A DNA stretch of 64,000 bases from an uncultured delta proteobacterium (GCA_963771175.1 CAVYSY010000021.1:128001-192000), one strand, 5' to 3'. Shown: positions 1-64,000, counted from the first letter of the stretch. Notes: generated by a model from the letters alone, not told the origin. A program made the numbers and translations.

Positions 1-322
1 GGTAGCCGTCCGCGCCGGAGGCCAGCGCGAGCGCGCGCAGCTTGGACTCATCGGACGCGGAGTAGAGGATGAACTTCGTGCTCTGAGGCGCGTAGCGGCG
101 GGCCAGGCTCACCACCTGGTCGCCCTTGAGCGCGGGGAAGTTCACGTCCAGCAGCACCAGGTCCGGCTCGCTGTTGCGCACCAGGTTGGACACGCCCAGC
201 GCCGAGTTGTGCGTCTGCACCTCGAAGCCGTGGGCGCTCAGTGTCCGGCGGACGAGATCCAACTGATCTGGATCGTCGTCCACTACGAGGACACGGACCT
301 TGAGTGCCGCTGTGTCAGCCAT
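1..322 (-). CDS. Response regulator receiver protein (runs off the window edge)
   Basis: Manual translation from ATG at 322: [28 protein letters not shown]...PDLVLLDVNFPALKG...FILYSASDE; REC acidic pair and phospho-Asp present; start overlaps the kinase stop at 315-317. Confidence 0.85.
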   Translation of the reverse strand, partial: MADTAALKVRVLVVDDDPDQLDLVRRTLSAHGFEVQTHNSALGVSNLVRNSEPDLVLLDVNFPALKGDQVVSLARRYAPQSTKFILYSASDESKLRALALASGADGY

Positions 323-3266
323 GGCTTCTCCCGAGATGCTTACGGATGGTCTCGAGCAATTGCTCGCGATCCAAGGGCTTGGTGAGGTAGGCGTTGCACC
401 CGGCGGAGGTGGCCTTCTCCTGGTACTCGCGACCGGCGTGGGCGGTGACGGCGATGACCGGGATGGCGGAGGCCGTGGTGGGCAGTTGCCGCAGGCGCCG
501 CGTGGCCTCCCAGCCGTCGATGCGAGGCAGGGACAGGTCCATCAGGATGAGGTCCGGCGCGTCGCGCGAGGCGCGCTCCACACCCATCTCGCCGTCCTCG
601 GCCTCCAGCACCTCGAAGAGGCCCCCGAGGTATCGGCGGACGATGTCGCGGTTCTGCGGATTGTCCTCGATGTAGAGGATGCGCGGCAGGCGGCCGGCGC
701 GCTGGGCGTTCTGCTTGAGGAGCAGCCCCTTGGCCTGACCGATGACGTCCTCCAGCGCGTGGCCGCCCTTCTGGACGAAGCCGGCGAAGCCGTCGCGCAG
801 CACGGACTGCTCCTCGAGGGAGAGCGTCTTGCCGGTGAGCACCACCACCGGGACGTTGAGCTTCTCGGCGCGCAGGCGGCGCAGCACCTCGAAGCCGTCC
901 AGGTTGGGCATCATCAGGTCCAGCACCACGAGCGTGGGCGGGGAGACGCGCGCCTTGAGGAGGGCGTCCTCGCCGCTGTGGGCCTCGGTGGTGGAGAAGC
1001 CGGCGCGACGCAGGGAGCGGCTGACGAGCTCGCGGGTGGAGGCGTCGTCGTCCACCACCAGCACCTCGCCCGCGCCGGTGGTGGTGCCGATGCTGCGGCG
1101 CACCACGTCCACCAGGTGCTCCGCCTCGATGGGCTTGACGAGGTAGTCGCACGCCCCGAGCGAGAAGCCGCGGGCCCGCTGCTCCTCCACGGAGATGATG
1201 ATGACGGGGATGCGCGCCAGGTCCGGCTCGCTCTTGAGGGTGGACAGCACGCTCCAGCCGTCCAGGCGCGGCAGGTAGATGTCCAGCACGATGGCCTGCG
1301 GGCGCAGCTCGCGGGCCTTCTTGAGCGCCTCCAGGCCGTCCGAGGCCGTCACCACGTTGAAGCCCGCGGGTCCGAGCTGCCCGGCCACGAGTTGCTGCAC
1401 GAGCAGGTCGTCATCCACCACCAGCACCGTGCTGCCCTGGGCCACCGGCGCGAGCGCCGCGCGCCACGTCCTGCACGGCCACCGGCTTGTCCAGCTCGCG
1501 CGAGTCGCCCAGCCCCTCGCCCTCGAGGACGCCGGCCAGCCGCACCGTGAAGGTGGTGCCGCGGCCCAGGATGCTGTGCACCGACACGTTGCCGCCCAGC
1601 ATCTTGCTCAGCTCGCGGACGATGGCGAGCCCCAGGCCGGTGCCGCCCACCTTGCGCGTGGTGGAGCCGTCCACCTGGCGGAACTTCTCGAAGATGAAGG
1701 GCAGCTGGTCCGTGGGGATGCCGATGCCCGTGTCCTCCACCGAGACGACGGCCTCGTTGCCCTCGGCGTCGCACGGTGAGGACGATCTCCCCGGACTCGG
1801 TGAACTTGGCCGCGTTGGAGAGCAGGTTGAGCAGGATCTGCCGCAGCTTGAGCGCGTCCGTGCGGAGGTACTGCGCCTTCTCGTCGACGTTGACGCTGAG
1901 CTCGACGTCCTTGCCCTTGAGGTACTCCTTCACGGTGGCGTGCACTCGTCGACCAGCTCCTGCATGTCCACCCGCTCGACCACGACCTCGGCGCGGCCCG
2001 CTTCGATCTTGGACAGGTCGAGGATGTCGTTGATGAGCGCCAGCAGCGTCTGCGCGTTCGTCTTGACCACGTTGAGGTCGCGCCGGCCGTGCGGCGTGAG
2101 CCGGCTGCCCTCCTCGCGCGCGAGCAGATCGCAGTAGCCGATGATGCCGTTGAGCGGCGTGCGGATTTCGTGGCTGAAGTTGGCGAGGAACTCGCTCTTG
2201 AGCCGGGCGGCGGACTCGGCCTCGCGCGCGCGCTCCTCCTCGTTGCGCTTGGCGATGGCCAGCTCCGTGGCCAGCCGGTCCAGGTCCTCGTTCTGCTGGC
2301 GGATGATCTCCATCTGCAGCGCGCGCTGCTGGTAGCTCGCGAGCGTGCGCGCGGAGACGGCGCGGCTCTTCTTGAGCTCCGCGAGGTTCTCCTCCAGCTG
2401 CTTGTTGGCCTCCTCCAGCTCGGCCTTGCGACTTGCGCAGGGCCTCCTCGGCCCGCTTGCGCTCGGTGACGTCCTCGGTGACGCCCAGCACGTAGCGGGC
2501 CTCGCCCGGCGTCGTCCAGCAGCGGCAGCTTGCGGGTGGCGAAGATGCGGTCCACGTCGCCCACGCGTGCGCCACCTCCTCGAAGACCTTGCATCTTCTT
2601 GCGTGGCGAGGATCTCCGTGTCGATGGCGACGAAGGCGTCGGCCTGCTCCTTGGGGAAGTAGTCGTGGTCCAGCTTGCCGAGCAGCCACTCCTTGGTCAT
2701 GCTGGAACATGTCCGCGAGCGTCTTGTTGACGACGCCGAGGCGCCGCTCCTCGGCGTCCTTGACGAAGAGGACGAAGGGGAGCGCGTCGACGATCTGCTC
2801 CAGCAGCCAGCGCGAGCGCTTCTGCTCCTCCTCGGCCGCGCTGCGTGCTGGCGGCGCTCGATGACGCGCTCGAGCTCGCGCGTGACCACCGAGGCGACCA
2901 GCGCGCAGCCTGTCCTCGCTCGACGTAGTTGCTGGCGCCGGCCTCCTCCATGGCCGCGCGCATCTCCGCCTCGTCCCAGGCGGAGCGCGAGCACGATGAA
3001 GGGGCGATCCGCGCCCTTCTCGCGCAGCAGCGGCGCCACCTCGCGGAAGCCCAGCCCCGGCAGCCTCCGAGCCACAGACGGCCAGGTCCCACGGCTTCTC
3101 CAGCGCCGCCTTCAGCTCCTCGGCCGTGGAGGCCCGCTCCGCGGTCGACGTCCAGCGCCCGCGCTCCGCAGCAGCTCCAGCACGCCGGCGTGGACTCCCC
3201 CTCGCTCGTGACGAAGAGGAGTCGGGGCAGCTCAGTGCCCGACACGGCAGGCGCCTCTGTGGTCAT
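315..3266 (-). CDS. Hybrid sensor histidine kinase (degenerate N-terminal REC, PAS, HisKA, HATPase, three C-terminal REC domains), split by several indels
   Basis: Fragments across frames: PAS (LPFVLFVKD...[18 protein letters not shown]), H-box [19 protein letters not shown]-box [15 protein letters not shown]-boxes DTGIGIP and GGTGLGL, three receivers in ORF 315..1445. Confidence 0.85.
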
Positions 3267-3269
3267 CGG

Positions 3270-4437
3270 TCAGTTTCCCCCGAACGCGAGGACCGTCAGC
3301 GTCGTGTTGATGTGGAACCCCGAATAGATTTCGAAGTGCACATTCATTCCAGCCGCCGAGGGGGCGTGGCGCAAGGTGTCGGCCAGATCGGGGCGGCCGT
3401 TCGCGACCATATGAGCATATAACATGCGGCCGCCGCAGTGGAACAGCAGGGCGGCCTGGGGATTCTGGACGCGGCGCGGCAGCTCCTCCTGGAAGAAGGA
3501 GCGCGTGGCCCCGGCCGATGTCGCCCATCTTCATCAGCTCCAGCTCGGTGCCCTCCTCCAGGAGGTTGGCGAAGAGGATGGAGTCGTCGGGCAGCGGCTT
3601 CCACGGGGCGCGGATGAAGTACTCGCGGCCCACCTTGAGGGCGGTGGGCTGGGCGGCGAAGCCGTTGGGCTTGCCGAACTCCAGGTCGTCCACGGGCACG
3701 CCGAGGAGCTCGGCGTAGCGCAGGGCGGCCGGCTTGCCGTCGATCTCCAGGGCGCGCGGTGCGCTGTCGTCCACCTTGGTGATGACGAGGCGCTCGCCGG
3801 TGGGCACGTACCAGTGCGAGCGCAGGGCGGCCCAGGGGGCGTTCGTCTTGAAGAGGGCCACCAGCACGCAGTCGGTGGCCACCTCGCCGTCCACGTGGAG
3901 CAGGGCGGACTGCCTGGCCGGGTCCTGCTCGTGGTCGCGGCGCCGCCGCCCACGAGGATGAGCGTCGGGCTCTTCTCGAGGATGCCGAGGAGCAGCTCCT
4001 CCTTCTTGTAGCGGAAGCCGTCGTCGATCACGAGGCCGACGTACTTGCGCGAGTCGAGGTCCTGCTGGCGCACGCCCAGGTCCTGCGCGGCGCGCTTCAT
4101 GGCGGCGGCGCCCGCGCCCACCGCGTCCAGCGGTCAGGCCGGTGCCCAGGCCCAGGCCCACCTCGAAGTCACCCGAGAGCGCGCCCAGCACGACGCTGCC
4201 CTGGTGGATGCCCTGGTTGTCCAGCTCGCCGCCGGTGGTGGCGCCCACCAGGCGCGTGCCCGCGGGGAGCCGCTCGCGCACGGCGCGGTTGAGCGCGAGC
4301 TGGTCGCGCTCCCGCGAGGCGAAGAGGGTGACGAGCTTGGGGGTGGCGCCCCCTGGAGCTGTCTGACGAGGTCCTCGGCGGCCGCGATCGGATCCGACTG
4401 CGTGGTGCGAGCCGTCTGCATCTTCACGATCGGCCAA
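3270..4437 (-). CDS. FIST-domain (NosP-like) signal transduction protein, frameshifted
   Basis: FIST-N features (LVGATTGGEL, IDDGFRYKKEELL, LVGGGA), WYVPTGERLVITK...LEIDGKPAALRYAELLG and a FIST-C end (FHCGGR...GMNVHFEIYSGFHINTTL, stop at 3270). Start is TTG 4437 or ATG 4421. Confidence 0.8.
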
Positions 4438-4467
4438 GGAGGACCTCCGGGGGTGCGGGCAGCGGCG

Positions 4468-6238
4468 CTAGAAGCCGCTGCCCGGGTGGGTTTTGTGGCA
4501 GCTACCGGTGCACTGCTGGAAGGACTCGCGCCCGCCGCCCACGTACATGCTGCTCGATGGGCCCGAACTTCTCCACGTGGGACTCGGGGTAGCTCTTGTG
4601 GCACGAGAGGCAGGCGGCCTTGCTGGTGCGCTGGGTGCTCTCCTGCGACAGGTGGCAGGAGGAGCACTTCTCCAGGGGCGCGTCGAAGCGGCCGCGCGAG
4701 TGGACGAAGTGCGTGCGCACCGCGACGGGGCCCTCCAGCTCGAAGGCGAGCGGGGCGTGGCAGGTGGTGCAGGTGGCGCGGTTCGTCGGTGGCGTGCAGC
4801 ACCTTGCCCAGCTCGCCGCCCTGCTGGTGGCAGGTGCTGCACTTGCCGGTGGTGAGCGTGGCCTCGGTGCGCTGGGTCGTGCCGACCTGGATTTCCACGG
4901 TGCGGCTGGCGGGGACGTCCTCGCCCAGGTAGACGCGGCGGGCCTTCACCGTCACCCGGTAGGTGCCCGGCTCGGCGTTGGCCGGCAGCTGGTGCGTCCA
5001 GGTGTCGCTCACCGGAGCGACCCAGCCCGCGTGCGTCGGGTCAAACGCGCCGCCGAAGAGGTCGTTCGCCGGCGGCACGAGCGAGGCCTGGGCGAAGACG
5101 CCGTCGCGCTCGGGCGTGGCGATGGAGATGACGTCATCGGGCCCGAGGAAGGACTCCAGCTCGACGATGTTGCGCATGGGCTGGATGCGGTGGGCAGGGC
5201 CGATGAAGGACACCGAGAAGTTGCGCTCGCGATGCTTGCGACGATAGTACGTCGGCGGCCGCTCGAAGAAGCCCCGGTAGTACTCGATGCCGGACGTCGA
5301 CCTGCCCGAAGAGGAACTCGGCGTAGGTCGGCAGGCTGCCGGCCGGGTGGAGGGGCTTGCCGGCCCCGTCCTTCAGGGTCATCTGGAAGGTCACCGCGGA
5401 CCCGGGCGCGTAGGTGCCGTCGGCGCGCGGCGGGGTGAGGGCCTTGATGTCGATGGAGAAGCCGTAGCCCCAGGTGGGGTTGAGCACCTGCTCCACGGGG
5501 ATGAGGTAGGGGGCGCCGTTGCGCGCCGACCAGTCCAGGCGCAGGGCCCGGGTGTCCGGGGAGAGGGTGAAGGGGGTGGCCCCGGTGCGAGCGTTGCGCA
5601 CCTCGACGAGCGCCTCCTCGGTGAAGTTGCTCGCGCCGGTGCAGTCGCTGGCCGAGCGGCAGTCGCGGGTCCACTGGATGCCGCGCAGGCGGCGGATGAA
5701 GAAGTCGTCGTTGGACTTGCGCTTGTCCTCGCTGCCGATGCGCAGGGGGATGGCCCGGCCGGTGGGGCGGCCCTGGGCGTCCACCGGCTGCACGGTGAAG
5801 ACGCTGGGCTGCTCCATCCACTGCGCGCCCCGGTAGAAGCGGCGGCGGGTGAACTTGCCGGTGCCGTCCATGTTGGCGGCGAGGTAGCGATCGTCGTCGG
5901 CGAGCTCGCACCCCCTGCCAGGCGAGCGAGGCGAAGTCACCCTGGGTGCGCAGGCCGTTCACGCCCTGGTCCACCGAGGTGGAGATGGCGGCGCGCAGGT
6001 CGAGCTGGTTGATGAAGAAGGTCTCTCCGGCCTTCACCTTGAGGGGAACGGGCACGCCGTTGTCCACCTCGAGCGCCAGCCCCACGGGGGCCCGGGCCGG
6101 AGCGGGGCGCACGGCCGCGGCCTCCGCCAGGTCCTGGGCCACGCTGGTGGGCGCCTGCTCGGCCTCCTCCCGCTCCGCGCAACCCGTCCCCAGCAGGGCG
6201 AGTGCCGCGAGCCACAGGCCACGCCGAATCCCCTTCAT
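4468..6238 (-). CDS. Pentaheme c-type cytochrome lipoprotein (MtrC/OmcA-like heme module), frameshifted
   Basis: Signal peptide with lipobox-like Cys (MKGIRRGLWLAALALLGTGC); C-terminal CSTCH, CTTCH, CSSCH, CLSCH and CTGSCH motifs recovered across frames at about 4490-4845. Confidence 0.75.
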
Positions 6239-6558
6239 CGCCGGGGTGCGGACAGTCCTCTGCGACGGCACACAATGCGCTCCAGTTCCGCTCATGGCGG
6301 CCCCTCCTCGCTGTCGTTGCGACGGGCGCGGATCTACGCCCCGTCTGTTTCGCGCCAGCGGCTCTCGTCCTTTCCCACCAGGTCGGAGCGCTGGCTTTCG
6401 CGCTATTCCCTGTCAGCCAGGAAACAGCTCGAATCGAGCAACGACAGAATAAAGGGGTTTCACCTGAAATTTCAACTTCCAGGAGAAAATTCAGCATTCC
6501 CTGTAGTACGGAGTGTGCAGTTCTAGCGGAATGCACCGCGTCATGAGGACGCGCCGCG

Positions 6559-7512
6559 TCAAGAGGAGGACTGCGGCAGCTCGATGGTGAAGGTGGAGCC
6601 CTCGCCGGGACGGCTGGAGACGTGGACGGTGCCGCCGTGGGCCTCCACGAGCTGGCGGACGATGTAGAGGCCGAGCCCGGCGCCGGGCCGCCCGGTGTCT
6701 CCCAGCCGCTCGAAGCGGCTGAAGAGACGCTCCTGGGCCTCGGGAGGGATGCCCATGCCGTGGTCGCACACCGAGAGGCGGACGCGGGAGTCCTCGGCGA
6801 GGACGTGGAGCTCGATGGGGCGGCCCTGGCCGAACTTGAGGGCGTTGCTCAGCAGGTTGGTGACCACCCGGTCCAGGCGCTGGCGGTCCCACCGGCCGCG
6901 CACCGGGCCCGGCGCGTGGACCACCAGGGCGCTGCCGAGGCCGGCGGCCTGATCGGCGAAGCGCTCGGCCACCTCGCGCAGGAGGGCGGCCAGGTCCAGC
7001 TCCCTGGGCTCCAGGTCCAGCCGGCCAGCGGACAGGCGCGAGAGGTCCAACAGGTCATTCACCATCAGGCCCATGCGGCGCGCCTCGCGCTCGGCCTTGG
7101 CGAGGCCCTCCAGGGCGGGGGCATCCGGGGGCATCTGGCCGCGCAGCCGGTGCAGGCGGAGGTGGAGCGACGTCAGGGGGTTGCCCAGGTCGTGCGCGGC
7201 CACCCCCACCAGCTCGAAGGCGGCCTGGACCTGGTCGCGCAGCCGGGCGTTCTCCTGGGTGAGCGACACGGGGAGGGAATGGGGCTGCTCGGGGTGGAGC
7301 GCCTGCCGCAGCGTCCAGCCCAGCACGCCTCCCATGGCCATCCCCACGAAGCCCGTCATCATCATCGTCAGCCGGAGCCCGCTCGCGTCCAGGGCGAGCG
7401 AGGGCAGGGGGGCCGGTGCCAGGAGCAGCAGCCCCAGCAGGGTCCCTATCGACAGGGTCGACAGGAGCAGGCTCGCGCCGGCGCGCAGCGCGATGGGATG
7501 ACTCGGCAGCAT
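6559..7512 (-). CDS. Membrane-bound sensor histidine kinase
   Basis: Two N-terminal hydrophobic segments; AAHDLGNPL H-box, NLLSNALKF N-box, DHGMGI and GAGLGL G-boxes. Confidence 0.9.
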   Translation of the reverse strand: MLPSHPIALRAGASLLLSTLSIGTLLGLLLLAPAPLPSLALDASGLRLTMMMTGFVGMAMGGVLGWTLRQALHPEQPHSLPVSLTQENARLRDQVQAAFELVGVAAHDLGNPLTSLHLRLHRLRGQMPPDAPALEGLAKAEREARRMGLMVNDLLDLSRLSAGRLDLEPRELDLAALLREVAERFADQAAGLGSALVVHAPGPVRGRWDRQRLDRVVTNLLSNALKFGQGRPIELHVLAEDSRVRLSVCDHGMGIPPEAQERLFSRFERLGDTGRPGAGLGLYIVRQLVEAHGGTVHVSSRPGEGSTFTIELPQSSS

Positions 7513-7751
7513 GTGGCTTCCCCCCCGGCGGCCCCGGGTCCAGGGTCGCAGGCCCGTCCACCTTGCACGGGGCGGGTCTGTCGAGAAATCGCCCTCGCGG
7601 ACAGGACAGCGTCCGATAGATGACAGATGCGTTGCCCCGGAGTACGAGACGGGACCGAAATTCGCGGGGTTCGCGGGATGGCCTGGGGTGCTTCCCGAGG
7701 TTATGAGCGAACCCTCTTTTTCCTTTCAAACTGAAGGACTCGCTTCCGACC

Positions 7752-10700
7752 ATGTCCCTCGTTCCAGGCAACAAGGTCCGTTACCTCCCCCAGCCCGATT
7801 GGGGCGTGGGGCACCTCCTGTCCCTGGAGGACGCGGGCGCCAAGGCGCTCGTCCTCTTCCCCGCCCGGGAGGGAGAGCCGGTGCTGGTGTCCACCAAGGG
7901 CGGGGCCCTGGTGCCCTACGTGCTCACCAAGGGGGAGCCCGTGCAGACGGCCAAGGGCCGGCGGGCCACCGTGCTGGGCGAGGAGGAGGGCGGCCGCGGC
8001 CTGCGCCGCTACGTCATCCGCTACGCGGACACGGGCGAGGAGGACGAGATGCCCGAGTCCGAGGTGCACGCGCTCGCCCCGCGCTCGGATTTGCTCTCCA
8101 CGCTGCGCGAGGGCCGGGTGGGGGACGCGCGCGCCTTCGCCCTGCGCAAGCAGGCGCTGGTGCTGGACGACGAGCGGCGCTGTGACGCGCTGGGCGCGCT
8201 GCTGGCCAGCCGGGTGATGGTGAAGCCGCACCAGGTGGGCGTGGTGCAGCGCGTGCTGAGCGCGCGCCGGCCGCGCTTCGTGCTCGCCGACGAGGTGGGC
8301 CTGGGCAAGACGATTGAAGCGGGCATGGTGTTCAGCGCCCTGCGCCTGTCGGGGCTCGCCCGGCGCGTGCTGGTGGTGGCCCCCAGCCACCTCACCGTGC
8401 AGTGGCTGGTGGAGCTCTTCCACAAGTTCAACCAGCTCTTCACGCTGATGGACTCGGAGCGCTACGCGCAGTCGCTCAAGGAGATGCCGAGCGTGTCTCC
8501 GTGGGCGCGCTTCCCGCTGGTGGTGACGAGCCTGGAGATGCTCGCGCGCGGCGAGGAGCACCGGGAGGCCGTGGCCGACGAGGGCGCCTTCTGGGACCTG
8601 GTCATCATCGACGAGGCGCACCACCTCAAGGGCGAGAAGGCCTTCGAGGCCGCCGAGGGGCTGGCGGCCAACAGCTGGGGCCTGCTGCTGCTGACGGCGA
8701 CGCCGATGCAGTTGGATCCGGCCGAGTACCACGGGCTGCTCACGCTCATCGACGCGGCCACGGCGCCCACGGTGAAGGGCTTCGAGCAGCGGCTGGCGCG
8801 CCAGGAGGAGCTGAGCACGGCGGTGCGCGGGCTGCTGGAGGGCAAGGACGCGGCGGGCGCGGTGAAGGCCCTGGCCGCGCGCTTCCCGGAGGACCCGAAG
8901 CTCAAGGGGCTGAAGGAGCGCGACGCGCTGCTGCAGCACCTGGCGGAGACGTACAGCCTGTCGGACCGGCTGGTGCGCAACCGGCGCGCGGTGGTGGGTG
9001 GCTTCTCCACGCGTCGCCTGCACCGCCACCCGGTGAAGCTGTCCGCCGAGGAGCTGAAGACGCGCGACGCCGCCCTGGCCGCGCTCGCCGACTCCAACCT
9101 GCGCGGCGCGCCGCTGGGCAACCTGCTGCGCCGGCTGGAGTCCAGCCCCGCCGCTTTCGGCGAGGCCCTGCGCACCAACAAGGCCCTGGCCAGCGTGGCC
9201 GGCAGCCTCAAGCTGCCCTCGCGCGACGCGAAGTTCAGCGCCTTCCTGGAGGTGCTGCGCGGGGTGTGGGGCTCGGAGCCGAACGCCAAGGTGCTCGTCT
9301 TCACCGAGAGCCGCGACACGCTGGAGAACCTGCGCGCGGAGCTGGGGCGCGAGGGGATTGAAGCGCTCGCGTACCATGGAGACCTGCCCATGGTGGAGCG
9401 GGACAGGCAGGTGGCGCGCTTCCGCGACCCCGAGGGCCCCAAGGTGCTGCTGTGCACCGAGGTCGGCGGCGAGGGCCGCAACTTCCAGTTCGCGCACCAC
9501 CTGGTGCACTACGACCTGCCGTGGAGCCCGGCGACGGTGGAGCAGCGCATCGGCCGCCTGGACCGCATCGGGCAGAACCACCCGGTGGAAATCCACGTGT
9601 TCGACCCCGCGGGCACGCTGGCGTCGGACGTGCTGATGCTGCTGGCGGACGCGGTGGGCGTCTTCGGCGAGACGGTGGGCGGCCTGGACGCGGTGCTGGA
9701 GGAGGTGGAGGACCGGCTCACCGAGCTGGCGCTGCTGCCGCGCGAGTCGCGCGTGGCGTACGCCTCGGAGCTGAAGGAGAAGGTGGAGGCGGCGCGGGCG
9801 CAGGTGAAGCGCGCGTATGACCCGCTGCTGGACATCCGCTCGTTCGACCGCGAGGCGGTGGCGCGGCTGGTGACGCGCGCCCAGGAGCGCATGGGCGTGG
9901 AGGCCGACGAGGAGGAGGAGTCGACGCTCGAGGAAGGCCTGTGGAGCGTGGCGAGAGACCTCGACGAGCGGCTCGAGGAATCGGTGACGGAGCTGGCGCG
10001 CCGGGTGGGCATCGGCGTGGACACGGACGAGCAGGTGGATGCCTTCCAGTGCGCGCTGCACTTCGGGCACGCGCTGAAGGTGGAGGGCCTGCCGGGCATC
10101 GACATCACCGAGGACCGGACGGTGCTGGGCACCTTCTGGCGCGACACGGCGGTGGAGGCCGAGGAGCTGGAGTACTTCGCGACGGGCCACCCCATCGTCG
10201 AGGCGCTGTTCGGCTTCCTGCGGGACGGGCCGTACGGGCGCAGCGGGGCGCGCTTCATCGAGAAGCGCGGGCCGATGAAGGCGCGGGGCCTGGAGCTGCT
10301 CTACCACGTGCAGATGCCGGAGCCCGAGGACACCTCGCCGGGAGCACGCGTGCCGAGCCGGCAGATTGCGCGCTTCCTGGAGCGCACGCTGGTGCACGTG
10401 GCGGTGGTGGACGGCCCCACGGGCCCGAAGGCGGACACGGTGGTGTTGCCCGCGCTGGAGGCCGAGGGCAAGACGCTCAAGGGTGACGAGGTGCTGCGCC
10501 TCTTCCCGGGCTTCGGCGGCTTCGTGGACAAGGGCGTGCCGGTGGCGGAGCAGGCCGCCGAGGCCGAGCTGAAGAAGCTGCGGACGCGAGCGCGCAAGGC
10601 GATTGAAGCCGAGCGCGACGCGGCACTGGAGCGCATGCGGCTATCGCTGTCGCACCAGGGACTGGAAGCGGAGTCCGTGGAGGAGCAGCTCGCCGCCGAG

Positions 10701-10787
10701 CGCACCCACTACGAGCGGCTGCTGACGGCGCTGGCGGGGGCGAAGGTGGTGCTCGACTCCGCCTGCGGCTTCGTCATCAACCGCTGA
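7752..10787 (+). CDS. RapA/HepA-like SNF2-family ATPase (RNA polymerase-associated)
   Basis: ADEVGLGKT Walker A, DEAHH, TATP, TEVGGEGRNFQFA, YDLPWSP...EQRIGRLDRIGQ; C-terminal GTF/GHP motifs typical of RapA. Confidence 0.85.
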   Translation: MSLVPGNKVRYLPQPDWGVGHLLSLEDAGAKALVLFPAREGEPVLVSTKGGALVPYVLTKGEPVQTAKGRRATVLGEEEGGRGLRRYVIRYADTGEEDEMPESEVHALAPRSDLLSTLREGRVGDARAFALRKQALVLDDERRCDALGALLASRVMVKPHQVGVVQRVLSARRPRFVLADEVGLGKTIEAGMVFSALRLSGLARRVLVVAPSHLTVQWLVELFHKFNQLFTLMDSERYAQSLKEMPSVSPWARFPLVVTSLEMLARGEEHREAVADEGAFWDLVIIDEAHHLKGEKAFEAAEGLAANSWGLLLLTATPMQLDPAEYHGLLTLIDAATAPTVKGFEQRLARQEELSTAVRGLLEGKDAAGAVKALAARFPEDPKLKGLKERDALLQHLAETYSLSDRLVRNRRAVVGGFSTRRLHRHPVKLSAEELKTRDAALAALADSNLRGAPLGNLLRRLESSPAAFGEALRTNKALASVAGSLKLPSRDAKFSAFLEVLRGVWGSEPNAKVLVFTESRDTLENLRAELGREGIEALAYHGDLPMVERDRQVARFRDPEGPKVLLCTEVGGEGRNFQFAHHLVHYDLPWSPATVEQRIGRLDRIGQNHPVEIHVFDPAGTLASDVLMLLADAVGVFGETVGGLDAVLEEVEDRLTELALLPRESRVAYASELKEKVEAARAQVKRAYDPLLDIRSFDREAVARLVTRAQERMGVEADEEEESTLEEGLWSVARDLDERLEESVTELARRVGIGVDTDEQVDAFQCALHFGHALKVEGLPGIDITEDRTVLGTFWRDTAVEAEELEYFATGHPIVEALFGFLRDGPYGRSGARFIEKRGPMKARGLELLYHVQMPEPEDTSPGARVPSRQIARFLERTLVHVAVVDGPTGPKADTVVLPALEAEGKTLKGDEVLRLFPGFGGFVDKGVPVAEQAAEAELKKLRTRARKAIEAERDAALERMRLSLSHQGLEAESVEEQLAAERTHYERLLTALAGAKVVLDSACGFVINR

Positions 10788-10793
10788 GCCAGA

Positions 10794-10819
10794 CCCCTCT
10801 CCTCCCGAGTGGAGAGGGG
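10794..10819. terminator. Hairpin between convergent genes (CCCCTCTCC-N8-GGAGAGGGG), REP-like or bidirectional terminator
   Basis: 9-bp perfect inverted repeat in the short gap between two stop codons. Confidence 0.5.
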
Positions 10820-10829
10820 AGGGCTCCTC

Positions 10830-11399
10830 TCAGACGCGCAGCTTCTCGCGCAGCGTCTTGGCCCGGCCCTGTGTGTCCGGGTCCAGGCTGGTGAGCTCGA
10901 TGCCCTTGAGCCGCTGATCCAGGCTCTTGGGCAGCTTCGCCTTCACCAGCTTGCCCTCGGCCTCCATCTCCTCGAGCTTGCCCAGGGCCTTGTCGGCGAT
11001 GCGCTCGCGGGGGTGGCCCAGCAGGCTGTCGAGGAAGTACGGATCCTCCGGCAGCTCGGGGTACTTCTCCAGGTACTCCAGCACGCCCTGGGCCCAGGCC
11101 CGCGGGTCCTCGGCGGACTCCATCAGCTTCTGCATCGCCTGCTTCTGCGCCTTGCGCTTGCCCTCGGGGTCGAACGTCTTGGCCAGACCCTCGGGCAGCT
11201 CGCCGCCCGTGAAGAGCGCGTCCGCCGCCGCCTTGTACTTCTGGTAGGACGCGCTGCGCTCGATGCGCTGCTGCGCGGGGTCGTCCTGCCGGGAGGTGTG
11301 GCCTCGGCCCTTGCCGCGTCCGGCGTCGATCTCCCGCCAGCTCTTCGTCCGCTTGCCGGAGAAGCCCCCTCCGCCCCCATCGTCCTTTTCACGTGCCAT
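10830..11399 (-). CDS. Hypothetical protein (charged, helical)
   Basis: 189-aa ORF with GC3-biased codons, starting 4 nt after the upstream gene's stop. Confidence 0.75.
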   Translation of the reverse strand: MAREKDDGGGGGFSGKRTKSWREIDAGRGKGRGHTSRQDDPAQQRIERSASYQKYKAAADALFTGGELPEGLAKTFDPEGKRKAQKQAMQKLMESAEDPRAWAQGVLEYLEKYPELPEDPYFLDSLLGHPRERIADKALGKLEEMEAEGKLVKAKLPKSLDQRLKGIELTSLDPDTQGRAKTLREKLRV

Positions 11400-11402
11400 T
11401 CA

Positions 11403-12168
11403 TCACTTTCCCTTCCGAGCACTCCACAGCGCCGCCATGCCGCGCTTCACCAGGGTGCGGACCTTCGTCAGCTCCTCGGGTGCCAGGGGGTGCTCCTCGT
11501 CCTGCTCCGCCTCGAACAGCGCCTCGTCCGCGTACGCGGTGAGGGCCGCGGGCACTGGCGGAACCTCCGTGCCCGAGTCTTCCATTGCCTTCGGAGCCAC
11601 GCTCGCGAGTCCCTGCGGCCAGCCGAGCTCCAGCATGGCGTGCAGCTCGAAGAGCAGGTGGCGGGCAACGGCATATCCTTCGTCCGTGAGCCCCGCGGCG
11701 TCAAGCTCGCCCAGAAGCGCGTCCTGCTTGTTTTCGAACGCATCGTGCAGCCGGGTGCGCGCCTTCTCGTCGTCTTCCAGATAACGCCAGGCGGCCTCCA
11801 CGAATGCCGTGTCCGGCTCGTCCGGGGCGAAGAGCGGAGGCGGCGGGAGCTTCTCCTTCTTCGGGCGCGGTGGGCGAGGCCCTTCCTCCAGACGCACCGG
11901 CTTGCCTTCCTCCACCAGGTCCCACAACCCCAGCAGGTTCTGGAAGAGGCGGCGCGCCAGCTCGGGAGAGCCGAAGCGCGGCTCCCTCTCGAAGAGGTCG
12001 GGAGATGACCTCCTGCGAGGGGCGCCCTTCGGCGTGGGCCTGCCTCATGTGCGTCAGTACCGTCAGGCTGTCGTGCGGGGTCCCCGCGAGCTCCAGCAGC
12101 CCGTCGAGCACCTGTGCGCCCTCGAAGTGGCGCACGAAATCCATTCCTTTGGAGCGGGAGCGACTCAT
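11403..12168 (-). CDS. Hypothetical protein, one frameshift near 12000
   Basis: MSRSRSKGMDFVRHF...SQEVIS joins DLFEREPRFGSPELARRLFQNLLGLWDLVEEG... of ORF 11403..11927. Confidence 0.65.
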
Positions 12169-12211
12169 GGTGTGCACACCGTAGCGCCCGGACGGCTGGG
12201 AGGCACGCGAC

Positions 12212-12448
12212 TCAGTAGGGGACTTCCTCTCCCATCAGATCGTCCTGGCGCTGCTTGGGGTTGGTGGGCCACTCGTAGTCCTCCGGCACATGGCCCCCGC
12301 CGTGCTGGGCGATGCCGTCCCAGCTCACGTCCGGGTACTGCGGGTCGTATCCCGTGCCCTTCCGCTCCGGCTCGTCCGTCACCGCGGTGCGGTTGGCGGG
12401 GGCCACGAAGGGGGTCTCGATGGGTTTGTCGGGCAGGTCGATGGCCAT
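12212..12448 (-). CDS. Small acidic, Pro-rich hypothetical protein (78 aa)
   Basis: AGGAG Shine-Dalgarno upstream of ATG 12448 (MAIDLPDKPIETPF...); good GC3 bias. Confidence 0.6.
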   Translation of the reverse strand: MAIDLPDKPIETPFVAPANRTAVTDEPERKGTGYDPQYPDVSWDGIAQHGGGHVPEDYEWPTNPKQRQDDLMGEEVPY

Positions 12449-12608
12449 GTGCGGGCTCCTCAGGCCCAACCATAGGGACGCCCGCTCCCCATGGCCCGGA
12501 TCGCCCCGCGCAGACCGGCCAGGGGGCCAGCGGCATGCCCGATCCGTCCTGTCCTGGACCTGCTCGCTTCCGTTTACATGCGTCCGGTCCTAGGCTCGCC
12601 CACCGTAC

Positions 12609-13268
12609 ATGAGCGACCCGTCGTCCGAGAGAGTGAAGGCCGCGGTCCTGGCGCTGTTCCAGGCTCGTCCCATGGAAGGCCCTCCCGGTGATGACGGGCA
12701 GCGCTCCGTCTGGCACCTGTCCAACCACGGCGCGGAGCTGCTCTCCTTCGTGGATGGTGAGGGGCGGGTGCAGCGCCAGGAATTGACGCTGCTGGACGAG
12801 CACTGCGAGTGGACGAGCGGCGTGGGCCTGCGCACCGGACGCGTGGAGCAGGAGGGCTCCACGCGCGCCGAGACCAGTGTCGTCCACCCGGACGCCCAGC
12901 TCGTTCCCGCCCGGCTGCTGCGCGCCGCGCTTGCCCTCGAGCACTACCAGGGCGAGGATCGCTACATCCTTCACATCCAGCGCGTGCTCGCGCTCGCTCG
13001 CCAGGGGCTCGTGCTCTCCGGCGGCGCCACCTCCACGGCCCCGGCTCCCGCCCCGGTGGCCTCGGCTCCAGCCCCGGCGGTCCAGGCTTCCACGGTGACT
13101 TCGCCTCACGCCCCCGCTCCCGTCGCTCCTCCACCCGCACAGCCAGCCCCGGAGCCGCTCATCGACCCCGTCATGCTCCGCCGGCAGAAGACCGAGGGCC
13201 TGACGATGCTCATCGTCCTCGGGTTGGGCCTCATCGCGGGCGTGGCGTCGCTGTTCTGGCTCCTCTAA
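12609..13268 (+). CDS. Hypothetical protein with Pro/Ala linker and C-terminal transmembrane helix
   Basis: 219-aa ORF ending in the hydrophobic segment LTMLIVLGLGLIAGVASLFWLL. Confidence 0.7.
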   Translation: MSDPSSERVKAAVLALFQARPMEGPPGDDGQRSVWHLSNHGAELLSFVDGEGRVQRQELTLLDEHCEWTSGVGLRTGRVEQEGSTRAETSVVHPDAQLVPARLLRAALALEHYQGEDRYILHIQRVLALARQGLVLSGGATSTAPAPAPVASAPAPAVQASTVTSPHAPAPVAPPPAQPAPEPLIDPVMLRRQKTEGLTMLIVLGLGLIAGVASLFWLL

Positions 13269-13289
13269 GGCCCCTGGAGGCCCGCGCCC

Positions 13290-14240
13290 TCACCGGGCGG
13301 AGTGCAGGCCCCGCGCCGGGAGCTGGACCGAGGGAAGGGGGCCGAGCGCCTCGTCGCGCACCGGCGCCTCCAGCAGCAGGTTCGCCAGGTTCGCCTGTCG
13401 TGCCCCCTGGGTGGCGAGCCGCAGCGGGTGCGCATCCAGCATCAGCACGGTCGCGGCGAGCGCCACCAGCGCCATGCTGCCCACCCACTGTCCGACGGCC
13501 TCCGGGTGGAGGAAGAGCTGCCAGCACACGAGCGCGAGCGCCAGGACGACCAGGGCGCCCAGGGCCGCCGAGCGCAGCTCCTGCAACTGGGTGAGCTTCC
13601 GGGTGCCCGAGAGGATGAGCCCGGCCCGGGTCTCCGGCGCCTGCGTGGCCAGCGAGGTGAGCAGCTCGAAGAGTTGGTGCGCCTCGAGCGCCACCAGCAG
13701 CGCGATGCCTCCCAGCACCAGCCCCAGCGCGGCGCCCAGCAGCCGGCCAGCGTCCTCGCCCGAGAGCGCCGCCTGCTCGCGCAGCAGGACGAGCCCCACC
13801 GCGACGCCCACCAGCAGCGCCGCGCTCGTCCACGCCCCCAGCAGGCGCGCCACCATGGCCTCGCCCGTGCCCGCCACCAACACCGCGAGCGCATTGCCGC
13901 CGCCCACTTCCGGCAGTGCGGCCAGCACCCGCTCCACTGCCTCCTCCGTCCCGGCGATGCCGAGGAACCACGGCAGCGTGGCCAGTCCCACCAGTGCCAC
14001 CAGTGGCGCGTGCCGTCCCGACAGGCCCATGCACAGCAGCCACGAGAGCATGCACGTGACGCCCACCACCGCTCCCATCATCAGCAGGCTGTAGGGCCCC
14101 GCGGCCTCCGTCATGCGCCACACCGCGGCGCTGCCTCCCACGAACGAGAGGAACGCGAGACTGAAGCCCAGCACCGCCACGGGGGGCAGTGCGGCGAGGG
14201 CGAGACCGGGCAGGGGATTCAGCTTGGCGGGGACCAGCAT
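13290..14240 (-). CDS. Polytopic membrane protein of unknown function
   Basis: About seven hydrophobic segments from MLVPAKLNP; TATAAT lies just upstream of the ATG on the minus strand. Confidence 0.65.
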   Translation of the reverse strand: MLVPAKLNPLPGLALAALPPVAVLGFSLAFLSFVGGSAAVWRMTEAAGPYSLLMMGAVVGVTCMLSWLLCMGLSGRHAPLVALVGLATLPWFLGIAGTEEAVERVLAALPEVGGGNALAVLVAGTGEAMVARLLGAWTSAALLVGVAVGLVLLREQAALSGEDAGRLLGAALGLVLGGIALLVALEAHQLFELLTSLATQAPETRAGLILSGTRKLTQLQELRSAALGALVVLALALVCWQLFLHPEAVGQWVGSMALVALAATVLMLDAHPLRLATQGARQANLANLLLEAPVRDEALGPLPSVQLPARGLHSAR

Positions 14241-14370
14241 GCCTGAAGGATTATACCCTTTCCGCCAGGATTTCCAGGATTGGTCCAAAAGTACGACTTG
14301 CTTGCCTGGCGGAGAACGTTGCGGGCGAGTCTCGCGCCGGATGGCGGACAGTGGAGCGGGGGCTCGTCCG

Positions 14371-16134
14371 TCAGGCGGCCACGGCGCCTTCGCCGAGGAG
14401 CTGGGCATAGCGCCCGCCCCGGGCGACGAGCTCCGTGTGGGTGCCGGCCTCCACCACCTGTCCGGCCTCCAGGACGACGATGAGGTCCGCGTCCCGCACC
14501 GTGGAGAGACGGTGGGCGATGACGAGCACCGTGCGGCCCTTCATCAGCGCCGCCAGGCCCGCGCTCACGGCGGCCTCGCTCTGGGCGTCCAGGGCACTGG
14601 TGGGCTCGTCCAGCAGCAGCACCGAGGGCCGGCGCAGGAAGGCCCTCGCCAGCACGAGGCGCTGCCGCTGCCCGCCGGACAGCCGCGCGCCGCGCTCGCC
14701 CACCGGCTCGTCGAGTCCACCCGGCAGGGCGCGCACGAAGTCCTCCCCATGGGCCAGCCGCAGCGCCTCCCACAGCTCCGCGTCGGTGGCCTCGGGCCGG
14801 GCCAGCAGCAGGTTGTGCCGCACGCTGCCGGAGAAGAGGATCGGCTCCTGGGGCACCCACGCCATCTGGGCCCGCACGCTCGAGGGCTTGAGCCGGGACA
14901 GCGGCGTGCCGTCCCATCGCACCGCGCCGCCGCTCGGGGGCACGAAGCCCAGCAGCACGGAGAAGAGCGTCGTCTTGCCCGCGCCCGAGGCCCCCACCAG
15001 CGCCACGCGGGCGCCCGCCGGCACCGTCACGTCCACCCCGCGCAGGGCCTCGCGGCCGTCCGGGTAGGTGGCGCGCACGCCCTCCAACTCCAGCGCGCGG
15101 GTGAGGGGCGGGGCCTCCTCGCCCTCGTCCGGGGGCACCGGCGCGTCCGCCAGCGCGAAGAGGCGCTCGGCGCTCACCAGTCCGGTAATCACCTGGGAGA
15201 GGGTGCCGCTGAGCGACTTCACCGGCTGGTAGAGCAGCAGGGCCGCGGCGATGAAGGAGAGCAGCCGCCCGGAGAGCGCCGGGTCCACCGACACCGCCCG
15301 AGCGCCCCAGGCCACCGCCACCGCCACGCCCAGAATCCCCATCACCTCCACCGTGGGGCTGTACGCACCGCGCAGGAAGAGCGAGCGGCGCATCTCCCCG
15401 AGGTAGCGCTCCGACTCGGCCTCGAAGGCCCCGAGGGCCCGCGGCGCGCCGCCATAGGCCTGGACGACGGGCAGGGCCTGCAACTGCTCCGCGGTGAGCG
15501 CGGTGAGGGCGCCGAGGCTCGTCTGCGAGCGGTTGGCCACCTTCTTCAGCGAGCGCGCGAAGCTGCGCACCGGCAGCACCGTGAGGGGCATCACCACGAA
15601 GGTGAGCAGGAAGAGCTTCGCGTCGATGAGGAAGCAGGTGGTGAGCAGCGCGAGGATTTGCAGCCCGTCCTTCACATAGGACGTGAGCGCCTGTGTCACC
15701 GCGAACTCCACCAGCGGCACGTCCGCGGTGAAGCGGGTGAGCAGCTCGCCCGAGTGCTGCCGCTCGAAGAAGGCCGGCGGCTGGGCGAGCAGCCGTGAGT
15801 AGAGGAAGCCGCGCAGGTCCGCCATCACCCGCTGTCCCAGCCGCTGCATCCATCCGCCCTGGAAGAAGGCCGCCGTGGCCTTCACCGCCGCCACCGCCAC
15901 CACCATCAGGGGCAGCAGGCCGAGCAGCCGCTCGCTCGGCAGGGTGAGGCCCGCGAGCTCCACCGGGGCGCCCGTGAGGACGGCGCGCAGCAGCGGCCCC
16001 ACCAACCAGGCGTAGGCGGAGGTGGCGACAGCGGTCACCAGCGAGGCCCCCACGCCCGCGACGAGCAGGCGTCGATAGGGACGGAGGTAGCCCAGCAGGC
16101 GGAGGTAGACGTGCGAAGAAGGTCGGGGGGCCAC
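14371..16134 (-). CDS. MsbA-like ABC exporter (fused TMD and ATPase)
   Basis: Six-TM domain; GASGAGKT Walker A, LSGGQRQR signature, LLLDEPTSALD Walker B, IAHRLST. Start codon uncertain (GTG 16134 chosen). Confidence 0.88.
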   Translation of the reverse strand: MAPRPSSHVYLRLLGYLRPYRRLLVAGVGASLVTAVATSAYAWLVGPLLRAVLTGAPVELAGLTLPSERLLGLLPLMVVAVAAVKATAAFFQGGWMQRLGQRVMADLRGFLYSRLLAQPPAFFERQHSGELLTRFTADVPLVEFAVTQALTSYVKDGLQILALLTTCFLIDAKLFLLTFVVMPLTVLPVRSFARSLKKVANRSQTSLGALTALTAEQLQALPVVQAYGGAPRALGAFEAESERYLGEMRRSLFLRGAYSPTVEVMGILGVAVAVAWGARAVSVDPALSGRLLSFIAAALLLYQPVKSLSGTLSQVITGLVSAERLFALADAPVPPDEGEEAPPLTRALELEGVRATYPDGREALRGVDVTVPAGARVALVGASGAGKTTLFSVLLGFVPPSGGAVRWDGTPLSRLKPSSVRAQMAWVPQEPILFSGSVRHNLLLARPEATDAELWEALRLAHGEDFVRALPGGLDEPVGERGARLSGGQRQRLVLARAFLRRPSVLLLDEPTSALDAQSEAAVSAGLAALMKGRTVLVIAHRLSTVRDADLIVVLEAGQVVEAGTHTELVARGGRYAQLLGEGAVAA

Positions 16135-16273
16135 GGCGGAGCGCGCACTTTCGCACCCTGCTCGCTGTACGGCAAAGCCTCTCGCTTCCCTGGCCGCTCT
16201 ACGGCCCACCGATTACCGGGCCCTGGCCCTTTCATTGCTCCGCCGGGAAGCGGCGGTCAGCTTTCCCCTAGCC

Positions 16274-16717
16274 ATGGACACACACAACACTGGGAAAGAG
16301 GCGCTGTTCAGTCCGGGCTGTGAGCCGGTGGTGGAGGAAGAAGAGCGCCGTCGGCTCCTGTGGCTGATGGCGGAGTACTTCCGAACCATCGGCTGCACGG
16401 ACATCAAGGCCCGACTGCCCGGATTCATGCCCCCGCCCGTCCTCTCGGGCACCATCGAGGACCACCGGCCGGATTTCACCTGCCGTCAGTCTGACTCGGC
16501 ACGGACTCCCATCATCCTGGAGATCGTCACTCCGGGCCTGGTGGAAGACACCGGCACGGAGAACCGCTGGAGCCTGCTGTCCAGCGCCGCGAAGCTCTAC
16601 AACGCGGAGCTGCACTTCGTCGTCCCCAAGTGGGCGCCCAGGGGAGCGGTGGACTCCGTGCTCAAGCGGCGGCTCGCCCGCATGGAGCTGACGGCCAACC
16701 GCGTCTGGACGGTCTGA
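16274..16717 (+). CDS. Hypothetical protein, possible PD-(D/E)xK-like fold
   Basis: ATG 16274 (MDTHNTGKE); HRPDFTC...IILEIVT pattern. Confidence 0.65.
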   Translation: MDTHNTGKEALFSPGCEPVVEEEERRRLLWLMAEYFRTIGCTDIKARLPGFMPPPVLSGTIEDHRPDFTCRQSDSARTPIILEIVTPGLVEDTGTENRWSLLSSAAKLYNAELHFVVPKWAPRGAVDSVLKRRLARMELTANRVWTV

Positions 16718-16745
16718 GCCTCCCGTTCTCGAGCATTCGACCCCA

Positions 16746-16774
16746 GGGCCCGCTCCGTTCATCGGGGCGGGCCC
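16746..16774 (+). terminator. GC-rich stem-loop after the hypothetical gene
   Basis: GGGCCCGCTCCG-TTCAT-CGGGGCGGGCCC, 12-bp stem with one G-U pair. Confidence 0.45.
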
Positions 16775-16777
16775 GGA

Positions 16778-16805
16778 TTGCCTGACCTCTCGCCTGCGTT
16801 ATAGT
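16778..16805 (+). promoter_or_regulatory. Putative sigma70-type promoter of dnaJ
   Basis: TTGCCT-16 nt-TATAGT in an AT-rich patch about 55 nt upstream of the start codon. Confidence 0.4.
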
Positions 16806-16861
16806 GATTTCGAAGATTACGCGAGCGTAGAAAGTTCAATAAATCCAGGGGTTTGAACGCA

Positions 16862-17989
16862 ATGCCAGCGGCGGCGGGACAGAAGCGCGATTACTACGAG
16901 GTACTGGGGGTCCAGAAGAACGTCTCGGCGCAGGAGCTGAAGAGCGCGTTCCGCAAGGTCGCCCTGCAGTACCACCCGGACCGGAACCCCGGGGACTCGG
17001 CGGCCGAGGAGAAGTTCAAGGAGGCCTCCGAGGCCTATGAGGTGCTGAGCGATCCGGATCGCCGGGCGCGCTACGACCGCTTCGGTCACGCGGGCGTGGG
17101 CGGCGCCGCGGGAGGAGATCCGTTCGGCGGCTTCCAGGGCGTCAACATCAACGACATCTTCGGGGAAATCTTCGGAGACATCTTCGGTGGGCGGGGCGGC
17201 CGGGGCCGGGTGAGCAACCGGGGCTCGGACCTGCGCTTCAACCTGGAGATTTCCTTCGAGGAGGCGGCGTTCGGCTGCCGGCCGAAGGTGACGATTCCGC
17301 GCCCGAAGAAGTGCGAGGCGTGCACGGGCACGGGCAGCAAGAGCGGCACGGCGCCCAAGGCGTGCGGCACGTGCGGGGGCTCGGGCGAGCTGCGCTTCAC
17401 CCAGGGCTTCTTCGCGGTGTCGCGGCCGTGCACCGACTGCGGCGGCACGGGCGCGGTGGTGCCGGACCCGTGCAACAAGTGCCGGGGCTCGGGCAAGGTG
17501 GCGTCCGAGGAGGCCATCGAAATCAACATCCCGCCGGGCGTGGACAGCGGCACGCGGGTGCGGCTGGGCGGCCTGGGCGAGCCGGGTGACCGGGGTGGGC
17601 CTCCGGGTGACCTCTACGTGTCGGTCATCGTGCGCGAGCACCCGCTCTTCCAGCGCGAGGACTACGACGTCTTCTGCGAGGTGCCCATCTCGTTCGTCCA
17701 GGCGGCGCTGGGGGCGAAGATCGACGTGCCCACGCTGGACGGGAAGGTGAAGCTGCCCGTCCCCGAGGGCACGCAGTCGGGCAAGGTGTTCCGGCTGAGG
17801 GGCAAGGGCATTCCCCACCTGCACAGCGGGCAGCGCGGGGACCAGCACGTGCGCGTCATCGTGGAGACGCCCACGGGGCTGTCGTCGAAGCAGCGCGAGC
17901 TGCTCGAGAAGTTCGCCGAGGTGAGCGGCGAGGATGCGCACCCGCAGTCGAAGAACTTCTTCGACAAGGTGCGCGAGCTCTTCGGCTGA
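16862..17989 (+). CDS. dnaJ: Chaperone DnaJ
   Basis: J domain with HPD, G/F-rich region, four CxxCxGxG zinc-finger repeats, C-terminal domain. Confidence 0.97.
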
Positions 17990-18023
17990 GCGGGTCCTGC
18001 TGAACCAGGTTTCCCTCCTCATC

Positions 18024-18067
18024 AGAGGGCCGGGGTGTGGGTCCATGGACTCCACCCGCGGCCCTCT
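18024..18067 (+). terminator. Long imperfect hairpin downstream of dnaJ
   Basis: AGAGGGCCG...GTCCATGGAC...CGGCCCTCT followed by TCAATTTT. Confidence 0.5.
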
Positions 18068-18334
18068 TCAATTTTCTGATCCAGCGGAACGCGGGGCCCA
18101 CCCGGACACCGGAGTGAAGGGGCATGTGCCGCCACCTCCCCCCGTGCCGCAGAGGGCCCCACCCTCCCGGAAGTTGGAGCCGAATGACGGGCGGTGAACG
18201 GCTCGGGGGCGTGGCGCGTCCTCCGAGTGCCCTCGGGTGGACGTTCATCACGTCCGGCGGCGAAGAGCACTCACCAATGCGCCCCCCCGTGCCCATACCG
18301 AGCACGCAACCAGGGAGATGGGGGAGGTGCCGGC

Positions 18335-21300
18335 ATGGCCACATACCGACTCATCCGCAAGATCGCGGCAGGCGGAATGGCGGAGGTGTTCCTGGCCAAG
18401 GTGGTCGGGGCCGAGGGCTTCGAGAAGCCAGTCGCCGTCAAGCGCGTGCTGCCGTCGATGGTGCAGGACCGGGAGTTCGTGGAGCTCTTCCTGCGCGAGG
18501 CCAAGCTGACGGTGTGCCTGCAGCACGCCAACGTGGTGCAGGTGTTCGACCTGGGCGCCCTCAACGGCCAGTACTACATGGTGATGGAGTTCGTGGACGG
18601 GGAGAACCTCCGGGCCGTGCAGCGCGGCGCGGCGTCCCACCAGGTGGCGCTGGGGCTGCGCGAGGTGTGCTTCATCGTCCAGCAGGTGACGGAGGGCCTG
18701 GCGTACGCGCACGGGCGCTCGGACGCCGCGGGCCGGCCGCTCAACATCATCCACCGCGACGTCAACCCGTCCAACGTGATGGTGGCCAGCAGCGGCGAGG
18801 TGAAGCTGGCGGACTTCGGCATCGCCAAGGCGGCCAACGCGCAGAACGCCACCCAGGTGGGCGTGGTGAAGGGCAAGGCGGGCTACCTCGCGCCGGAGCA
18901 GGTGAAGGGCCTGGAGGTGGACCAGCGCGCGGACCTCTTCCTCATCGGCTTGATGCTGTACGAGCTGCTCGCCGGCAAGCAGCTCTTCGGCGGCTCGGAC
19001 TACTTCGCCACGCTGCGCAACATCGCCCAGTTCGACGTGAAGAGCCTCGCGCCGGTGCCGGGGGTGCCTCCGGCGCTCTGGGGCATCGTCACCCGGGCGC
19101 TGGCGGAGAACCCCACGGCGCGCTTCCAGCGGGCGCGCGACATCTCGGACGCGCTGCAGAACTTCCTCTTCGACCACCGGCTGCGCGTGGGCCCGCAGGA
19201 CGTGGCGGCCCTCTTCGCTCGCTGCTTCCCCGAGCGCCGCTCGCCGCTGGAGGGCGAGAGCGAGGTGCGGGGCGAGGAGATCCACCTCGGCTCGGACGCG
19301 GGGCTGCAGCGCCCGCAGACGCTCACCTCGGTGCGCTCGCGCCCGCCGTTCCCCGGGGGAACCCGTCCGGGCACGCCCTCGATGCGCGTGAGGGCCCTGA
19401 CGGACCCGGGCCGGATGCAGCCTCCGCCTCCGCCGCCGGCGACGTCCCTGACCATGCAGGTGCCTCCGCCTCCGGGCGGGCGCGCGGTGACGCAGGCGGG
19501 CGTGGGCTCCGCCGCCACCATGACGGTGCCTCCGCCTCCGAGCGCGCGCGTGGCGTCAGGGGGGGCCTCCTCCATCGCCATGCCGGTGCCCACGCGCGTG
19601 ATGCGTGCGCCGCGCCGCAAGCTGGGCGAGATGCTGGTGGCCGCCGGCAAGCTGTCGGAGACGCAGCTCAAGGGCGCGCTGGAGCGGCAGAAGCGCACCG
19701 GCGGGCGCATTGGCGAGCTGCTCGTCGCCGAGGGCCTCATCACCGAGGAGGACGTGGTCCGGATGCTGAGCGAGCAGGGCGGCATCCCCTTCGTCTCGGA
19801 CAAGGTGCTGCGCACGATGCCGGTGCCCAAGGCGCTGCTGCCGCTGCTGCCGCTGGAGAAGGCCGAACGGCTCGAGACGGTGCCGGTGGCCCAGCAGGGC
19901 AAGGAGCTGGTGTGCGCCATGCGCGAGCCGCGCGACCTGGCCCGGCTGGACGAGCTGAAGTTCGTCACCGGCAGCCCCGTGCGCGGCATCTATGCCACCG
20001 AGGGCGCCATCCGCCGCGCCATCGGCCGCTTCTACCGGGGGGATGACCCGGACCAGCTGGACGACTGGTCCAACTCCATGCCGCTGGCGGGCTCGGAGTC
20101 GGAGGCGGGCGTCACGCCCTACGCCGACAAGCACACCCGCACGCGCGAGCGACTGCTGGACGAGTCCGCCTTCGAGGAGGTGAAGGCCGTCCCCTCGCCG
20201 CCGCCCGCGCCTCCGCCGCCCGTTCCCGAGCCGGCCCCCGCGCCGCCTCTGACGCTCGCGCCCGCCTCGCTGGCGCGCACCATGCTGGTGGTGACCGACG
20301 ACGTGGAGCTGCGGGACGCGGCGGTGCGGCTGCTCACGCGCCAGGGCGTGGCGGCCTCGGGCAGCAGCGCGGCGGACGTGGAGAAGGCCGTGGCCCTCGG
20401 GGGCACCGAGGTGGCGCTGGTGGCCGCGGACACCATCCCGGATGCACCGGCGGTGGTGGCGCGGTTGATGACGGTGGCGCCCTCCCTGGAGGTGCGCGTG
20501 CTGCCCTCGCTGGCCGAGGCGCTCGGCGGCGAGGCCGGTCCGTTGAGCCGCGCGGCGCGGCTGCACGCGCGGGTGGTGGATGCGGCGCTCGCGGAGCTGG
20601 GCGGGGTGGGAGTGCAGGGCGCCTCGCTCGCCAAGTTGGCCCGGCGCGTGGCGCGCAGGTTGGGCGCGGGGCGCACGGAGGCCGAGCGGGCCTCGGCGGT
20701 GGCCTATGCCCTGGCGCTCGCGGCCTTCCAGGAATCGGAGGAGCGCTTCATCCGTCCCTCGTGCGAGGCGATGCGCGCCATCCTGGGCCGTGACGCGGGC
20801 GAGCTGGCCGACCTCATCGGCGCCTGCACGCGCGACGCTCCGCCGCCGTCCGAGAAGAGCAGCCGGGACACGCTGGCCCTGGCCGCGGCGGTGGCGCTGC
20901 TCGAGGTGGCGGGGACGGCCTCGCCCGCGGCGTCGACCGCGTCTCAGTCGCTCGTCAAGCTGCGCGCCGAGGGGAAGCTTCCCGCGGCGGCCCTGGAAGC
21001 CCTCTCCGCGGAGGTGATGGAGCTGGTGCTGGGCGATGGCATTTCGCACACGGTGGTGCTCGCCGAGCCCAACGCGGCGCGGGCCGCGGCCCTCCAGGCG
21101 CGCTTCCTCGCGGATGGGGTGCGGGTGGTGCTCGCCGACTCCGTGGCCCGGGTGCGCGTGCTGCTCTCGCAGGGCAGTCAGGCGCTGGTGGTGGCCTCGC
21201 GGCTGCCGGACGGAGATGGCGCCGGGCTCACGCGCTCGCTGCGCTCCGCGGCGGATACCGCCTCGCTGCCCATCTTCGTGCTGGCGCCTCCGGAGGACCC

Positions 21301-21463
21301 CGGGTTGGTGGAGGCCGGGCTGGATGCCGGCGCGGATGACGTCCTCACGTACCCGGTCAATCCAGACGTGCTGGTGGCCAAGCTGCGCCGTTCCCTGCAG
21401 CCGCGCCGGGTCACGGCGACCCCAGCAGCGGTCGTGATGACCCCAGCCTCCGTGAGCGCCTGA
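18335..21463 (+). CDS. Ser/Thr protein kinase with MshEN (GSPII_N) domain and pseudo-receiver domain(s)
   Basis: Hanks motifs IAAGGMAEV, VAVK, HRDVNPSN, DFG, YLAPE; KLGEMLVAAGKLSETQLKGALERQ plus RIGELLVAEGLITEEDVVRMLSEQ; C-terminal REC-like ...LPDGDG...AGADDVLTYP. GGAGG SD upstream of ATG 18335. Confidence 0.88.
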   Translation: MATYRLIRKIAAGGMAEVFLAKVVGAEGFEKPVAVKRVLPSMVQDREFVELFLREAKLTVCLQHANVVQVFDLGALNGQYYMVMEFVDGENLRAVQRGAASHQVALGLREVCFIVQQVTEGLAYAHGRSDAAGRPLNIIHRDVNPSNVMVASSGEVKLADFGIAKAANAQNATQVGVVKGKAGYLAPEQVKGLEVDQRADLFLIGLMLYELLAGKQLFGGSDYFATLRNIAQFDVKSLAPVPGVPPALWGIVTRALAENPTARFQRARDISDALQNFLFDHRLRVGPQDVAALFARCFPERRSPLEGESEVRGEEIHLGSDAGLQRPQTLTSVRSRPPFPGGTRPGTPSMRVRALTDPGRMQPPPPPPATSLTMQVPPPPGGRAVTQAGVGSAATMTVPPPPSARVASGGASSIAMPVPTRVMRAPRRKLGEMLVAAGKLSETQLKGALERQKRTGGRIGELLVAEGLITEEDVVRMLSEQGGIPFVSDKVLRTMPVPKALLPLLPLEKAERLETVPVAQQGKELVCAMREPRDLARLDELKFVTGSPVRGIYATEGAIRRAIGRFYRGDDPDQLDDWSNSMPLAGSESEAGVTPYADKHTRTRERLLDESAFEEVKAVPSPPPAPPPPVPEPAPAPPLTLAPASLARTMLVVTDDVELRDAAVRLLTRQGVAASGSSAADVEKAVALGGTEVALVAADTIPDAPAVVARLMTVAPSLEVRVLPSLAEALGGEAGPLSRAARLHARVVDAALAELGGVGVQGASLAKLARRVARRLGAGRTEAERASAVAYALALAAFQESEERFIRPSCEAMRAILGRDAGELADLIGACTRDAPPPSEKSSRDTLALAAAVALLEVAGTASPAASTASQSLVKLRAEGKLPAAALEALSAEVMELVLGDGISHTVVLAEPNAARAAALQARFLADGVRVVLADSVARVRVLLSQGSQALVVASRLPDGDGAGLTRSLRSAADTASLPIFVLAPPEDPGLVEAGLDAGADDVLTYPVNPDVLVAKLRRSLQPRRVTATPAAVVMTPASVSA

Positions 21464-21772
21464 GGTTCGATGTCTGGCGTCTGCTTTTGACCGCCGCGGT
21501 GCTCCGTGTAGAGAATTCCTCTCAGCGTGCGGGGAGAGTCAGGAAATGTCCTGGCTCTCCTCGAAGCGCTGACTTCACTCCCTCCTCGCTGCTTTCCCGC
21601 TATTCGCAACTCGATCGCTCGGCTCGTGCGAGCTGTCGCGGTGGTGCGACCACCGCTCATAGACTGCCACACGAGATAAGCTTTATGTATTGAGCAAATG
21701 AGTCGCCGCGGGGGAGGGCATGCCGTTCTGCATGGAACGGAGCGCCCCCCCTGCGTCTTCAGAGGAGGAGAT

Positions 21773-23546
21773 ATGCGGAACGGTCTCGCTGGAACGCTCA
21801 TCACCTCGGGACGTGAGCGGCTGACAGCGCTCGCGAGAGTGCTGGGCTTCGACGCGTCATCCACCCGGGCGATGCAGGAAGTCTTTCTCACCCTCGCATC
21901 GAGCTGGCGAGACCTGCCAGCCGGTGGTGCTCCTCCCTGGCCCTCGGACGTGTGTGACGACCACTCGCCCTTCGAGCTGTCCATCGCGCTCGACGCCGAG
22001 GGGCCGCAGCTTCGCGTGCTGGTGGAGCCGATGGACGCGTCGCCCTCGCTCCACTCCAACCGGGCCGCGAGCCTGCGCCTGCACGAGGAGCTCGAGCGCA
22101 CCCAGGGCATCAACGTCGAGCGGCTGCGCGCGCTGGAGTCGCTGCTGATGCCGGAGGATGCGCAGGGCCGGTTCGTCGCGTGGCACGCGGCGGCGTTCAG
22201 CCCGGGGCAGCCGGTGGACTTCAAGGTGTACTTCAACCTGCTGGCCCACGGCGCGGGTCGCGCGGCCCCGCTCACCCAGGAGGCGCTGGACCGGATTGGC
22301 TTCCACAAGGCCTGGTCCACGGTGGCCGAGGTGCTGGGACGCCGCGAGGAGGGACTGGACCAGGTCGTCTACTTCGCGCTCGACCTGTCCTCCCGCGGCG
22401 AGGCGCGGGCGAAGCTCTACTTGCGCCATCTCCAGCCGACCGCGGCTTTCCTCGAGGAGGTGTGCGCGGTGGCTCGCCACCACCAGCCGGGAGTCGTCTC
22501 CGAGTTCTGCCGCCAGATGGCTGGCGGCGACGAGGGCCCCTACATTGGCAAGGGACCGGTGACCTGCTTCAGCTTCACGGACCCGTCGGATGCTCGACCC
22601 AAGGCGGTGACGGCCTACTTCCCCGTGTCGCACTACGCGCGCGACGACCAGGAGATCCGCCAGCGGCTCACCGACTACCTGAAGGAGCAGGACCTCGCCA
22701 CGGCCCCCTACCTGGCGGCGCTCGAGGCCTGTGCTCGCCGTCCGCTGGAGGCGGGCGCGGGCATCCAAACCTATGCCGCGGTGCGGTGGCAGGGAAAGCC
22801 CCGCGTCACCGTGTACTTCTCGCCGGAGACCTACGGGATGATGGAGCAGCGGAGCGAGGCCCCCATGACGCAGGAGACCCGGCCGGCGACAGGGATTGTC
22901 GACCACTTCGAGGCGCACTCCCTCTCGGACCATCCGTTCTTCGCGCGGATGCGCCACGAGCCGGTGCGGCTGGAGGTGCTGGCGCGCGTGCTGGCCAACT
23001 TCCGCGTGGGCATCACCCGGGAGTTCCCGCGCCGGCTGGCGTGGCTCACCGCGCGCGTGGGGGATGAGCGCATCCGCAGCGTGCTGGCCAAGCAGCTCAA
23101 CGACGAGCTGGGCGATGGGGACTTCACTCGCGCCCACCGGGGGCTCTTCGAGCGCATGTTCGAGGTACTCGCGCCCTGGGCTCCGCCGGGGACGGAGGAG
23201 ATGCTCGCACCGGGCTTCGCGCTCGGAGAGGGAGCTGGAGCGCTGCTACGTGACGGCCGAGCCGTACGAGGGCGTGGGCGCGAGCCTCGTGGTCGAGGTC
23301 TACGGCAAGCAGGTGGACACGATCATCGCGGAGCAGTTCCGCCGCCAGACGGAGATTCCCCCCTCGGCCCTCGAGTGGCTGCACCTGCACGAGACCCTGG
23401 AGGTGGAGCACGCCGGGGAGGCGATGGACATCGCGCGGCTCATCCCCTCCGGCCCGGGCAGCGAGGCCGCATGGCGCGGGGCGAAGGCCGTCGCCATCGC
23501 GTCTCGTGCCTTCTTCGACGCCCTCTACCGCCAGTGCTACCCATGA
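21773..23546 (+). CDS. DMATS/tryptophan dimethylallyltransferase-family prenyltransferase read in frame with a heme-oxygenase-like diiron oxidase (TenA/PqqC/CADD fold); one extra base near 23231
   Basis: GAGGAGGAG SD before ATG 21773. Prenyltransferase motifs: WPSDVCDDHSPFELS, LRVLVE, FKVYFN, YFALDL, AKLYLRH, VTVYFSPE. HDO motifs: HPFF, QLNDELGDGDFTRAH, VVEVY, HETLEVEH. May be two genes coupled by ATGA at 22865. Confidence 0.75.
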
Positions 23547-24688
23547 GCGCTCTCGACTTCGGCGCGCTGCGCGCCCGCTTCCCCATCTTCTCCGAGCGCA
23601 CCTACTTCGCCACGCAGTGCCTCGGCCCCATGCCCGCCGAGGCGTATGCGGACCTGTTCGAGTACGCCCGGACGCTGGGGCTGCGCAATCGCTCCATTCC
23701 GCTGTGGCTCGAGCGCATGGCCGAGCTCATCGGCCTGCTGGAGCAGTTGCTCGGCGCGGAGTCGGGCTCGGTGGCGCTTCGGGAGAGTGCCACCGCGGCA
23801 CAGGCGGCCATCGCCTCCGCGGTGACGCCCCGGCCGGAGCGCAACCGCATCCTCTACAGCGCCATCGACTTCCACTCCTCGCGCTACCTGTGGTCCGCGC
23901 AGGCGCGGCGCGGCTTCTCCGTCGAGGAACTGCGGCCCGAGGACGGGGTGTCGCTGCGGCCCGAGGACGTGCTCCGGCACCTGGACGAGCGGGTGGCCAT
24001 CGTGGCGCTGTCGCTGGTGTCGCCGCGCACCGGGGCGCTCCTGGATGTCGTCCCGGTGGTGAAGGCGGCGCATGACGCGGGGGCCCTCGTGGTGCTCGAT
24101 GCGTATCAGGCCGTGGGCGTGGTGCCCGTGGACGTGCGGCGGCTCGGAGCGGACGTCGTGGTCGGTGGCACCCACAAGTGGCTGGGCGGAGGCGGCACCG
24201 GGCTCGCCTTCCTGTACGTGCGGCCCTCGCTGGCCGAGCGGCTCCAGCCGGCCTACCCGGGGTGGATTGGCCACCGGGAGATGGTCGGGTTCGCGGAGCG
24301 CTACGAGCCCGCACCGGGAGGCGCGCGCTTCCAGCAGGGGACGCCCGCCATGGAGCCCATCTACACGGCGCGCGCGGGCCTGCGCTTCGTGCTGGAGACG
24401 GGCGTGGAGCGGCTGCGGGCGCGCAACGTGGCGCTCACCACCCGGATGATGGCCCGGGCGCTCGACGCGGGGCTCTCGGTGAAGACGCCGCACGAGCCCG
24501 AGCGGCGCGGCGGGATGCTCTGCTTCGACATGGAGGACGGCTCCTCGGTCGTCGAGCGGATGGCGGCGCTCGGCATCGACATCGACACCCGGCCGGGCGC
24601 GGGCATCCGCGTCTCGCCCCATCCCTGCAACACGGAGCAGGAGTGCGACCGCGTCATCGACGAGCTCGCGCGCCTGACACGGCGATGA
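23543..24688 (+). CDS. Class V PLP-dependent enzyme, kynureninase-like
   Basis: YFATQCLGPMP, DAYQAVG, GGTHKWLGGG (PLP lysine), PGWIGH, RFQQGTP, IRVSPH; ATGA overlap with the upstream stop. Confidence 0.82.
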   Translation: MSALDFGALRARFPIFSERTYFATQCLGPMPAEAYADLFEYARTLGLRNRSIPLWLERMAELIGLLEQLLGAESGSVALRESATAAQAAIASAVTPRPERNRILYSAIDFHSSRYLWSAQARRGFSVEELRPEDGVSLRPEDVLRHLDERVAIVALSLVSPRTGALLDVVPVVKAAHDAGALVVLDAYQAVGVVPVDVRRLGADVVVGGTHKWLGGGGTGLAFLYVRPSLAERLQPAYPGWIGHREMVGFAERYEPAPGGARFQQGTPAMEPIYTARAGLRFVLETGVERLRARNVALTTRMMARALDAGLSVKTPHEPERRGGMLCFDMEDGSSVVERMAALGIDIDTRPGAGIRVSPHPCNTEQECDRVIDELARLTRR

Positions 24689-25767
24689 GTGGCGCGACGC
24701 TCGATTTCCGAGGCGAGCCGGTGCCGTGTACGCCGGCCACCCTCCAACTGCTCGCCTGCGCGCCGCTGTTGGGCTCGGTGCTCGGCGCGGCGGTGGACTC
24801 GAGGCTCTTCGACCATCTGGCGGAGGGCGCGCTCGACGCCGAGGGACTGGCCACCCGCGCGGGCATCTCCGTGGACGGGGCGCGGCGTCTCCTCACGGCG
24901 CTCGTGGCGCTCGGGCTCGTCGAGCAGGAGCCGGGTCCGCGCTTCCGCAACGGTCCCCTGGCGGCTGCGGCGCTCACTTCCGGAGGGGAGGACTCACTCG
25001 TGCCGTTCCTCCTCCACCAGCGCCGTCACGTCGACTCGCTCTTCGCGCACCTGGACGAGGGCGTGCGCACGGGTCGGCCCCAGTTCGAGCACTGGCCATT
25101 CGTCGACCCCGCGCGCCGCGCCGGGGACCCGTACTCGGAGCTGGTCCAACACCCGGAGGAGTACGCGCTCCTCATGCGGGCCATGGACAGCGCGAGCCGT
25201 GGGGTAGGGCGTGTCATCGCCGAGCAGGTGGACTTCTCCGAGGTGCACCGGCTCGTGGACCTCGGGGGCGGCGGAGGACAGGTGGCCATCGAGCTGGCGC
25301 AGGCGGTGCCGCACCTGTCCATCGAGCTCGTCGACACGCCGCCCGCGCGGGCCCATGCCGCCGGGCGCATCGAGCGCGCCGGGCTCTCCGAGCGCATCCG
25401 CTGCACGACGGCGGACCTTCGCGAGGACCTGAGCGGCTCCCTCGCGCTGGCCGATGCGGTGCTCCTGTCGGGGGTGATTGGTGACTTCGTGGCGGAGGAG
25501 CGCGCCCGCGTCCTCGCGCGAGCGGTGCGCCTGCTGCGCCCGGGGGGGCTGCTGCTCGTGAGCGAGACACTGTTCCACCCCGAGCGGCGGGGCCCCCTGC
25601 TGCCCGCGCTCCTGTCGCTGTTCATGCTGCTCAGCACCGGGGGCGACAACTTCACGCCGGAGGAGATGGAAGGGATGCTCCGTACGGCGGGCCTGTCGGA
25701 CATCCGCCTCTTCTTCAACGGCGCGCGGGGCCTGCGGGACCTCGCGGTGGCTCGCCGTCCGGGCTAA
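24685..25767 (+). CDS. SAM-dependent methyltransferase (O-methyltransferase family with N-terminal dimerisation domain)
   Basis: Winged-helix dimerisation N-terminus; LVDLGGGGG motif I; LRPGGLLLVSE; ATGA overlap at 24685. Confidence 0.88.
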   Translation: MSGATLDFRGEPVPCTPATLQLLACAPLLGSVLGAAVDSRLFDHLAEGALDAEGLATRAGISVDGARRLLTALVALGLVEQEPGPRFRNGPLAAAALTSGGEDSLVPFLLHQRRHVDSLFAHLDEGVRTGRPQFEHWPFVDPARRAGDPYSELVQHPEEYALLMRAMDSASRGVGRVIAEQVDFSEVHRLVDLGGGGGQVAIELAQAVPHLSIELVDTPPARAHAAGRIERAGLSERIRCTTADLREDLSGSLALADAVLLSGVIGDFVAEERARVLARAVRLLRPGGLLLVSETLFHPERRGPLLPALLSLFMLLSTGGDNFTPEEMEGMLRTAGLSDIRLFFNGARGLRDLAVARRPG

Positions 25768-25800
25768 GCCATCAGAAGCAAGTCGGTGCAGGGGGGACCG

Positions 25801-25861
25801 CCGGGCGCGCGCTCGCGCAACTGGTCCGAGGGTCGGACCCGTTCGTGAGGAGCGCGCCCGG
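25801..25861. repeat. Long imperfect inverted repeat with GTCCGA-N3-TCGGAC core
   Basis: CCGGGCGCGC...GGTCCGA GGG TCGGACC...GCGCGCCCGG. Confidence 0.6.
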
Positions 25862-25911
25862 GAGGCAGGAGGGGGTCGGCGGACAGAGGACCCTCCGGGC
25901 TCGGTTTCGAA

Positions 25912-25938
25912 AAACCTGTCCGACAGTCGGACAGGTTT
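25912..25938. repeat. 27-bp palindrome (REP-like element)
   Basis: AAACCTGTCCGAC-A-GTCGGACAGGTTT, perfect 13-bp arms. Confidence 0.75.
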
Positions 25939-26149
25939 CTGAAAAGTGTGGCCGGAAGGCCGGTGGGTGCCGGTCGTCGCCCCTGAAGGGACCTACTTCC
26001 GATGGCTTAGCCGGGTGGGGGGCCTGCCCGCTTGTATGAACTCCACTCGCTGAGTAACCCCGCTGCCGCAACTTGCGAAGCCGAGCATCACCTGGGGGAG
26101 GCTCTCGGGCGGCAACACGCCCCTGAGCCCCCCTGCGCCGGTCCGGGTG

Positions 26150-26587
26150 CTACTTCCCGACGCGGGCGTAGCTGCCCTTGAGGGTCACGCCCACCACGAA
26201 GGAGCCGGCGTGGCACTCGAACTCCGTGGTGCTCTTGAACTCGCTCTTCTTGTAGTAGCTGACGATGCCGACCACCGCGTTGGCGCCCTTCTTCTTCGCG
26301 GTGTCCTGCAGCGAGATGAGCACCGACAGTGCCGCCCACTTGCAGCCGAACTCGTCGGACTTGCCCAGGCTGTTGGTCTTCTTGTTGCTCACCCCCTCAC
26401 CGAGGGTCTCGACCACGGCCGGCGTCTTCGCTCCCGCGAGGTAGAACGCCACGGACTTGTCCAGCTTGCCCTTCGCCTCCGGCATCGCGAGGACGTCGGC
26501 CAGCTTGATTTTGTAGACCGTGTCGCGCGCCAGGGCCGGCGTCGCGAACGTCACGGCCAGAATGGACATGGCCATCCACTTCTTCAT
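26150..26587 (-). CDS. Small exported protein typical of aryl polyene clusters (often mislabelled as an excinuclease subunit)
   Basis: Signal peptide; SNKKTNSLGKSDEFGC...GANAVV...FECHAG...VTLKG pattern. Confidence 0.75.
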   Translation of the reverse strand: MKKWMAMSILAVTFATPALARDTVYKIKLADVLAMPEAKGKLDKSVAFYLAGAKTPAVVETLGEGVSNKKTNSLGKSDEFGCKWAALSVLISLQDTAKKKGANAVVGIVSYYKKSEFKSTTEFECHAGSFVVGVTLKGSYARVGK

Positions 26588-26600
26588 CGTTGTCCCTCCC

Positions 26601-27839
26601 CTAGTCCCAACGGCGGAACACCAACGAGGTGTTGATTCCGCCGAAGGCGAAGTTGTTGCTCATGACGAGGTCCGTCTGGATGTTGCGACCCTCGCCGGTG
26701 ATGTAGTCCAGCGGCGCGCAGCGCGGGTCCACCGAGCCCGGCTCGAGGTGGAGCGTCGGCGCGAACCAGCCCGAGCGCATCATCTCGATGGTCATCCAGG
26801 CCTCGAGCGCACCGCAGGCGCCCAGGGTGTGCCCCAGGTAGCTCTTGAGCGAGCAGAAGGGGACCCGCTTGCCGAACACGCTGTGGGTGCCGGCCGTCTC
26901 GGCGATGTCGCCGTGCTCGGTGGCGGTGCCGTGGGCGTTCACGTAGCCGATGTCCGCGGGGGACACCCCCGCGTCCTCCAGGGCCAGCCGCATGGCGTCG
27001 GCCATGGTGGGGGCGTTGGGCTGGGTGACGTGTCGGCCGTCGTTGTTGGTGCCGTAGCCGACGACCTCCGCGTAGATGGTCGCGCCGCGCGCACGGGCGT
27101 GCTCCAGCTCCTCGAGCACGAGGGTGCACGCCCCCTCACCGAGCACCAGCCCCGTCCGAGCCGCGTGGAAGGGCCGCGGGGTGAGGTGCGGCGTGTCGTT
27201 GTTCTGGGTGCTGGTGGCGAAGAGGGTGTCGAACACCGCCGCTTCCGTCGCGTCGAGCTCCTCGGCGCCGCCGGCGAGCATCGCCACCTGGCGCCCCATC
27301 TTGATGGCCTCGTAGGCGTAGCCGATTCCCTGGCTGCCCGACGTGCACGCGCTGGAGGTGGTGATGATGCGCCCCGTGATTCCGAAGAAGACGCCGATGT
27401 TCACCGGGGCCGTGTGCGCCATCATCCGGATGTAGGTGGTGGCGGTGATTCCCTCGGTGGTTTTCTCCGTAATCATCCGGCCGAAGTCGGCCATGTTGGC
27501 GGGGGTGCCGGAGGACGAGCCGTAGGCGATGCCCATCTTCCCGCTCTTGAGCAGCGGGTCTCCCAGCAGCCCTGCCGACTGCAGGGCCAGCTCGCTGGCG
27601 CGCGTGGCCAGCAGCGCGACGCGGCCCATGCTCCGCGTGGCCTTGCGGCTGTAGGTCTGGGGGGGGAGCTCGAAGGGGGCAGCGGGCGCGCCCACCCGCG
27701 TGTTCAGGCCCTCGTACACCTTCCACGCGTCCATGGTCTGGACGGCGTTGCGAAGCGACCTCAGCCTCGCCTCCACCGTCTTCCAGTCATGGCCGAGCGG
27801 GCTGATGGCCCCGATGCCGGTGACGACAACCCTCTTCAT
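26601..27839 (-). CDS. Beta-ketoacyl-ACP synthase (FabF-like, APE cluster)
   Basis: MKRVVVTGIG, SSACTSG, NAHGTAT, KSYLGHTLGACG, NNFAFGG. Confidence 0.93.
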   Translation of the reverse strand: MKRVVVTGIGAISPLGHDWKTVEARLRSLRNAVQTMDAWKVYEGLNTRVGAPAAPFELPPQTYSRKATRSMGRVALLATRASELALQSAGLLGDPLLKSGKMGIAYGSSSGTPANMADFGRMITEKTTEGITATTYIRMMAHTAPVNIGVFFGITGRIITTSSACTSGSQGIGYAYEAIKMGRQVAMLAGGAEELDATEAAVFDTLFATSTQNNDTPHLTPRPFHAARTGLVLGEGACTLVLEELEHARARGATIYAEVVGYGTNNDGRHVTQPNAPTMADAMRLALEDAGVSPADIGYVNAHGTATEHGDIAETAGTHSVFGKRVPFCSLKSYLGHTLGACGALEAWMTIEMMRSGWFAPTLHLEPGSVDPRCAPLDYITGEGRNIQTDLVMSNNFAFGGINTSLVFRRWD

Positions 27840-28567
27840 CCGAACAATCCCCCGTTCACGGAGATGACCTGCCGAGTGATGTACGCCGCGTCCTTGCCCA
27901 TGAGGAAGCTGATCGTCGCGGCCACCTCCTCGGGCGTCCCCATGCGCCGGGCGGGAATGAGCTTGAGCGCCTCTTCCACCACGTGCGCCTCCACCATCTC
28001 CGTCTCGATGAGACCGGGGGCGACGCAGTTGACGGTGATTTCCCGGCGGGCCAGCTCGATGGCGAGCGCCTTGGTCGCGCCGATGATGCCGGCCTTCGCC
28101 GCGCTGTAGTTCACCTGCCCCCGGTTGCCCATGAGCCCGGACACGGAGGAGAGGGTGACGATGCGTCCGGGCTTGCGACGCCGGACCATCGGCATCGTGA
28201 GCGGGTTGAGCACGTTGTAGAAGGCGTCGAGGTTGGTGTGGATGACCACGTCCCAGTCCTCGGGGGGCATGGCCGGAAAGGCGTTGTCCCGGGCGATGCC
28301 CGCGTTGCACACCACCCCGTAGTAGCAGCCGTGCTCCTCGACGTCGGCAAGGAGGGCCTGCGCGGTGGCGGCCCGGTCCGCCACGTCGAACTGCAGCACG
28401 CGGCTGCCCCTGCCGAGCTCGCGCATCTGCCCGGCCACCGCCTCGGCCTCCTCGCGCCGGCTGCGGCAGTGGACGACCACGTCGTAGCCATCACGCGCCA
28501 GGCGCAGGGCGACCGCGCGACCGATGCCCCGGCTGGAGCCCGTCACCAGTACCGTGTTGTCACTCAT
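27836..28567 (-). CDS. 3-oxoacyl-ACP reductase (FabG-like)
   Basis: TGSSRGIG, NAG, YSAAK SDR motifs. Confidence 0.93.
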   Translation of the reverse strand: MSDNTVLVTGSSRGIGRAVALRLARDGYDVVVHCRSRREEAEAVAGQMRELGRGSRVLQFDVADRAATAQALLADVEEHGCYYGVVCNAGIARDNAFPAMPPEDWDVVIHTNLDAFYNVLNPLTMPMVRRRKPGRIVTLSSVSGLMGNRGQVNYSAAKAGIIGATKALAIELARREITVNCVAPGLIETEMVEAHVVEEALKLIPARRMGTPEEVAATISFLMGKDAAYITRQVISVNGGLFG

Positions 28568-29007
28568 TCCCCAGCCCCGTCGGGTGGTTCGAACACCGTC
28601 AGTGCGGCGCTCGCCACCGTCTCACCCTCGATGGAGATGGTGCAAGCGAATTGCCCCATGCCGGACTCCGCCCAGAACTCCTGACGGACCTGGATGAGAA
28701 GCCGCTCGCCCGCCCTGAAGACGGGACGGCTGCACGAATAGCGGCGCGTCCCCAGCAGGAAGCCCATCTTCGGCGCTTCTCCGCGCAGCCGGGCATTCCA
28801 TCCGGCCCACGCCCCCACCGTCTGGGCCATGAACTCGATTCCGACCCAGCCCCCCACCCCCCCGTCCCGGAAGAAGAGGCAGTCCTCGCGGATGGTCACC
28901 TCGGCCACCATCCCGGAGTCGTCGGCCTCCAGGGCGCGGTCGATGAGGCGCATGGGGCCGCTGTGCGCCACCAGGTCGGCGAGCGCGTAGTCGACTGGAG
29001 TTCCCAT
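28564..29007 (-). CDS. Hotdog-fold 3-hydroxyacyl-ACP dehydratase (ApeP-like)
   Basis: LVAHSGPMRLID, IEFMAQT, GFLLGTR. Confidence 0.85.
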   Translation of the reverse strand: MGTPVDYALADLVAHSGPMRLIDRALEADDSGMVAEVTIREDCLFFRDGGVGGWVGIEFMAQTVGAWAGWNARLRGEAPKMGFLLGTRRYSCSRPVFRAGERLLIQVRQEFWAESGMGQFACTISIEGETVASAALTVFEPPDGAGE

Positions 29008-30200
29008 CAGGCGCGCCCCAGGAGCAGCGCGGCGTTGCTGCCGCCGAACCCGAAGGAGTTGCTCAGCGCATAGCGGGGCGGACGGCCCAGGCTGTAGTCG
29101 GCAGGCACCAGGGCCAGCGCGGGAAGCGCCGGGTCGGGCTCTCCATCCCACCAGTGGGGGGGCAGCAGCCCGGCCGGGTTGTCGGTGAGGGTCAGCCAGC
29201 AGAAGGCGGCCTCCAGTGCGCCCGCGGCCCCCAGGGTGTGCCCGGTGAGCGGCTTGGTGGAGCTGGACGGAACGTCTCCGCCGAGCAGCGCGTGCACCGC
29301 CCGGCTCTCCATCGCGTCGTTGAGGGGCGTGGCCGTCCCGTGGAGGTTGACGTAGTCGACGTCGGCCGGGGCCACGCCTCCGCGCTCCAGCGCCGCCTTC
29401 ATCGCGGCCAGCGCGCCCCGGCCGCCGGGCTCCGGCGCGGAGATGTGGTGCGCGTCGGAGGACTCACCCCAGCCGGCGAGCCGCACCGGCCCCGGCTCCC
29501 GCGTCATCAGGAAGAGGGCCGCGCCCTCGCCGATGTTGATGCCGCGGCGGTGGACGCTCATGGGGTTGCAGCGCGCCTCGCTCACCGACTCGAGCGCGGA
29601 GAACCCGGCGACGGTGAAGCGGCACAGCGAGTCGGCCCCTCCTGCGATGACCGCGTCGCAGACGCCCGCGCGCAGCAGTCGGGCGGCGCTGGCCAGCGCC
29701 TTGGCGCTGGAGGAGCAGGCGGTGGAGATGACGAGGGTCGGCCCCGCCAGGCCGAGCAGCCCACTGAGCGCCATGGCCGGTGAGCCGAGCTCCTGCTGCC
29801 GCAGGTGGAAGGAGGGGGAAAGCGCGCCGTGGGCGGCATGCTCCACCATGGCGGTCTCGCTCTCCCCGATGCCGGAGGTGCTCGTTCCCAGGACGACCCC
29901 CACCCGCTCGGGACCGAAGCGGGCGATGGCCGCATCCACCTCGGAGCGGATGTCCGCCAGCGCGGTGAGCAGCAGCGCGTTGTTGCGGCTGCGCAAGGGG
30001 CGCGCGAGCACCTCCGTGTCGGCCAGCGGCGAGGTGACCTGGCCCACGTGCAGCGTGCGAGCGGCGAAATCGTCGCTCGGGGCCACACCGCTCGGCGCGC
30101 CGGCGAACAGGGCGGCGCGGACCTGGTGCCTGCCCGCTCCCGGGGCGCACACGAGGCCCAGCGCATTGAGGAAGACCGGCCGGTTCATAGGGTCATTCAT
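29007..30200 (-). CDS. Beta-ketoacyl-ACP synthase (APE ketosynthase)
   Basis: STACSSS, NLHGTAT, KPLTGHTLGAAG, NSFGFGG. Confidence 0.92.
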   Translation of the reverse strand: MNDPMNRPVFLNALGLVCAPGAGRHQVRAALFAGAPSGVAPSDDFAARTLHVGQVTSPLADTEVLARPLRSRNNALLLTALADIRSEVDAAIARFGPERVGVVLGTSTSGIGESETAMVEHAAHGALSPSFHLRQQELGSPAMALSGLLGLAGPTLVISTACSSSAKALASAARLLRAGVCDAVIAGGADSLCRFTVAGFSALESVSEARCNPMSVHRRGINIGEGAALFLMTREPGPVRLAGWGESSDAHHISAPEPGGRGALAAMKAALERGGVAPADVDYVNLHGTATPLNDAMESRAVHALLGGDVPSSSTKPLTGHTLGAAGALEAAFCWLTLTDNPAGLLPPHWWDGEPDPALPALALVPADYSLGRPPRYALSNSFGFGGSNAALLLGRA

Positions 30201-30762
30201 CGGTGTTGCGGCGCGACTGGATGGTCAGCCGGTAGTGCTCCGCCTCATTGCGCAGCTCGGCCCCACCTTCCCAGCGGGGATGGCCATCGTAGCGCACCAC
30301 CACCTTCTTCTGTCCTGCGTAGAGGAGCGCTCGGCTGCCCGGCGAGTCCTCCAGGGTCCAGCCGGGGGGCAGGGCGGCCCGGACACCCTCGGCGGGCCAG
30401 TAGACGAGCTGGATGTCCCGGAGCACCCGGGCCGCCTGGAGCTGGGGGGGGACGAAGGGCGCCCGCTGCTCCTCGAGGCGCTGGCCGTCCCAGAGGAGGG
30501 TGAAGACGCGCTGGCCGAGCGTGAACCCGGCCAGCCGCAGCTGCTCGGCATCGACTTCCAGCAGGGCCTCGAGCGAGCGGGCCCCACCGGCATCCCGGGC
30601 GTGCTCGAACGTCAGCTGCTGCGTGAGGCTCACCGGCTGCCCGAGCCCGGCCGGGGGCAGCCGGAGCTCGGGCAGGGCCTCCGCCTGCGCCGCGGGTCGC
30701 GTCGGACGTGCGGCGCAGGCGGTCAGGGCCAGCAGGGCAGCGGCGGCAATCAGGCGGCGCAC
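30193..30762 (-). CDS. DUF3261-like lipoprotein
   Basis: GTG start with lipobox LTAC; VLRDIQLVYWP motif; position in the cluster matches APE gene order. Confidence 0.75.
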   Translation of the reverse strand: MRRLIAAAALLALTACAARPTRPAAQAEALPELRLPPAGLGQPVSLTQQLTFEHARDAGGARSLEALLEVDAEQLRLAGFTLGQRVFTLLWDGQRLEEQRAPFVPPQLQAARVLRDIQLVYWPAEGVRAALPPGWTLEDSPGSRALLYAGQKKVVVRYDGHPRWEGGAELRNEAEHYRLTIQSRRNTDE

Positions 30763-31976
30763 AGCTCTCCGAGCACCTTGAGCCGGCGGCTCTCCGCCAC
30801 GAAGGGGTTGGCCTTGTCCCAGGCGTAGCCCGCGAGGATGGCGGAAATCATCCGGCGGACCTCCGGCGACTGGTTGGGGTGGAAGAGAATCCGCTGGAAC
30901 TCGCCCGTGTACCAGGACTCGACGAAGGCGCGGAACGTGTTGACGCCCTCCTTGAGGGGCTGCGCGTAGTCGCGCTCCCAGTCCACCGCCTCGCCGGCAC
31001 GGCTGCGCTCGAGCGCGGCCACCGCCAGACTGGCCGACTTGAAGGCGATGGTCACGCCCGAGGAGAAGACCGGGTCGAGGAACTCGCCGGCGTTTCCGAG
31101 CAGCGCGAAGCCCCGGCCCCACAGCGACTTCACGTTGGCGGAATAGCCGGTGAGCTTGCGCGCCGGGGTGTCCCACACCGCGTCCTTCAGGAGGGTGGCG
31201 AGTGCGGGCGCCTCGTTGACGATGGTCCGCAGCCGCTCGAGGTCCGTGCCCTGGTACTGCTCGAGGAACTCCCGCCTGGCCACCACGCCCAGCGAGCAAC
31301 GGCCGTTGGAGAAGGGGATGGTCCAGTACCACACGTCCACGTGCTCGGGGTGCACCGAGATGAGAATCTTGTTCCGGTCGAAGATGCCGGGCGCCACCCG
31401 GTCCTCGATGTGGGTGAAGATGGCGCCGCGCACGGGGAAGTTGGACGGCGTCTCCAGTGCGAGCAGCCGCGGCAGGACGCGGCCGAACCCGCTGGCGTCG
31501 AGCAGGAAGTTGGCCTCCACGCCGTAGGTCTCCCCCTCGGGGGAGCGCACCGTCACCCGGGGCTTGTCCCCCTCGAGGTCCACGGCGGTGACCTCGTGCC
31601 GGAAGCGGAGGGTGGCGCCCATCCGCTCGGCGGCCTTGGCGAGGACGTGGTCGAACGTGGCGCGCTCCACCTGGTAGGTGGTGCCCCAGCCCGGCGAGAA
31701 CTTCTCCCGGAAGTCGAACTGCGTGTACGTGCTGCCGCGGGCGAAGGCCGCGCCGTTCTTGAACTGGAAGCCCGCCTCCACCACGTCACGGAGCATGCCC
31801 GCCGCCTCGATGTACTCCATGCTCTGCGGCAGCAGGCTCTCGCCGATGGAGAAGCGCGGGAACTGCTCCTTCTCCAGCATGAGCACCTCGCGCCCGTGCT
31901 TGCGCAGCAGGCCTGCCGCCACCGAGCCAGCGGGGCCCGCGCCGATGACGAGAACATCGGTCCTTTCAGTCTTCAT
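30750..31976 (-). CDS. FAD-dependent oxidoreductase / flavin-dependent halogenase-like protein
   Basis: GAGPAG, FPRFSIGESLLP, WYWTIP (WxWxIP), FLDPVFSSGV. Confidence 0.85.
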   Translation of the reverse strand: MKTERTDVLVIGAGPAGSVAAGLLRKHGREVLMLEKEQFPRFSIGESLLPQSMEYIEAAGMLRDVVEAGFQFKNGAAFARGSTYTQFDFREKFSPGWGTTYQVERATFDHVLAKAAERMGATLRFRHEVTAVDLEGDKPRVTVRSPEGETYGVEANFLLDASGFGRVLPRLLALETPSNFPVRGAIFTHIEDRVAPGIFDRNKILISVHPEHVDVWYWTIPFSNGRCSLGVVARREFLEQYQGTDLERLRTIVNEAPALATLLKDAVWDTPARKLTGYSANVKSLWGRGFALLGNAGEFLDPVFSSGVTIAFKSASLAVAALERSRAGEAVDWERDYAQPLKEGVNTFRAFVESWYTGEFQRILFHPNQSPEVRRMISAILAGYAWDKANPFVAESRRLKVLGELCAA

Positions 31977-34270
31977 GTTCTTTCCTGGTGAGGAAGGGGT
32001 CTGAAACAGGGGGTCAACATCCAGATGGTCACCTCACCCACCAGCATGGTGAGGCCGAAGGAGCGCAGGGCCGGGGTGGCCGAGAGGGCCAGCAGCCCGA
32101 AGGAGAGGAAGGTGCTCACGCCGGCCAGCGCGACGGCGAGCCACGTCGAGTCGTCGCCGGGGTGCTCGAGGAGGAAGATGCCGTAGTCCACGCCCATGCC
32201 CAGCAGGACCACCAGCCCGAGCACGGTGAAGAGCTGCAGCGGCTCGCCCATCCACCCCAGCACCCCGAGCGTGACGAGGCTCCCCAGTGCCGAGGGGGCC
32301 CAGGCCCGCAGGGCCTGGCGCCGGAAGCGAAGCGCCAGCAGCACCAGCACCGCTGCGTAGCCGGCCACGAGCAGGCCCGTCATGACGCGGCGGTAGCGCC
32401 CGAGCAGCCGCGAGACCTCCTCGGTCTTGTCCACCCAGCGCACGCCCCGCAGGCCGTCCGCGGCCCGGGCCAGGCGCGGCAGCACCGACGCGTCGTTCAG
32501 GCCGTTGAGCATCAGCACGCTGAACTGCCGGTCGCCCACCGGGCCCAGCCACTGCTGGCGGACGGCCCGGCCCACCGGGCTCGAGAGCAGCTGCCCGGGG
32601 GTGAGCGTCCCCGCGGCGAACGCGGCACGCTGAAGCTCCTCGCCCGTCGCGGTGGCCACCGCGGCCAGCACCGTCTGCTCCGCGCGGGCGCTGAGCGCCT
32701 GGTCCGCGTGCTGCTGCGCGGCCGGGGGCAGCCAGTCGGAGACCGCGCGGTAGCCGGCCAGTGCGCCCTCGGCGACCAGCGCGTCCAGCCGCTGCTTGAG
32801 CGCGGACTCGCGCACCAGGGTCTCCTCGGCATCCGCCCCCTCGACGAGGAAGAACTGGGCGGGGCTGGGCAGTGCCAGCAGCCGTCCCAGCTCCCGCTGG
32901 TCCGCGATCAGGGCCTGGGGCGCGTTCTGCAGCTGGCGCAGGTCGTCGCGGCTCTGGAGCCTCCACAGCCCTCCGGCGGTCAGCACCAGCAGCCCGCCGA
33001 GCACCAGCCCGGAGCGGAGCCCCAGGCCGAAGCGGGGCCAGCGGCCCAGCGCGGTGGAGACCCGCTCGGCGAAGCGGGTGACGGGCAGCTCGCCGCGGTC
33101 GGCCAGGGGGAACCAGCAGACCACGGTGAGGAAGGCGCCGAGCAGGCCCGCCGAGGCGAACACCGCCATCTGGCGCAGCCCCGGGAAGGGGGCCAGCCCC
33201 AGCGCGAGATACGCCACCACGCTGGTGAGCAGGGCCAGCGCCATGCCCGGCAGCAGGCGGCGCATGAGCGAGCGGCGCTCCGAGGCAGGTCTGCCCGTCC
33301 GGGCGGCGAAGTAGTGGAACCCGTAGTCCTCGGCCACGCCCACCAGGGTTGCGCCGAACACGAGCGTGAGGAGGTGGACCTGCTCGAAGAGGAGCGCGGT
33401 GACGCTCAGCGCGATGGCGGAGCCGACGAGCAGCGACACGCCGATGAGCACGATGGGCCGCACCGAGCGGAAGGTCAGCCACACCAGCAGCAGCACCGCG
33501 AGCAGCGAGCCCAGGCCGATGGTGGACATCTCCCGGCTCGCCTGGGCCGCGGCGGCCTCGGCATACAGCGGCACGCCGGCAGCCACCAGGCGCCCTCCCG
33601 GAACGGCGGAGAGGACCGCGGCGCGTGCGCGCGCCACGGCGGCGCTGACCGCCCCCTGCTCGCCGAGCGCGAAGGAGGAGACGGTGCCGCGGTAGGACAG
33701 CAGCACCCACTCGCGGCCCTCGCCCGAGAGCCACAGCCGGCCCTCGCGGGGGCGGGCCGCACTCTCCGCGGCGCGCGCCGCCCACCAGTCGGGCCAGAGG
33801 CCGAGCGGGTCGGCGTTCCACTCCGTCAGCCGCGGTCCGGCCGGCTGGTAGAGCTTCATCAGCGCCGTGGCCGCCAGCTCCTTCTCGCTCGCGCGCGCCA
33901 GCCACTCCCGCTGGCCGGGCGTCAGCAGCCGGTCGCGGTAGGGCAGGTAGAACGCCACGGCGTCCTCCAGGGCGGAGGCATCCAGGGCGGAGGGCTCCAG
34001 CGGCGCGCCGGAGTCCGAGAGCGCGCGGGCCGCCACCTCCGCGGCGCGCTGGGCCGCAGGCCAATCGGGGCCGCCCACCAGCAGCACCAGCTCGCGTCCG
34101 GCCTCGTCGGCCAGCCTCCGGGTGGCGGCGCCCACCTCCGGGGCCTGCTCGTCCTCCGGCAGGAGCGCGAGCACGTCGGTGTCCAGGCGCGTCGAGCGCC
34201 AGAAGGAGACCTGGTGCACGCCCACGGCGAGCACGAGCACGGTCCAGAGGATGGCCAGTCTACTTCCCAA
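31973..34270 (-). CDS. MMPL/RND-family exporter (APE cluster)
   Basis: DTDVLALLP, about 12 TM segments, GVAEDY and GMGVDY motifs. Confidence 0.88.
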   Translation of the reverse strand: MGSRLAILWTVLVLAVGVHQVSFWRSTRLDTDVLALLPEDEQAPEVGAATRRLADEAGRELVLLVGGPDWPAAQRAAEVAARALSDSGAPLEPSALDASALEDAVAFYLPYRDRLLTPGQREWLARASEKELAATALMKLYQPAGPRLTEWNADPLGLWPDWWAARAAESAARPREGRLWLSGEGREWVLLSYRGTVSSFALGEQGAVSAAVARARAAVLSAVPGGRLVAAGVPLYAEAAAAQASREMSTIGLGSLLAVLLLVWLTFRSVRPIVLIGVSLLVGSAIALSVTALLFEQVHLLTLVFGATLVGVAEDYGFHYFAARTGRPASERRSLMRRLLPGMALALLTSVVAYLALGLAPFPGLRQMAVFASAGLLGAFLTVVCWFPLADRGELPVTRFAERVSTALGRWPRFGLGLRSGLVLGGLLVLTAGGLWRLQSRDDLRQLQNAPQALIADQRELGRLLALPSPAQFFLVEGADAEETLVRESALKQRLDALVAEGALAGYRAVSDWLPPAAQQHADQALSARAEQTVLAAVATATGEELQRAAFAAGTLTPGQLLSSPVGRAVRQQWLGPVGDRQFSVLMLNGLNDASVLPRLARAADGLRGVRWVDKTEEVSRLLGRYRRVMTGLLVAGYAAVLVLLALRFRRQALRAWAPSALGSLVTLGVLGWMGEPLQLFTVLGLVVLLGMGVDYGIFLLEHPGDDSTWLAVALAGVSTFLSFGLLALSATPALRSFGLTMLVGEVTIWMLTPCFRPLPHQERT

Positions 34271-34866
34271 GGCGCTCGGTCTCCGCGGGGTCAGGCGGCG
34301 GCGTCTGCGCCAGTTGGTCGAAGCGGATGCGGGTGGAGTCGCCCCGGACCTCCTCGAGCTCGACCTGGCGGACGAACGTGTCTCCCTCGAGCCGCACGCG
34401 CCGGAACAGCCGGGACACGCTGGCGTCCGTCGGAATCAGGGTGAGCTTCCACCCTCCCTTGGCGACCAGCTCGCCCTCGAGGCGGAAGCGCGTGGCGAGC
34501 ACCGACAAGTCCCCGGAGACCAGCGCGAGCAGCAGCTCGTTCACCGCGGTGAGCGCCGGCTCCCGGCTCGACTCCAGCTGGTACGCAGCGCCCCCCTCCT
34601 GCTCCGCGCGCAGGGACTTGCGGGTGACCGTCAGGCTCGAGGCAAAGGGGCTGCGGGTGTTCCAGAGCACCCCCTGGCCGCGCACGACGAGGAAGTCACC
34701 GCGCGAGACGCAGCGGCTTCTTGAAGCCCGCCACCGTCTTCTGCTGCTCGAAGCTGCCCCGCAGGACCGGCGCATCCACCAGACGCGCGCGCACGCCCGC
34801 CGCCAGGTCGGCGGCCAGGGCAGGGGTGCAGAGGAGGACCCACAAGAGCGTCAGCAGGCGTCTCAT
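34260..34866 (-). CDS. LolA-like lipoprotein carrier protein, frameshift near 34710
   Basis: Signal peptide; GSFEQQKTVAGFKKPL then SRGDFLVVRGQGVLWNTRSPF. Confidence 0.8.
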
Positions 34867-35282
34867 TCCGGGCGCACCCCCAGGCGCTCCCACAGGATGG
34901 AGGGGCAGACGTACTGCAGCTCCCGGGTGGCAATGGAGACCGCCACCTGGAGGGTGTGGGCCACGGTCACCTTGCGGCCGGAGAGCGCGTCGCGCACCTG
35001 GTAGTCCACCCGCAGGCGGTTCTCCCACTCGGTGATTTCCGCGCGGATGCGCACCTTCTGCCCGAACACCATGGGGGCCACGTACTTCACCCGCATGTCG
35101 ACGATGGGCCAGAGGAATCCGGACTCGCGCATCTGCGGGTAGTCGTAGTCGAACTTCGACAGCAGCGCGCAGCGGGCCAGCTCCAGGTACTTCACGTAGT
35201 TGCCGTGCCAGACCACCTCCATCGGGTCGAGGTCGTGGAAGGCGGGCGACAGCTCGATTTCGTGGCTCAGGTCAGGCTTCAT
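34863..35282 (-). CDS. Acyl-CoA thioesterase (4HBT/YbgC family)
   Basis: FHDLDPMEVVWHGNYVKYLELAR motif. Confidence 0.9.
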   Translation of the reverse strand: MKPDLSHEIELSPAFHDLDPMEVVWHGNYVKYLELARCALLSKFDYDYPQMRESGFLWPIVDMRVKYVAPMVFGQKVRIRAEITEWENRLRVDYQVRDALSGRKVTVAHTLQVAVSIATRELQYVCPSILWERLGVRPE

Positions 35283-36833
35283 ACAGCTCCCACTCCCTCA
35301 GCCGGATGGCCCCCAGCAGCGCCTGGAGGTCGCGGTCGAGCGCGCGGTCCTCCACCACCAGCGGGATGCGCCCGTTCAGGTCCGACTCCATGGACGAGAG
35401 GGCGGGCCCGAGCTTCATTTCGCTGTCGAGGCGCCGGCGCAGGGCCAGACCCTGCCGGCAGGCGATGAGCATGGCCGCCACCACCTGCTCGGTGAGCTCC
35501 AGCACCCGCAGGCAGTCGCGCGCGGCGATGGTGCCCATGCTCACCTTGTCCTGGTTGTGGCACTCGGTGGAGCGGGAGAAGACGGAGGCCGGCATCGTCT
35601 GCTTGAGCGCCTCGGCCGTCCACGCGGACACACTGATTTGCAGCGCCTTGAGGCCGTGATTGATGGCCGCGCGGGGCCCCACCGCGCCGGAGAGGTTGGC
35701 GGGCAGGCCGTGGTTGAAGCGGCCATCCACGAGCAGCGCGAGCTGCCGGTCGAGCAGGTCGGCCACGTTGGCCACCGCGTTCTTCAGCCCGTCCATGGCG
35801 AAGGCGATGTGCCCGCCGTAGAAGTGGCCCCCGTGCAGCACGCGCTGCCCCTCGGGGTCGACGATGGGGTTGTCGTTCGCGCTGTTGAGCTCGTTCTCGA
35901 TGAGCGTGCGGAAGAAGGGGAGGGCGTCCTCCAGGACGCCGATCACATGGGGCGCGCAGCGCAGCGAGTAGCGGTCCTGCAGGCGCTGCTCGTTGCGGCT
36001 GGGCCGCTCGGAGGCCAGGTCCTCCCGCAGCCGCGCCGCCACGCGCTGCTGGCCCGGGTGGGGCTTCACCGCGAAGAGGGCCTCGTCGAAGTGGTGCGCG
36101 TTGCCGGCGCTGGCCAGGACGTTGAGGGCGGTGATGCGGGTGGCGAGCCGGCACACGTAGTCGGCGCGCTGCCACGCCAGACAGGCCAGGGCGGTCATGA
36201 CCGCCGTGCCGTTCATGATGGCCAGCCCCTCTTTGGGACGGAGCCGCAGGGGCGCGAGGCCCAGCTCGCGGAACACCTCCGCCGTGGGGCGCCGCGCGCC
36301 CCGGTACCACACCTCGCGCTCGCCGCAGAGCACGGCCGCCACGTAGGAGAGGGGGGTGAGGTCTCCGCTGGCCCCCACCGAGCCCTCGGCGGGGATGAGG
36401 GGCAGGATGTCGTGCGCGAGCAGCAGCTCCAGCTGGCGCAGCAGCCCCAGGCTCACGCCGGACACCCCCTGCGCGAGCGAGGCCAGCCGGGTCGCCAGCA
36501 CCGCCCGCGTCTCCTCCGGCGTCAGCAGCCGGCCGGCCCCGAGCCGTGGTAGGTGTAGAGGTGGTGCGGCAGCTCCGCGACCAGCTCCGGCGGGATGGCC
36601 ACCGTGCAGGAGTCCCCGTACCCGGTGGTGACGCCGTAGATGACGCCGTCCTCCGCCAGCAGGCGGTCGAGGAACTCCGCGCCACGGGAGATGCGGCGGC
36701 GGAACTCCGTGGAGGTGCCCAGCTCGGCGGTGCACTCGCGCCGCGAGATGCGGACCACGTCCTCGAGGGACAGCCGGGTCCCATCGAAGCACACCGTGCG
36801 CTCAGGGCTGGATGCGGGCAGGGGCAGAGACAT
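35272..36833 (-). CDS. Aromatic amino acid ammonia-lyase (HAL/PAL/TAL family), frameshift near 36540
   Basis: IYGVTTGYG, GSVGASGDL (MIO-forming ASG), KEGLAIMNGT, QDRYSLRC, HNQDKVSMG. Confidence 0.9.
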
Positions 36834-37753
36834 GCGCTTGGTCCCAGAAGGGGAAGAAGTTGAACCAGTCGTAGGGCGAGCGCTCGAGCAGCGCCGTCAC
36901 CCGGCGGGCGTAGTGGCTGGCGTAGCCGCTCAGCGCCGCCTCGCGCCTTCCGCGCGGCAGCTCCACGCGCTCCGTCAGGCACTCGAAGTGGATGGTGTAG
37001 CCCCGCCCCTCGTGGATGCACACCAGCAGGTAGAGGGGGCACTTCAGGAGGGAGGCCAGCACGTAGGGGCCCACCGGAAAGGGCGCGGGATGGCCGAGGA
37101 ACTCCGCCCGCACCATCTGGGTGGAGCCCACCGGAATGCGGTCCCCGGCAATCACCACGAACTCGCCGGCGGAGACGCGCTCGTGCAGCGCGACGGCCGT
37201 GGCCGGGCCGAGCTCGGTGACCTCCATGAGCTGGAACCCGCTGTCGGGGCTCAGCCGCTGCAGCATCGCGGTTGAAACGCTCGGCGTGCCGGGTGTGCAC
37301 GAGGATGGTGAGCTTCACCTCGCCGCGGCGCTCGGCCATCACCCGGCACAGCTCGAGGCAGCCCATGTGGGCGGTCACGATGATGCCGCCCCGCCCCTCC
37401 TTGGCCACCTCGTAGAACTGCTCCCGTCCCTCGGTGCGGACGTGCTCGAAGCGATAGCGGCCGCTGACCGCCAGCAGCTTGTCCAGCATCGTCTCGGCGA
37501 ACGCCGTGACGTGGCGCAGGCTGTCCCTCCAGCCCGGCTCGTGGCCGAGCGCGCCGGTCGCGCTCTGGACGCGGTCCAGGTACTGGAGCGAGGCGGCGCG
37601 GATGGTGGGCGCGGCGAGCCAGTGCAGCGCGACCACCGGAGCCAGGCACAGGCGGAACGGCCAGCGCCCCAGCAGCCGGTGGACCTGGTACAGCAGCCAG
37701 ATTCCGGCCACGAAGGTGCTCTCCCCCATGTCCGCCCAGTGGCGCGTCTTCAT
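36802..37753 (-). CDS. LpxL-like acyltransferase (APE cluster), frameshift near 37270
   Basis: MKTRHWADMGE, VTAHMGCLE, IAGDR, FLGHPAPFPVGP, PYDWFNFFPFW. Confidence 0.82.
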
Positions 37754-38490
37754 GAGGCCACCTTGCGCCACAGCAGCAGCGGCAGCCGCAGCAGCATTCC
37801 GAAGAAGAGCCGCGCGTGCATGCGCGGAGATGCGCACGTTGTCCCGAGCACGTCGAAGTGGGAGATGCCGTCGGTGGGGTAGTGCACCCGGGTGCGCCTG
37901 GTTGAGGATGCGCATCCCCCGCCAGAACAGCCGCACGAGGACCTCCACGTCGAAGTCCATCCGCTTGCCGAGCTTCACCGAGTCGATGAGCGCCACCGTG
38001 GGCGCGAGCGGATAGACGCGGAAGCCGCACATCGAGTCGCGGATGGCGAGGGAGAGGGTGTTGATCCACACCCAGACGTGGGTGAGGTAGCGGCCGTACA
38101 GCCGGCCCTTGGGCACCGACGCGTCGTAGATGGGCGTCCCGCAGACGAGCGCGTCCGGGTTCTGCTCCGCCAGCGCGAGGAAGCGCGGGATGTCGCCGGT
38201 GTCGTGCTGCCCGTCCGCGTCGATCTGCAGCGCATGGGTGAAGCCCCGCTCCTTCGCCGCGCGCAGGCCGGCCATCATCGCGCCGCCCTTGCCCTGGTTC
38301 TGGGGAAGGCGGACGAGGTGGATGCCCTCGGGGTCGCGCTGCCGCCAGCCCGTCCAGCACCGCCGCGCACCGCGGCCCGCTCCCGTCGTCCACGAGCACG
38401 CAGGGCAGGCCATGGCCGCGCACCGCGCGTGGCCACCGCGCCCACCGCCTCGCCATGGTCGTAGACCGGAATGACTGCACAGGTCCTCAT
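37750..38490 (-). CDS. Glycosyltransferase family 2, frameshifted
   Basis: AVIPVYDH, LVDDGS, NQGKGGA, QIDADGQH, DSMCGFRVYP. Confidence 0.85.
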
Positions 38491-40181
38491 GCCCTGCCTC
38501 CGCCGAAGAGGATGCGGCCGTTGGCGTGACTGCCGGAAGCCGACGTGAGTTTGAAGCCGAGGCTTCCCCGCTCGGCATTCCAGGTGAGCTCCAGGGACAG
38601 GAGCGTGCCGGGCACGATGACCTGCTGGAACTTCACCGCCTCCATCCCGAGGAAGTCCGGGGGGAGCGCGAAGAGCTCGCGGCCGAACTGGATGGCCCAC
38701 TCCAGCTGCGTGACGCCGGGCAGGATGGGCTTGCCGGGAAAGTGGCCCTCGAAGAAGGGCGAGCGGGAGGAGGCCTCGAGCTCGAGCACGGCCCGGCTGC
38801 TGGTGCGCTCGCGCACGCGCATCTGCGGCCGGCGCGGGTCGAAGAGGGCGGCCAGCGCCGCTTCGGTCGTCTTCCCCTGGGGATTGACGGGCATCGCCTC
38901 CACGTAGCGGAAGCGGCGCGGCAGGACACTGGGCTCGAACCGGCTCGACAGCGCCTGCCTGAGTGCTTCGTTCAGGGCCCGCTGTCCGTCCTCCGCGTGG
39001 CGCTTCCAGCCGGCCTCCTCCGGGACGGCAACGACCGCCAGGGTGAGCCGCGGCCCCGGAAGCGGGAGGACCCTCGCCTCGCGCAGCAGGCCCGTCTCCA
39101 GGAGGGCCCGCTCGACGGCGCCGAGCGAGACGCGCTTCTCCTCCACCTTCACGATGCGGTCGCGGCGCCCGAGCAGCTCGAAGCCCTCTCCCACCAGCCG
39201 CACGCGGTCCTCGCCGCGGAACCACTCGCCCTCGGGCAGGTGGGGCGAGCGCACCCGCAGCACCTCCTCGTCCGCGGCCACCTCCACGCCCGGCAACACC
39301 CGCCAGGGGGCCGCGCCGTCCGTGCCGCGCTGGCGCCAGGCGACGCCCCCCGTCTCGGAGCTGCCGTAGACTTCGACGGGGGCCTGGCCGAGCAGCGCGC
39401 GGCAGCCGGGCAGCGCCTCCTCCGGCAGGGGCCCGCCCGAGGAGAACACCGCCCTCAGGTTGCCGCGCACCCCCGCCCAGTCGAGCTGCCGCGGCAGCCG
39501 CTTGAGGTGGGCCGGGCTGGCTACCAGTGCGGCCGGGCCGTGCCGGAGCGCCGAGACGATGTCCTCGGGATAGGGGAGGCTGTGTGCCTCGAAGGGGCGC
39601 CCGGCCGCCAGGGGCCAGAGGACCCGGAAGAGCAGCCCGTAGATGTGCTGGTGCGACACCGTCGCGAGCACCCGGGCCTCGCCCAGCTGCGCCCCCCACA
39701 GCTGCTGCAGGGTGGCGACCTCGCTGAAGAGCTGGGCCAGCCGCTTGGGGATGGCGGTGGGCTCACCGCTGGAGCCGGAGGTGTAGACCACCAGCGCCTG
39801 TGCGTCCGGAGAGAGCAGCTGCCAGCCTCCCTCGTCGCCCTGCGCGAGCGGCGCCAGCGGCGAGAGCTCCGGGGGCAGACTCCCCGCGAAGCCGTCCACC
39901 TGCTCGCGGGCCCGTGCCAGGGTCGCCGGCTGGGCGTCGGACAGCAGCCAGGCGCACCTGTCCGCGTGCCAGGCGCCGAGCAGCGCGGCGGCGAACTCGA
40001 AGGTGTCCTCGAAGTAGAGCCCCCAGCGGCGGCCCGGCCGCGACGCGAAGGCCGCGCGCCAGCCCGCCGCCCGCGCGGCCAGCGCGGCGAAGTCCAGCAC
40101 CCGGCCCTCGCGGAAGGCGACCGGATGGGTGGGCGCGCGGCCCCGGCTCAGGAGCCCTTCGAGTCCGCGGAACTCAGCCAT
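38487..40181 (-). CDS. AMP-binding acyl-ACP synthetase fused to a C-terminal hotdog dehydratase (ApeH-ApeI-like)
   Basis: YTSGSSGEP, YGSSETGG, GRRDRIVK; C-terminal FFEGHFPGKPILPGV. Confidence 0.87.
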   Translation of the reverse strand: MAEFRGLEGLLSRGRAPTHPVAFREGRVLDFAALAARAAGWRAAFASRPGRRWGLYFEDTFEFAAALLGAWHADRCAWLLSDAQPATLARAREQVDGFAGSLPPELSPLAPLAQGDEGGWQLLSPDAQALVVYTSGSSGEPTAIPKRLAQLFSEVATLQQLWGAQLGEARVLATVSHQHIYGLLFRVLWPLAAGRPFEAHSLPYPEDIVSALRHGPAALVASPAHLKRLPRQLDWAGVRGNLRAVFSSGGPLPEEALPGCRALLGQAPVEVYGSSETGGVAWRQRGTDGAAPWRVLPGVEVAADEEVLRVRSPHLPEGEWFRGEDRVRLVGEGFELLGRRDRIVKVEEKRVSLGAVERALLETGLLREARVLPLPGPRLTLAVVAVPEEAGWKRHAEDGQRALNEALRQALSSRFEPSVLPRRFRYVEAMPVNPQGKTTEAALAALFDPRRPQMRVRERTSSRAVLELEASSRSPFFEGHFPGKPILPGVTQLEWAIQFGRELFALPPDFLGMEAVKFQQVIVPGTLLSLELTWNAERGSLGFKLTSASGSHANGRILFGGGRA

Positions 40182-40727
40182 GGGTCTGCCTCGCTCTCAC
40201 CGCCGCCGCACCAGCCACTCGCCGGCGAACAGCAGCCCCATCAGCACGTAGGCGACCAGCCCGTTGTACAGCGCCCAGCCCGCGTCGCTGGCCCACAGGG
40301 CCGTGCAGAGCGCGAGGCCGCCGTTGAGCACGAAGAAGCCGCACCACACCTGCGTCACCCGCCGCGTGTAGCGCCACTCCGGAGGGCGGCAGGTCCGGCT
40401 CGCGCAGCCGCGCCAGACGCTCGATCGCACTGGGCGGGTAGGCGAGGCTGGTCGCGAACACCACGAGGAGCACCCCGTTCACCAGGACCGGATAGAGCTT
40501 CAGCGGCAGGGCGTGATTGCCCAGGATGCTGGAGGCCGCGAGCAGCACCGGCCCCCAGCGCGGCCACCAGCCAGACGCGCTCCCGCGTGGCCAGCGCCCG
40601 CACCACGGCCATGCCCACCAGGGGCAGGGCCATCCAGCGGGGCTCGAAGCGTCCCAGCCCGAGGTAGACGAGCAGGGGGTAGGCGACCGTCAGCAGGCCT
40701 ATCAGGACTGGCGCGAAGCACCTTCAC
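40174..40727 (-). CDS. COG4648-like membrane protein (APE cluster), frameshifted
   Basis: AYPLLVYLGL, LKLYPVLVN, YTRRVTQVWCGFFVLNG, WALYNGLVAY in successive frames. Confidence 0.75.
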
Positions 40728-40985
40728 GCCGCGGCTGACGTCGTTGAGGCAGCGCCGTGCAGCGCGTCCACCACGTCCTGCAGCGTGCGCACCGACTTGA
40801 AGACCTCCGGCTCCAGGCGCTTGCCGACCACCGGCTTGAGCTTCACGAGCAGGTCGACCGCGTCGATGCTGTCGATGTCCAGGTCCTCGCGCAGCTGGGC
40901 CTCCGGCGTGATGCGCTCGGGCTCGATTTCGAAGGTCTCCTGCAGGATGGCGCTTCAGCTGCTCGAACAGTTCCTGCTTGCTCAT
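40724..40985 (-). CDS. Acyl carrier protein 2, frameshifted
   Basis: MSKQELFEQLK...DLDIDSIDAVDL...FKSVRTLQDVV. Confidence 0.85.
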
Positions 40986-41010
40986 GGCTCTTCCGTGAGT
41001 GGGTGTGGAG

Positions 41011-41272
41011 TCAGACGTTGCGGTGGGCGCTGACGAACTCCGCGAGCGCACGCACGCTGGCGAAGTGGCGCCGGTTCTCGGCCGAGTCGGCGGAGAGCTT
41101 CACGCCGTACCGCTTCTGCAGCGCCAGGCCGAGCTCCAGCGCGTCGATGGAGTCCAGCCCGAGCCCCTCGACGAAGAGCGGCGCGGCGGCGTCGATGTCC
41201 GCCGGAGTGATGTCCTCGAGGTTGAGCGCCTCGATGATGCAGCTCCTTGATTTCCTGTTCAAGCGTCTGCAT
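41011..41272 (-). CDS. Acyl carrier protein 1, frameshift near 41240
   Basis: MQTLEQEIKE then IIEALNLEDI...GLGLDSIDALEL. Confidence 0.87.
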
Positions 41273-42038
41273 GGCGTGTTTGCTCCTGCGAGAAGTCCGC
41301 TTGCAGCCGGGCCGTGAGCTGCCGGGCCGCGAGCGACTCGCTGCCCGGCTCGGCGAGCAGCGGCGCCACGGGCAGGTCGTCACCGACCCGGATGGTGAAG
41401 GCCATGGGGCGGGGGGGCACCTGCCACCAGGCCGCCTCCTTGTTGAGGCCGAGCGGCTCGCAGCGGATGGTGACCGGGGTGATGTCGCACGGGCCCCGCA
41501 CCGCGATGTTGGCGGCCCCGCGCTGCAACTGCATGGGGCGGTTGAGGCGGGTGCGGGTCCCCTCCGGGAAGATGATGAGGTTGTTGCCGGCCTTCACCGA
41601 GGCGATGCAGTCGCGTACCAGGCCGGGACCCGAGTCGTTGCAGAGATATCCGGTGGCGCGGATGGGGCCGCGGGTGAACGGGTTCCTGGCCAGGCTCGCC
41701 TTCACCACGCAGTCCGCGTTCGGCACCAGCGCCACCAGGAACACGACGTCAATCAGCGTGGGGTGGTTGGCCACGATGAGCAGTCCCTGCCGGGCCAGCT
41801 TCTCCACGCCCTCGATGCGATAGCGCAGCACCCCGAGGCAGCGCATCCACTCGATGAAGAACCTGAAGCTGTGGTGCACCGCCAGCCGCGCCAGCCGCGT
41901 GAGCCGCGACCGGTCCCGCACGAAGAGCTGCAGCAGCGGGAAGTAGACGAGCCACAGCAGCAGCCCCCCCAGGCCGAACGTCGCGAAGGAGATGGCCGTG
42001 GCGACGACACGCCAGCCGCGCTCGAGCCTCTCAAGCAT
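41259..42038 (-). CDS. PlsC-like lysophospholipid acyltransferase
   Basis: ANHPTLID and IFPEGTR motifs. Confidence 0.9.
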   Translation of the reverse strand: MLERLERGWRVVATAISFATFGLGGLLLWLVYFPLLQLFVRDRSRLTRLARLAVHHSFRFFIEWMRCLGVLRYRIEGVEKLARQGLLIVANHPTLIDVVFLVALVPNADCVVKASLARNPFTRGPIRATGYLCNDSGPGLVRDCIASVKAGNNLIIFPEGTRTRLNRPMQLQRGAANIAVRGPCDITPVTIRCEPLGLNKEAAWWQVPPRPMAFTIRVGDDLPVAPLLAEPGSESLAARQLTARLQADFSQEQTRHADA

Positions 42039-42765
42039 GGCGTTGCCACCGCCAGCGTCGATGACCCACCGGGTGCTCGAACTGCTCCGCTCCCGAGACG
42101 AGGAAGCGGAGCACGGCCAGGTCCGGCGGAAGCGCGTTCGTCCGGGGCTGACCGTCGTCCGAGCCCACCTGGCAGGAGAGCGTGAACCTGGACACCCTGC
42201 TGGCGGCCCGCAGGCGGCAGGCAAACGCGCGCGGGAAGTCCGCGGACTCCGCGAAGTGCTGCCAGGGCGAGGGGACCGGCTCGTCGTAGGCGACGACCAG
42301 GACGCTCTCGGCCCCGTCGGCCAGCAGGCCGCAGGCCTCGACGACCGCCGCCTCCACCGTCTCCGGTCCGGACGCCACGGCGCTGTAGGCGCCGGTGTGG
42401 CCCCGGATGATGGAGTAGAGGGCGCCAATCGCGTTGTGCACCGAGAGGCTGAAGGAGGCGGGCGAGAGGGGCTCCGACTTCGCCAGCTGCGTCAGCAGCT
42501 CCACCGAGCGCGTCAGGTCCCCGTAGCGGGAGGCGAAGACCACCGGGGTCTCCGCTGCGTCCGCCTGGCACCCGTACGCCGCCTGCAGCGCGATGCGTCC
42601 GAGGCGCTCCACGCGACGGCGCATCATCGCCGGCACCTCGGTCAGGGCCGGAGTGCCCTCCGTCGGGAGTGGGTGCGGCTGCGCGAACCAGGACTGCCAG
42701 GCAGTCGTGTCGGTGAGTCCAGGAGCCCAGGCCGACCACCGGTCGATGGCGAATTCAACAATCAT
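42031..42765 (-). CDS. Ketosynthase chain-length factor (ApeC-like, N-terminal KS domain)
   Basis: VPAMMRRR, VFASRYGD, LSPASFSLSVHNA; first gene of the cluster. Confidence 0.87.
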   Translation of the reverse strand: MIVEFAIDRWSAWAPGLTDTTAWQSWFAQPHPLPTEGTPALTEVPAMMRRRVERLGRIALQAAYGCQADAAETPVVFASRYGDLTRSVELLTQLAKSEPLSPASFSLSVHNAIGALYSIIRGHTGAYSAVASGPETVEAAVVEACGLLADGAESVLVVAYDEPVPSPWQHFAESADFPRAFACRLRAASRVSRFTLSCQVGSDDGQPRTNALPPDLAVLRFLVSGAEQFEHPVGHRRWRWQRHA

Positions 42766-42941
42766 GAGAAAGGGCTACGGGTCCGTCCGCCCCGCCACTA
42801 CCTCCGGACGAGAGGGGGTTCCTACCAAACCATCCAACACCTGACAAATGCCCCCAAAAGGAAGGAGGGCGATTGACGCCCGCCCCCTGTCGTGCGGCGG
42901 CTCTCACTCGAAGTGTGGACTGGGGGCCTCGGCTCGCGCCG

Positions 42942-43778
42942 TCAGGGGCCGCTGCGCTCCAGGTGGCGCTCGAGGAAGGCGCGGTAGTGCTCCTGGGCGA
43001 CGGGCAGCACGTCTCCGTGCTGGCCCCCTTCGACGAGGAGGAGCTCCTTGGGCTCGTTCGCGTTCGCGAAGACCTCCTGGCCGAACTCGACCCGGATGAG
43101 CTGGTCCGCCGTCCCGTGCGCGATGAACAGCGGCACGTGGATGGACCGGATGCGCCCGACGGTGTTCCAGGTGTCCTCGGCGATGAAGGAGATGGGGAAG
43201 TCCATCCGGGTCGAGTCGCGCTTGAGGCCCTCCACCGACATCAGGGGCGACTCGAGGATGAGCACCTCCGGTGGGTGGCCCTCGGCCCGCTGGGTGGCGG
43301 CGGCCGTCCCGAAGGAGTGCCCGTAGTAGATGAAGTGGGCCCCCGGCCCGCTGCGCTCCTGCAGCCACCGGAGGGCCGCGAGCGAGTCCTCGCCAATCCC
43401 CTCCTCGGTGGGAGGCAGGTCGGTCGAGGTCCCGAACCCGCGATAGTCGAACCCGAGCACGTCATAGCCGAGGTTGGACAGGCGCTTGATGCGCCAGAAC
43501 TGCAGGCCGAGGTGGGTGCCTGCGCCGTGGAAGAACAGGATGGCGCCGCGGGAGGGTTGCACCTCCGCCCGGACGTAGACCGCCCCCAGGGAGACCTCCT
43601 CGTTCACCTGGATGCGGACCTCCTCGACCCGCTCCGCCGACACCACCTCGGCCGGCTCGTCCGACTCCAGCTCGAAGGCGTAGGCGGTCACCCGCGGTGG
43701 AACGTAGAGGAACGGGTCCATCTTGCAGCCGGCGGCCAGCGCCAGGACCAGCCAGAGGACCCACGGTCTCGGACTCAT
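42942..43778 (-). CDS. Alpha/beta hydrolase lipoprotein
   Basis: Signal peptide ending LAAGC; FFHGAG, DYRGFG, GHSFG nucleophile, HGTAD, GGQH. Confidence 0.85.
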   Translation of the reverse strand: MSPRPWVLWLVLALAAGCKMDPFLYVPPRVTAYAFELESDEPAEVVSAERVEEVRIQVNEEVSLGAVYVRAEVQPSRGAILFFHGAGTHLGLQFWRIKRLSNLGYDVLGFDYRGFGTSTDLPPTEEGIGEDSLAALRWLQERSGPGAHFIYYGHSFGTAAATQRAEGHPPEVLILESPLMSVEGLKRDSTRMDFPISFIAEDTWNTVGRIRSIHVPLFIAHGTADQLIRVEFGQEVFANANEPKELLLVEGGQHGDVLPVAQEHYRAFLERHLERSGP

Positions 43779-44413
43779 CGCACCTCTCCCGGTCGCCAAC
43801 GGATGCCGAGGACCAGGCCCATCGCGCCCTGTCCTGCCACGCCCACCCAGGGGATGACTGTGCGTTCGGTCGGATAGTCCGGCGCGAACCAGCGCGCCTC
43901 GGCCTGCAGCCCGAGCTCTCCGAACCACAGCTGGGCGCCCGCCGCGGGTGAGACGAGGATCGGCCCTCCGGCGAACTGCGCGAAGCCGGTCACCGAGGCA
44001 TAGGGCAGCAGCCGCTCGCCGACGAGGTAGCTGGCGGTGGCGGTGGCCTCGAAATAGGCGGCGCTCTGCTTGAAGTCGGTGAACCCGAGCAGCCGTGCGG
44101 TCCCCGAGAGCGCGGGGATGGCACCGCGCTGCTCGAACAGCAGGTAGGTGGAGCCCACGTCGAGCCCGGCGAGCCCCACCAACAGCGGGGTCAAGTGGGC
44201 GTGGGCGTGCACGTCGAGGCGGTCCGCCACGCCGTAGCTCGCACCGGCCGTCAGGTGGGGCGCCGGAAAGGGAACGCCCCAGGAGGCGATGGGCCCCCCC
44301 ATGTCCGCCTGGAGCTGGAGCTGCCCCTTCGGCGTGGGCCGCACCGGACTGGTGTGCCCACAGCCGAGCGCCATCACAGCCATGCAACACATCACCCACA
44401 GCGAGGCCCGCAT
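43775..44413 (-). CDS. Hypothetical lipoprotein, possibly beta-strand rich
   Basis: MRASLWVMCCMAVMALGC lipobox; alternating hydrophobic strands; overlaps the start of the hydrolase gene. Confidence 0.65.
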   Translation of the reverse strand: MRASLWVMCCMAVMALGCGHTSPVRPTPKGQLQLQADMGGPIASWGVPFPAPHLTAGASYGVADRLDVHAHAHLTPLLVGLAGLDVGSTYLLFEQRGAIPALSGTARLLGFTDFKQSAAYFEATATASYLVGERLLPYASVTGFAQFAGGPILVSPAAGAQLWFGELGLQAEARWFAPDYPTERTVIPWVGVAGQGAMGLVLGIRWRPGEVR

Positions 44414-44540
44414 CGCGGCGCGAGCATAGTCAACGCAGGGCGGATTCAGGAAGCCCGCCACGCAGGCCAGCTGGAGGGATGGGGGGAGGCAGTGCCATCC
44501 GCATCTCCAACTCAGGCGCTTGACTGGACCTCACGGCAGC

Positions 44541-44750
44541 TCACTCCTCGTCGGGCTCGCGGTGGCCGGGCCTGCCCGATAGGGTGTCTACCTGGACCAC
44601 GCGCCCTCCCTTGTCCGGTGAGCTCCTGGCCGCATCGACCTCCTCGGGTGTGTGGGGCGCCCCCTCCTCGAAGTTGTCGCCCTCCAGATTGCGCTGCCGT
44701 TGCTCGCTCGTGCTCCCGTAGCCCTCCCGCAGCTTCTTCTTGCCCGGCAT
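44541..44750 (-). CDS. Small hydrophilic hypothetical protein (69 aa)
   Basis: AGGAG SD upstream of ATG 44750 (MPGKKKLREGY...). Confidence 0.5.
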   Translation of the reverse strand: MPGKKKLREGYGSTSEQRQRNLEGDNFEEGAPHTPEEVDAARSSPDKGGRVVQVDTLSGRPGHREPDEE

Positions 44751-45062
44751 TGCCCGCTCCTGGGTGAATGGTCCAGGCCCTGATGTTTGGGATGGGGGCC
44801 AGGGGCGGCAACGCCTCCAGCCCAGGTCGAACCCACCCCGAGTCCAATCCGGGGGAGGGCCTTCCCCATCGGCTCCCGGGCGGGCGAGCAATCGCGGCCA
44901 CAGGGCCGTGGCCCGGGGCCCGCATTCGACCGGCGCATCTCCTGGCTTTACAGGGAGTCAAGGGGGGCACGTCTGGTGCAGGACCCACCGGCCGACGAGG
45001 GGAATCTTCCTCCCGCTCGACTGTCGACGGAGACGCGCCCCACTGCTATGCACACCCACACC

Positions 45063-47234
45063 ATGGATGTCCGTCCCTCTCCGCGCCGCGCGCTGCTGCT
45101 GGCGCTGACGCTGTTGATGTCCGCCTGCAAGACGCCCTCCGCCGTGGGCGGTGGCACCTCGACCGGCAACTCGTCCGGCAAGTCTTCCAGCAACGGCAAC
45201 ACCCAAGACGTCCCCGAAGGCGATCCGTTCCCGAAGAGGCCCTCCGTGGAGGCCCGGAAGGACGCTCGGGCCGACGAGGCGCTCGCCCAGGCCATCCAGC
45301 AGGCCGAGATGCTGCCTCGCAAGCAGGCCGCCGAGTCCTTCCTGGCCGTGCGCAAGGCCTACCCGGAGACGACGGCGAGCCAGGAGGCCCTCTACCGCGC
45401 CGGCGTGCTCTTCTACGACTCGCAGGACTACGTCAACGCGCGAAAGACCTTCAACGAGCTGCTCTTCGAGAACCCGCTCCACCCGCAGGCCCCGGATGCC
45501 AAGCGCCGGTTGGGCCGCGCCGCGCTGGAGGTGGGTGCCTACCGCGACGCGTACCAGACGCTCTACAGCCTCGCCGAGCGCGCCGAGGGTCCCGAGCGCA
45601 CCCAGCTCCTCGAGGACGCCGCGAAGGCCGCGGAGAAGGCGGGCCTCTTCGGGCAGGCGCTGCAGATCGCCGTGGACCTCGCCGGTGACGCACGGACGCC
45701 CGAGGCGCAGCAGGCCGCGGTGGCCCGGGTGCAGCAGCTCGTGGAGGGTCGCGCGGGCTTCACGGACGTGGCGAAGGTGATGGACGAGCTGTCCCCAGCC
45801 AACCCCGCCTGGCCGGTGCTGACCTTCAAGCTGGCGCGCATCTACTACCACCTGCGGGACTGGACCCGTCTGGAGGAGACGCTCAACCGCTTCCTGGCCG
45901 AGGCCCCCTCGCACCCCTTCGCGGGTCAGGCCCGCGAGCTGCTCGCGCGCGCCACCCGGCGCGTGGAGGTGCGCCCCAAGACGGTGGGTCTGCTGCTGCC
46001 CATGTCCGGCAAGTACAAGGCCGTGGGCGAGGCGGTGCTGCGCGGCGTGAAGCTGGGCCTCGCCGGCAGCGACGTGGAGCTCGTCGTCAAGGACACCCAG
46101 GGCGACGTGAACACCACCGCCCAGGCCATGGAGCAGCTCGCCTTCGACGAAGGCGCCATGGTGGTGCTGGGCCCCATCGTCTCGGATGATTCGCGGCGCG
46201 CCGCGCTGGTGGCCGAGGAACTCCAGGTCCCACTCATCAACCTCTCGCGCCTGGAGGGCATCACCGACATCGGGCCCTACGTCTTCCGCAACATGCTCAC
46301 CAACGAGGCCCAGGCTCGCGCCATCGCCGAGTTCGCGATGAAGCAGAAGGGCTTCAAGAGCTTCGCGATGCTCTACCCGAACCTCCCGTACGGGGTGGAG
46401 CTGGCCAACGACTTCTGGGACTACGTGACGGAGAACGGTGGACAGGTGCGCGGCGCCGAGTCGTACGCGCATGACCAGACCACCTTCACCACCGAGGCCA
46501 AGAAGCTGGTGGGCCGCTACTACCTGGAGGATCGGCTCGACTACGTCGAGAGCGTGCGCGAGGCGCAGCAGCAGACCAGCGGCCTGGATGCGTTCCGCAA
46601 GCGCAAGGCCATGGAGAAGGTGAGGGGCAACGTGGAGCCCGTCATCGACTTCGAGGCCATCTTCGTCCCCGATGAGTGGAAGCGGGTGAGCCTGGTGGCT
46701 CCGGCGCTGGCGGTGGAGGACATCGTCACCAATGCGTGCGACGCGCGCGACGTGGAGCGCATCCGCAAGACGACGGGCAAGAAGGACCTGAAGACGGTGA
46801 TGCTGCTGGGTACCAATGCCTGGAGCAGCTCCAAGGGCGCCAGTGGCCTGCCCGAGCTCATCGAGCGCGGCGGCAAGTTCGTCACCTGCTCGGTGTACGT
46901 GGACGGCTTCTTCGTGGACTCGCAGCGGCCGGCCACGCAGCGCTTCGTGAAGGCCTACCGTCAGGCGAACACCGGCGATCCGGGCCTGCTGGAGGCCTAC
47001 GGCTACGATTCGGCGCGCATGGTGCGGCAGATCATGGACTCGAAGCAGGCCCCCAGGAGCCGCGGTGAGTTCCGCGAGGCCCTGGCCAACCTGAAGGACT
47101 TCGACGGCGCCACCGGCAAGACGTCCTTCGACGAGAAGCGCGAGGCCCGCAAGCCCCTGTTCCTCCTCTCCGTGAGCAACAAGGGCATCACCGAGGTGCC
47201 TCCGGAGAAGACGGCGGCGTTGGGGGGCTCGTGA
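45063..47234 (+). CDS. LpoA/LppC-family penicillin-binding-protein activator-like lipoprotein (TPR plus periplasmic binding fold)
   Basis: Signal peptide ending LMSAC; TPR repeats; VGLLLPMSG, VVLGP, AYGYD, FDGATG motifs. Confidence 0.8.
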   Translation: MDVRPSPRRALLLALTLLMSACKTPSAVGGGTSTGNSSGKSSSNGNTQDVPEGDPFPKRPSVEARKDARADEALAQAIQQAEMLPRKQAAESFLAVRKAYPETTASQEALYRAGVLFYDSQDYVNARKTFNELLFENPLHPQAPDAKRRLGRAALEVGAYRDAYQTLYSLAERAEGPERTQLLEDAAKAAEKAGLFGQALQIAVDLAGDARTPEAQQAAVARVQQLVEGRAGFTDVAKVMDELSPANPAWPVLTFKLARIYYHLRDWTRLEETLNRFLAEAPSHPFAGQARELLARATRRVEVRPKTVGLLLPMSGKYKAVGEAVLRGVKLGLAGSDVELVVKDTQGDVNTTAQAMEQLAFDEGAMVVLGPIVSDDSRRAALVAEELQVPLINLSRLEGITDIGPYVFRNMLTNEAQARAIAEFAMKQKGFKSFAMLYPNLPYGVELANDFWDYVTENGGQVRGAESYAHDQTTFTTEAKKLVGRYYLEDRLDYVESVREAQQQTSGLDAFRKRKAMEKVRGNVEPVIDFEAIFVPDEWKRVSLVAPALAVEDIVTNACDARDVERIRKTTGKKDLKTVMLLGTNAWSSSKGASGLPELIERGGKFVTCSVYVDGFFVDSQRPATQRFVKAYRQANTGDPGLLEAYGYDSARMVRQIMDSKQAPRSRGEFREALANLKDFDGATGKTSFDEKREARKPLFLLSVSNKGITEVPPEKTAALGGS

Positions 47235-48835
47235 GCTCGACGGCGCCTCGTGCGCTGGCCGTGGTGGGAATGCTGGCGCTGGCGGGCTGTCGGCACGCCG
47301 GGCCAGTGCTGGCTCCGGACATCTCCGCCCGCCTGGAGTCCTCTCCCGGTGCGTACCTCGCGGGTGAGGTGAAGGGGCTCGAGGACGCCGACGTCCTGGA
47401 CCGCAAGGACTTCGTCTGGACGCTGGCCTTCTCGGAGGAGGGCTCGCGCGTGGCCTATTCGCACCTGGGCGCCCGCGAGTACCAGCTCGCCCTGTGGACG
47501 CTGGAGCCCACGCCGACGCGCGTGGTGGAGCAGGGCGTCAACGCCACCGAGTTCGATCTGGAGGCGTTGGCCTTCTCCCCGGACGGCAAGCTGCTGGCGA
47601 GCGCGGGCTGGGACGGCATGGTGCGCCTGTATGACGCGGCCACCGGCGCGCAGACCGCGAACCTGCGCACCGACGAGCCCCTCACCGCGGTGGCCTTCCA
47701 CCCAGCGGGTGGCTACCTCGTGGTGGGCAGCGCCCAGGGGCTTCTCACCGCGCTGCGCGTGTCGGACCTGGGTTTCTCCTTCGAGGCTCGGCCCCATGCG
47801 GACCGGGTGAGCGCGCTCGCCTTCGCGCGGGACGGGACGCTGTACTCGGGGGGCTGGGACAAGCGCATCCGGGTCTTCGATTCGCGCGAGGAGGCACTGC
47901 GGCGCGAGCAGACGCGGTTGCGCTTCGAGCGGCGCGGGGGCTTCGCCGTGGTGGGAGGCACCGTCAACGGAAAGTCGGCGGTGGCCTTCGCGTTGGATGC
48001 GCGCACTCCCGCCATCGTGCTGGGCACGCAGGCGGCGGCGGCGGCCGGCATCGACACGGCCTTCCTGCAGGAGACGGTGTCCCTGCCCTCATCGCTCGGC
48101 GCCAACCTGGCGCGCGTGGCCCGAGGCCAGCGCCTGCGCCTCAAGGGGATGGAGCTGGAGGGCGTGGACGTGGCGGTGTGCGACGCGTGCCTGCCCGAGG
48201 GTGTGGCGGGGGTGCTGGGTGCGCCCTTCTCCGAGCGCGTCGACGTGGTCTTCGACGAGAGCACGGGCGAGGCCGTCCTCACCCTGAAGGCGCCCGCGCC
48301 GGTGGGGCCCGAGGCGCAGCGGGGGCTGGTGCTCGCGCCTCGCACCACCTTCACCTTCGAGGCGCACGTCAACGACGTCACCCTGGACGCGACCGGGCGG
48401 CGCCTGGGCGTGGCCTTCTCCGAGTCCAAGGCCGAGCGCACCCGCGCCATCTACGAGCGCGAGAAGAAGGGCCTCACCGAGCCGCCCTCCGAGCAGAACG
48501 CCGCGGCACTGGTGGATGCCGCCACCGGCCAGGTGCTTCGCAAGTGGACGCGGCACCGGGGCGTGGTGGCCACCGCGGGCATCTCCCCGGACGGCCGGGC
48601 GCTGGCCAGCGGCGGCTGGGACAAGCAGCTCTACCTGTGGAGCGAGGGCCAGGAGGCCCCGGTGGCGGAGCGGGAGTTCGGCTGGTCCGTGCGCCGGGTG
48701 CGCTTCAGCCCGGACGGTCGGCGGGTGGGCGTGGCCGCGTGGACGCCGCAGAAGGCCACCGGCAACCAGGAGAGTGACCCGGCCGCGGTGCTCTTCTCCG
48801 TGCGCTACGCCGCCCCCACCGTGGAGCGGCGCTAG
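47231..48835 (+). CDS. WD40-repeat lipoprotein with inserted retropepsin-like domain
   Basis: Lipobox LAGC; WD repeats (AFSPDGKLLASAGWDGMVRLYD, SPDGRALASGGWDK); insert TVNGKSAVAFALDART...GVLGAPF. Confidence 0.78.
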   Translation: MSSTAPRALAVVGMLALAGCRHAGPVLAPDISARLESSPGAYLAGEVKGLEDADVLDRKDFVWTLAFSEEGSRVAYSHLGAREYQLALWTLEPTPTRVVEQGVNATEFDLEALAFSPDGKLLASAGWDGMVRLYDAATGAQTANLRTDEPLTAVAFHPAGGYLVVGSAQGLLTALRVSDLGFSFEARPHADRVSALAFARDGTLYSGGWDKRIRVFDSREEALRREQTRLRFERRGGFAVVGGTVNGKSAVAFALDARTPAIVLGTQAAAAAGIDTAFLQETVSLPSSLGANLARVARGQRLRLKGMELEGVDVAVCDACLPEGVAGVLGAPFSERVDVVFDESTGEAVLTLKAPAPVGPEAQRGLVLAPRTTFTFEAHVNDVTLDATGRRLGVAFSESKAERTRAIYEREKKGLTEPPSEQNAAALVDAATGQVLRKWTRHRGVVATAGISPDGRALASGGWDKQLYLWSEGQEAPVAEREFGWSVRRVRFSPDGRRVGVAAWTPQKATGNQESDPAAVLFSVRYAAPTVERR

Positions 48836-49524
48836 TAGTTGAGGTGGATGGACTCGCGGGGCACCCCGCGGGTCCGCAGCGCGTCGATGACTCCCTGCAC
48901 CATCCCCGACTGGCCGCAGACGAAGGCGAGGGTGTTCTCCACCGGCTCCTCGCCCAGGTGGCCCTGCACGTAGCCGGTGAGGCCCTGCCAGCCACTCGCG
49001 CCCGGCTGGCTCACCGTGCGCACCACGCGGATGTCCGCCGCCTCCCAGTGGTGCAGCTCGTCCTCATAGGCGAAGGCCTGGGGGGTGCGCGCTCCGAAGT
49101 ACAGCGTCACCTTCCCGTAGGCGCTCCGCTCGGCGCGGATGCTCTCGATGACGGAGCGGATGGGCGAGATGCCCGAGCCGGTGGCGAAGAGCAGCAGGTC
49201 CTTCCCTCGCCCCAGGTGCAGGGGAAAGCCGCGGCCCTCGGGGCGCTGGCTGCGCACCTCCGCTCCCGGTTTGAGCAGGATGAGGGCGTCCGCCAGCGGG
49301 CTGCCTCCCTTGAGGAGGAACTCCCAGCGGGTGCCGAAGGGCTCCGGCGGCGAGGCGATGGCGAACAGGCCCTCGCCCAGCCCGGGCAGGGCCAGGCGCA
49401 CGTACTGGCCCGGGGTGCGGTGTGTGCCCACCAACGGGGTGCCGCCGATGTCCAGGATGAGCTCGGTGAGACCCTCCGCGGCGGGAAGGACGGTTGCCAC
49501 GGTGGTGGGGTGCCAGTCGTTCAT
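48832..49524 (-). CDS. Ferredoxin-NADP reductase-like FAD/NAD-binding oxidoreductase
   Basis: PGQYV, FATGSGISP, LYFGAR, FVCGQSGM. Confidence 0.85.
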   Translation of the reverse strand: MNDWHPTTVATVLPAAEGLTELILDIGGTPLVGTHRTPGQYVRLALPGLGEGLFAIASPPEPFGTRWEFLLKGGSPLADALILLKPGAEVRSQRPEGRGFPLHLGRGKDLLLFATGSGISPIRSVIESIRAERSAYGKVTLYFGARTPQAFAYEDELHHWEAADIRVVRTVSQPGASGWQGLTGYVQGHLGEEPVENTLAFVCGQSGMVQGVIDALRTRGVPRESIHLNY

Positions 49525-49582
49525 GACAGCTCTGATTTAACCTTGGACCCGAGGCGCCGTCGCCCTTTGATAACCTGGGGGC

Positions 49583-50350
49583 GTGAAGACCTTGCTCTGG
49601 TTGGTGCTGTTCCTCATCGGGTTGGCGGGCGTGGCGTTCCCGGCCGTCTACCTCCATGCCGCCAGCACGCTGCCCCAGCTCGAGACGGAGTTCGATCTCG
49701 AGAAGCAGCTGCGGCACTCCATCGAGGGCGAGCGGATGAGCTTGCGTGCGGGCACCTTCGAGAACACGCGGTCCATCGCTTACAAGAGGCCGGACTTCGC
49801 GCGCCTCCCCAAGGACCTGGTGGCCCTCTACATCGCGCAGCTCGGGTGCCCCACCTACTTCCAGACGCCGCGCGAGGACGGCCCGAAGTGGTCCTGGCGC
49901 CTCTTCTCCTACGTCACCTTCGGCACCGAGCCGCCAGGGGACGGAGCCTGCGAGCGGCTCCTCGCCGTGCGGCTCGCCTCGAAGCTGGGCATCGAGGGCA
50001 ATCTGGAGCGGGTCATCGCCGCCCACCGCCTGCACGCCTTCCTCCAGAAGGACCAGCTCATCGCCTACGATTTGTCCTCCCTCTACTTCGAGCGGGGCAT
50101 CGTGGGAGTGGAGGACGCGGCGTACAAGGTTTTCGGGCGCGAGCTGGACACGCTCCAGCTCCCGGAGCTGGCAGAGCTGTCGCTCGCCCTGCCACCGCAC
50201 AGCTACTACGCGGACGCGGTCTCCTGCCGCAACGCGAGCCTCATCCGGCAGAACCGGGACGTGCTGCTGACGGACCTGTTCGGCTACAAGCTCGTCACCG
50301 AGGAGCGGGCGCGCAGCGCGATGACCCGGCCGGTGGCCTGCCTGCACTGA
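49583..50350 (+). CDS. Transglycosylase (GT51)-like protein, catalytically degenerate
   Basis: N-terminal TM; LQKDQLIAYDLSSLYFERGIVGVEDAAYKVFGR resembles GT51 motifs 4-5; motif 1 EDxxFxxHxG is not recognisable. Confidence 0.7.
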   Translation: MKTLLWLVLFLIGLAGVAFPAVYLHAASTLPQLETEFDLEKQLRHSIEGERMSLRAGTFENTRSIAYKRPDFARLPKDLVALYIAQLGCPTYFQTPREDGPKWSWRLFSYVTFGTEPPGDGACERLLAVRLASKLGIEGNLERVIAAHRLHAFLQKDQLIAYDLSSLYFERGIVGVEDAAYKVFGRELDTLQLPELAELSLALPPHSYYADAVSCRNASLIRQNRDVLLTDLFGYKLVTEERARSAMTRPVACLH

Positions 50351-50392
50351 GGCGTCCCGCCGCGCGCCAGGGGCTCGGCGGGGACCGGGCCC

Positions 50393-52156
50393 CTACTTGC
50401 GACGCAGGAACATCTTCTCCCAGGAGGTCATCTCCTTGGCGACCTGACGGCGCTCCTCCGGAGTGCTGGCCGTCTCGACCCGCTTGCGCAGGCCGTCGAG
50501 CGTCTTGCGCGTGGCCGGGCTGAGCGGCTGGCCGGACTGGGAACGCGCCTCGACGTCGCGATCCAGCTTCTGGATGCGGCCGAGGAGCGTGGCGTGGCTG
50601 GGGGCCGGAGGGGTGGGAGCCTTCTGCACCGCGGGCTGCGTGTCCTCCGCCGGGTTGTCCGAGTGGGCCACCGCCGGCTCCGTGCCGGGGTTCTCCGGCG
50701 GCGTCGTGGGAGTGCCCGTGGACGGGGTGCCCGGGGCGGGAGTCCCGGTCGTCGCGGAGGTGCCCTGCTGCGCCTGGGCCGTCCCCGTGGAGGGCTGGGC
50801 TGGCGGCTGCGTCTGGGGCTGCACCGGAGGCGTGACGGTCACCTGCGGCGGCGGGGTGGGGGTCGGCTCGCGCAGGGCGAACACGGCGCCACCGATGGCC
50901 AGGGCGAGGGCTCCCAGGCCCACGGGCAGCAGGCGGCGCATCGGCGAGCTCACGCCCGTGGCGCGCACCTCCGTGGAGGACGGCTCGGCGGGCACTGGCG
51001 CGGGTGGCGCGGGCGTGGCGGGAGACTGCGGAGACGCGGGGGGCTGCTGGGGCTCCGGGGACACCTCGACGGGGTGCTCCGAGACCGTGGTCTTCGTCTG
51101 GGGAGCGGGAGCCGGTGCCGGGTGGGAGAGGGTGTCGCGCAGCCGCAGCAGTTGGCGGCGCAGCTGCTCGGCGGACCCGGGGCGCGCTTCCGGGTCCTTG
51201 GTGAGCATCTGCAGGATGAAGGCGTCGAGCGCGGCCGGCAGCTCGGGCACGAACTCCGAGGGCCGAGGCGGCCGCGCGTCCACGTGCTTCATCAGCAGGT
51301 CCACCGGAGACGAGCCGGTGAAGGGCAGCCGACCGGTGACCATCTCGAAGGCCACCACGCCCAGGGAGTAGAGGTCCGTCATGGGGCCCACGGGCTGGCC
51401 GCGGGCCTGCTCGGGCGCCATGTACTCCGGGGTGCCCACCACCATGTCCGTGCGCGTCTGCGCGGTGCGCCCGGCCGGCATGCCCATCTTCGCGAGGCCG
51501 AAGTCCAGCAGCTTCACGTAGCGCGAGCCGTCCGGCTGGGTGACGAGGAAGATGTTGCTCGGCTTGAGGTCGCGGTGGACGACTCCGGCCCCGTGCGCGG
51601 CGCCCAGCGCGCTGAGCACCTCGTCGAGCACTTCCAGCGCCTCGGACACCGGCATGCGGCCCTTCTCGGCCAGGTACGCATCGAGGGCGATGCCCTCGAG
51701 GTACTCCATGATGATGTACTGGCGGCCGTCGGGGACCTGGCCGAAGCCGAAGATGTCGACGATGCCCCGGTGGCGGATGGCGTTGACGGCACGGGCCTCG
51801 GCAAGGAGGCGCGCCACCTGCTCATCGGCGGCGGCCAGCTCGGGGCGCAGCACCTTCACCGCCACGCGCTTGCCGATGAGGGGCTGGATGCCGTCGTACA
51901 CCAGCCCCATGCCACCCACGCCGATGCGCTGGCGCAGCTCGTACTCGCCAATCCTCAGTCCGACGAGCGGATCCGCTACGGGCTCTTCCATGAAGTGGAC
52001 GGTCCTCCCAGGCGACGTACGCCGCTCGCTCCCCTCGTCGCTGGGGAGCAGCGACGCCGCGGAGGGACCGAGCAGCACGGTGCCATCGCGCGGGCAGACG
52101 TCCGTGTCAGCTGGCACGGCGTGACCGCAGGTTTCGCAAGTACGGGAGTCAACCAT
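50393..52156 (-). CDS. Transmembrane Ser/Thr protein kinase
   Basis: IGVGGMGLVY, VAVK, HRDLKPSN, DFG, GTPEYMAPE; N-terminal CxxC...CPRDG; TM followed by a Pro/Thr-rich periplasmic part. Confidence 0.93.
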   Translation of the reverse strand: MVDSRTCETCGHAVPADTDVCPRDGTVLLGPSAASLLPSDEGSERRTSPGRTVHFMEEPVADPLVGLRIGEYELRQRIGVGGMGLVYDGIQPLIGKRVAVKVLRPELAAADEQVARLLAEARAVNAIRHRGIVDIFGFGQVPDGRQYIIMEYLEGIALDAYLAEKGRMPVSEALEVLDEVLSALGAAHGAGVVHRDLKPSNIFLVTQPDGSRYVKLLDFGLAKMGMPAGRTAQTRTDMVVGTPEYMAPEQARGQPVGPMTDLYSLGVVAFEMVTGRLPFTGSSPVDLLMKHVDARPPRPSEFVPELPAALDAFILQMLTKDPEARPGSAEQLRRQLLRLRDTLSHPAPAPAPQTKTTVSEHPVEVSPEPQQPPASPQSPATPAPPAPVPAEPSSTEVRATGVSSPMRRLLPVGLGALALAIGGAVFALREPTPTPPPQVTVTPPVQPQTQPPAQPSTGTAQAQQGTSATTGTPAPGTPSTGTPTTPPENPGTEPAVAHSDNPAEDTQPAVQKAPTPPAPSHATLLGRIQKLDRDVEARSQSGQPLSPATRKTLDGLRKRVETASTPEERRQVAKEMTSWEKMFLRRK

Positions 52157-52245
52157 CGGGAAATGCCCCCCAGGCTACCAGACCGGGGGCGGATTCCCAC
52201 AAGCGAGCGAGGGAGCAGGGTGTACTTCCCCTGACGCCCGCTCCG

Positions 52246-53844
52246 TCACGGGGCAGCGGGACACTGGTACGTCTCGGCCCGGAGGACCGTGGTGTCCCGG
52301 AGTCCGGGGCCAGTGCCAGGCTGTCCCGGGCTACCGAGGGTGAAGACGGTGTTCGTCTGGGAGACGGACGAAGAGGAGCCGCACCAGATGCCCACGGACG
52401 GGCCACCGCCGCCGTTGCCTCCGTGGCCGCCACGACCCCCCGCACCTCCATTGCCGCCCTGGCCTCCCTGGCCTCCGGTGACCGTATTGGGGGCGACCGT
52501 GCGTGTGGGGCCCTTGCCTCCGGGCCCACCGACTCCACCGGCGCTTCCGTCGCCGCCCTTGCCTCCGGCCCCGCCTTGTCCCCCGTCCGCTGTCCGCAGG
52601 AGGGAGAACTCCAGCTCTACCTGTCCCTGGATGAGCAGCAGGGCAATGGATGCTCCACCACCTCCACCTCCAGTGGCCCCGGTGCCCGGGCAGCCACCGC
52701 CACCACCACCGCCACCACCACCTCCCTCGGAGGCAGCGCCCCCGGCCACGATGTGACCGCCGCCGCCACCTCCGCCACCGCCGCCGCCAGGTGTCCCGGA
52801 TCCACCGTCCGAACCGGACTCCGGCACCCAGCCGTCGCTCGAGAGATGACCGACGGCATTGCCCGGGGGCCCATCCGTTCCCGCATCGCCAGGCACCCCA
52901 TTCTGACCCCTCTCCCCGGGATTGCCCTCATAGCCGCAGGGCGGCTGGCCGCAGTACGACTCGTTTCGAGGTGCTCCCGCGGTGCCCCCATCCACGGAGG
53001 GCTGGCCCGACTCACCTGGAGTCGCCAGGGGGATCGTCAGCGAGGCACCACCCTGGCCGCCCTTGCCACCCCGGTTTCCGCCACAACCGCTGGCACCCGG
53101 AGCGCCCCCATCGGCGACGGTGCCGATGTCGATGGGGCTCTGTCCCTCGCCGCCGTCCACGCCGTGATTGGAGTTGGCCGGAGGAGAATAGCCGTCGGCC
53201 CCGCGCGCACCCGCACCGGCCAGGAGCTCCACGTAGCGCAGCCGCACGCCCTTCGAGTTCAGCACCCGCAGCCCGATGGAGGGCTCGCCCGCGTTGAGCC
53301 CCGTGGTGGAGGCGATGCGCACATGGTCGATGATGACGCCCGCGTCCTCGCCCAACCCGCTCACCGTCAGGCCGATGCTGCCGCCGCCGAGGTGGGTGAT
53401 GTGCTCGTTGCCACGCACCCAGCCCCCGTCCACCCGGGCGTAGCCGCCATGGAGCGACACGGGCTTGTCGAGCATGAGCGAGGGCTCGTCATAGGCGCCC
53501 TGGGCGAGGTAGAGCGCCTTGCCCTCGCTGGAGGCGCGCTGCAGGGCATGCGCGAAGGTCTTGAACGGAGCCGCGGGGGTGCCGGGATTGTTGTCCCTGC
53601 CCTCGACGGGGTCCACGAAGAACGCGGCGCTGGCGGTGCCATCCACGCCATCGCAGTTGGTGTCCTGAAAGGAGTCGTCCGGTGGGTCGTCCCGGGTCGG
53701 ATCGCACGCGGTGGCGTTGCACCGGCCGGCGGCCACGCAGTCCTGGAACGCCTGGTCGAAATCATAGCAGCCGGTGGTGGCCAGCGACGCCAGCGCGAGC
53801 CCCGCGGCCAACAGCGTCTTCGTCTCGAGCATGAGAGTCCTCAT
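52246..53844 (-). CDS. Glycine-rich lipoprotein (DUF1565-like domain plus Gly-rich repeats)
   Basis: Signal peptide ending ATTGC; DTNCDGVDG; FFVDPVEGRDNNPGTPAAPFKT; extensive GxG/GGxGG and poly-Gly runs. Confidence 0.75.
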   Translation of the reverse strand: MRTLMLETKTLLAAGLALASLATTGCYDFDQAFQDCVAAGRCNATACDPTRDDPPDDSFQDTNCDGVDGTASAAFFVDPVEGRDNNPGTPAAPFKTFAHALQRASSEGKALYLAQGAYDEPSLMLDKPVSLHGGYARVDGGWVRGNEHITHLGGGSIGLTVSGLGEDAGVIIDHVRIASTTGLNAGEPSIGLRVLNSKGVRLRYVELLAGAGARGADGYSPPANSNHGVDGGEGQSPIDIGTVADGGAPGASGCGGNRGGKGGQGGASLTIPLATPGESGQPSVDGGTAGAPRNESYCGQPPCGYEGNPGERGQNGVPGDAGTDGPPGNAVGHLSSDGWVPESGSDGGSGTPGGGGGGGGGGGHIVAGGAASEGGGGGGGGGGGCPGTGATGGGGGGASIALLLIQGQVELEFSLLRTADGGQGGAGGKGGDGSAGGVGGPGGKGPTRTVAPNTVTGGQGGQGGNGGAGGRGGHGGNGGGGPSVGIWCGSSSSVSQTNTVFTLGSPGQPGTGPGLRDTTVLRAETYQCPAAP

Positions 53845-54743
53845 GGCAGCGTCCCCATCAGTCCCACCGAGCCGCCCCCGTTGCCCACGGAAGCGGTGGG
53901 CCGCACCTGCACCCCGTTGTCCGTGTCCTTGTCAGCCAGCATGTAGATGAGCCCGCTCGTCACCACGCCGGCCGCGCCCAGTGCGCCGGCCACCCCGCTC
54001 AGCGTCTGCGAGCGTTCGCCGGACTCCTTCAGCTTGAGGCCCTGGGTGGGATCCTGGAGGTTCGGGTTCGTCAGCGCTCGGAAGTCCCTTCCCGCCTGCA
54101 CGTAGAAGAGCGTCCCCACCCCCAGCAGCACCGCGCCTCCGGCGGCGGGCACCCACGCCCAGCCCGGCGCGCCCGAGCGGCGAGTCGTTACGACCGGCTC
54201 CGGAACCACCGGCTTCACCGGCGTCTCCCGCGGTGGCGGAGTCTGGACGATCGAGGCCACCCTCGGGCGCAGCGCCTGGCGCACCTGGGGCACCACCTTC
54301 TCGCTGGCCTGGGTGAGCGCGTCGAGGAGCTGATCCTCCCTCACCCCGGGCACGTAGTACTCGGCCAGCAGCTCGCCATCACGGGTCGCGTAGGCCTTCA
54401 GCCCCACCCGGTAGCCGCTGAGGAACTGCACCAGCTCGGCGATCATCACCGCGTCGGCCTCGGCGGCCTCGCCCAGGGTGATGCGGCAGGGGGCCTCCAG
54501 GCGGTTGCACCCGAGCACCGACTTGCGCTGCGCGGGCGGCAGCCGCTGGGACAGCTCCGAGGCGCGGACCACCTGCAGGCCCTCGGTCTTGAGCTGCTCG
54601 TACACGTGCTCCTGCGCGAAGGAGACGACGTGAGAGGGGACGCCCGCGGCCTCGGGCGGAGCGATCAGCACGGTGAGGGTCGCCTCGGCGGACGCGGGCG
54701 CCTGGCCGAGCACGACGAGCGTGGCGAGGAGTGGAAGGAACAC
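53841..54743 (-). CDS. Hypothetical exported/membrane protein
   Basis: AGGAGG SD before GTG 54743; signal peptide; Cys pair (GCNRLEAPC); two C-terminal hydrophobic segments; overlaps the lipoprotein start. Confidence 0.7.
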   Translation of the reverse strand: MFLPLLATLVVLGQAPASAEATLTVLIAPPEAAGVPSHVVSFAQEHVYEQLKTEGLQVVRASELSQRLPPAQRKSVLGCNRLEAPCRITLGEAAEADAVMIAELVQFLSGYRVGLKAYATRDGELLAEYYVPGVREDQLLDALTQASEKVVPQVRQALRPRVASIVQTPPPRETPVKPVVPEPVVTTRRSGAPGWAWVPAAGGAVLLGVGTLFYVQAGRDFRALTNPNLQDPTQGLKLKESGERSQTLSGVAGALGAAGVVTSGLIYMLADKDTDNGVQVRPTASVGNGGGSVGLMGTLP

Positions 54744-54839
54744 GGTGGCGTCACTTTCCCCTCCTGGCGCTTCCACCGCAAGGTCACGTACTAGCGGTGA
54801 CGCCGGGTGCGTGACAACCCGGCCTCCAGCCGAGCGGGC

Positions 54840-56633
54840 TCAACGGCGCGGCTTCTCGGGGATGGGCCGGATGTTCGTCTTCTCCGAGTCGTCCAGCTCG
54901 GGCGGCGCGTCGTCCTCGTCATCGGGCACGGGAGGCGAGTGACGAGCCGGGGGCGAGGCCGGGCGGGACGGGCGCGCGGGAGAGTTCAGGGCGGGGCGCT
55001 GGCCGGTGGGCGGGCCGGGGCGCGGCGGAGGCGAGGTCGGGCGGGATGGGCGAGGCAGGGCGGCTCCCCGGCTCTGGGTCTCATCCCCATCGGCCAGGAG
55101 GTCCGCGGACACCTGCACCTTGGGCTCTTCGGCAGCACCGGGCCCGTCATGCGCCGCGGAGGCGAAGGGGTTGCGCGTGGGCGGCGGCGTCCGATCATCG
55201 TCCTGGAGGGTTGGGGCAGGGCGATTCTGGGCGGGGTTGGGCCGGAGGGCGGGGCCATTGCGCACCGCGGCAGGAGCCTCTGCCGGCTTCGGCCGGGCGG
55301 GGGCCGCGGCGGTGGGGAGGTTGGCGGGGACCTGCACCTGCACCGGCGGGGATGCGGGCGCCGGGGGCTTGCCGTCTCGGGCGTCGTGGGCCTCGTCCTT
55401 CAGGCGCTGCTCGAAGGCCTGCCACTCCTTCTTGAAGCTCGAGGGGTCCGGCTCGCCGCGCTCGCGGTGCTTGAGCGAGGGGGCCCATCGGACGGTGTAG
55501 CTCTCGCCGGCCTGGAAGGAGGGCGGCGCCGGTACGCCGTAGGTGGCCGGGTCGAAGAAGGACTCGTCCAGGTCCGAGAAGCCGTAGGCGCGTGCCTTGG
55601 CGACGAAGTTGGGGATGATGCCGGTGGGCGCGTGGTAGCCGAGGATGTGGCCGTCCTCGTCCTTCGTCACCGGCGTGAAGACGAAGATGTCCTGGGTGCG
55701 GTATTCGCCCTTCTCGGTGAGGGGGAGCACCTCGGAGAGGGCAATCGTCTTGCGGCTGCCGTCGTGGAGGCGCTCGCAGCAGATGACGAAGTTGATGGCG
55801 CTGGCCACCTGGGCGCGGATGGCGACCATGGGCAGGTCGATGCCGGACATGAGGCACAGCGACTCGATGCGGCGCAGCGTGTCCGTGGGCGTGTTGGCGT
55901 GGGTGGTGGCCAGCGAGCCGCCGTGGCCGGTGTTCATCGCCTGCACGAGGAAGAAGGCCTCGCCGCCGCGCACCTCGCCCACCACGATGCGGTCGGGGCG
56001 CAGACGCAGGGCCGAGTTGAGCAGGTCTCCCATGTCCACGCCGCCCTTGCCGAACTTGTCCGGGGGCCGGCTCTCGAAGGGGACGAGGTGGGACTGGTTG
56101 AGCTGGAGCTCCGCCGAGTCCTCGATGGTGAGGATGCGCTCATCGTCGGGGATGAGGGAGGAGACGATGTTGAGCAGCGTCGTCTTGCCCGAGCCCGTGC
56201 CTCCGGACACCAGCATGTTGAGCTTGGTGTGGATGCCCGCGTCGATGAGGCGCGCCATCTGCGGCGTCATCGACTTGAACTTGATGAGCGAGTCGATCGT
56301 CAGCTTGTCCTTGAAGAACTTGCGGATCGAGATGGTGGTGCCCTTGCGGGCGATGGGCGGGATGACGACGTGGATGCGGCTGCCGTCAGGCAGGCGCGCG
56401 TCGAGGCGGGGGCGCTCGTCGTTGAGGAGACGGCCGACGAACTGCGCCATGTTGCGCGCGGCGCCGATCAGACCCTCCTCGGTGAAGATGGCATCGACCT
56501 TGGAGACCTTGCCCTTGCGCTCGATCCAGATGTCGGTGGGCCCGTTGATCATGATCTCCGACACCGACGGGTCGTCGAGATAGGGCAGCACGGGCTTGAG
56601 GAAGGCGCGGAGCGACTCGTTGTACATCGACAT
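54840..56633 (-). CDS. cpaF: CpaF/TadA-family secretion ATPase with a long Pro-rich C-terminal tail
   Basis: DPSVSEIMING, DARLPDGSR, SGGTGSGKTT, IEDSAEL, LRLRPDRIVVGEVRG, MNTGHGGSLATTHAN. Confidence 0.9.
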   Translation of the reverse strand: MSMYNESLRAFLKPVLPYLDDPSVSEIMINGPTDIWIERKGKVSKVDAIFTEEGLIGAARNMAQFVGRLLNDERPRLDARLPDGSRIHVVIPPIARKGTTISIRKFFKDKLTIDSLIKFKSMTPQMARLIDAGIHTKLNMLVSGGTGSGKTTLLNIVSSLIPDDERILTIEDSAELQLNQSHLVPFESRPPDKFGKGGVDMGDLLNSALRLRPDRIVVGEVRGGEAFFLVQAMNTGHGGSLATTHANTPTDTLRRIESLCLMSGIDLPMVAIRAQVASAINFVICCERLHDGSRKTIALSEVLPLTEKGEYRTQDIFVFTPVTKDEDGHILGYHAPTGIIPNFVAKARAYGFSDLDESFFDPATYGVPAPPSFQAGESYTVRWAPSLKHRERGEPDPSSFKKEWQAFEQRLKDEAHDARDGKPPAPASPPVQVQVPANLPTAAAPARPKPAEAPAAVRNGPALRPNPAQNRPAPTLQDDDRTPPPTRNPFASAAHDGPGAAEEPKVQVSADLLADGDETQSRGAALPRPSRPTSPPPRPGPPTGQRPALNSPARPSRPASPPARHSPPVPDDEDDAPPELDDSEKTNIRPIPEKPRR

Positions 56634-56827
56634 GGCGCCCCCGAGGGTAGCCCGAGAGCGGCCCGAGCCCAAGAGGACGGCTCGGTTGCCAGGGGGGCGG
56701 GGAGGCGGGAGACGGCGTTCCCCCCGTCCCACCGACGTGCGGATGACACTCACGCCACATGACCGCGAAAGTAGGGTGGGATGGGGGCCGCCAGGTGCTT
56801 CAATGGGGCCCCTGACGCGGAGATGAG

Positions 56828-57511
56828 ATGAGCGAGATGAAGGACAGGCTGCCGGCGGACTGGAAGAAGGTGCTGAAGGACGTGCTGGCGAGCCCGGAGT
56901 TCGCGGAGCTGGAGGCGTTCGTGGCGGCGGAGCGGCGCAGGTACACGGTGTACCCGTCGGAGGAGGACCTGTTCTCGGCCTTCCGGTTGACGCCGTATGA
57001 CGAGGTGAAGGTGCTGCTGCTCGGGCAGGACCCGTACCACGGGCCGGGGCAGGCGCACGGGCTGGCGTTCTCGGTGAAGCCCGGAGTGAAACCGCCGCCC
57101 TCCCTGGTGAACATCTTCAAGGAACTGCAGAGCGACGTGGGCGCGCCGAAGCCGAAGGACGGCTGGCTGGTGCCGTGGGCGAAGCAGGGGGTGCTGCTGC
57201 TCAACGCGGTGCTGACGGTGCGCGAGGGACTGGCCAACGCCCACGAGGGGCATGGCTGGGAGACCTTCACCGACGCGGTCATCCAGAAGGTGAGCGACAA
57301 GCCGGAGCCGGTGGTGTTCCTGCTGTGGGGCAGCTACGCGCAGAAGAAGGAGGCGCTCATCGACACCTCGAGGCACGTCGTCCTGAAGGCGCCACACCCC
57401 TCACCGCTGTCGGCGAAGCGGGGCTTCTTCGGCAGCAAGCCGTTCAGCCGCACCAACGAGGCGCTGACGAAGGCGGGGCGCGAGCCCATCGACTGGACGC
57501 TGCCGTCGTAG
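56828..57511 (+). CDS. ung: Uracil-DNA glycosylase (family 1)
   Basis: [28 protein letters not shown]. Confidence 0.97.
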
Positions 57512-57560
57512 CAGGGAGACAGGACAGGTCCGGTGCATGGCAGGAGGGAAGAGTTTTGCC

Positions 57561-57878
57561 CTATCGGAGTTGGCGAGCGCGCTTGAACCAGTACCCCGGG
57601 CGACGGCGCACGTGGGCTACGGCCAGGACGACCACGCGATCTTCGAGCACCACGTAGGACAGCGCGAAGGGGAAATCTGGCAGGAGGAAACGGCGGATGG
57701 GCGGAGTGTGGTGCACTCCAGGCCACAGGGGCCAGGTGTCTGGGTGCTCGGCAATGGCATCGAGCGCCCGGAAGACCTCGGACGAGAATGCCGAGCCCAA
57801 CCCGGATTGTTGCTGTTCGTACCACTCAGCGGAGGCAACCAGCTCCGCGTTGGCTTCTGGGTGGAGGCGGAGGGTCAT
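57561..57878 (-). CDS. RelE/ParE-family toxin
   Basis: LHPEANAELVASAEWYE...GLG...RRFLLPDFPF...VLAVAHVRRRPGYW. Confidence 0.88.
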   Translation of the reverse strand: MTLRLHPEANAELVASAEWYEQQQSGLGSAFSSEVFRALDAIAEHPDTWPLWPGVHHTPPIRRFLLPDFPFALSYVVLEDRVVVLAVAHVRRRPGYWFKRARQLR

Positions 57879-57889
57879 GCCGGCGCAGC

Positions 57890-58138
57890 CTACCGCTCCT
57901 GGCGGAGACGCTTGAGGCGCTCGTTCACCTGTCGCCGGGCCTCTTCGGGGCTGATGAGCTCGGCTTTACCGCTGATGACCTCTTGGGCCCGGCGCTCGAG
58001 TTCCCTGGCCCACTCGGCTTCAGCATCCGAATCCTCTCCACCTGCCTCAAGGCTGAGCAGCAGTTCGTGTGCAAGCCGAGCGCGCTCCTCGGGGGGGAGC
58101 CGAAGCGCATCGGAAAGGAGGTCGTTTGCGGTGGCCAT
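57890..58138 (-). CDS. Addiction-module antitoxin (TIGR02574-like)
   Basis: ALRLPPEERARLAHELLLSL...EWARELERR; immediately upstream of the toxin. Confidence 0.85.
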   Translation of the reverse strand: MATANDLLSDALRLPPEERARLAHELLLSLEAGGEDSDAEAEWARELERRAQEVISGKAELISPEEARRQVNERLKRLRQER

Positions 58139-58248
58139 TGGGGCCATTCTACTCACCTGGCGGCGTGGATGCTCGCCGCCCGCCCTGTGTAACGGTCATC
58201 GGGTGCACCCGCGAGCAAGCGGCCTCGCACCCGGTTAGAGTCAGGCTC

Positions 58249-59064
58249 ATGGCGAAGACCGCACCCCGTAAGGCCCCGGCGAGCCAGAAGAAGGCTGCCC
58301 GCGCGGCTCCGAAGAAGAAGAGCGCCGTTTCCGCGAAGAAGAGCCCCGCGCTCGTGAAGAAGCGTGGGGCTCCGGTGAAGAAGCCCGCCGCGAAGAAGCC
58401 CGCCGCCGCCAAGAAGCCCGCCGCCCCGGTGGAGGCGCCTTCGGAGGCCGTCACGGTGGGCGAGGCCCTTCCCGCCGAGCCCTTGCCCGACATGAGGGCC
58501 CTGCCGGCTGGCGAGCCCGCGGGCGGCAATGCGCTGCCCTTCGAGATCGACCCCAAGCGCATCGAGGAAGGCCTGCGCAAGCTGCGCGAAGAGGTCGTCC
58601 ACTGGGCCAACAAGGGCCGCTACACCAAGGTGCGCTTCAAGTTCCGCGGCAAGCAGCTCCTGCCGGACCTGCCCATCGCCGCCGTGGCCGCCGCCGAGGG
58701 CCTCACCTTCTACTGGGGCGGCATCCTCCGCGCGCTCATCTTCAACGTGGCCGGCGGCAGCCTCATCCAGGTGGAGCTCGTCAACGACGCGGACAAGCGC
58801 GTCCAGGCCGGCAAGGAGGCCCTGCTCGCGGGCGATCTGGACGATGCCCTGGCGCTCTTCCGCGAGGCGCTCGCCATGGACCGCGACAACGTCGGCGCGC
58901 ACCTCAACGTGGGCGTCGCCCTCAAGCTGAAGGGGGACCGCGAGGGGGCCCTCGCCTCCTTCGAGCGCGCCAAGGCGTTGGACCCGGAAGGCCCGCTCGG
59001 CGCCGAGGCCGACCGGCTCGCCACCCCGCTGCGCCCCAAGGACGACCTGGCCCAGGCGAGCTGA
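58249..59064 (+). CDS. TPR protein with Lys/Ala/Pro-rich N-terminus and DUF4342-like middle region
   Basis: KKPAAKKPAAAKK repeats; NKGRYTKVRFKFRGKQLLPDLP; two C-terminal TPRs. Confidence 0.72.
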   Translation: MAKTAPRKAPASQKKAARAAPKKKSAVSAKKSPALVKKRGAPVKKPAAKKPAAAKKPAAPVEAPSEAVTVGEALPAEPLPDMRALPAGEPAGGNALPFEIDPKRIEEGLRKLREEVVHWANKGRYTKVRFKFRGKQLLPDLPIAAVAAAEGLTFYWGGILRALIFNVAGGSLIQVELVNDADKRVQAGKEALLAGDLDDALALFREALAMDRDNVGAHLNVGVALKLKGDREGALASFERAKALDPEGPLGAEADRLATPLRPKDDLAQAS

Positions 59065-59115
59065 GCCCCAAGTGTCCCAGGGGAGGGCCCCGCGAGGGCT
59101 ATACTCCTCCCCATC

Positions 59116-60270
59116 ATGGGCGCACCCGTCGAGGACGAATACGAAGTGCGACTGGAGGGCCGGGCCGTGCTGCTCGAGCCCGCCCGGAAGCGCTACTACC
59201 GCCTGGTGCTGGAGCTGGCCGACTCCCGGTGGGAGGAGCGGCTGCGCCAGCAGTTGCCCCTGCTGCGCGAGGTGGTCGCCACCCATGCCGAGGTGGACGA
59301 GCTGCTCGCCCGTGCCCTCCGCCGCGCCGAGGCCGAGGCCTGGCCCACCAGCAACCCGACCGTCCGTGGTCTGTACGAGGTGCGCTCGCTGAGGGATCAG
59401 CTCGTCCGGGAGGTGGCCCGCAAGATTGGACGGAGCCCCCTGGAGCCCCTCGGGCGGCTGATGATCGCCCTGGAGGACTGGCTGCTCACCCTTCCGCGCG
59501 TGGTGCCTCCCCACCAGCGCTGGAGCGTCGCGCTGGAGGTGCTCCCGGACTCGCTGCCCGCGCTCCGCGAGGCCACCGAATTCGGGGACGTCCTGGCGTC
59601 GCTCTTCGCCCAGCCGATGCTCCTCACGGGCCGGATTCCCTTCTCGGGGGTGCAGCGCGAGGAGCTGCGCCTGTGGTGGCCGAGGGGCGAGGCGGCGCTG
59701 GCCTCGGTGTGGAACCGGCTGTCCGGGGTGGACCCCCAGGGCGGCATGGTGCAGGACCTTCGCAGGCAGGCCACCCGAGCCCCGCGGCAGCTCCCGCGCA
59801 ACGGCCCGGAGCGCCTGCTTCACGCCGAGTACTGGTTCCAGGAGGCCCGCTCCCTAATGCTGCGGCTCGTCCAGACGCGGGTGGCCCCGCTCGTCCCCGA
59901 GCCCTCCGAGTCCCTGGAGGTTCTCTGGTGGCTGTTCGAGCGCGAGTACGCCCCGCATGTCCGGCTGCTCTCCTCGGAGCGCCTGGAGGACGCCCGGGCG
60001 GGCCTGATCGAGCTGGCCTATGAGCTGTGGGATGCCCAGCGCTCGGATATTCCCGACGAGGAGCGTTGGTCCCCGGCTCGCTGGAGGCGCCTGGAGGAGC
60101 AGGCCTGGCGGGCGGATGAGTCCCGCGGTGGACCGGATGGCAAGCGGGTGCGCGAGGTCCTCCGGGGGCTCATCCAGCAGCACGGAATCGGCAGCACCAC
60201 CCTGCGCGGCTGGTGGGACTCCTCGCGACTGGTGGACCTGGTGCAACAAGCGCGCGAGCTCGTGCGTTGA
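59116..60270 (+). CDS. Hypothetical helical protein
   Basis: 384-aa ORF with GC3 bias; TATACT 10 nt upstream of the ATG. Confidence 0.7.
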   Translation: MGAPVEDEYEVRLEGRAVLLEPARKRYYRLVLELADSRWEERLRQQLPLLREVVATHAEVDELLARALRRAEAEAWPTSNPTVRGLYEVRSLRDQLVREVARKIGRSPLEPLGRLMIALEDWLLTLPRVVPPHQRWSVALEVLPDSLPALREATEFGDVLASLFAQPMLLTGRIPFSGVQREELRLWWPRGEAALASVWNRLSGVDPQGGMVQDLRRQATRAPRQLPRNGPERLLHAEYWFQEARSLMLRLVQTRVAPLVPEPSESLEVLWWLFEREYAPHVRLLSSERLEDARAGLIELAYELWDAQRSDIPDEERWSPARWRRLEEQAWRADESRGGPDGKRVREVLRGLIQQHGIGSTTLRGWWDSSRLVDLVQQARELVR

Positions 60271-60456
60271 GAACGGAAAAGGGGGGTAGGTGAGGGTGTC
60301 CTATGCCCCCCGGCCGGGCGAGTTCCGGCCCCCCTTTCTGGCTACCCCCCACCACCCCCGTGTTTCCCTTGTTGACGCTGGAAAATCCGGGGGTTAGGTA
60401 ACCCCGTTCCCCTGATGAGCCCCCCTCGGGCGGGCCCGTCCCCTACTCCAAATTTC

Positions 60457-63242
60457 ATGGCCGACGACACTACCGACAAGCCGGCAACTCCCCCCGTTCC
60501 TCCCGCTCCGGGTAGCGTGGGCGAGCTCATCCCCGTCAACATCGAAGACGAGATGCGCCGCTCGTATCTCGACTACTCGATGTCCGTCATCATCGGGCGC
60601 GCGCTGCCCGACGTGCGTGACGGCCTCAAGCCCGTGCATCGCCGCGTCCTCTACGCGATGAACGACCTGGGCAACTACCACAACCGCGCCTACAAGAAGA
60701 GCGCGCGCGTGGTGGGTGACGTGATTGGTAAGTACCACCCCCACGGCGACACCGCCGTCTACGACGCCATGGTGCGCCTGGCCCAGGAGTGGAGCCTTCG
60801 CTACCTGCTCGTGGATGGTCAGGGCAACTTCGGCTCGGTCGACGGCGATTCCCCCGCCGCCATGCGCTACACGGAAGTGCGCATGGACCGTCTGGCCGAG
60901 GAGATGCTGACGGACATCGACAAGGAGACCGTCGACTTCGGTCCCAACTACGACGACTCCACCGTCGAGCCGCTCGTCCTCCCCACCAAGTTCCCCAACC
61001 TCCTGGTCAACGGCAGCACGGGCATCGCGGTGGGCATGACCACCAACATCCCGCCGCACAACATGTCCGAGGTGCTCGACGGGACGCTGCACCTCATCGA
61101 CCACCCCGAGGCCACCGTCCGGGACCTGATGCAGTTCATCCCCGGGCCGGACTTCCCCACCGCCGGCATCATCACCGGCCGCGAGGGCATCATCCGCGCC
61201 TACGAGACGGGCCGCGGGCAGATCACCATCCGTGCCCGCACGGAGATCGAGACCTCCAAGAAGGGCGACCGTGAGAGCATCATCGTCACGGAGATTCCCT
61301 ACCAGGTGAACAAGGCGCGGCTCATCGAGAAGATCGCCGACCTGGTGCGCGAGAAGAAGCTGGAGGGCATCAGCGACATCCGCGACGAGAGCGACCGTGC
61401 AGGGCATGCGCATCGTCGTCGAGCTCAAGCGCGATGCCATCGCCGGGGTGGTGCTCAACAATCTGTTCGCCACCACCCCGATGGAGACCACCTTCGGGGC
61501 GGTGATGCTGGCCATCGACGCGGGCCAGCCGCGCACGCTCACCCTCAAGGAGCTGCTGGACCGGTTCATCTCGCACCGCCGCGACGTGGTGACGCGCCGC
61601 AGCCGCTTCGAGCTGCGCAAGGCTCGCGCCCGCCGCCACATCGTCGAGGGCTTGCTCGTCGCGCAGGACCTCATCGACCTGGTGGTGAGCCTGATCCGCG
61701 CCTCGAAGGATCCGGACGAGGCACGCTGGGGCTTGATGAACATCCTGTCGCCCGCGCTCTACGAGCACGAGCGCTTCAAGAACCTGCAGCGCATCGACTA
61801 CGAGAAGGCCAAGGCGCAGATGGAGATGCTCGTCTCGCGCGCGCGCGCCGAGGTGCCGAGCTACTCCGGGCCTGGAGCACCGCTACGAGGGCTCGGGCTT
61901 CAGCGAGGAGCAGGCGAAGAACATCCTCGAGATGCGCCTGCAGCGCCTCACCGGCCTGCAGCGCGAGGAGCTGTTCCGCGAGTTGGTGGACCTGGTGAAG
62001 GAGATCCTCCGCCTGGAGGACATCCTCGGCAACGAGAACAGCCTGCTCAACGTCATCAAGACGGAGCTCCAGGAGATCCGCGAGCGCTATGGCGACAAGC
62101 GGCGCACCGAGCTGGCCGGCGCGGCGGAGGAGATCACCAGCGAGGACCTCATCGCCGAGGAGACGATGGTGGTCACGCTGTCGCACACGGGCTACGTGAA
62201 GCGCTCGCCGCTCTCCGAGTACCGGGCGCAGAAGCGCGGTGGCCGAGGCAAGACGGGGGCGACGACGAAGGAGGACGATTTCGTCACCGACCTCTTCGTG
62301 GCGAGCACGCACGCCTACCTGATGCCCATTACGAACAAGGGCCGGCTGTACTCGCTGAAGGTGCACGAGATTCCGCTGGCGGGCCGCACCTCGCGCGGCA
62401 AGGCCATCGTGAACCTGGTGCAGTTCGGCGAGGGCGAGCGGCTGGCGCAGGTGCTGGTGACGCGGGAGTTCGTCGAGAACCAGTTCGTCTTCTTCGTGAC
62501 CAAGCGCGGCGTGGTGAAGCGCACGGACCTGTCGTCGTTCGCCAACGTGCGCTCCAGCGGCATCATCGCGCTGGGCATCGATGACGGGGACGAGCTCGTC
62601 GCGGTGAAGATTACGGACGGCACGAAGGACATCCTGCTGTCCACGGCCACCGGCATGAGCATCCGCTTCCCGGAGAGCGAAGTGCGCTCGATGGGGCGGC
62701 AGGCCTACGGCGTGAAGGGCATCACCCTGGAGGACGGCGACGAGGTGGTGGGCGCGGACGTGGTGGAGAAGGACACCACCATCCTCACGGTGACGGAGAA
62801 CGGCTACGGCAAGCGGACGGAGGAGGGCGAGTACCGTCAGCAGGGCCGCGGCGGCAAGGGCATCATCGACATCAAGACCACCGAGCGGAACGGCAAGGTG
62901 GTGGGCCTGGTCCAGGTGACGGACAAGGACGAGGTGATGCTGGTCACCAACGGCGGGATGCTCATCCGCATGAAGGCGAAGGAGATCTCCGTCATCGGCC
63001 GCAACACGCAGGGCGTGCGGCTGATCGCGCTGGAGAGCGCGGAGGAGAAGGTGACGGGCATCTCGAAGCTGCCGGAGTCCGACGAGGAGGGCGAGGAGAA
63101 CGGCGGCGAGACCGTGACGCCGGTCGAGGCGTCGGCGGAGTCGTCCGAGACCGCGCCGGTCGCCGAGGAGCAGGCCACCCAGGAGCCGGGTGCGGAGGAG
63201 TCGCCGTCGTCCGACTCCGAACCGGAGCCCGAGGCGAGCTGA
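60457..63242 (+). CDS. gyrA: DNA gyrase subunit A (apparent frameshifts near 61400 and 61870)
   Basis: [41 protein letters not shown] (catalytic Tyr), GyrA-box QKRGGRG, beta-pinwheel repeats, acidic tail. Confidence 0.95.
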
Positions 63243-63262
63243 GGCATCACCCACCGGGTGAA

Positions 63263-63348
63263 GGTGCCATGGGTCTCGAGTTGAACCCGTGGCACCCCTG
63301 AGAGGGCTGGAGCGAGGGTCTTCCCTCCTCCGGCCCTCTTCGCGTTTT
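63263..63348 (+). terminator. Tandem hairpins, probable intrinsic terminator after gyrA
   Basis: GGTGCCATGGGT...ACCCGTGGCACC, then AGAGGGCTGGAG...CTCCGGCCCTCT followed by TCGCGTTTT. Confidence 0.55.
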
Positions 63349-63626
63349 CAGTCATGACTTCGGGCTCCCATTGCTGGACCCTGCATCCCGAAGCGGAGAC
63401 GGTGAGGGGGGCTGCCCGCGCTGCAAGTGTTCGGACTCTGGGGCGAAGTGGGCGGCATGCCGGCTGCACGACCTGCGGAGACCTCTCTCACGGAGCCCAC
63501 ATGGATCCCGTCTCCTCGCGCAGCTCTCAGACCGTCTCCACCGCTGTTGATTCACCGGATGCGTCTTCCTTACCCGCAGTAGCGAAGGAGGGCGGCGTCA
63601 GAACCAGCAACCCATCCTCATCCGGG

Positions 63627-64000
63627 ATGGCGAGCAACATCGTCGAGAGTTATCTCGCCCAGCCGCGTGATGCCCAGGAGCCGCTCTGCCGTTCGCCGTC
63701 CCAGCCATTCAGCCGAGCGGACACTCCACAAGGAGAGGAGCTGAAGCTGCTGGAGATGCTCCGCGCTCGGCGGAATGAGCAGGCCGCGGCGGCGCTCGGT
63801 CGTGGCGTGGAACTCTGCAAGCGCACCGCGGACCTACCCGGCGCTCGCGAGCTCGATGTGAAGCACCATTGGTTGCGCACTGCCACGAAAGAAGCTGGCA
63901 TGGGACCAGCGGACGGAGGTGTTCCCGGCAATCGGATGGACTTGCCTTACGTGACGCAGACGCAGATCAACGATCACACCGGTCAGGGCCAGCTCGCTGG
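63627..64000 (+). CDS. Possible hypothetical protein running off the window
   Basis: Open frame from ATG 63627 (MASNIVESYL...KHHWLRTATKEAGMG...) to the window end; codon bias is weaker than in neighbouring genes. Confidence 0.4.
   Translation, partial: MASNIVESYLAQPRDAQEPLCRSPSQPFSRADTPQGEELKLLEMLRARRNEQAAAALGRGVELCKRTADLPGARELDVKHHWLRTATKEAGMGPADGGVPGNRMDLPYVTQTQINDHTGQGQLA

Follow-up and report, generated by a model that had tools for sequence, protein, structure and literature searches.

A prenyltransferase-HDO fusion gene in a conserved cassette with a kynureninase-like PLP enzyme and, in some loci, a methyltransferase: a predicted route to a tryptophan-derived aromatic compound

Results

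Layout of the cassette

One question raised by the locus at 21773-25767 is what its compact run of enzyme genes might make together, and from which precursor. The window, that is, the whole 64,000-nt stretch of DNA analysed here, comes from an uncultured delta proteobacterium, an Archangium-like myxobacterium. A preliminary description, made from the sequence alone, had seen at this place a tight four-enzyme operon with a strong Shine-Dalgarno sequence, two ATGA overlaps and neither NRPS nor PKS. The features found are listed in Table 1. The Shine-Dalgarno-like run lies where it was expected, the stop/start overlaps are present at 23543-23546 (HDO/PLP gene) and 24685-24688 (PLP/methyltransferase), the last gene ends in TAA (25765-25767), and no NRPS or PKS domain was found inside 21773-25767. 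Third-position GC is high on the + strand across the cassette, which supports coding on this strand throughout.

Table 1. Positions of the cassette features and of the upstream neighbour within the window.
Feature	Position	Strand	Remarks
Ser/Thr protein kinase + MshEN + receiver domain, single 1089-aa protein	18194..21463	+	Upstream neighbour; Pfam
Shine-Dalgarno-like run GAGGAGGAG	21762-21770	+	2 nt 5' of ATG at 21773; read from sequence
DMATS-type (ABBA) aromatic prenyltransferase domain of fusion gene	21773..22837	+	Approximately residues 1-355; Pfam
Linker + N-terminal HDO half	22838..23230	+	DMATS frame; tblastn + Pfam
Frameshift site, GGG run, one G extra vs relatives (+1 insertion)	23230..23232	+	tblastn, DNA alignment
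C-terminal HDO half, +1 frame	23232..23546	+	Stop TGA 23544-23546; tblastn + Pfam
Kynureninase-like class-V PLP enzyme, 381 aa	23543..24688	+	ATG overlaps HDO stop (ATGA)
Family-2 (COMT/ASMT-like) SAM-dependent methyltransferase, 360 aa	24685..25767	+	ATG overlaps PLP gene stop (ATGA)

The four enzyme families that had been named were all matched (Trp_DMAT, Haem_oxygenas_2, Aminotran_5 with KYNU_C, and Methyltransf_2 with Dimerisation), but they are not carried by four genes. No stop codon separates the DMATS and HDO parts, which form one gene (21773-23546) encoding a protein of about 590 aa, and PF11991 and PF14518 occur on a single protein of about 555-655 aa in 80 of the 120 homologues listed. 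Therefore, the operon consists of three genes: the DMATS-HDO fusion, the kynureninase-like PLP enzyme and the family-2 methyltransferase. The start at 21773 is consistent with the N-termini of the homologues in tblastn, where the fusion gene is matched unbroken from 21779 (P0001, 90% identity) or 21785 (P0004, 81%) to about 23230. The longest ORF of the region (21698-24688, 996 aa) is a by-product of a frameshift, through which the 5' portion of the fusion gene comes to share a reading frame with the PLP gene.

A single extra base in the fusion gene

The preliminary description spoke of an indel-corrected operon and gave no position for the indel. The indel does exist: tblastn with intact homologues revealed that the frame switches between 23230 and 23232, and the C-terminal HDO half beyond it matches residues 488-591 of P0001 with 89% identity. 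In the DNA alignment the window reads GGAGAGGGAGCTG where L001 has GGCGA-GGAGCTG, a single-base gap, and this G is extra with respect to all four close relatives (L001, L002, L003 and L006). One extra G thus splits the HDO domain, and the HDO frame is interrupted as sequenced; therefore, either this strain carries a non-functional cassette or the additional base arose through an error in sequencing. The former would make the locus a recently inactivated pseudogene operon without product, a reading to which we give rather less than even weight. It would explain the base in excess of four out of four relatives, and two of the six putative HDO metal ligands are indeed cut off from the other four by the insertion. 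It would, however, rest on a single lesion within a run of G, where sequencing errors typically occur, with 89-90% identity to intact homologues on either side and a third-position GC that remains high in the shifted frame; in addition, neither of the two downstream genes is truncated, and the PLP enzyme and the methyltransferase have 96% (across 381 aa) and 94% identity, respectively, to their L001 orthologues. This matter concerns the state of the window copy and is compatible with every mechanism considered below.

The prenyltransferase and HDO domains

The DMATS domain scored 64.1 bits with Pfam Trp_DMAT (PF11991; cutoff 25) and 124.1 bits with NCBIfam TIGR03429, the latter under its curated cutoff of 163.85, and by these profiles it is classed as a divergent DMATS member. 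The closest PDB relatives of P0001, which is 90% identical, are the bacterial Trp prenyltransferases 6zry/6zrx (E 2e-44), with CymD, 6-DMATS and PriB also among them. Across 24 fusion proteins, E69, R82, R213 and Y217 do not vary, and K152, Y154, K215, Y335 and Y349 hardly do; these may include counterparts of the FgaPT2 catalytic residues, namely the acidic residue in contact with the indole N-H and the basic and Tyr residues of the barrel strands that bind the diphosphate. We infer L-tryptophan as the prenyl acceptor only from Trp prenyltransferases of 35-40% identity.

Against Haem_oxygenas_2 (PF14518), the N-terminal HDO piece alone reached 21.5 bits and the C-terminal piece 29.0 bits (cutoff 28.9). 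The N-terminal half carries the motifs NDELG (Glu) and RAH (His), invariant as E89 and H99 in alignment A2, whereas the C-terminal half provides Glu in VVEVYG and His/Glu/His in LHETLEVEH (E152, H183, E187 and H190, likewise invariant). All six positions are conserved throughout the 40 aligned sequences and all six are encoded by the window; judged by their motifs, they presumably make up the set of HDO metal ligands, with three His and three carboxylates. An AF2 model of the L001 domain, 92% identical, had a pLDDT of 94.5 and a pTM of 0.90, and a Foldseek search with this model gave TM 0.70-0.79 to CADD, the matches at E <= 2e-3 including HrmI, PqqC, BesC, RohS, UndA, FlcD and PolF. On this model, the domain is predicted to adopt the seven-helix HDO fold. 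Identity to any solved HDO is at most 18%; a single-sequence search of the PDB gave no match at E <= 1, and the best sequence-profile match was BesC (7twa, E 1e-7). To AetD, one of the HDOs cited in the preliminary description, similarity was undetectable by single sequence, and this protein was absent both from the profile matches up to E 10 and from the listed matches of the Foldseek search. For the majority of characterised HDOs the substrate is a free amino acid, and the model and the conserved ligands present the domain as a plausible catalyst.

The PLP enzyme and the methyltransferase

That the PLP enzyme is kynureninase-like, as had been claimed, agrees with its best PDB match, the P. 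fluorescens kynureninase 1qz9 (E 1e-35; 126.8 bits vs 69 bits for the best desulfurase or lyase), yet it scored 88 bits with the kynureninase model TIGR01814, below the curated equivalog cutoff of 246.4. Weaker PDB matches were SufS (3e-18), EgtE-type lyases (6e-14) and the alanine-glyoxylate aminotransferase 1vjo (3e-8). Pfam matched Aminotran_5 (E 2e-37), KYNU_C (E 1e-11) and Cys_Met_Meta_PP and nothing else, and the enzyme was hence not assigned to Beta_elim_lyase/tryptophanase. Assignment as a SufS/IscS cysteine desulfurase was also rejected, as the NCBIfam SufS score (103.6 bits) misses the curated cutoff of 475.1 and there is no invariant catalytic Cys, since P0271 and 3 of 36 orthologues lack the sole candidate, C362. 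K212, D186, R356 and F110 are invariant in the 36 orthologues, and among them are the aligned counterparts of K227, D201 and the NFPTD-motif Phe in 1qz9. The set comprises the lysine that binds PLP, the Asp in contact with the pyridine N, an Arg taken as equivalent to the one that holds the alpha-carboxylate in kynureninase, and a Phe at the site where kynureninase stacks on PLP. The residue before the PLP lysine is His in 30 orthologues, Asn in three, Leu in two and Val in one, and Tyr in none; at this place P. fluorescens kynureninase has Tyr226. The enzyme also has a DxYQ motif, which resembles that of cysteine desulfurases.

The methyltransferase matched Methyltransf_2 (PF00891, E 9e-27, 94.3 bits; cutoff 22.3) and Dimerisation (PF08100, E 4e-11, 43.2 bits; cutoff 25.6). 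The preliminary description had linked its family to actinomycin biosynthesis, but the enzyme is not specifically a 3-hydroxykynurenine C-methyltransferase of the actinomycin/sibiromycin type: SibL (7e-24) was only the fifth PDB match, behind DsyB (7e-30), RedM and ASMT (7e-26).

Conservation of the cassette and natural fusions

A lack of conserved synteny, named in the preliminary description among the outcomes that would refute its reading, was not seen; conservation is strong. The DMATS-HDO fusion is present in 46 of the 51 genome loci examined, in Myxococcota and Cyanobacteria, with both parts in frame without a stop in 45 of the 46. The PLP gene lies directly 3' of the fusion in 37 of 44 assessable loci (26/27 in Myxococcota, 11/17 in cyanobacteria); in L006 and six Chamaesiphon loci, no PLP gene adjoins the fusion gene. 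The methyltransferase adjoins the cassette in 11/46 loci, and a cytokinin-oxidase-like flavoenzyme accompanies the cassette in nine. The fusion gene and the PLP gene are the conserved core of the cassette in both phyla, and the methyltransferase and the flavoenzyme are accessory.

Other natural fusions also connect the prenyltransferase, HDO, PLP enzyme and methyltransferase as functional partners. P0271 (997 aa) is a DMATS-HDO-PLP fusion with an intact HDO and 38%/56% identity to the window proteins; P0387 (712 aa) and P0388 (775 aa) join DMATS to the PLP enzyme without an HDO domain, and P0389, from Sorangium sp. So ce327, joins the PLP enzyme to the methyltransferase. P0390 couples tryptophan 2,3-dioxygenase (TDO) to a more remote homologue of the PLP enzyme (32% identity), an arrangement that fits an oxygenase feeding such a lyase.

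The upstream kinase gene (Pkinase E 2e-37, MshEN E 2e-16, Response_reg E 5e-7) also lies 5' of the cassette in L001-L003, with 95-96% identity, and its product is possibly a regulator or sensor. Signalling kinases were seen beside the cassette more often than in control windows.

Discussion

Whereas the make-up of the operon is shown by the results above, the best reading of its function is a predicted route of prenylation, HDO oxidation, cleavage of the side chain by the PLP enzyme and methylation; we hold this reading tentatively, at just short of an even chance. This order is proposed because gene and domain order run that way. The DMATS domain would use DMAPP to form a prenylated L-tryptophan, which the fused HDO, with O2 at its diiron site, would oxygenate at or next to indole C2/C3, giving an amino acid with a gamma-carbonyl or gamma-hydroxy group, for example prenyl-kynurenine or an intermediate of the (di)oxindolylalanine type. 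Next, kynureninase-like splitting of the C-beta/C-gamma bond by the PLP enzyme would set free alanine together with an anthranilate-, 2-aminobenzaldehyde- or isatin-type aromatic that bears the prenyl group and that the methyltransferase would methylate in the window lineage. The preliminary description had proposed a prenylated, methylated small molecule of the anthranilate or indole type. The triple fusion P0271 and the PLP-methyltransferase fusion P0389 match this order, but a strictly linear sequence is put in doubt by P0387 and P0388, which lack the HDO, and by the seven loci without an adjoining PLP gene. The kynureninase-type step has against it the low score in the curated model, the lack of Tyr before the PLP lysine and the DxYQ motif. 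Neither indole 2,3-cleavage nor C3 oxygenation is among the HDO reactions treated in the available text of a review (PMC13108848). In the literature searched, we found no description of the DMATS-HDO fusion architecture and no characterised pathway of this make-up, in agreement with the preliminary description.

The predicted route resembles the kynurenine pathway (TDO and kynureninase, with the SibL-type methyltransferase of sibiromycin and actinomycin precursors) in its succession of an oxygenase, a C-beta/C-gamma PLP hydrolase and a family-2 methyltransferase, as well as in the kinship of the PLP enzyme described above. It differs in that no TDO was found among the window ORFs scanned, the PLP enzyme departs from true kynureninases in model score and active-site Tyr, the methyltransferase is not specifically SibL-like and a prenyltransferase is added. 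In the BesC/BesB pathway to a terminal-alkyne amino acid, a free amino acid passes from an HDO to a PLP enzyme. BesC is the nearest HDO by profile; however, identity is about 18%, BesB belongs to the Cys/Met-metabolism PLP enzymes, chlorolysine is the substrate and there is no prenylation. A precedent for DMATS with a PLP side-chain lyase is provided by actinomycetes, in which such pairs yield prenylindoles: as far as the available part of bioRxiv 10.1101/2024.02.14.580309 goes, the PriB/PriA, 7-prenylisatin and fused Mara1 cassettes pair, and sometimes fuse, a soluble DMATS-family Trp prenyltransferase with a tryptophan indole-lyase, a PLP enzyme by which the alanyl chain is cut off. Without NRPS or PKS, they make a small prenylated compound derived from indole, and its oxidation or decoration follows. 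The window DMATS domain is related in sequence to PriB, CymD and 6-DMATS. Unlike those cassettes, the window has a kynureninase-like class-V enzyme in place of a tryptophanase and an HDO fused to DMATS, and the hosts are Myxococcota and Cyanobacteria rather than Streptomyces. AetD, the aetokthonotoxin nitrile synthase, and the skatole synthase SktA act on halogenated tryptophan and share the HDO superfamily fold, a probably tryptophan-derived substrate and a small cluster in which tryptophan is modified first, by a halogenase there and by a prenyltransferase here; the aet cluster likewise includes a PLP lyase, according to the accessible text of PMC11869266. The window HDO differs in sequence, in its fusion to the modifying enzyme and in having a PLP partner of another family.

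The actinomycete systems suggest a different order of events, in which the PLP enzyme (cf. PriA, TnaA and the Mara1 lyase domain) would act before any oxidation and strip the side chain of prenyl-tryptophan, the HDO would convert the resulting prenylindole into an isatin, indoxyl, carbaldehyde or carboxylate type of product, and the methyltransferase would act last. We regard this as unlikely. The fusions P0387 and P0388 are what it would predict, and the available part of bioRxiv 10.1101/2024.02.14.580309 counts 156 adjacent and 28 fused DMATS/tryptophan indole-lyase regions in actinomycetes, with products oxidised later, such as 7-prenylisatin and 5-isoprenylindole-3-carboxylate. However, the window PLP enzyme is no tryptophanase, its nearest relatives being kynureninases, which need an oxidised gamma-carbon; moreover, the commonest architecture joins DMATS to the HDO instead of a lyase, and the HDO precedes the PLP enzyme both in the triple fusion and in the gene order. 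Less probable still is a chemistry like that of AetD and SktA, in which prenyl-tryptophan would lose its alanyl side chain to the HDO alone, leaving a prenyl-indole nitrile, aldehyde or methylindole and, for the PLP enzyme, a role such as disposal of the two-carbon co-product or substrate supply. The sole HDOs known on tryptophan work in this way, in the accessible portions of PMC11869266, PMC11611611 and PMC10654658; the seven loci lacking an adjoining PLP gene indicate that the fusion may make a finished product, and class-V PLP enzymes include alanine-glyoxylate aminotransferase. This has to be set against the missing likeness to AetD or, by single sequence, to any solved HDO, and against the tight PLP linkage and the triple fusion, which point to direct involvement of the PLP enzyme. 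The Aetokthonos genome (L044) has an HDO homologue, which is a different protein and gave no PDB sequence match.

A sulfur route, which we consider highly improbable, would have the HDO couple cysteine oxidatively to the prenylated ring, the PLP enzyme act as a C-S lyase of the EgtE/C-DES type and the methyltransferase S-methylate the thiol. The His-Lys and DxYQ motifs, typical of cysteine desulfurases and lyases, the SufS and EgtE-type matches and the S-methyltransferase DsyB as best match of the methyltransferase are in line with it, but kynureninase is far ahead of any desulfurase or lyase, a KYNU_C domain is present and the candidate Cys is not conserved; furthermore, C-S bond formation is not listed among the HDO reactions in the review text available (PMC13108848).

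Returning to the preferred route, with prenylation first and the HDO feeding the kynureninase-like enzyme, the cassette probably converts tryptophan to an aromatic compound that is prenylated, oxidised and trimmed in its side chain.

Gene layout of the cassette

Third-position GC indicated that plus-strand coding in the window (G+C ~71%) is continuous between ~21.8 and 25.8 kb and changes frame near 23.14–23.2, 23.45 and 24.7 kb. The preliminary description had placed four genes in this interval, and its coordinates, ATGA overlaps and domain calls were borne out by sequence inspection and Pfam; the start at 21773 is also consistent with the N-termini of homologues. Its separate genes for a DMATS prenyltransferase and a heme-oxygenase-like diiron oxidase (HDO) did not stand, since no stop codon lies between them and both domains (PF11991 and PF14518) occur in one chain in homologues. 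The cassette therefore comprises a fusion gene, a gene for a kynureninase-like PLP enzyme and a methyltransferase gene. The perfect inverted repeat located beyond the last gene may act as a terminator for either strand; it was absent from the consensus-scan list.

Positions of the cassette, of neighbouring features of the window and of features in homologous loci
Sequence	Position	Strand	Feature
Window	315–7512		Many signalling genes; three-receiver-domain protein and two histidine-kinase genes (minus strand)
Window	21698–24688	+	996-aa ORF
Window	21773–23546	+	Fusion gene; Trp_DMAT and Haem_oxygenas_2; GAGGAGGAG run just 5' of the start ATG at 21773
Window	23543–24688	+	PLP gene; Aminotran_5 and KYNU_C; ATGA overlap at 23543
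Window	24685–25767	+	Methyltransferase gene; Methyltransf_2 and Dimerisation; ATGA overlap at 24685; TAA at 25765–25767
Window	25912–25938		Perfect 11-bp inverted repeat (AAACCTGTCCG, 5-nt loop, CGGACAGGTTT), ~150 bp 3' of the methyltransferase stop; A run before it on the plus strand
Window	26660–27836		Lower G+C (0.679 for 26001–28000), no ORF passing the third-position GC filter; flanked by a 145-aa ORF without family match and a dehydrogenase gene
Window	27836–44461	−	Separate cluster, apparently an aryl-polyene type lipid/pigment pathway: short-chain dehydrogenase, ketosynthase, FAD-dependent halogenase-like protein, MMPL transporter, LolA-like protein, thioesterase, aromatic amino-acid ammonia-lyase, AMP-binding + ApeI-like dehydratase protein, Ketoacyl-synt_2 protein
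Window	50393–52156		Another Ser/Thr kinase
L038	10269–11664		Incomplete DMATS match and HDO
L046	8199–10681		Stand-alone HDO homologue adjoining a biopterin-dependent aromatic amino-acid hydroxylase gene; methyltransferase also present
L047	10022–12345		Stand-alone HDO homologue adjoining a biopterin-dependent aromatic amino-acid hydroxylase gene

A frameshift in the window copy of the fusion gene

Comparison with intact homologues by tblastn showed that the reading frame of the fusion gene runs to 23230 and is resumed in the next frame from 23232, with 89–90% identity on each side. DNA alignment with four relatives revealed exactly one extra base, located within a G run. The frameshift leaves two of the six predicted metal ligands (NDELG Glu and RAH His) in one frame and the other four (VVEVYG Glu; LHETLEVEH His, Glu and His) in the next. 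It also brings the shortened fusion gene and the PLP gene into one frame, and this accounts for a 996-aa ORF, to which the fusion gene contributes its first 486 codons, followed by about 104 codons and then the PLP gene. This ORF resembles a genuine triple fusion, the predicted protein P0271. It was ruled out as a true triple fusion, since the ~104 codons before the PLP part are out-of-frame HDO sequence. A programmed frameshift was likewise discarded, the frame being uninterrupted at this site in four of four close relatives. The PLP and methyltransferase genes of the window are full length (96% and 94% identity, respectively, to the homologous locus L001), and a lone lesion in a homopolymer, in a copy that is otherwise undecayed, is compatible with a sequencing error as well as with a mutation of very recent date. 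With its key gene frameshifted as sequenced, the window copy is of lower value for study, and the orthologues to be studied are the intact ones, such as those of Archangium lipolyticum, Polyangium jinanense and Nostoc species.

Conservation and distribution

PF11991 and PF14518 were found in one chain of ~555–655 aa in 80 among the 120 matches listed in a protein search, the best fusion homologues showing 90%, 88% and 81% identity (the last from A. lipolyticum). An ESM Atlas cluster (94 members) showed the same composition. With a profile built on the HDO domain, 905 representatives were retrieved at E <= 1e-3, of which 113 reached E <= 1e-30; they are a mix of C-terminal domains of ~550–650-aa proteins and stand-alone proteins of 220–290 aa; 47 of the 150 matches listed were at least 500 aa long.

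Conservation was counted in 51 loci obtained from one scan of representative genomes. Both the DMATS and the HDO parts were encoded in 46 of them, and in 45 of these 46 a single open frame runs through both parts. Myxococcota account for 27 loci (Archangiaceae, Myxococcaceae, Polyangiaceae, Nannocystaceae, Sandaracinaceae and Kofleriaceae), and the other 19 are cyanobacterial (Chamaesiphon, Nostoc) or belong to a Sericytochromatia assembly. In L038, from an 'uncultured proteobacterium' assembly, the DMATS match covers only 205 aa and is out of frame with the HDO; this may be another broken copy of the fusion gene. In 37 of the 44 assessable loci (26/27 in Myxococcota, 11/17 in cyanobacteria) the fusion gene is followed immediately by the PLP gene in the same orientation; the PLP gene is absent from L006 and six Chamaesiphon loci despite several kilobases of downstream sequence. 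A methyltransferase gene adjoins the cassette in 11/46 loci; in L043 it is placed upstream on the opposite strand. The neighbouring aryl-polyene-like cluster of the window was not conserved alongside the cassette in distant loci.

A quick maximum-likelihood tree, rooted at the midpoint only, was built from 41 fusion proteins. The window protein falls beside that of L001 (92% identity), inside an Archangiaceae/Myxococcaceae clade, and the 16 proteins of cyanobacterial and Sericytochromatia assemblies together make up one clade nested among Polyangia. The fusion family is not large, yet it extends across two phyla, Myxococcota and Cyanobacteria. The cassette is real and conserved, and apparently uncharacterised.

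Enzyme domains

The best solved relatives of the DMATS domain are bacterial tryptophan prenyltransferases, namely 6zry/6zrx (E 2e-44), followed by CymD, 6-DMATS and PriB, and the domain scores under the NCBIfam subfamily cutoff. Little or no variation is seen at the residues that we take to be its catalytic Glu and the Arg/Lys/Tyr ladder binding the diphosphate.

The HDO domain as a single sequence gave no match against the PDB, and it was placed only through a 40-sequence profile, which reaches BesC (E 1e-7), HrmI and CADD, and through a fold search. The AF2 model (pLDDT 94.5) showed TM values of ~0.65–0.79, at no more than 18% identity, to CADD, HrmI, PqqC, BesC, RohS, UndA, FlcD and PolF. 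The six predicted ligand positions are invariant. Judged from sequence, the HDO clade of the cassette lies far from all solved HDOs. AetD was absent from the profile matches up to E 10 and from the fold-search matches listed. The HDO-only match in Aetokthonos hydrillicola (L044) was considered as AetD and ruled out as a different protein, an ORF without PDB sequence match, whose neighbours are a response regulator, a histidine kinase and an acyltransferase. Two other architectures were seen in the same clade: P0308 (444 aa), in which an NAD(P)-binding Rossmann domain comes after the HDO, and P0241 (456 aa), with two HDO-domain matches in tandem.

The PLP enzyme, whose family (666 matches) is larger than that of the fusion, is closest to the Pseudomonas fluorescens kynureninase (E 1e-35), followed by human kynureninase (1e-23) and SufS (3e-18), and falls under the cutoff of the curated kynureninase and SufS models. 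The PLP lysine, the Asp and a C-terminal Arg are retained, as is a Phe where kynureninase stacks on PLP. The residue preceding the lysine, however, is His instead of Tyr, and a DxYQ motif is present. The methyltransferase matches DsyB, RedM, ASMT and SibL, all within E 1e-30 to 1e-23, and is best described, from these matches, as a generic family-2 enzyme.

An accessory flavoenzyme (FAD_binding_4 plus a cytokinin-binding domain) is encoded in nine loci: directly after the PLP gene in six (L008, L009, L010, L022, L037 and L051), upstream in two (L027 and L034) and ~9 kb downstream in one (L043). It matches plant cytokinin oxidases with E 4e-58, other VAO-family enzymes being far behind (1e-20). 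Among these nine loci, it occurs together with the methyltransferase only in L027 and L043.

Fusion proteins and the proposed route

The genuine triple fusion P0271 (997 aa) is predicted to combine DMATS, an intact HDO and the kynureninase-like enzyme, with only 38% and 56% identity to the window proteins. A length-selected search for longer relatives of the PLP enzyme yielded six proteins. According to their predicted sequences, P0387 and P0388 are DMATS-PLP fusions without the HDO, P0389 from Sorangium sp. So ce327 joins the PLP enzyme to the methyltransferase, and in P0390 a PLP domain (32% identical) is fused to tryptophan 2,3-dioxygenase. These predicted proteins would tie all four activities together functionally, and the domain order in the fusions mostly coincides with the gene order DMATS, HDO, PLP enzyme, methyltransferase.

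Judged by the triple fusion and by how domains and genes are ordered, the best-fitting route would begin with prenylation of tryptophan by the DMATS domain. The fused HDO would then oxygenate prenyl-tryptophan, converting C-gamma (indole C3) into a carbonyl or carbinol; next, the kynureninase-like enzyme would cut the C-beta/C-gamma bond to release alanine and a prenylated aromatic core, and the methyltransferase would cap the product. The HDO step has no precedent among the HDO reactions covered in passages of a review (PMC13108848). Two alternatives are kept alive by the DMATS-PLP fusions and by the loci without a PLP gene. One is a tryptophanase-like order, by analogy with the actinomycete pairs of DMATS and indole lyase described in a preprint (bioRxiv 10.1101/2024.02.14.580309); in the other, by analogy with AetD and SktA (PMC11869266), the HDO itself would destroy the side chain.

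Biopterin-dependent aromatic amino-acid hydroxylases were found beside stand-alone HDO homologues in 2/5 loci, which hints that, also where no prenyltransferase is present, the substrates of the HDO clade may be (hydroxylated) aromatic amino acids. Another notion, offered as an idea only, is that the cassette is linked through L039, a Sandaracinaceae genome assembled from a metagenome, to the indiacens, prenylated indole-3-carbaldehydes of Sandaracinus; the entries listed by a literature search gave no information on their biosynthesis.

Signalling genes around the cassette

The upstream same-strand gene of the window encodes a Ser/Thr kinase-MshEN-receiver protein and is conserved in the homologous loci L001–L003. 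In Chamaesiphon, a kinase-AAA-GAF-histidine-kinase protein of 1800–1950 aa is encoded 3' of the cassette, and in the six loci of this genus without the PLP gene this giant kinase gene directly follows the fusion gene; in L029 a CBS-histidine-kinase-receiver gene is also present upstream. On the 5' side, Nostoc sp. XA013 has a similar giant kinase and a LuxR-type response regulator, Polyangia have a FIST protein with a hybrid histidine kinase, and Myxococcaceae bacterium GXIMD 01537 has a response regulator with a histidine kinase. In 26/45 loci the cassette has a kinase or receiver domain within 1 kb. Such domains occurred in 30/78 adjacent 1-kb windows versus 39/226 windows 5–10 kb away (odds ratio 3.0, Fisher p 2.5e-4), a statistic that overstates independence because the loci are related. 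Stand-alone HDO homologues likewise adjoin two-component genes.

This neighbourhood suggests a signalling role for the cassette. The enrichment of kinase and receiver domains, the Chamaesiphon and L029 kinases, the neighbours of the stand-alone HDOs and the likeness of the flavoenzyme to cytokinin oxidases led us to a more specific proposal, which we regard as rather unlikely: that DMATS-HDO, alone or together with the PLP lyase, makes signals of a new class, prenylated and derived from tryptophan, which adjacent sensors detect. The candidate sensors would be the Ser/Thr-kinase-AAA-GAF-histidine-kinase giants of Chamaesiphon and Nostoc, the FIST proteins and hybrid histidine kinases of Polyangia, and the kinase-MshEN-receiver protein of the window. 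Plants inactivate cytokinins by oxidising the prenyl-amine bond, and by analogy the cytokinin-oxidase-like flavoenzyme could switch the signal off in this manner. Multicellularity or social behaviour is known from both phyla.

Relation to known systems and significance

A full-text literature search, in which subscription journals were thinly covered, yielded no published description of the DMATS-HDO-kynureninase-like architecture, and a term search for 'prenyl' or 'fusion' gave zero occurrences in a March 2026 HDO review and recent HDO papers. Provisionally, the architecture has not been described before. Small DMATS-based clusters in actinomycetes turn tryptophan into prenylated indoles, and the cassette is akin to them. 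It differs in that a kynureninase-like lyase is present where those clusters have a tryptophanase, and in the diiron HDO fused onto the prenyltransferase, whose clade is unexplored. HDOs have repeatedly been found to catalyse unprecedented reactions, such as nitrile, skatole, alkene, azetidine and nitro-group formation. The substrate of this HDO is probably a defined, tryptophan-derived compound supplied by its own fusion partner. Given the distant clade and the partner-supplied substrate, the HDO lends itself to study as a candidate source of new oxidative chemistry and of prenylated aromatic metabolites that would form a new family.
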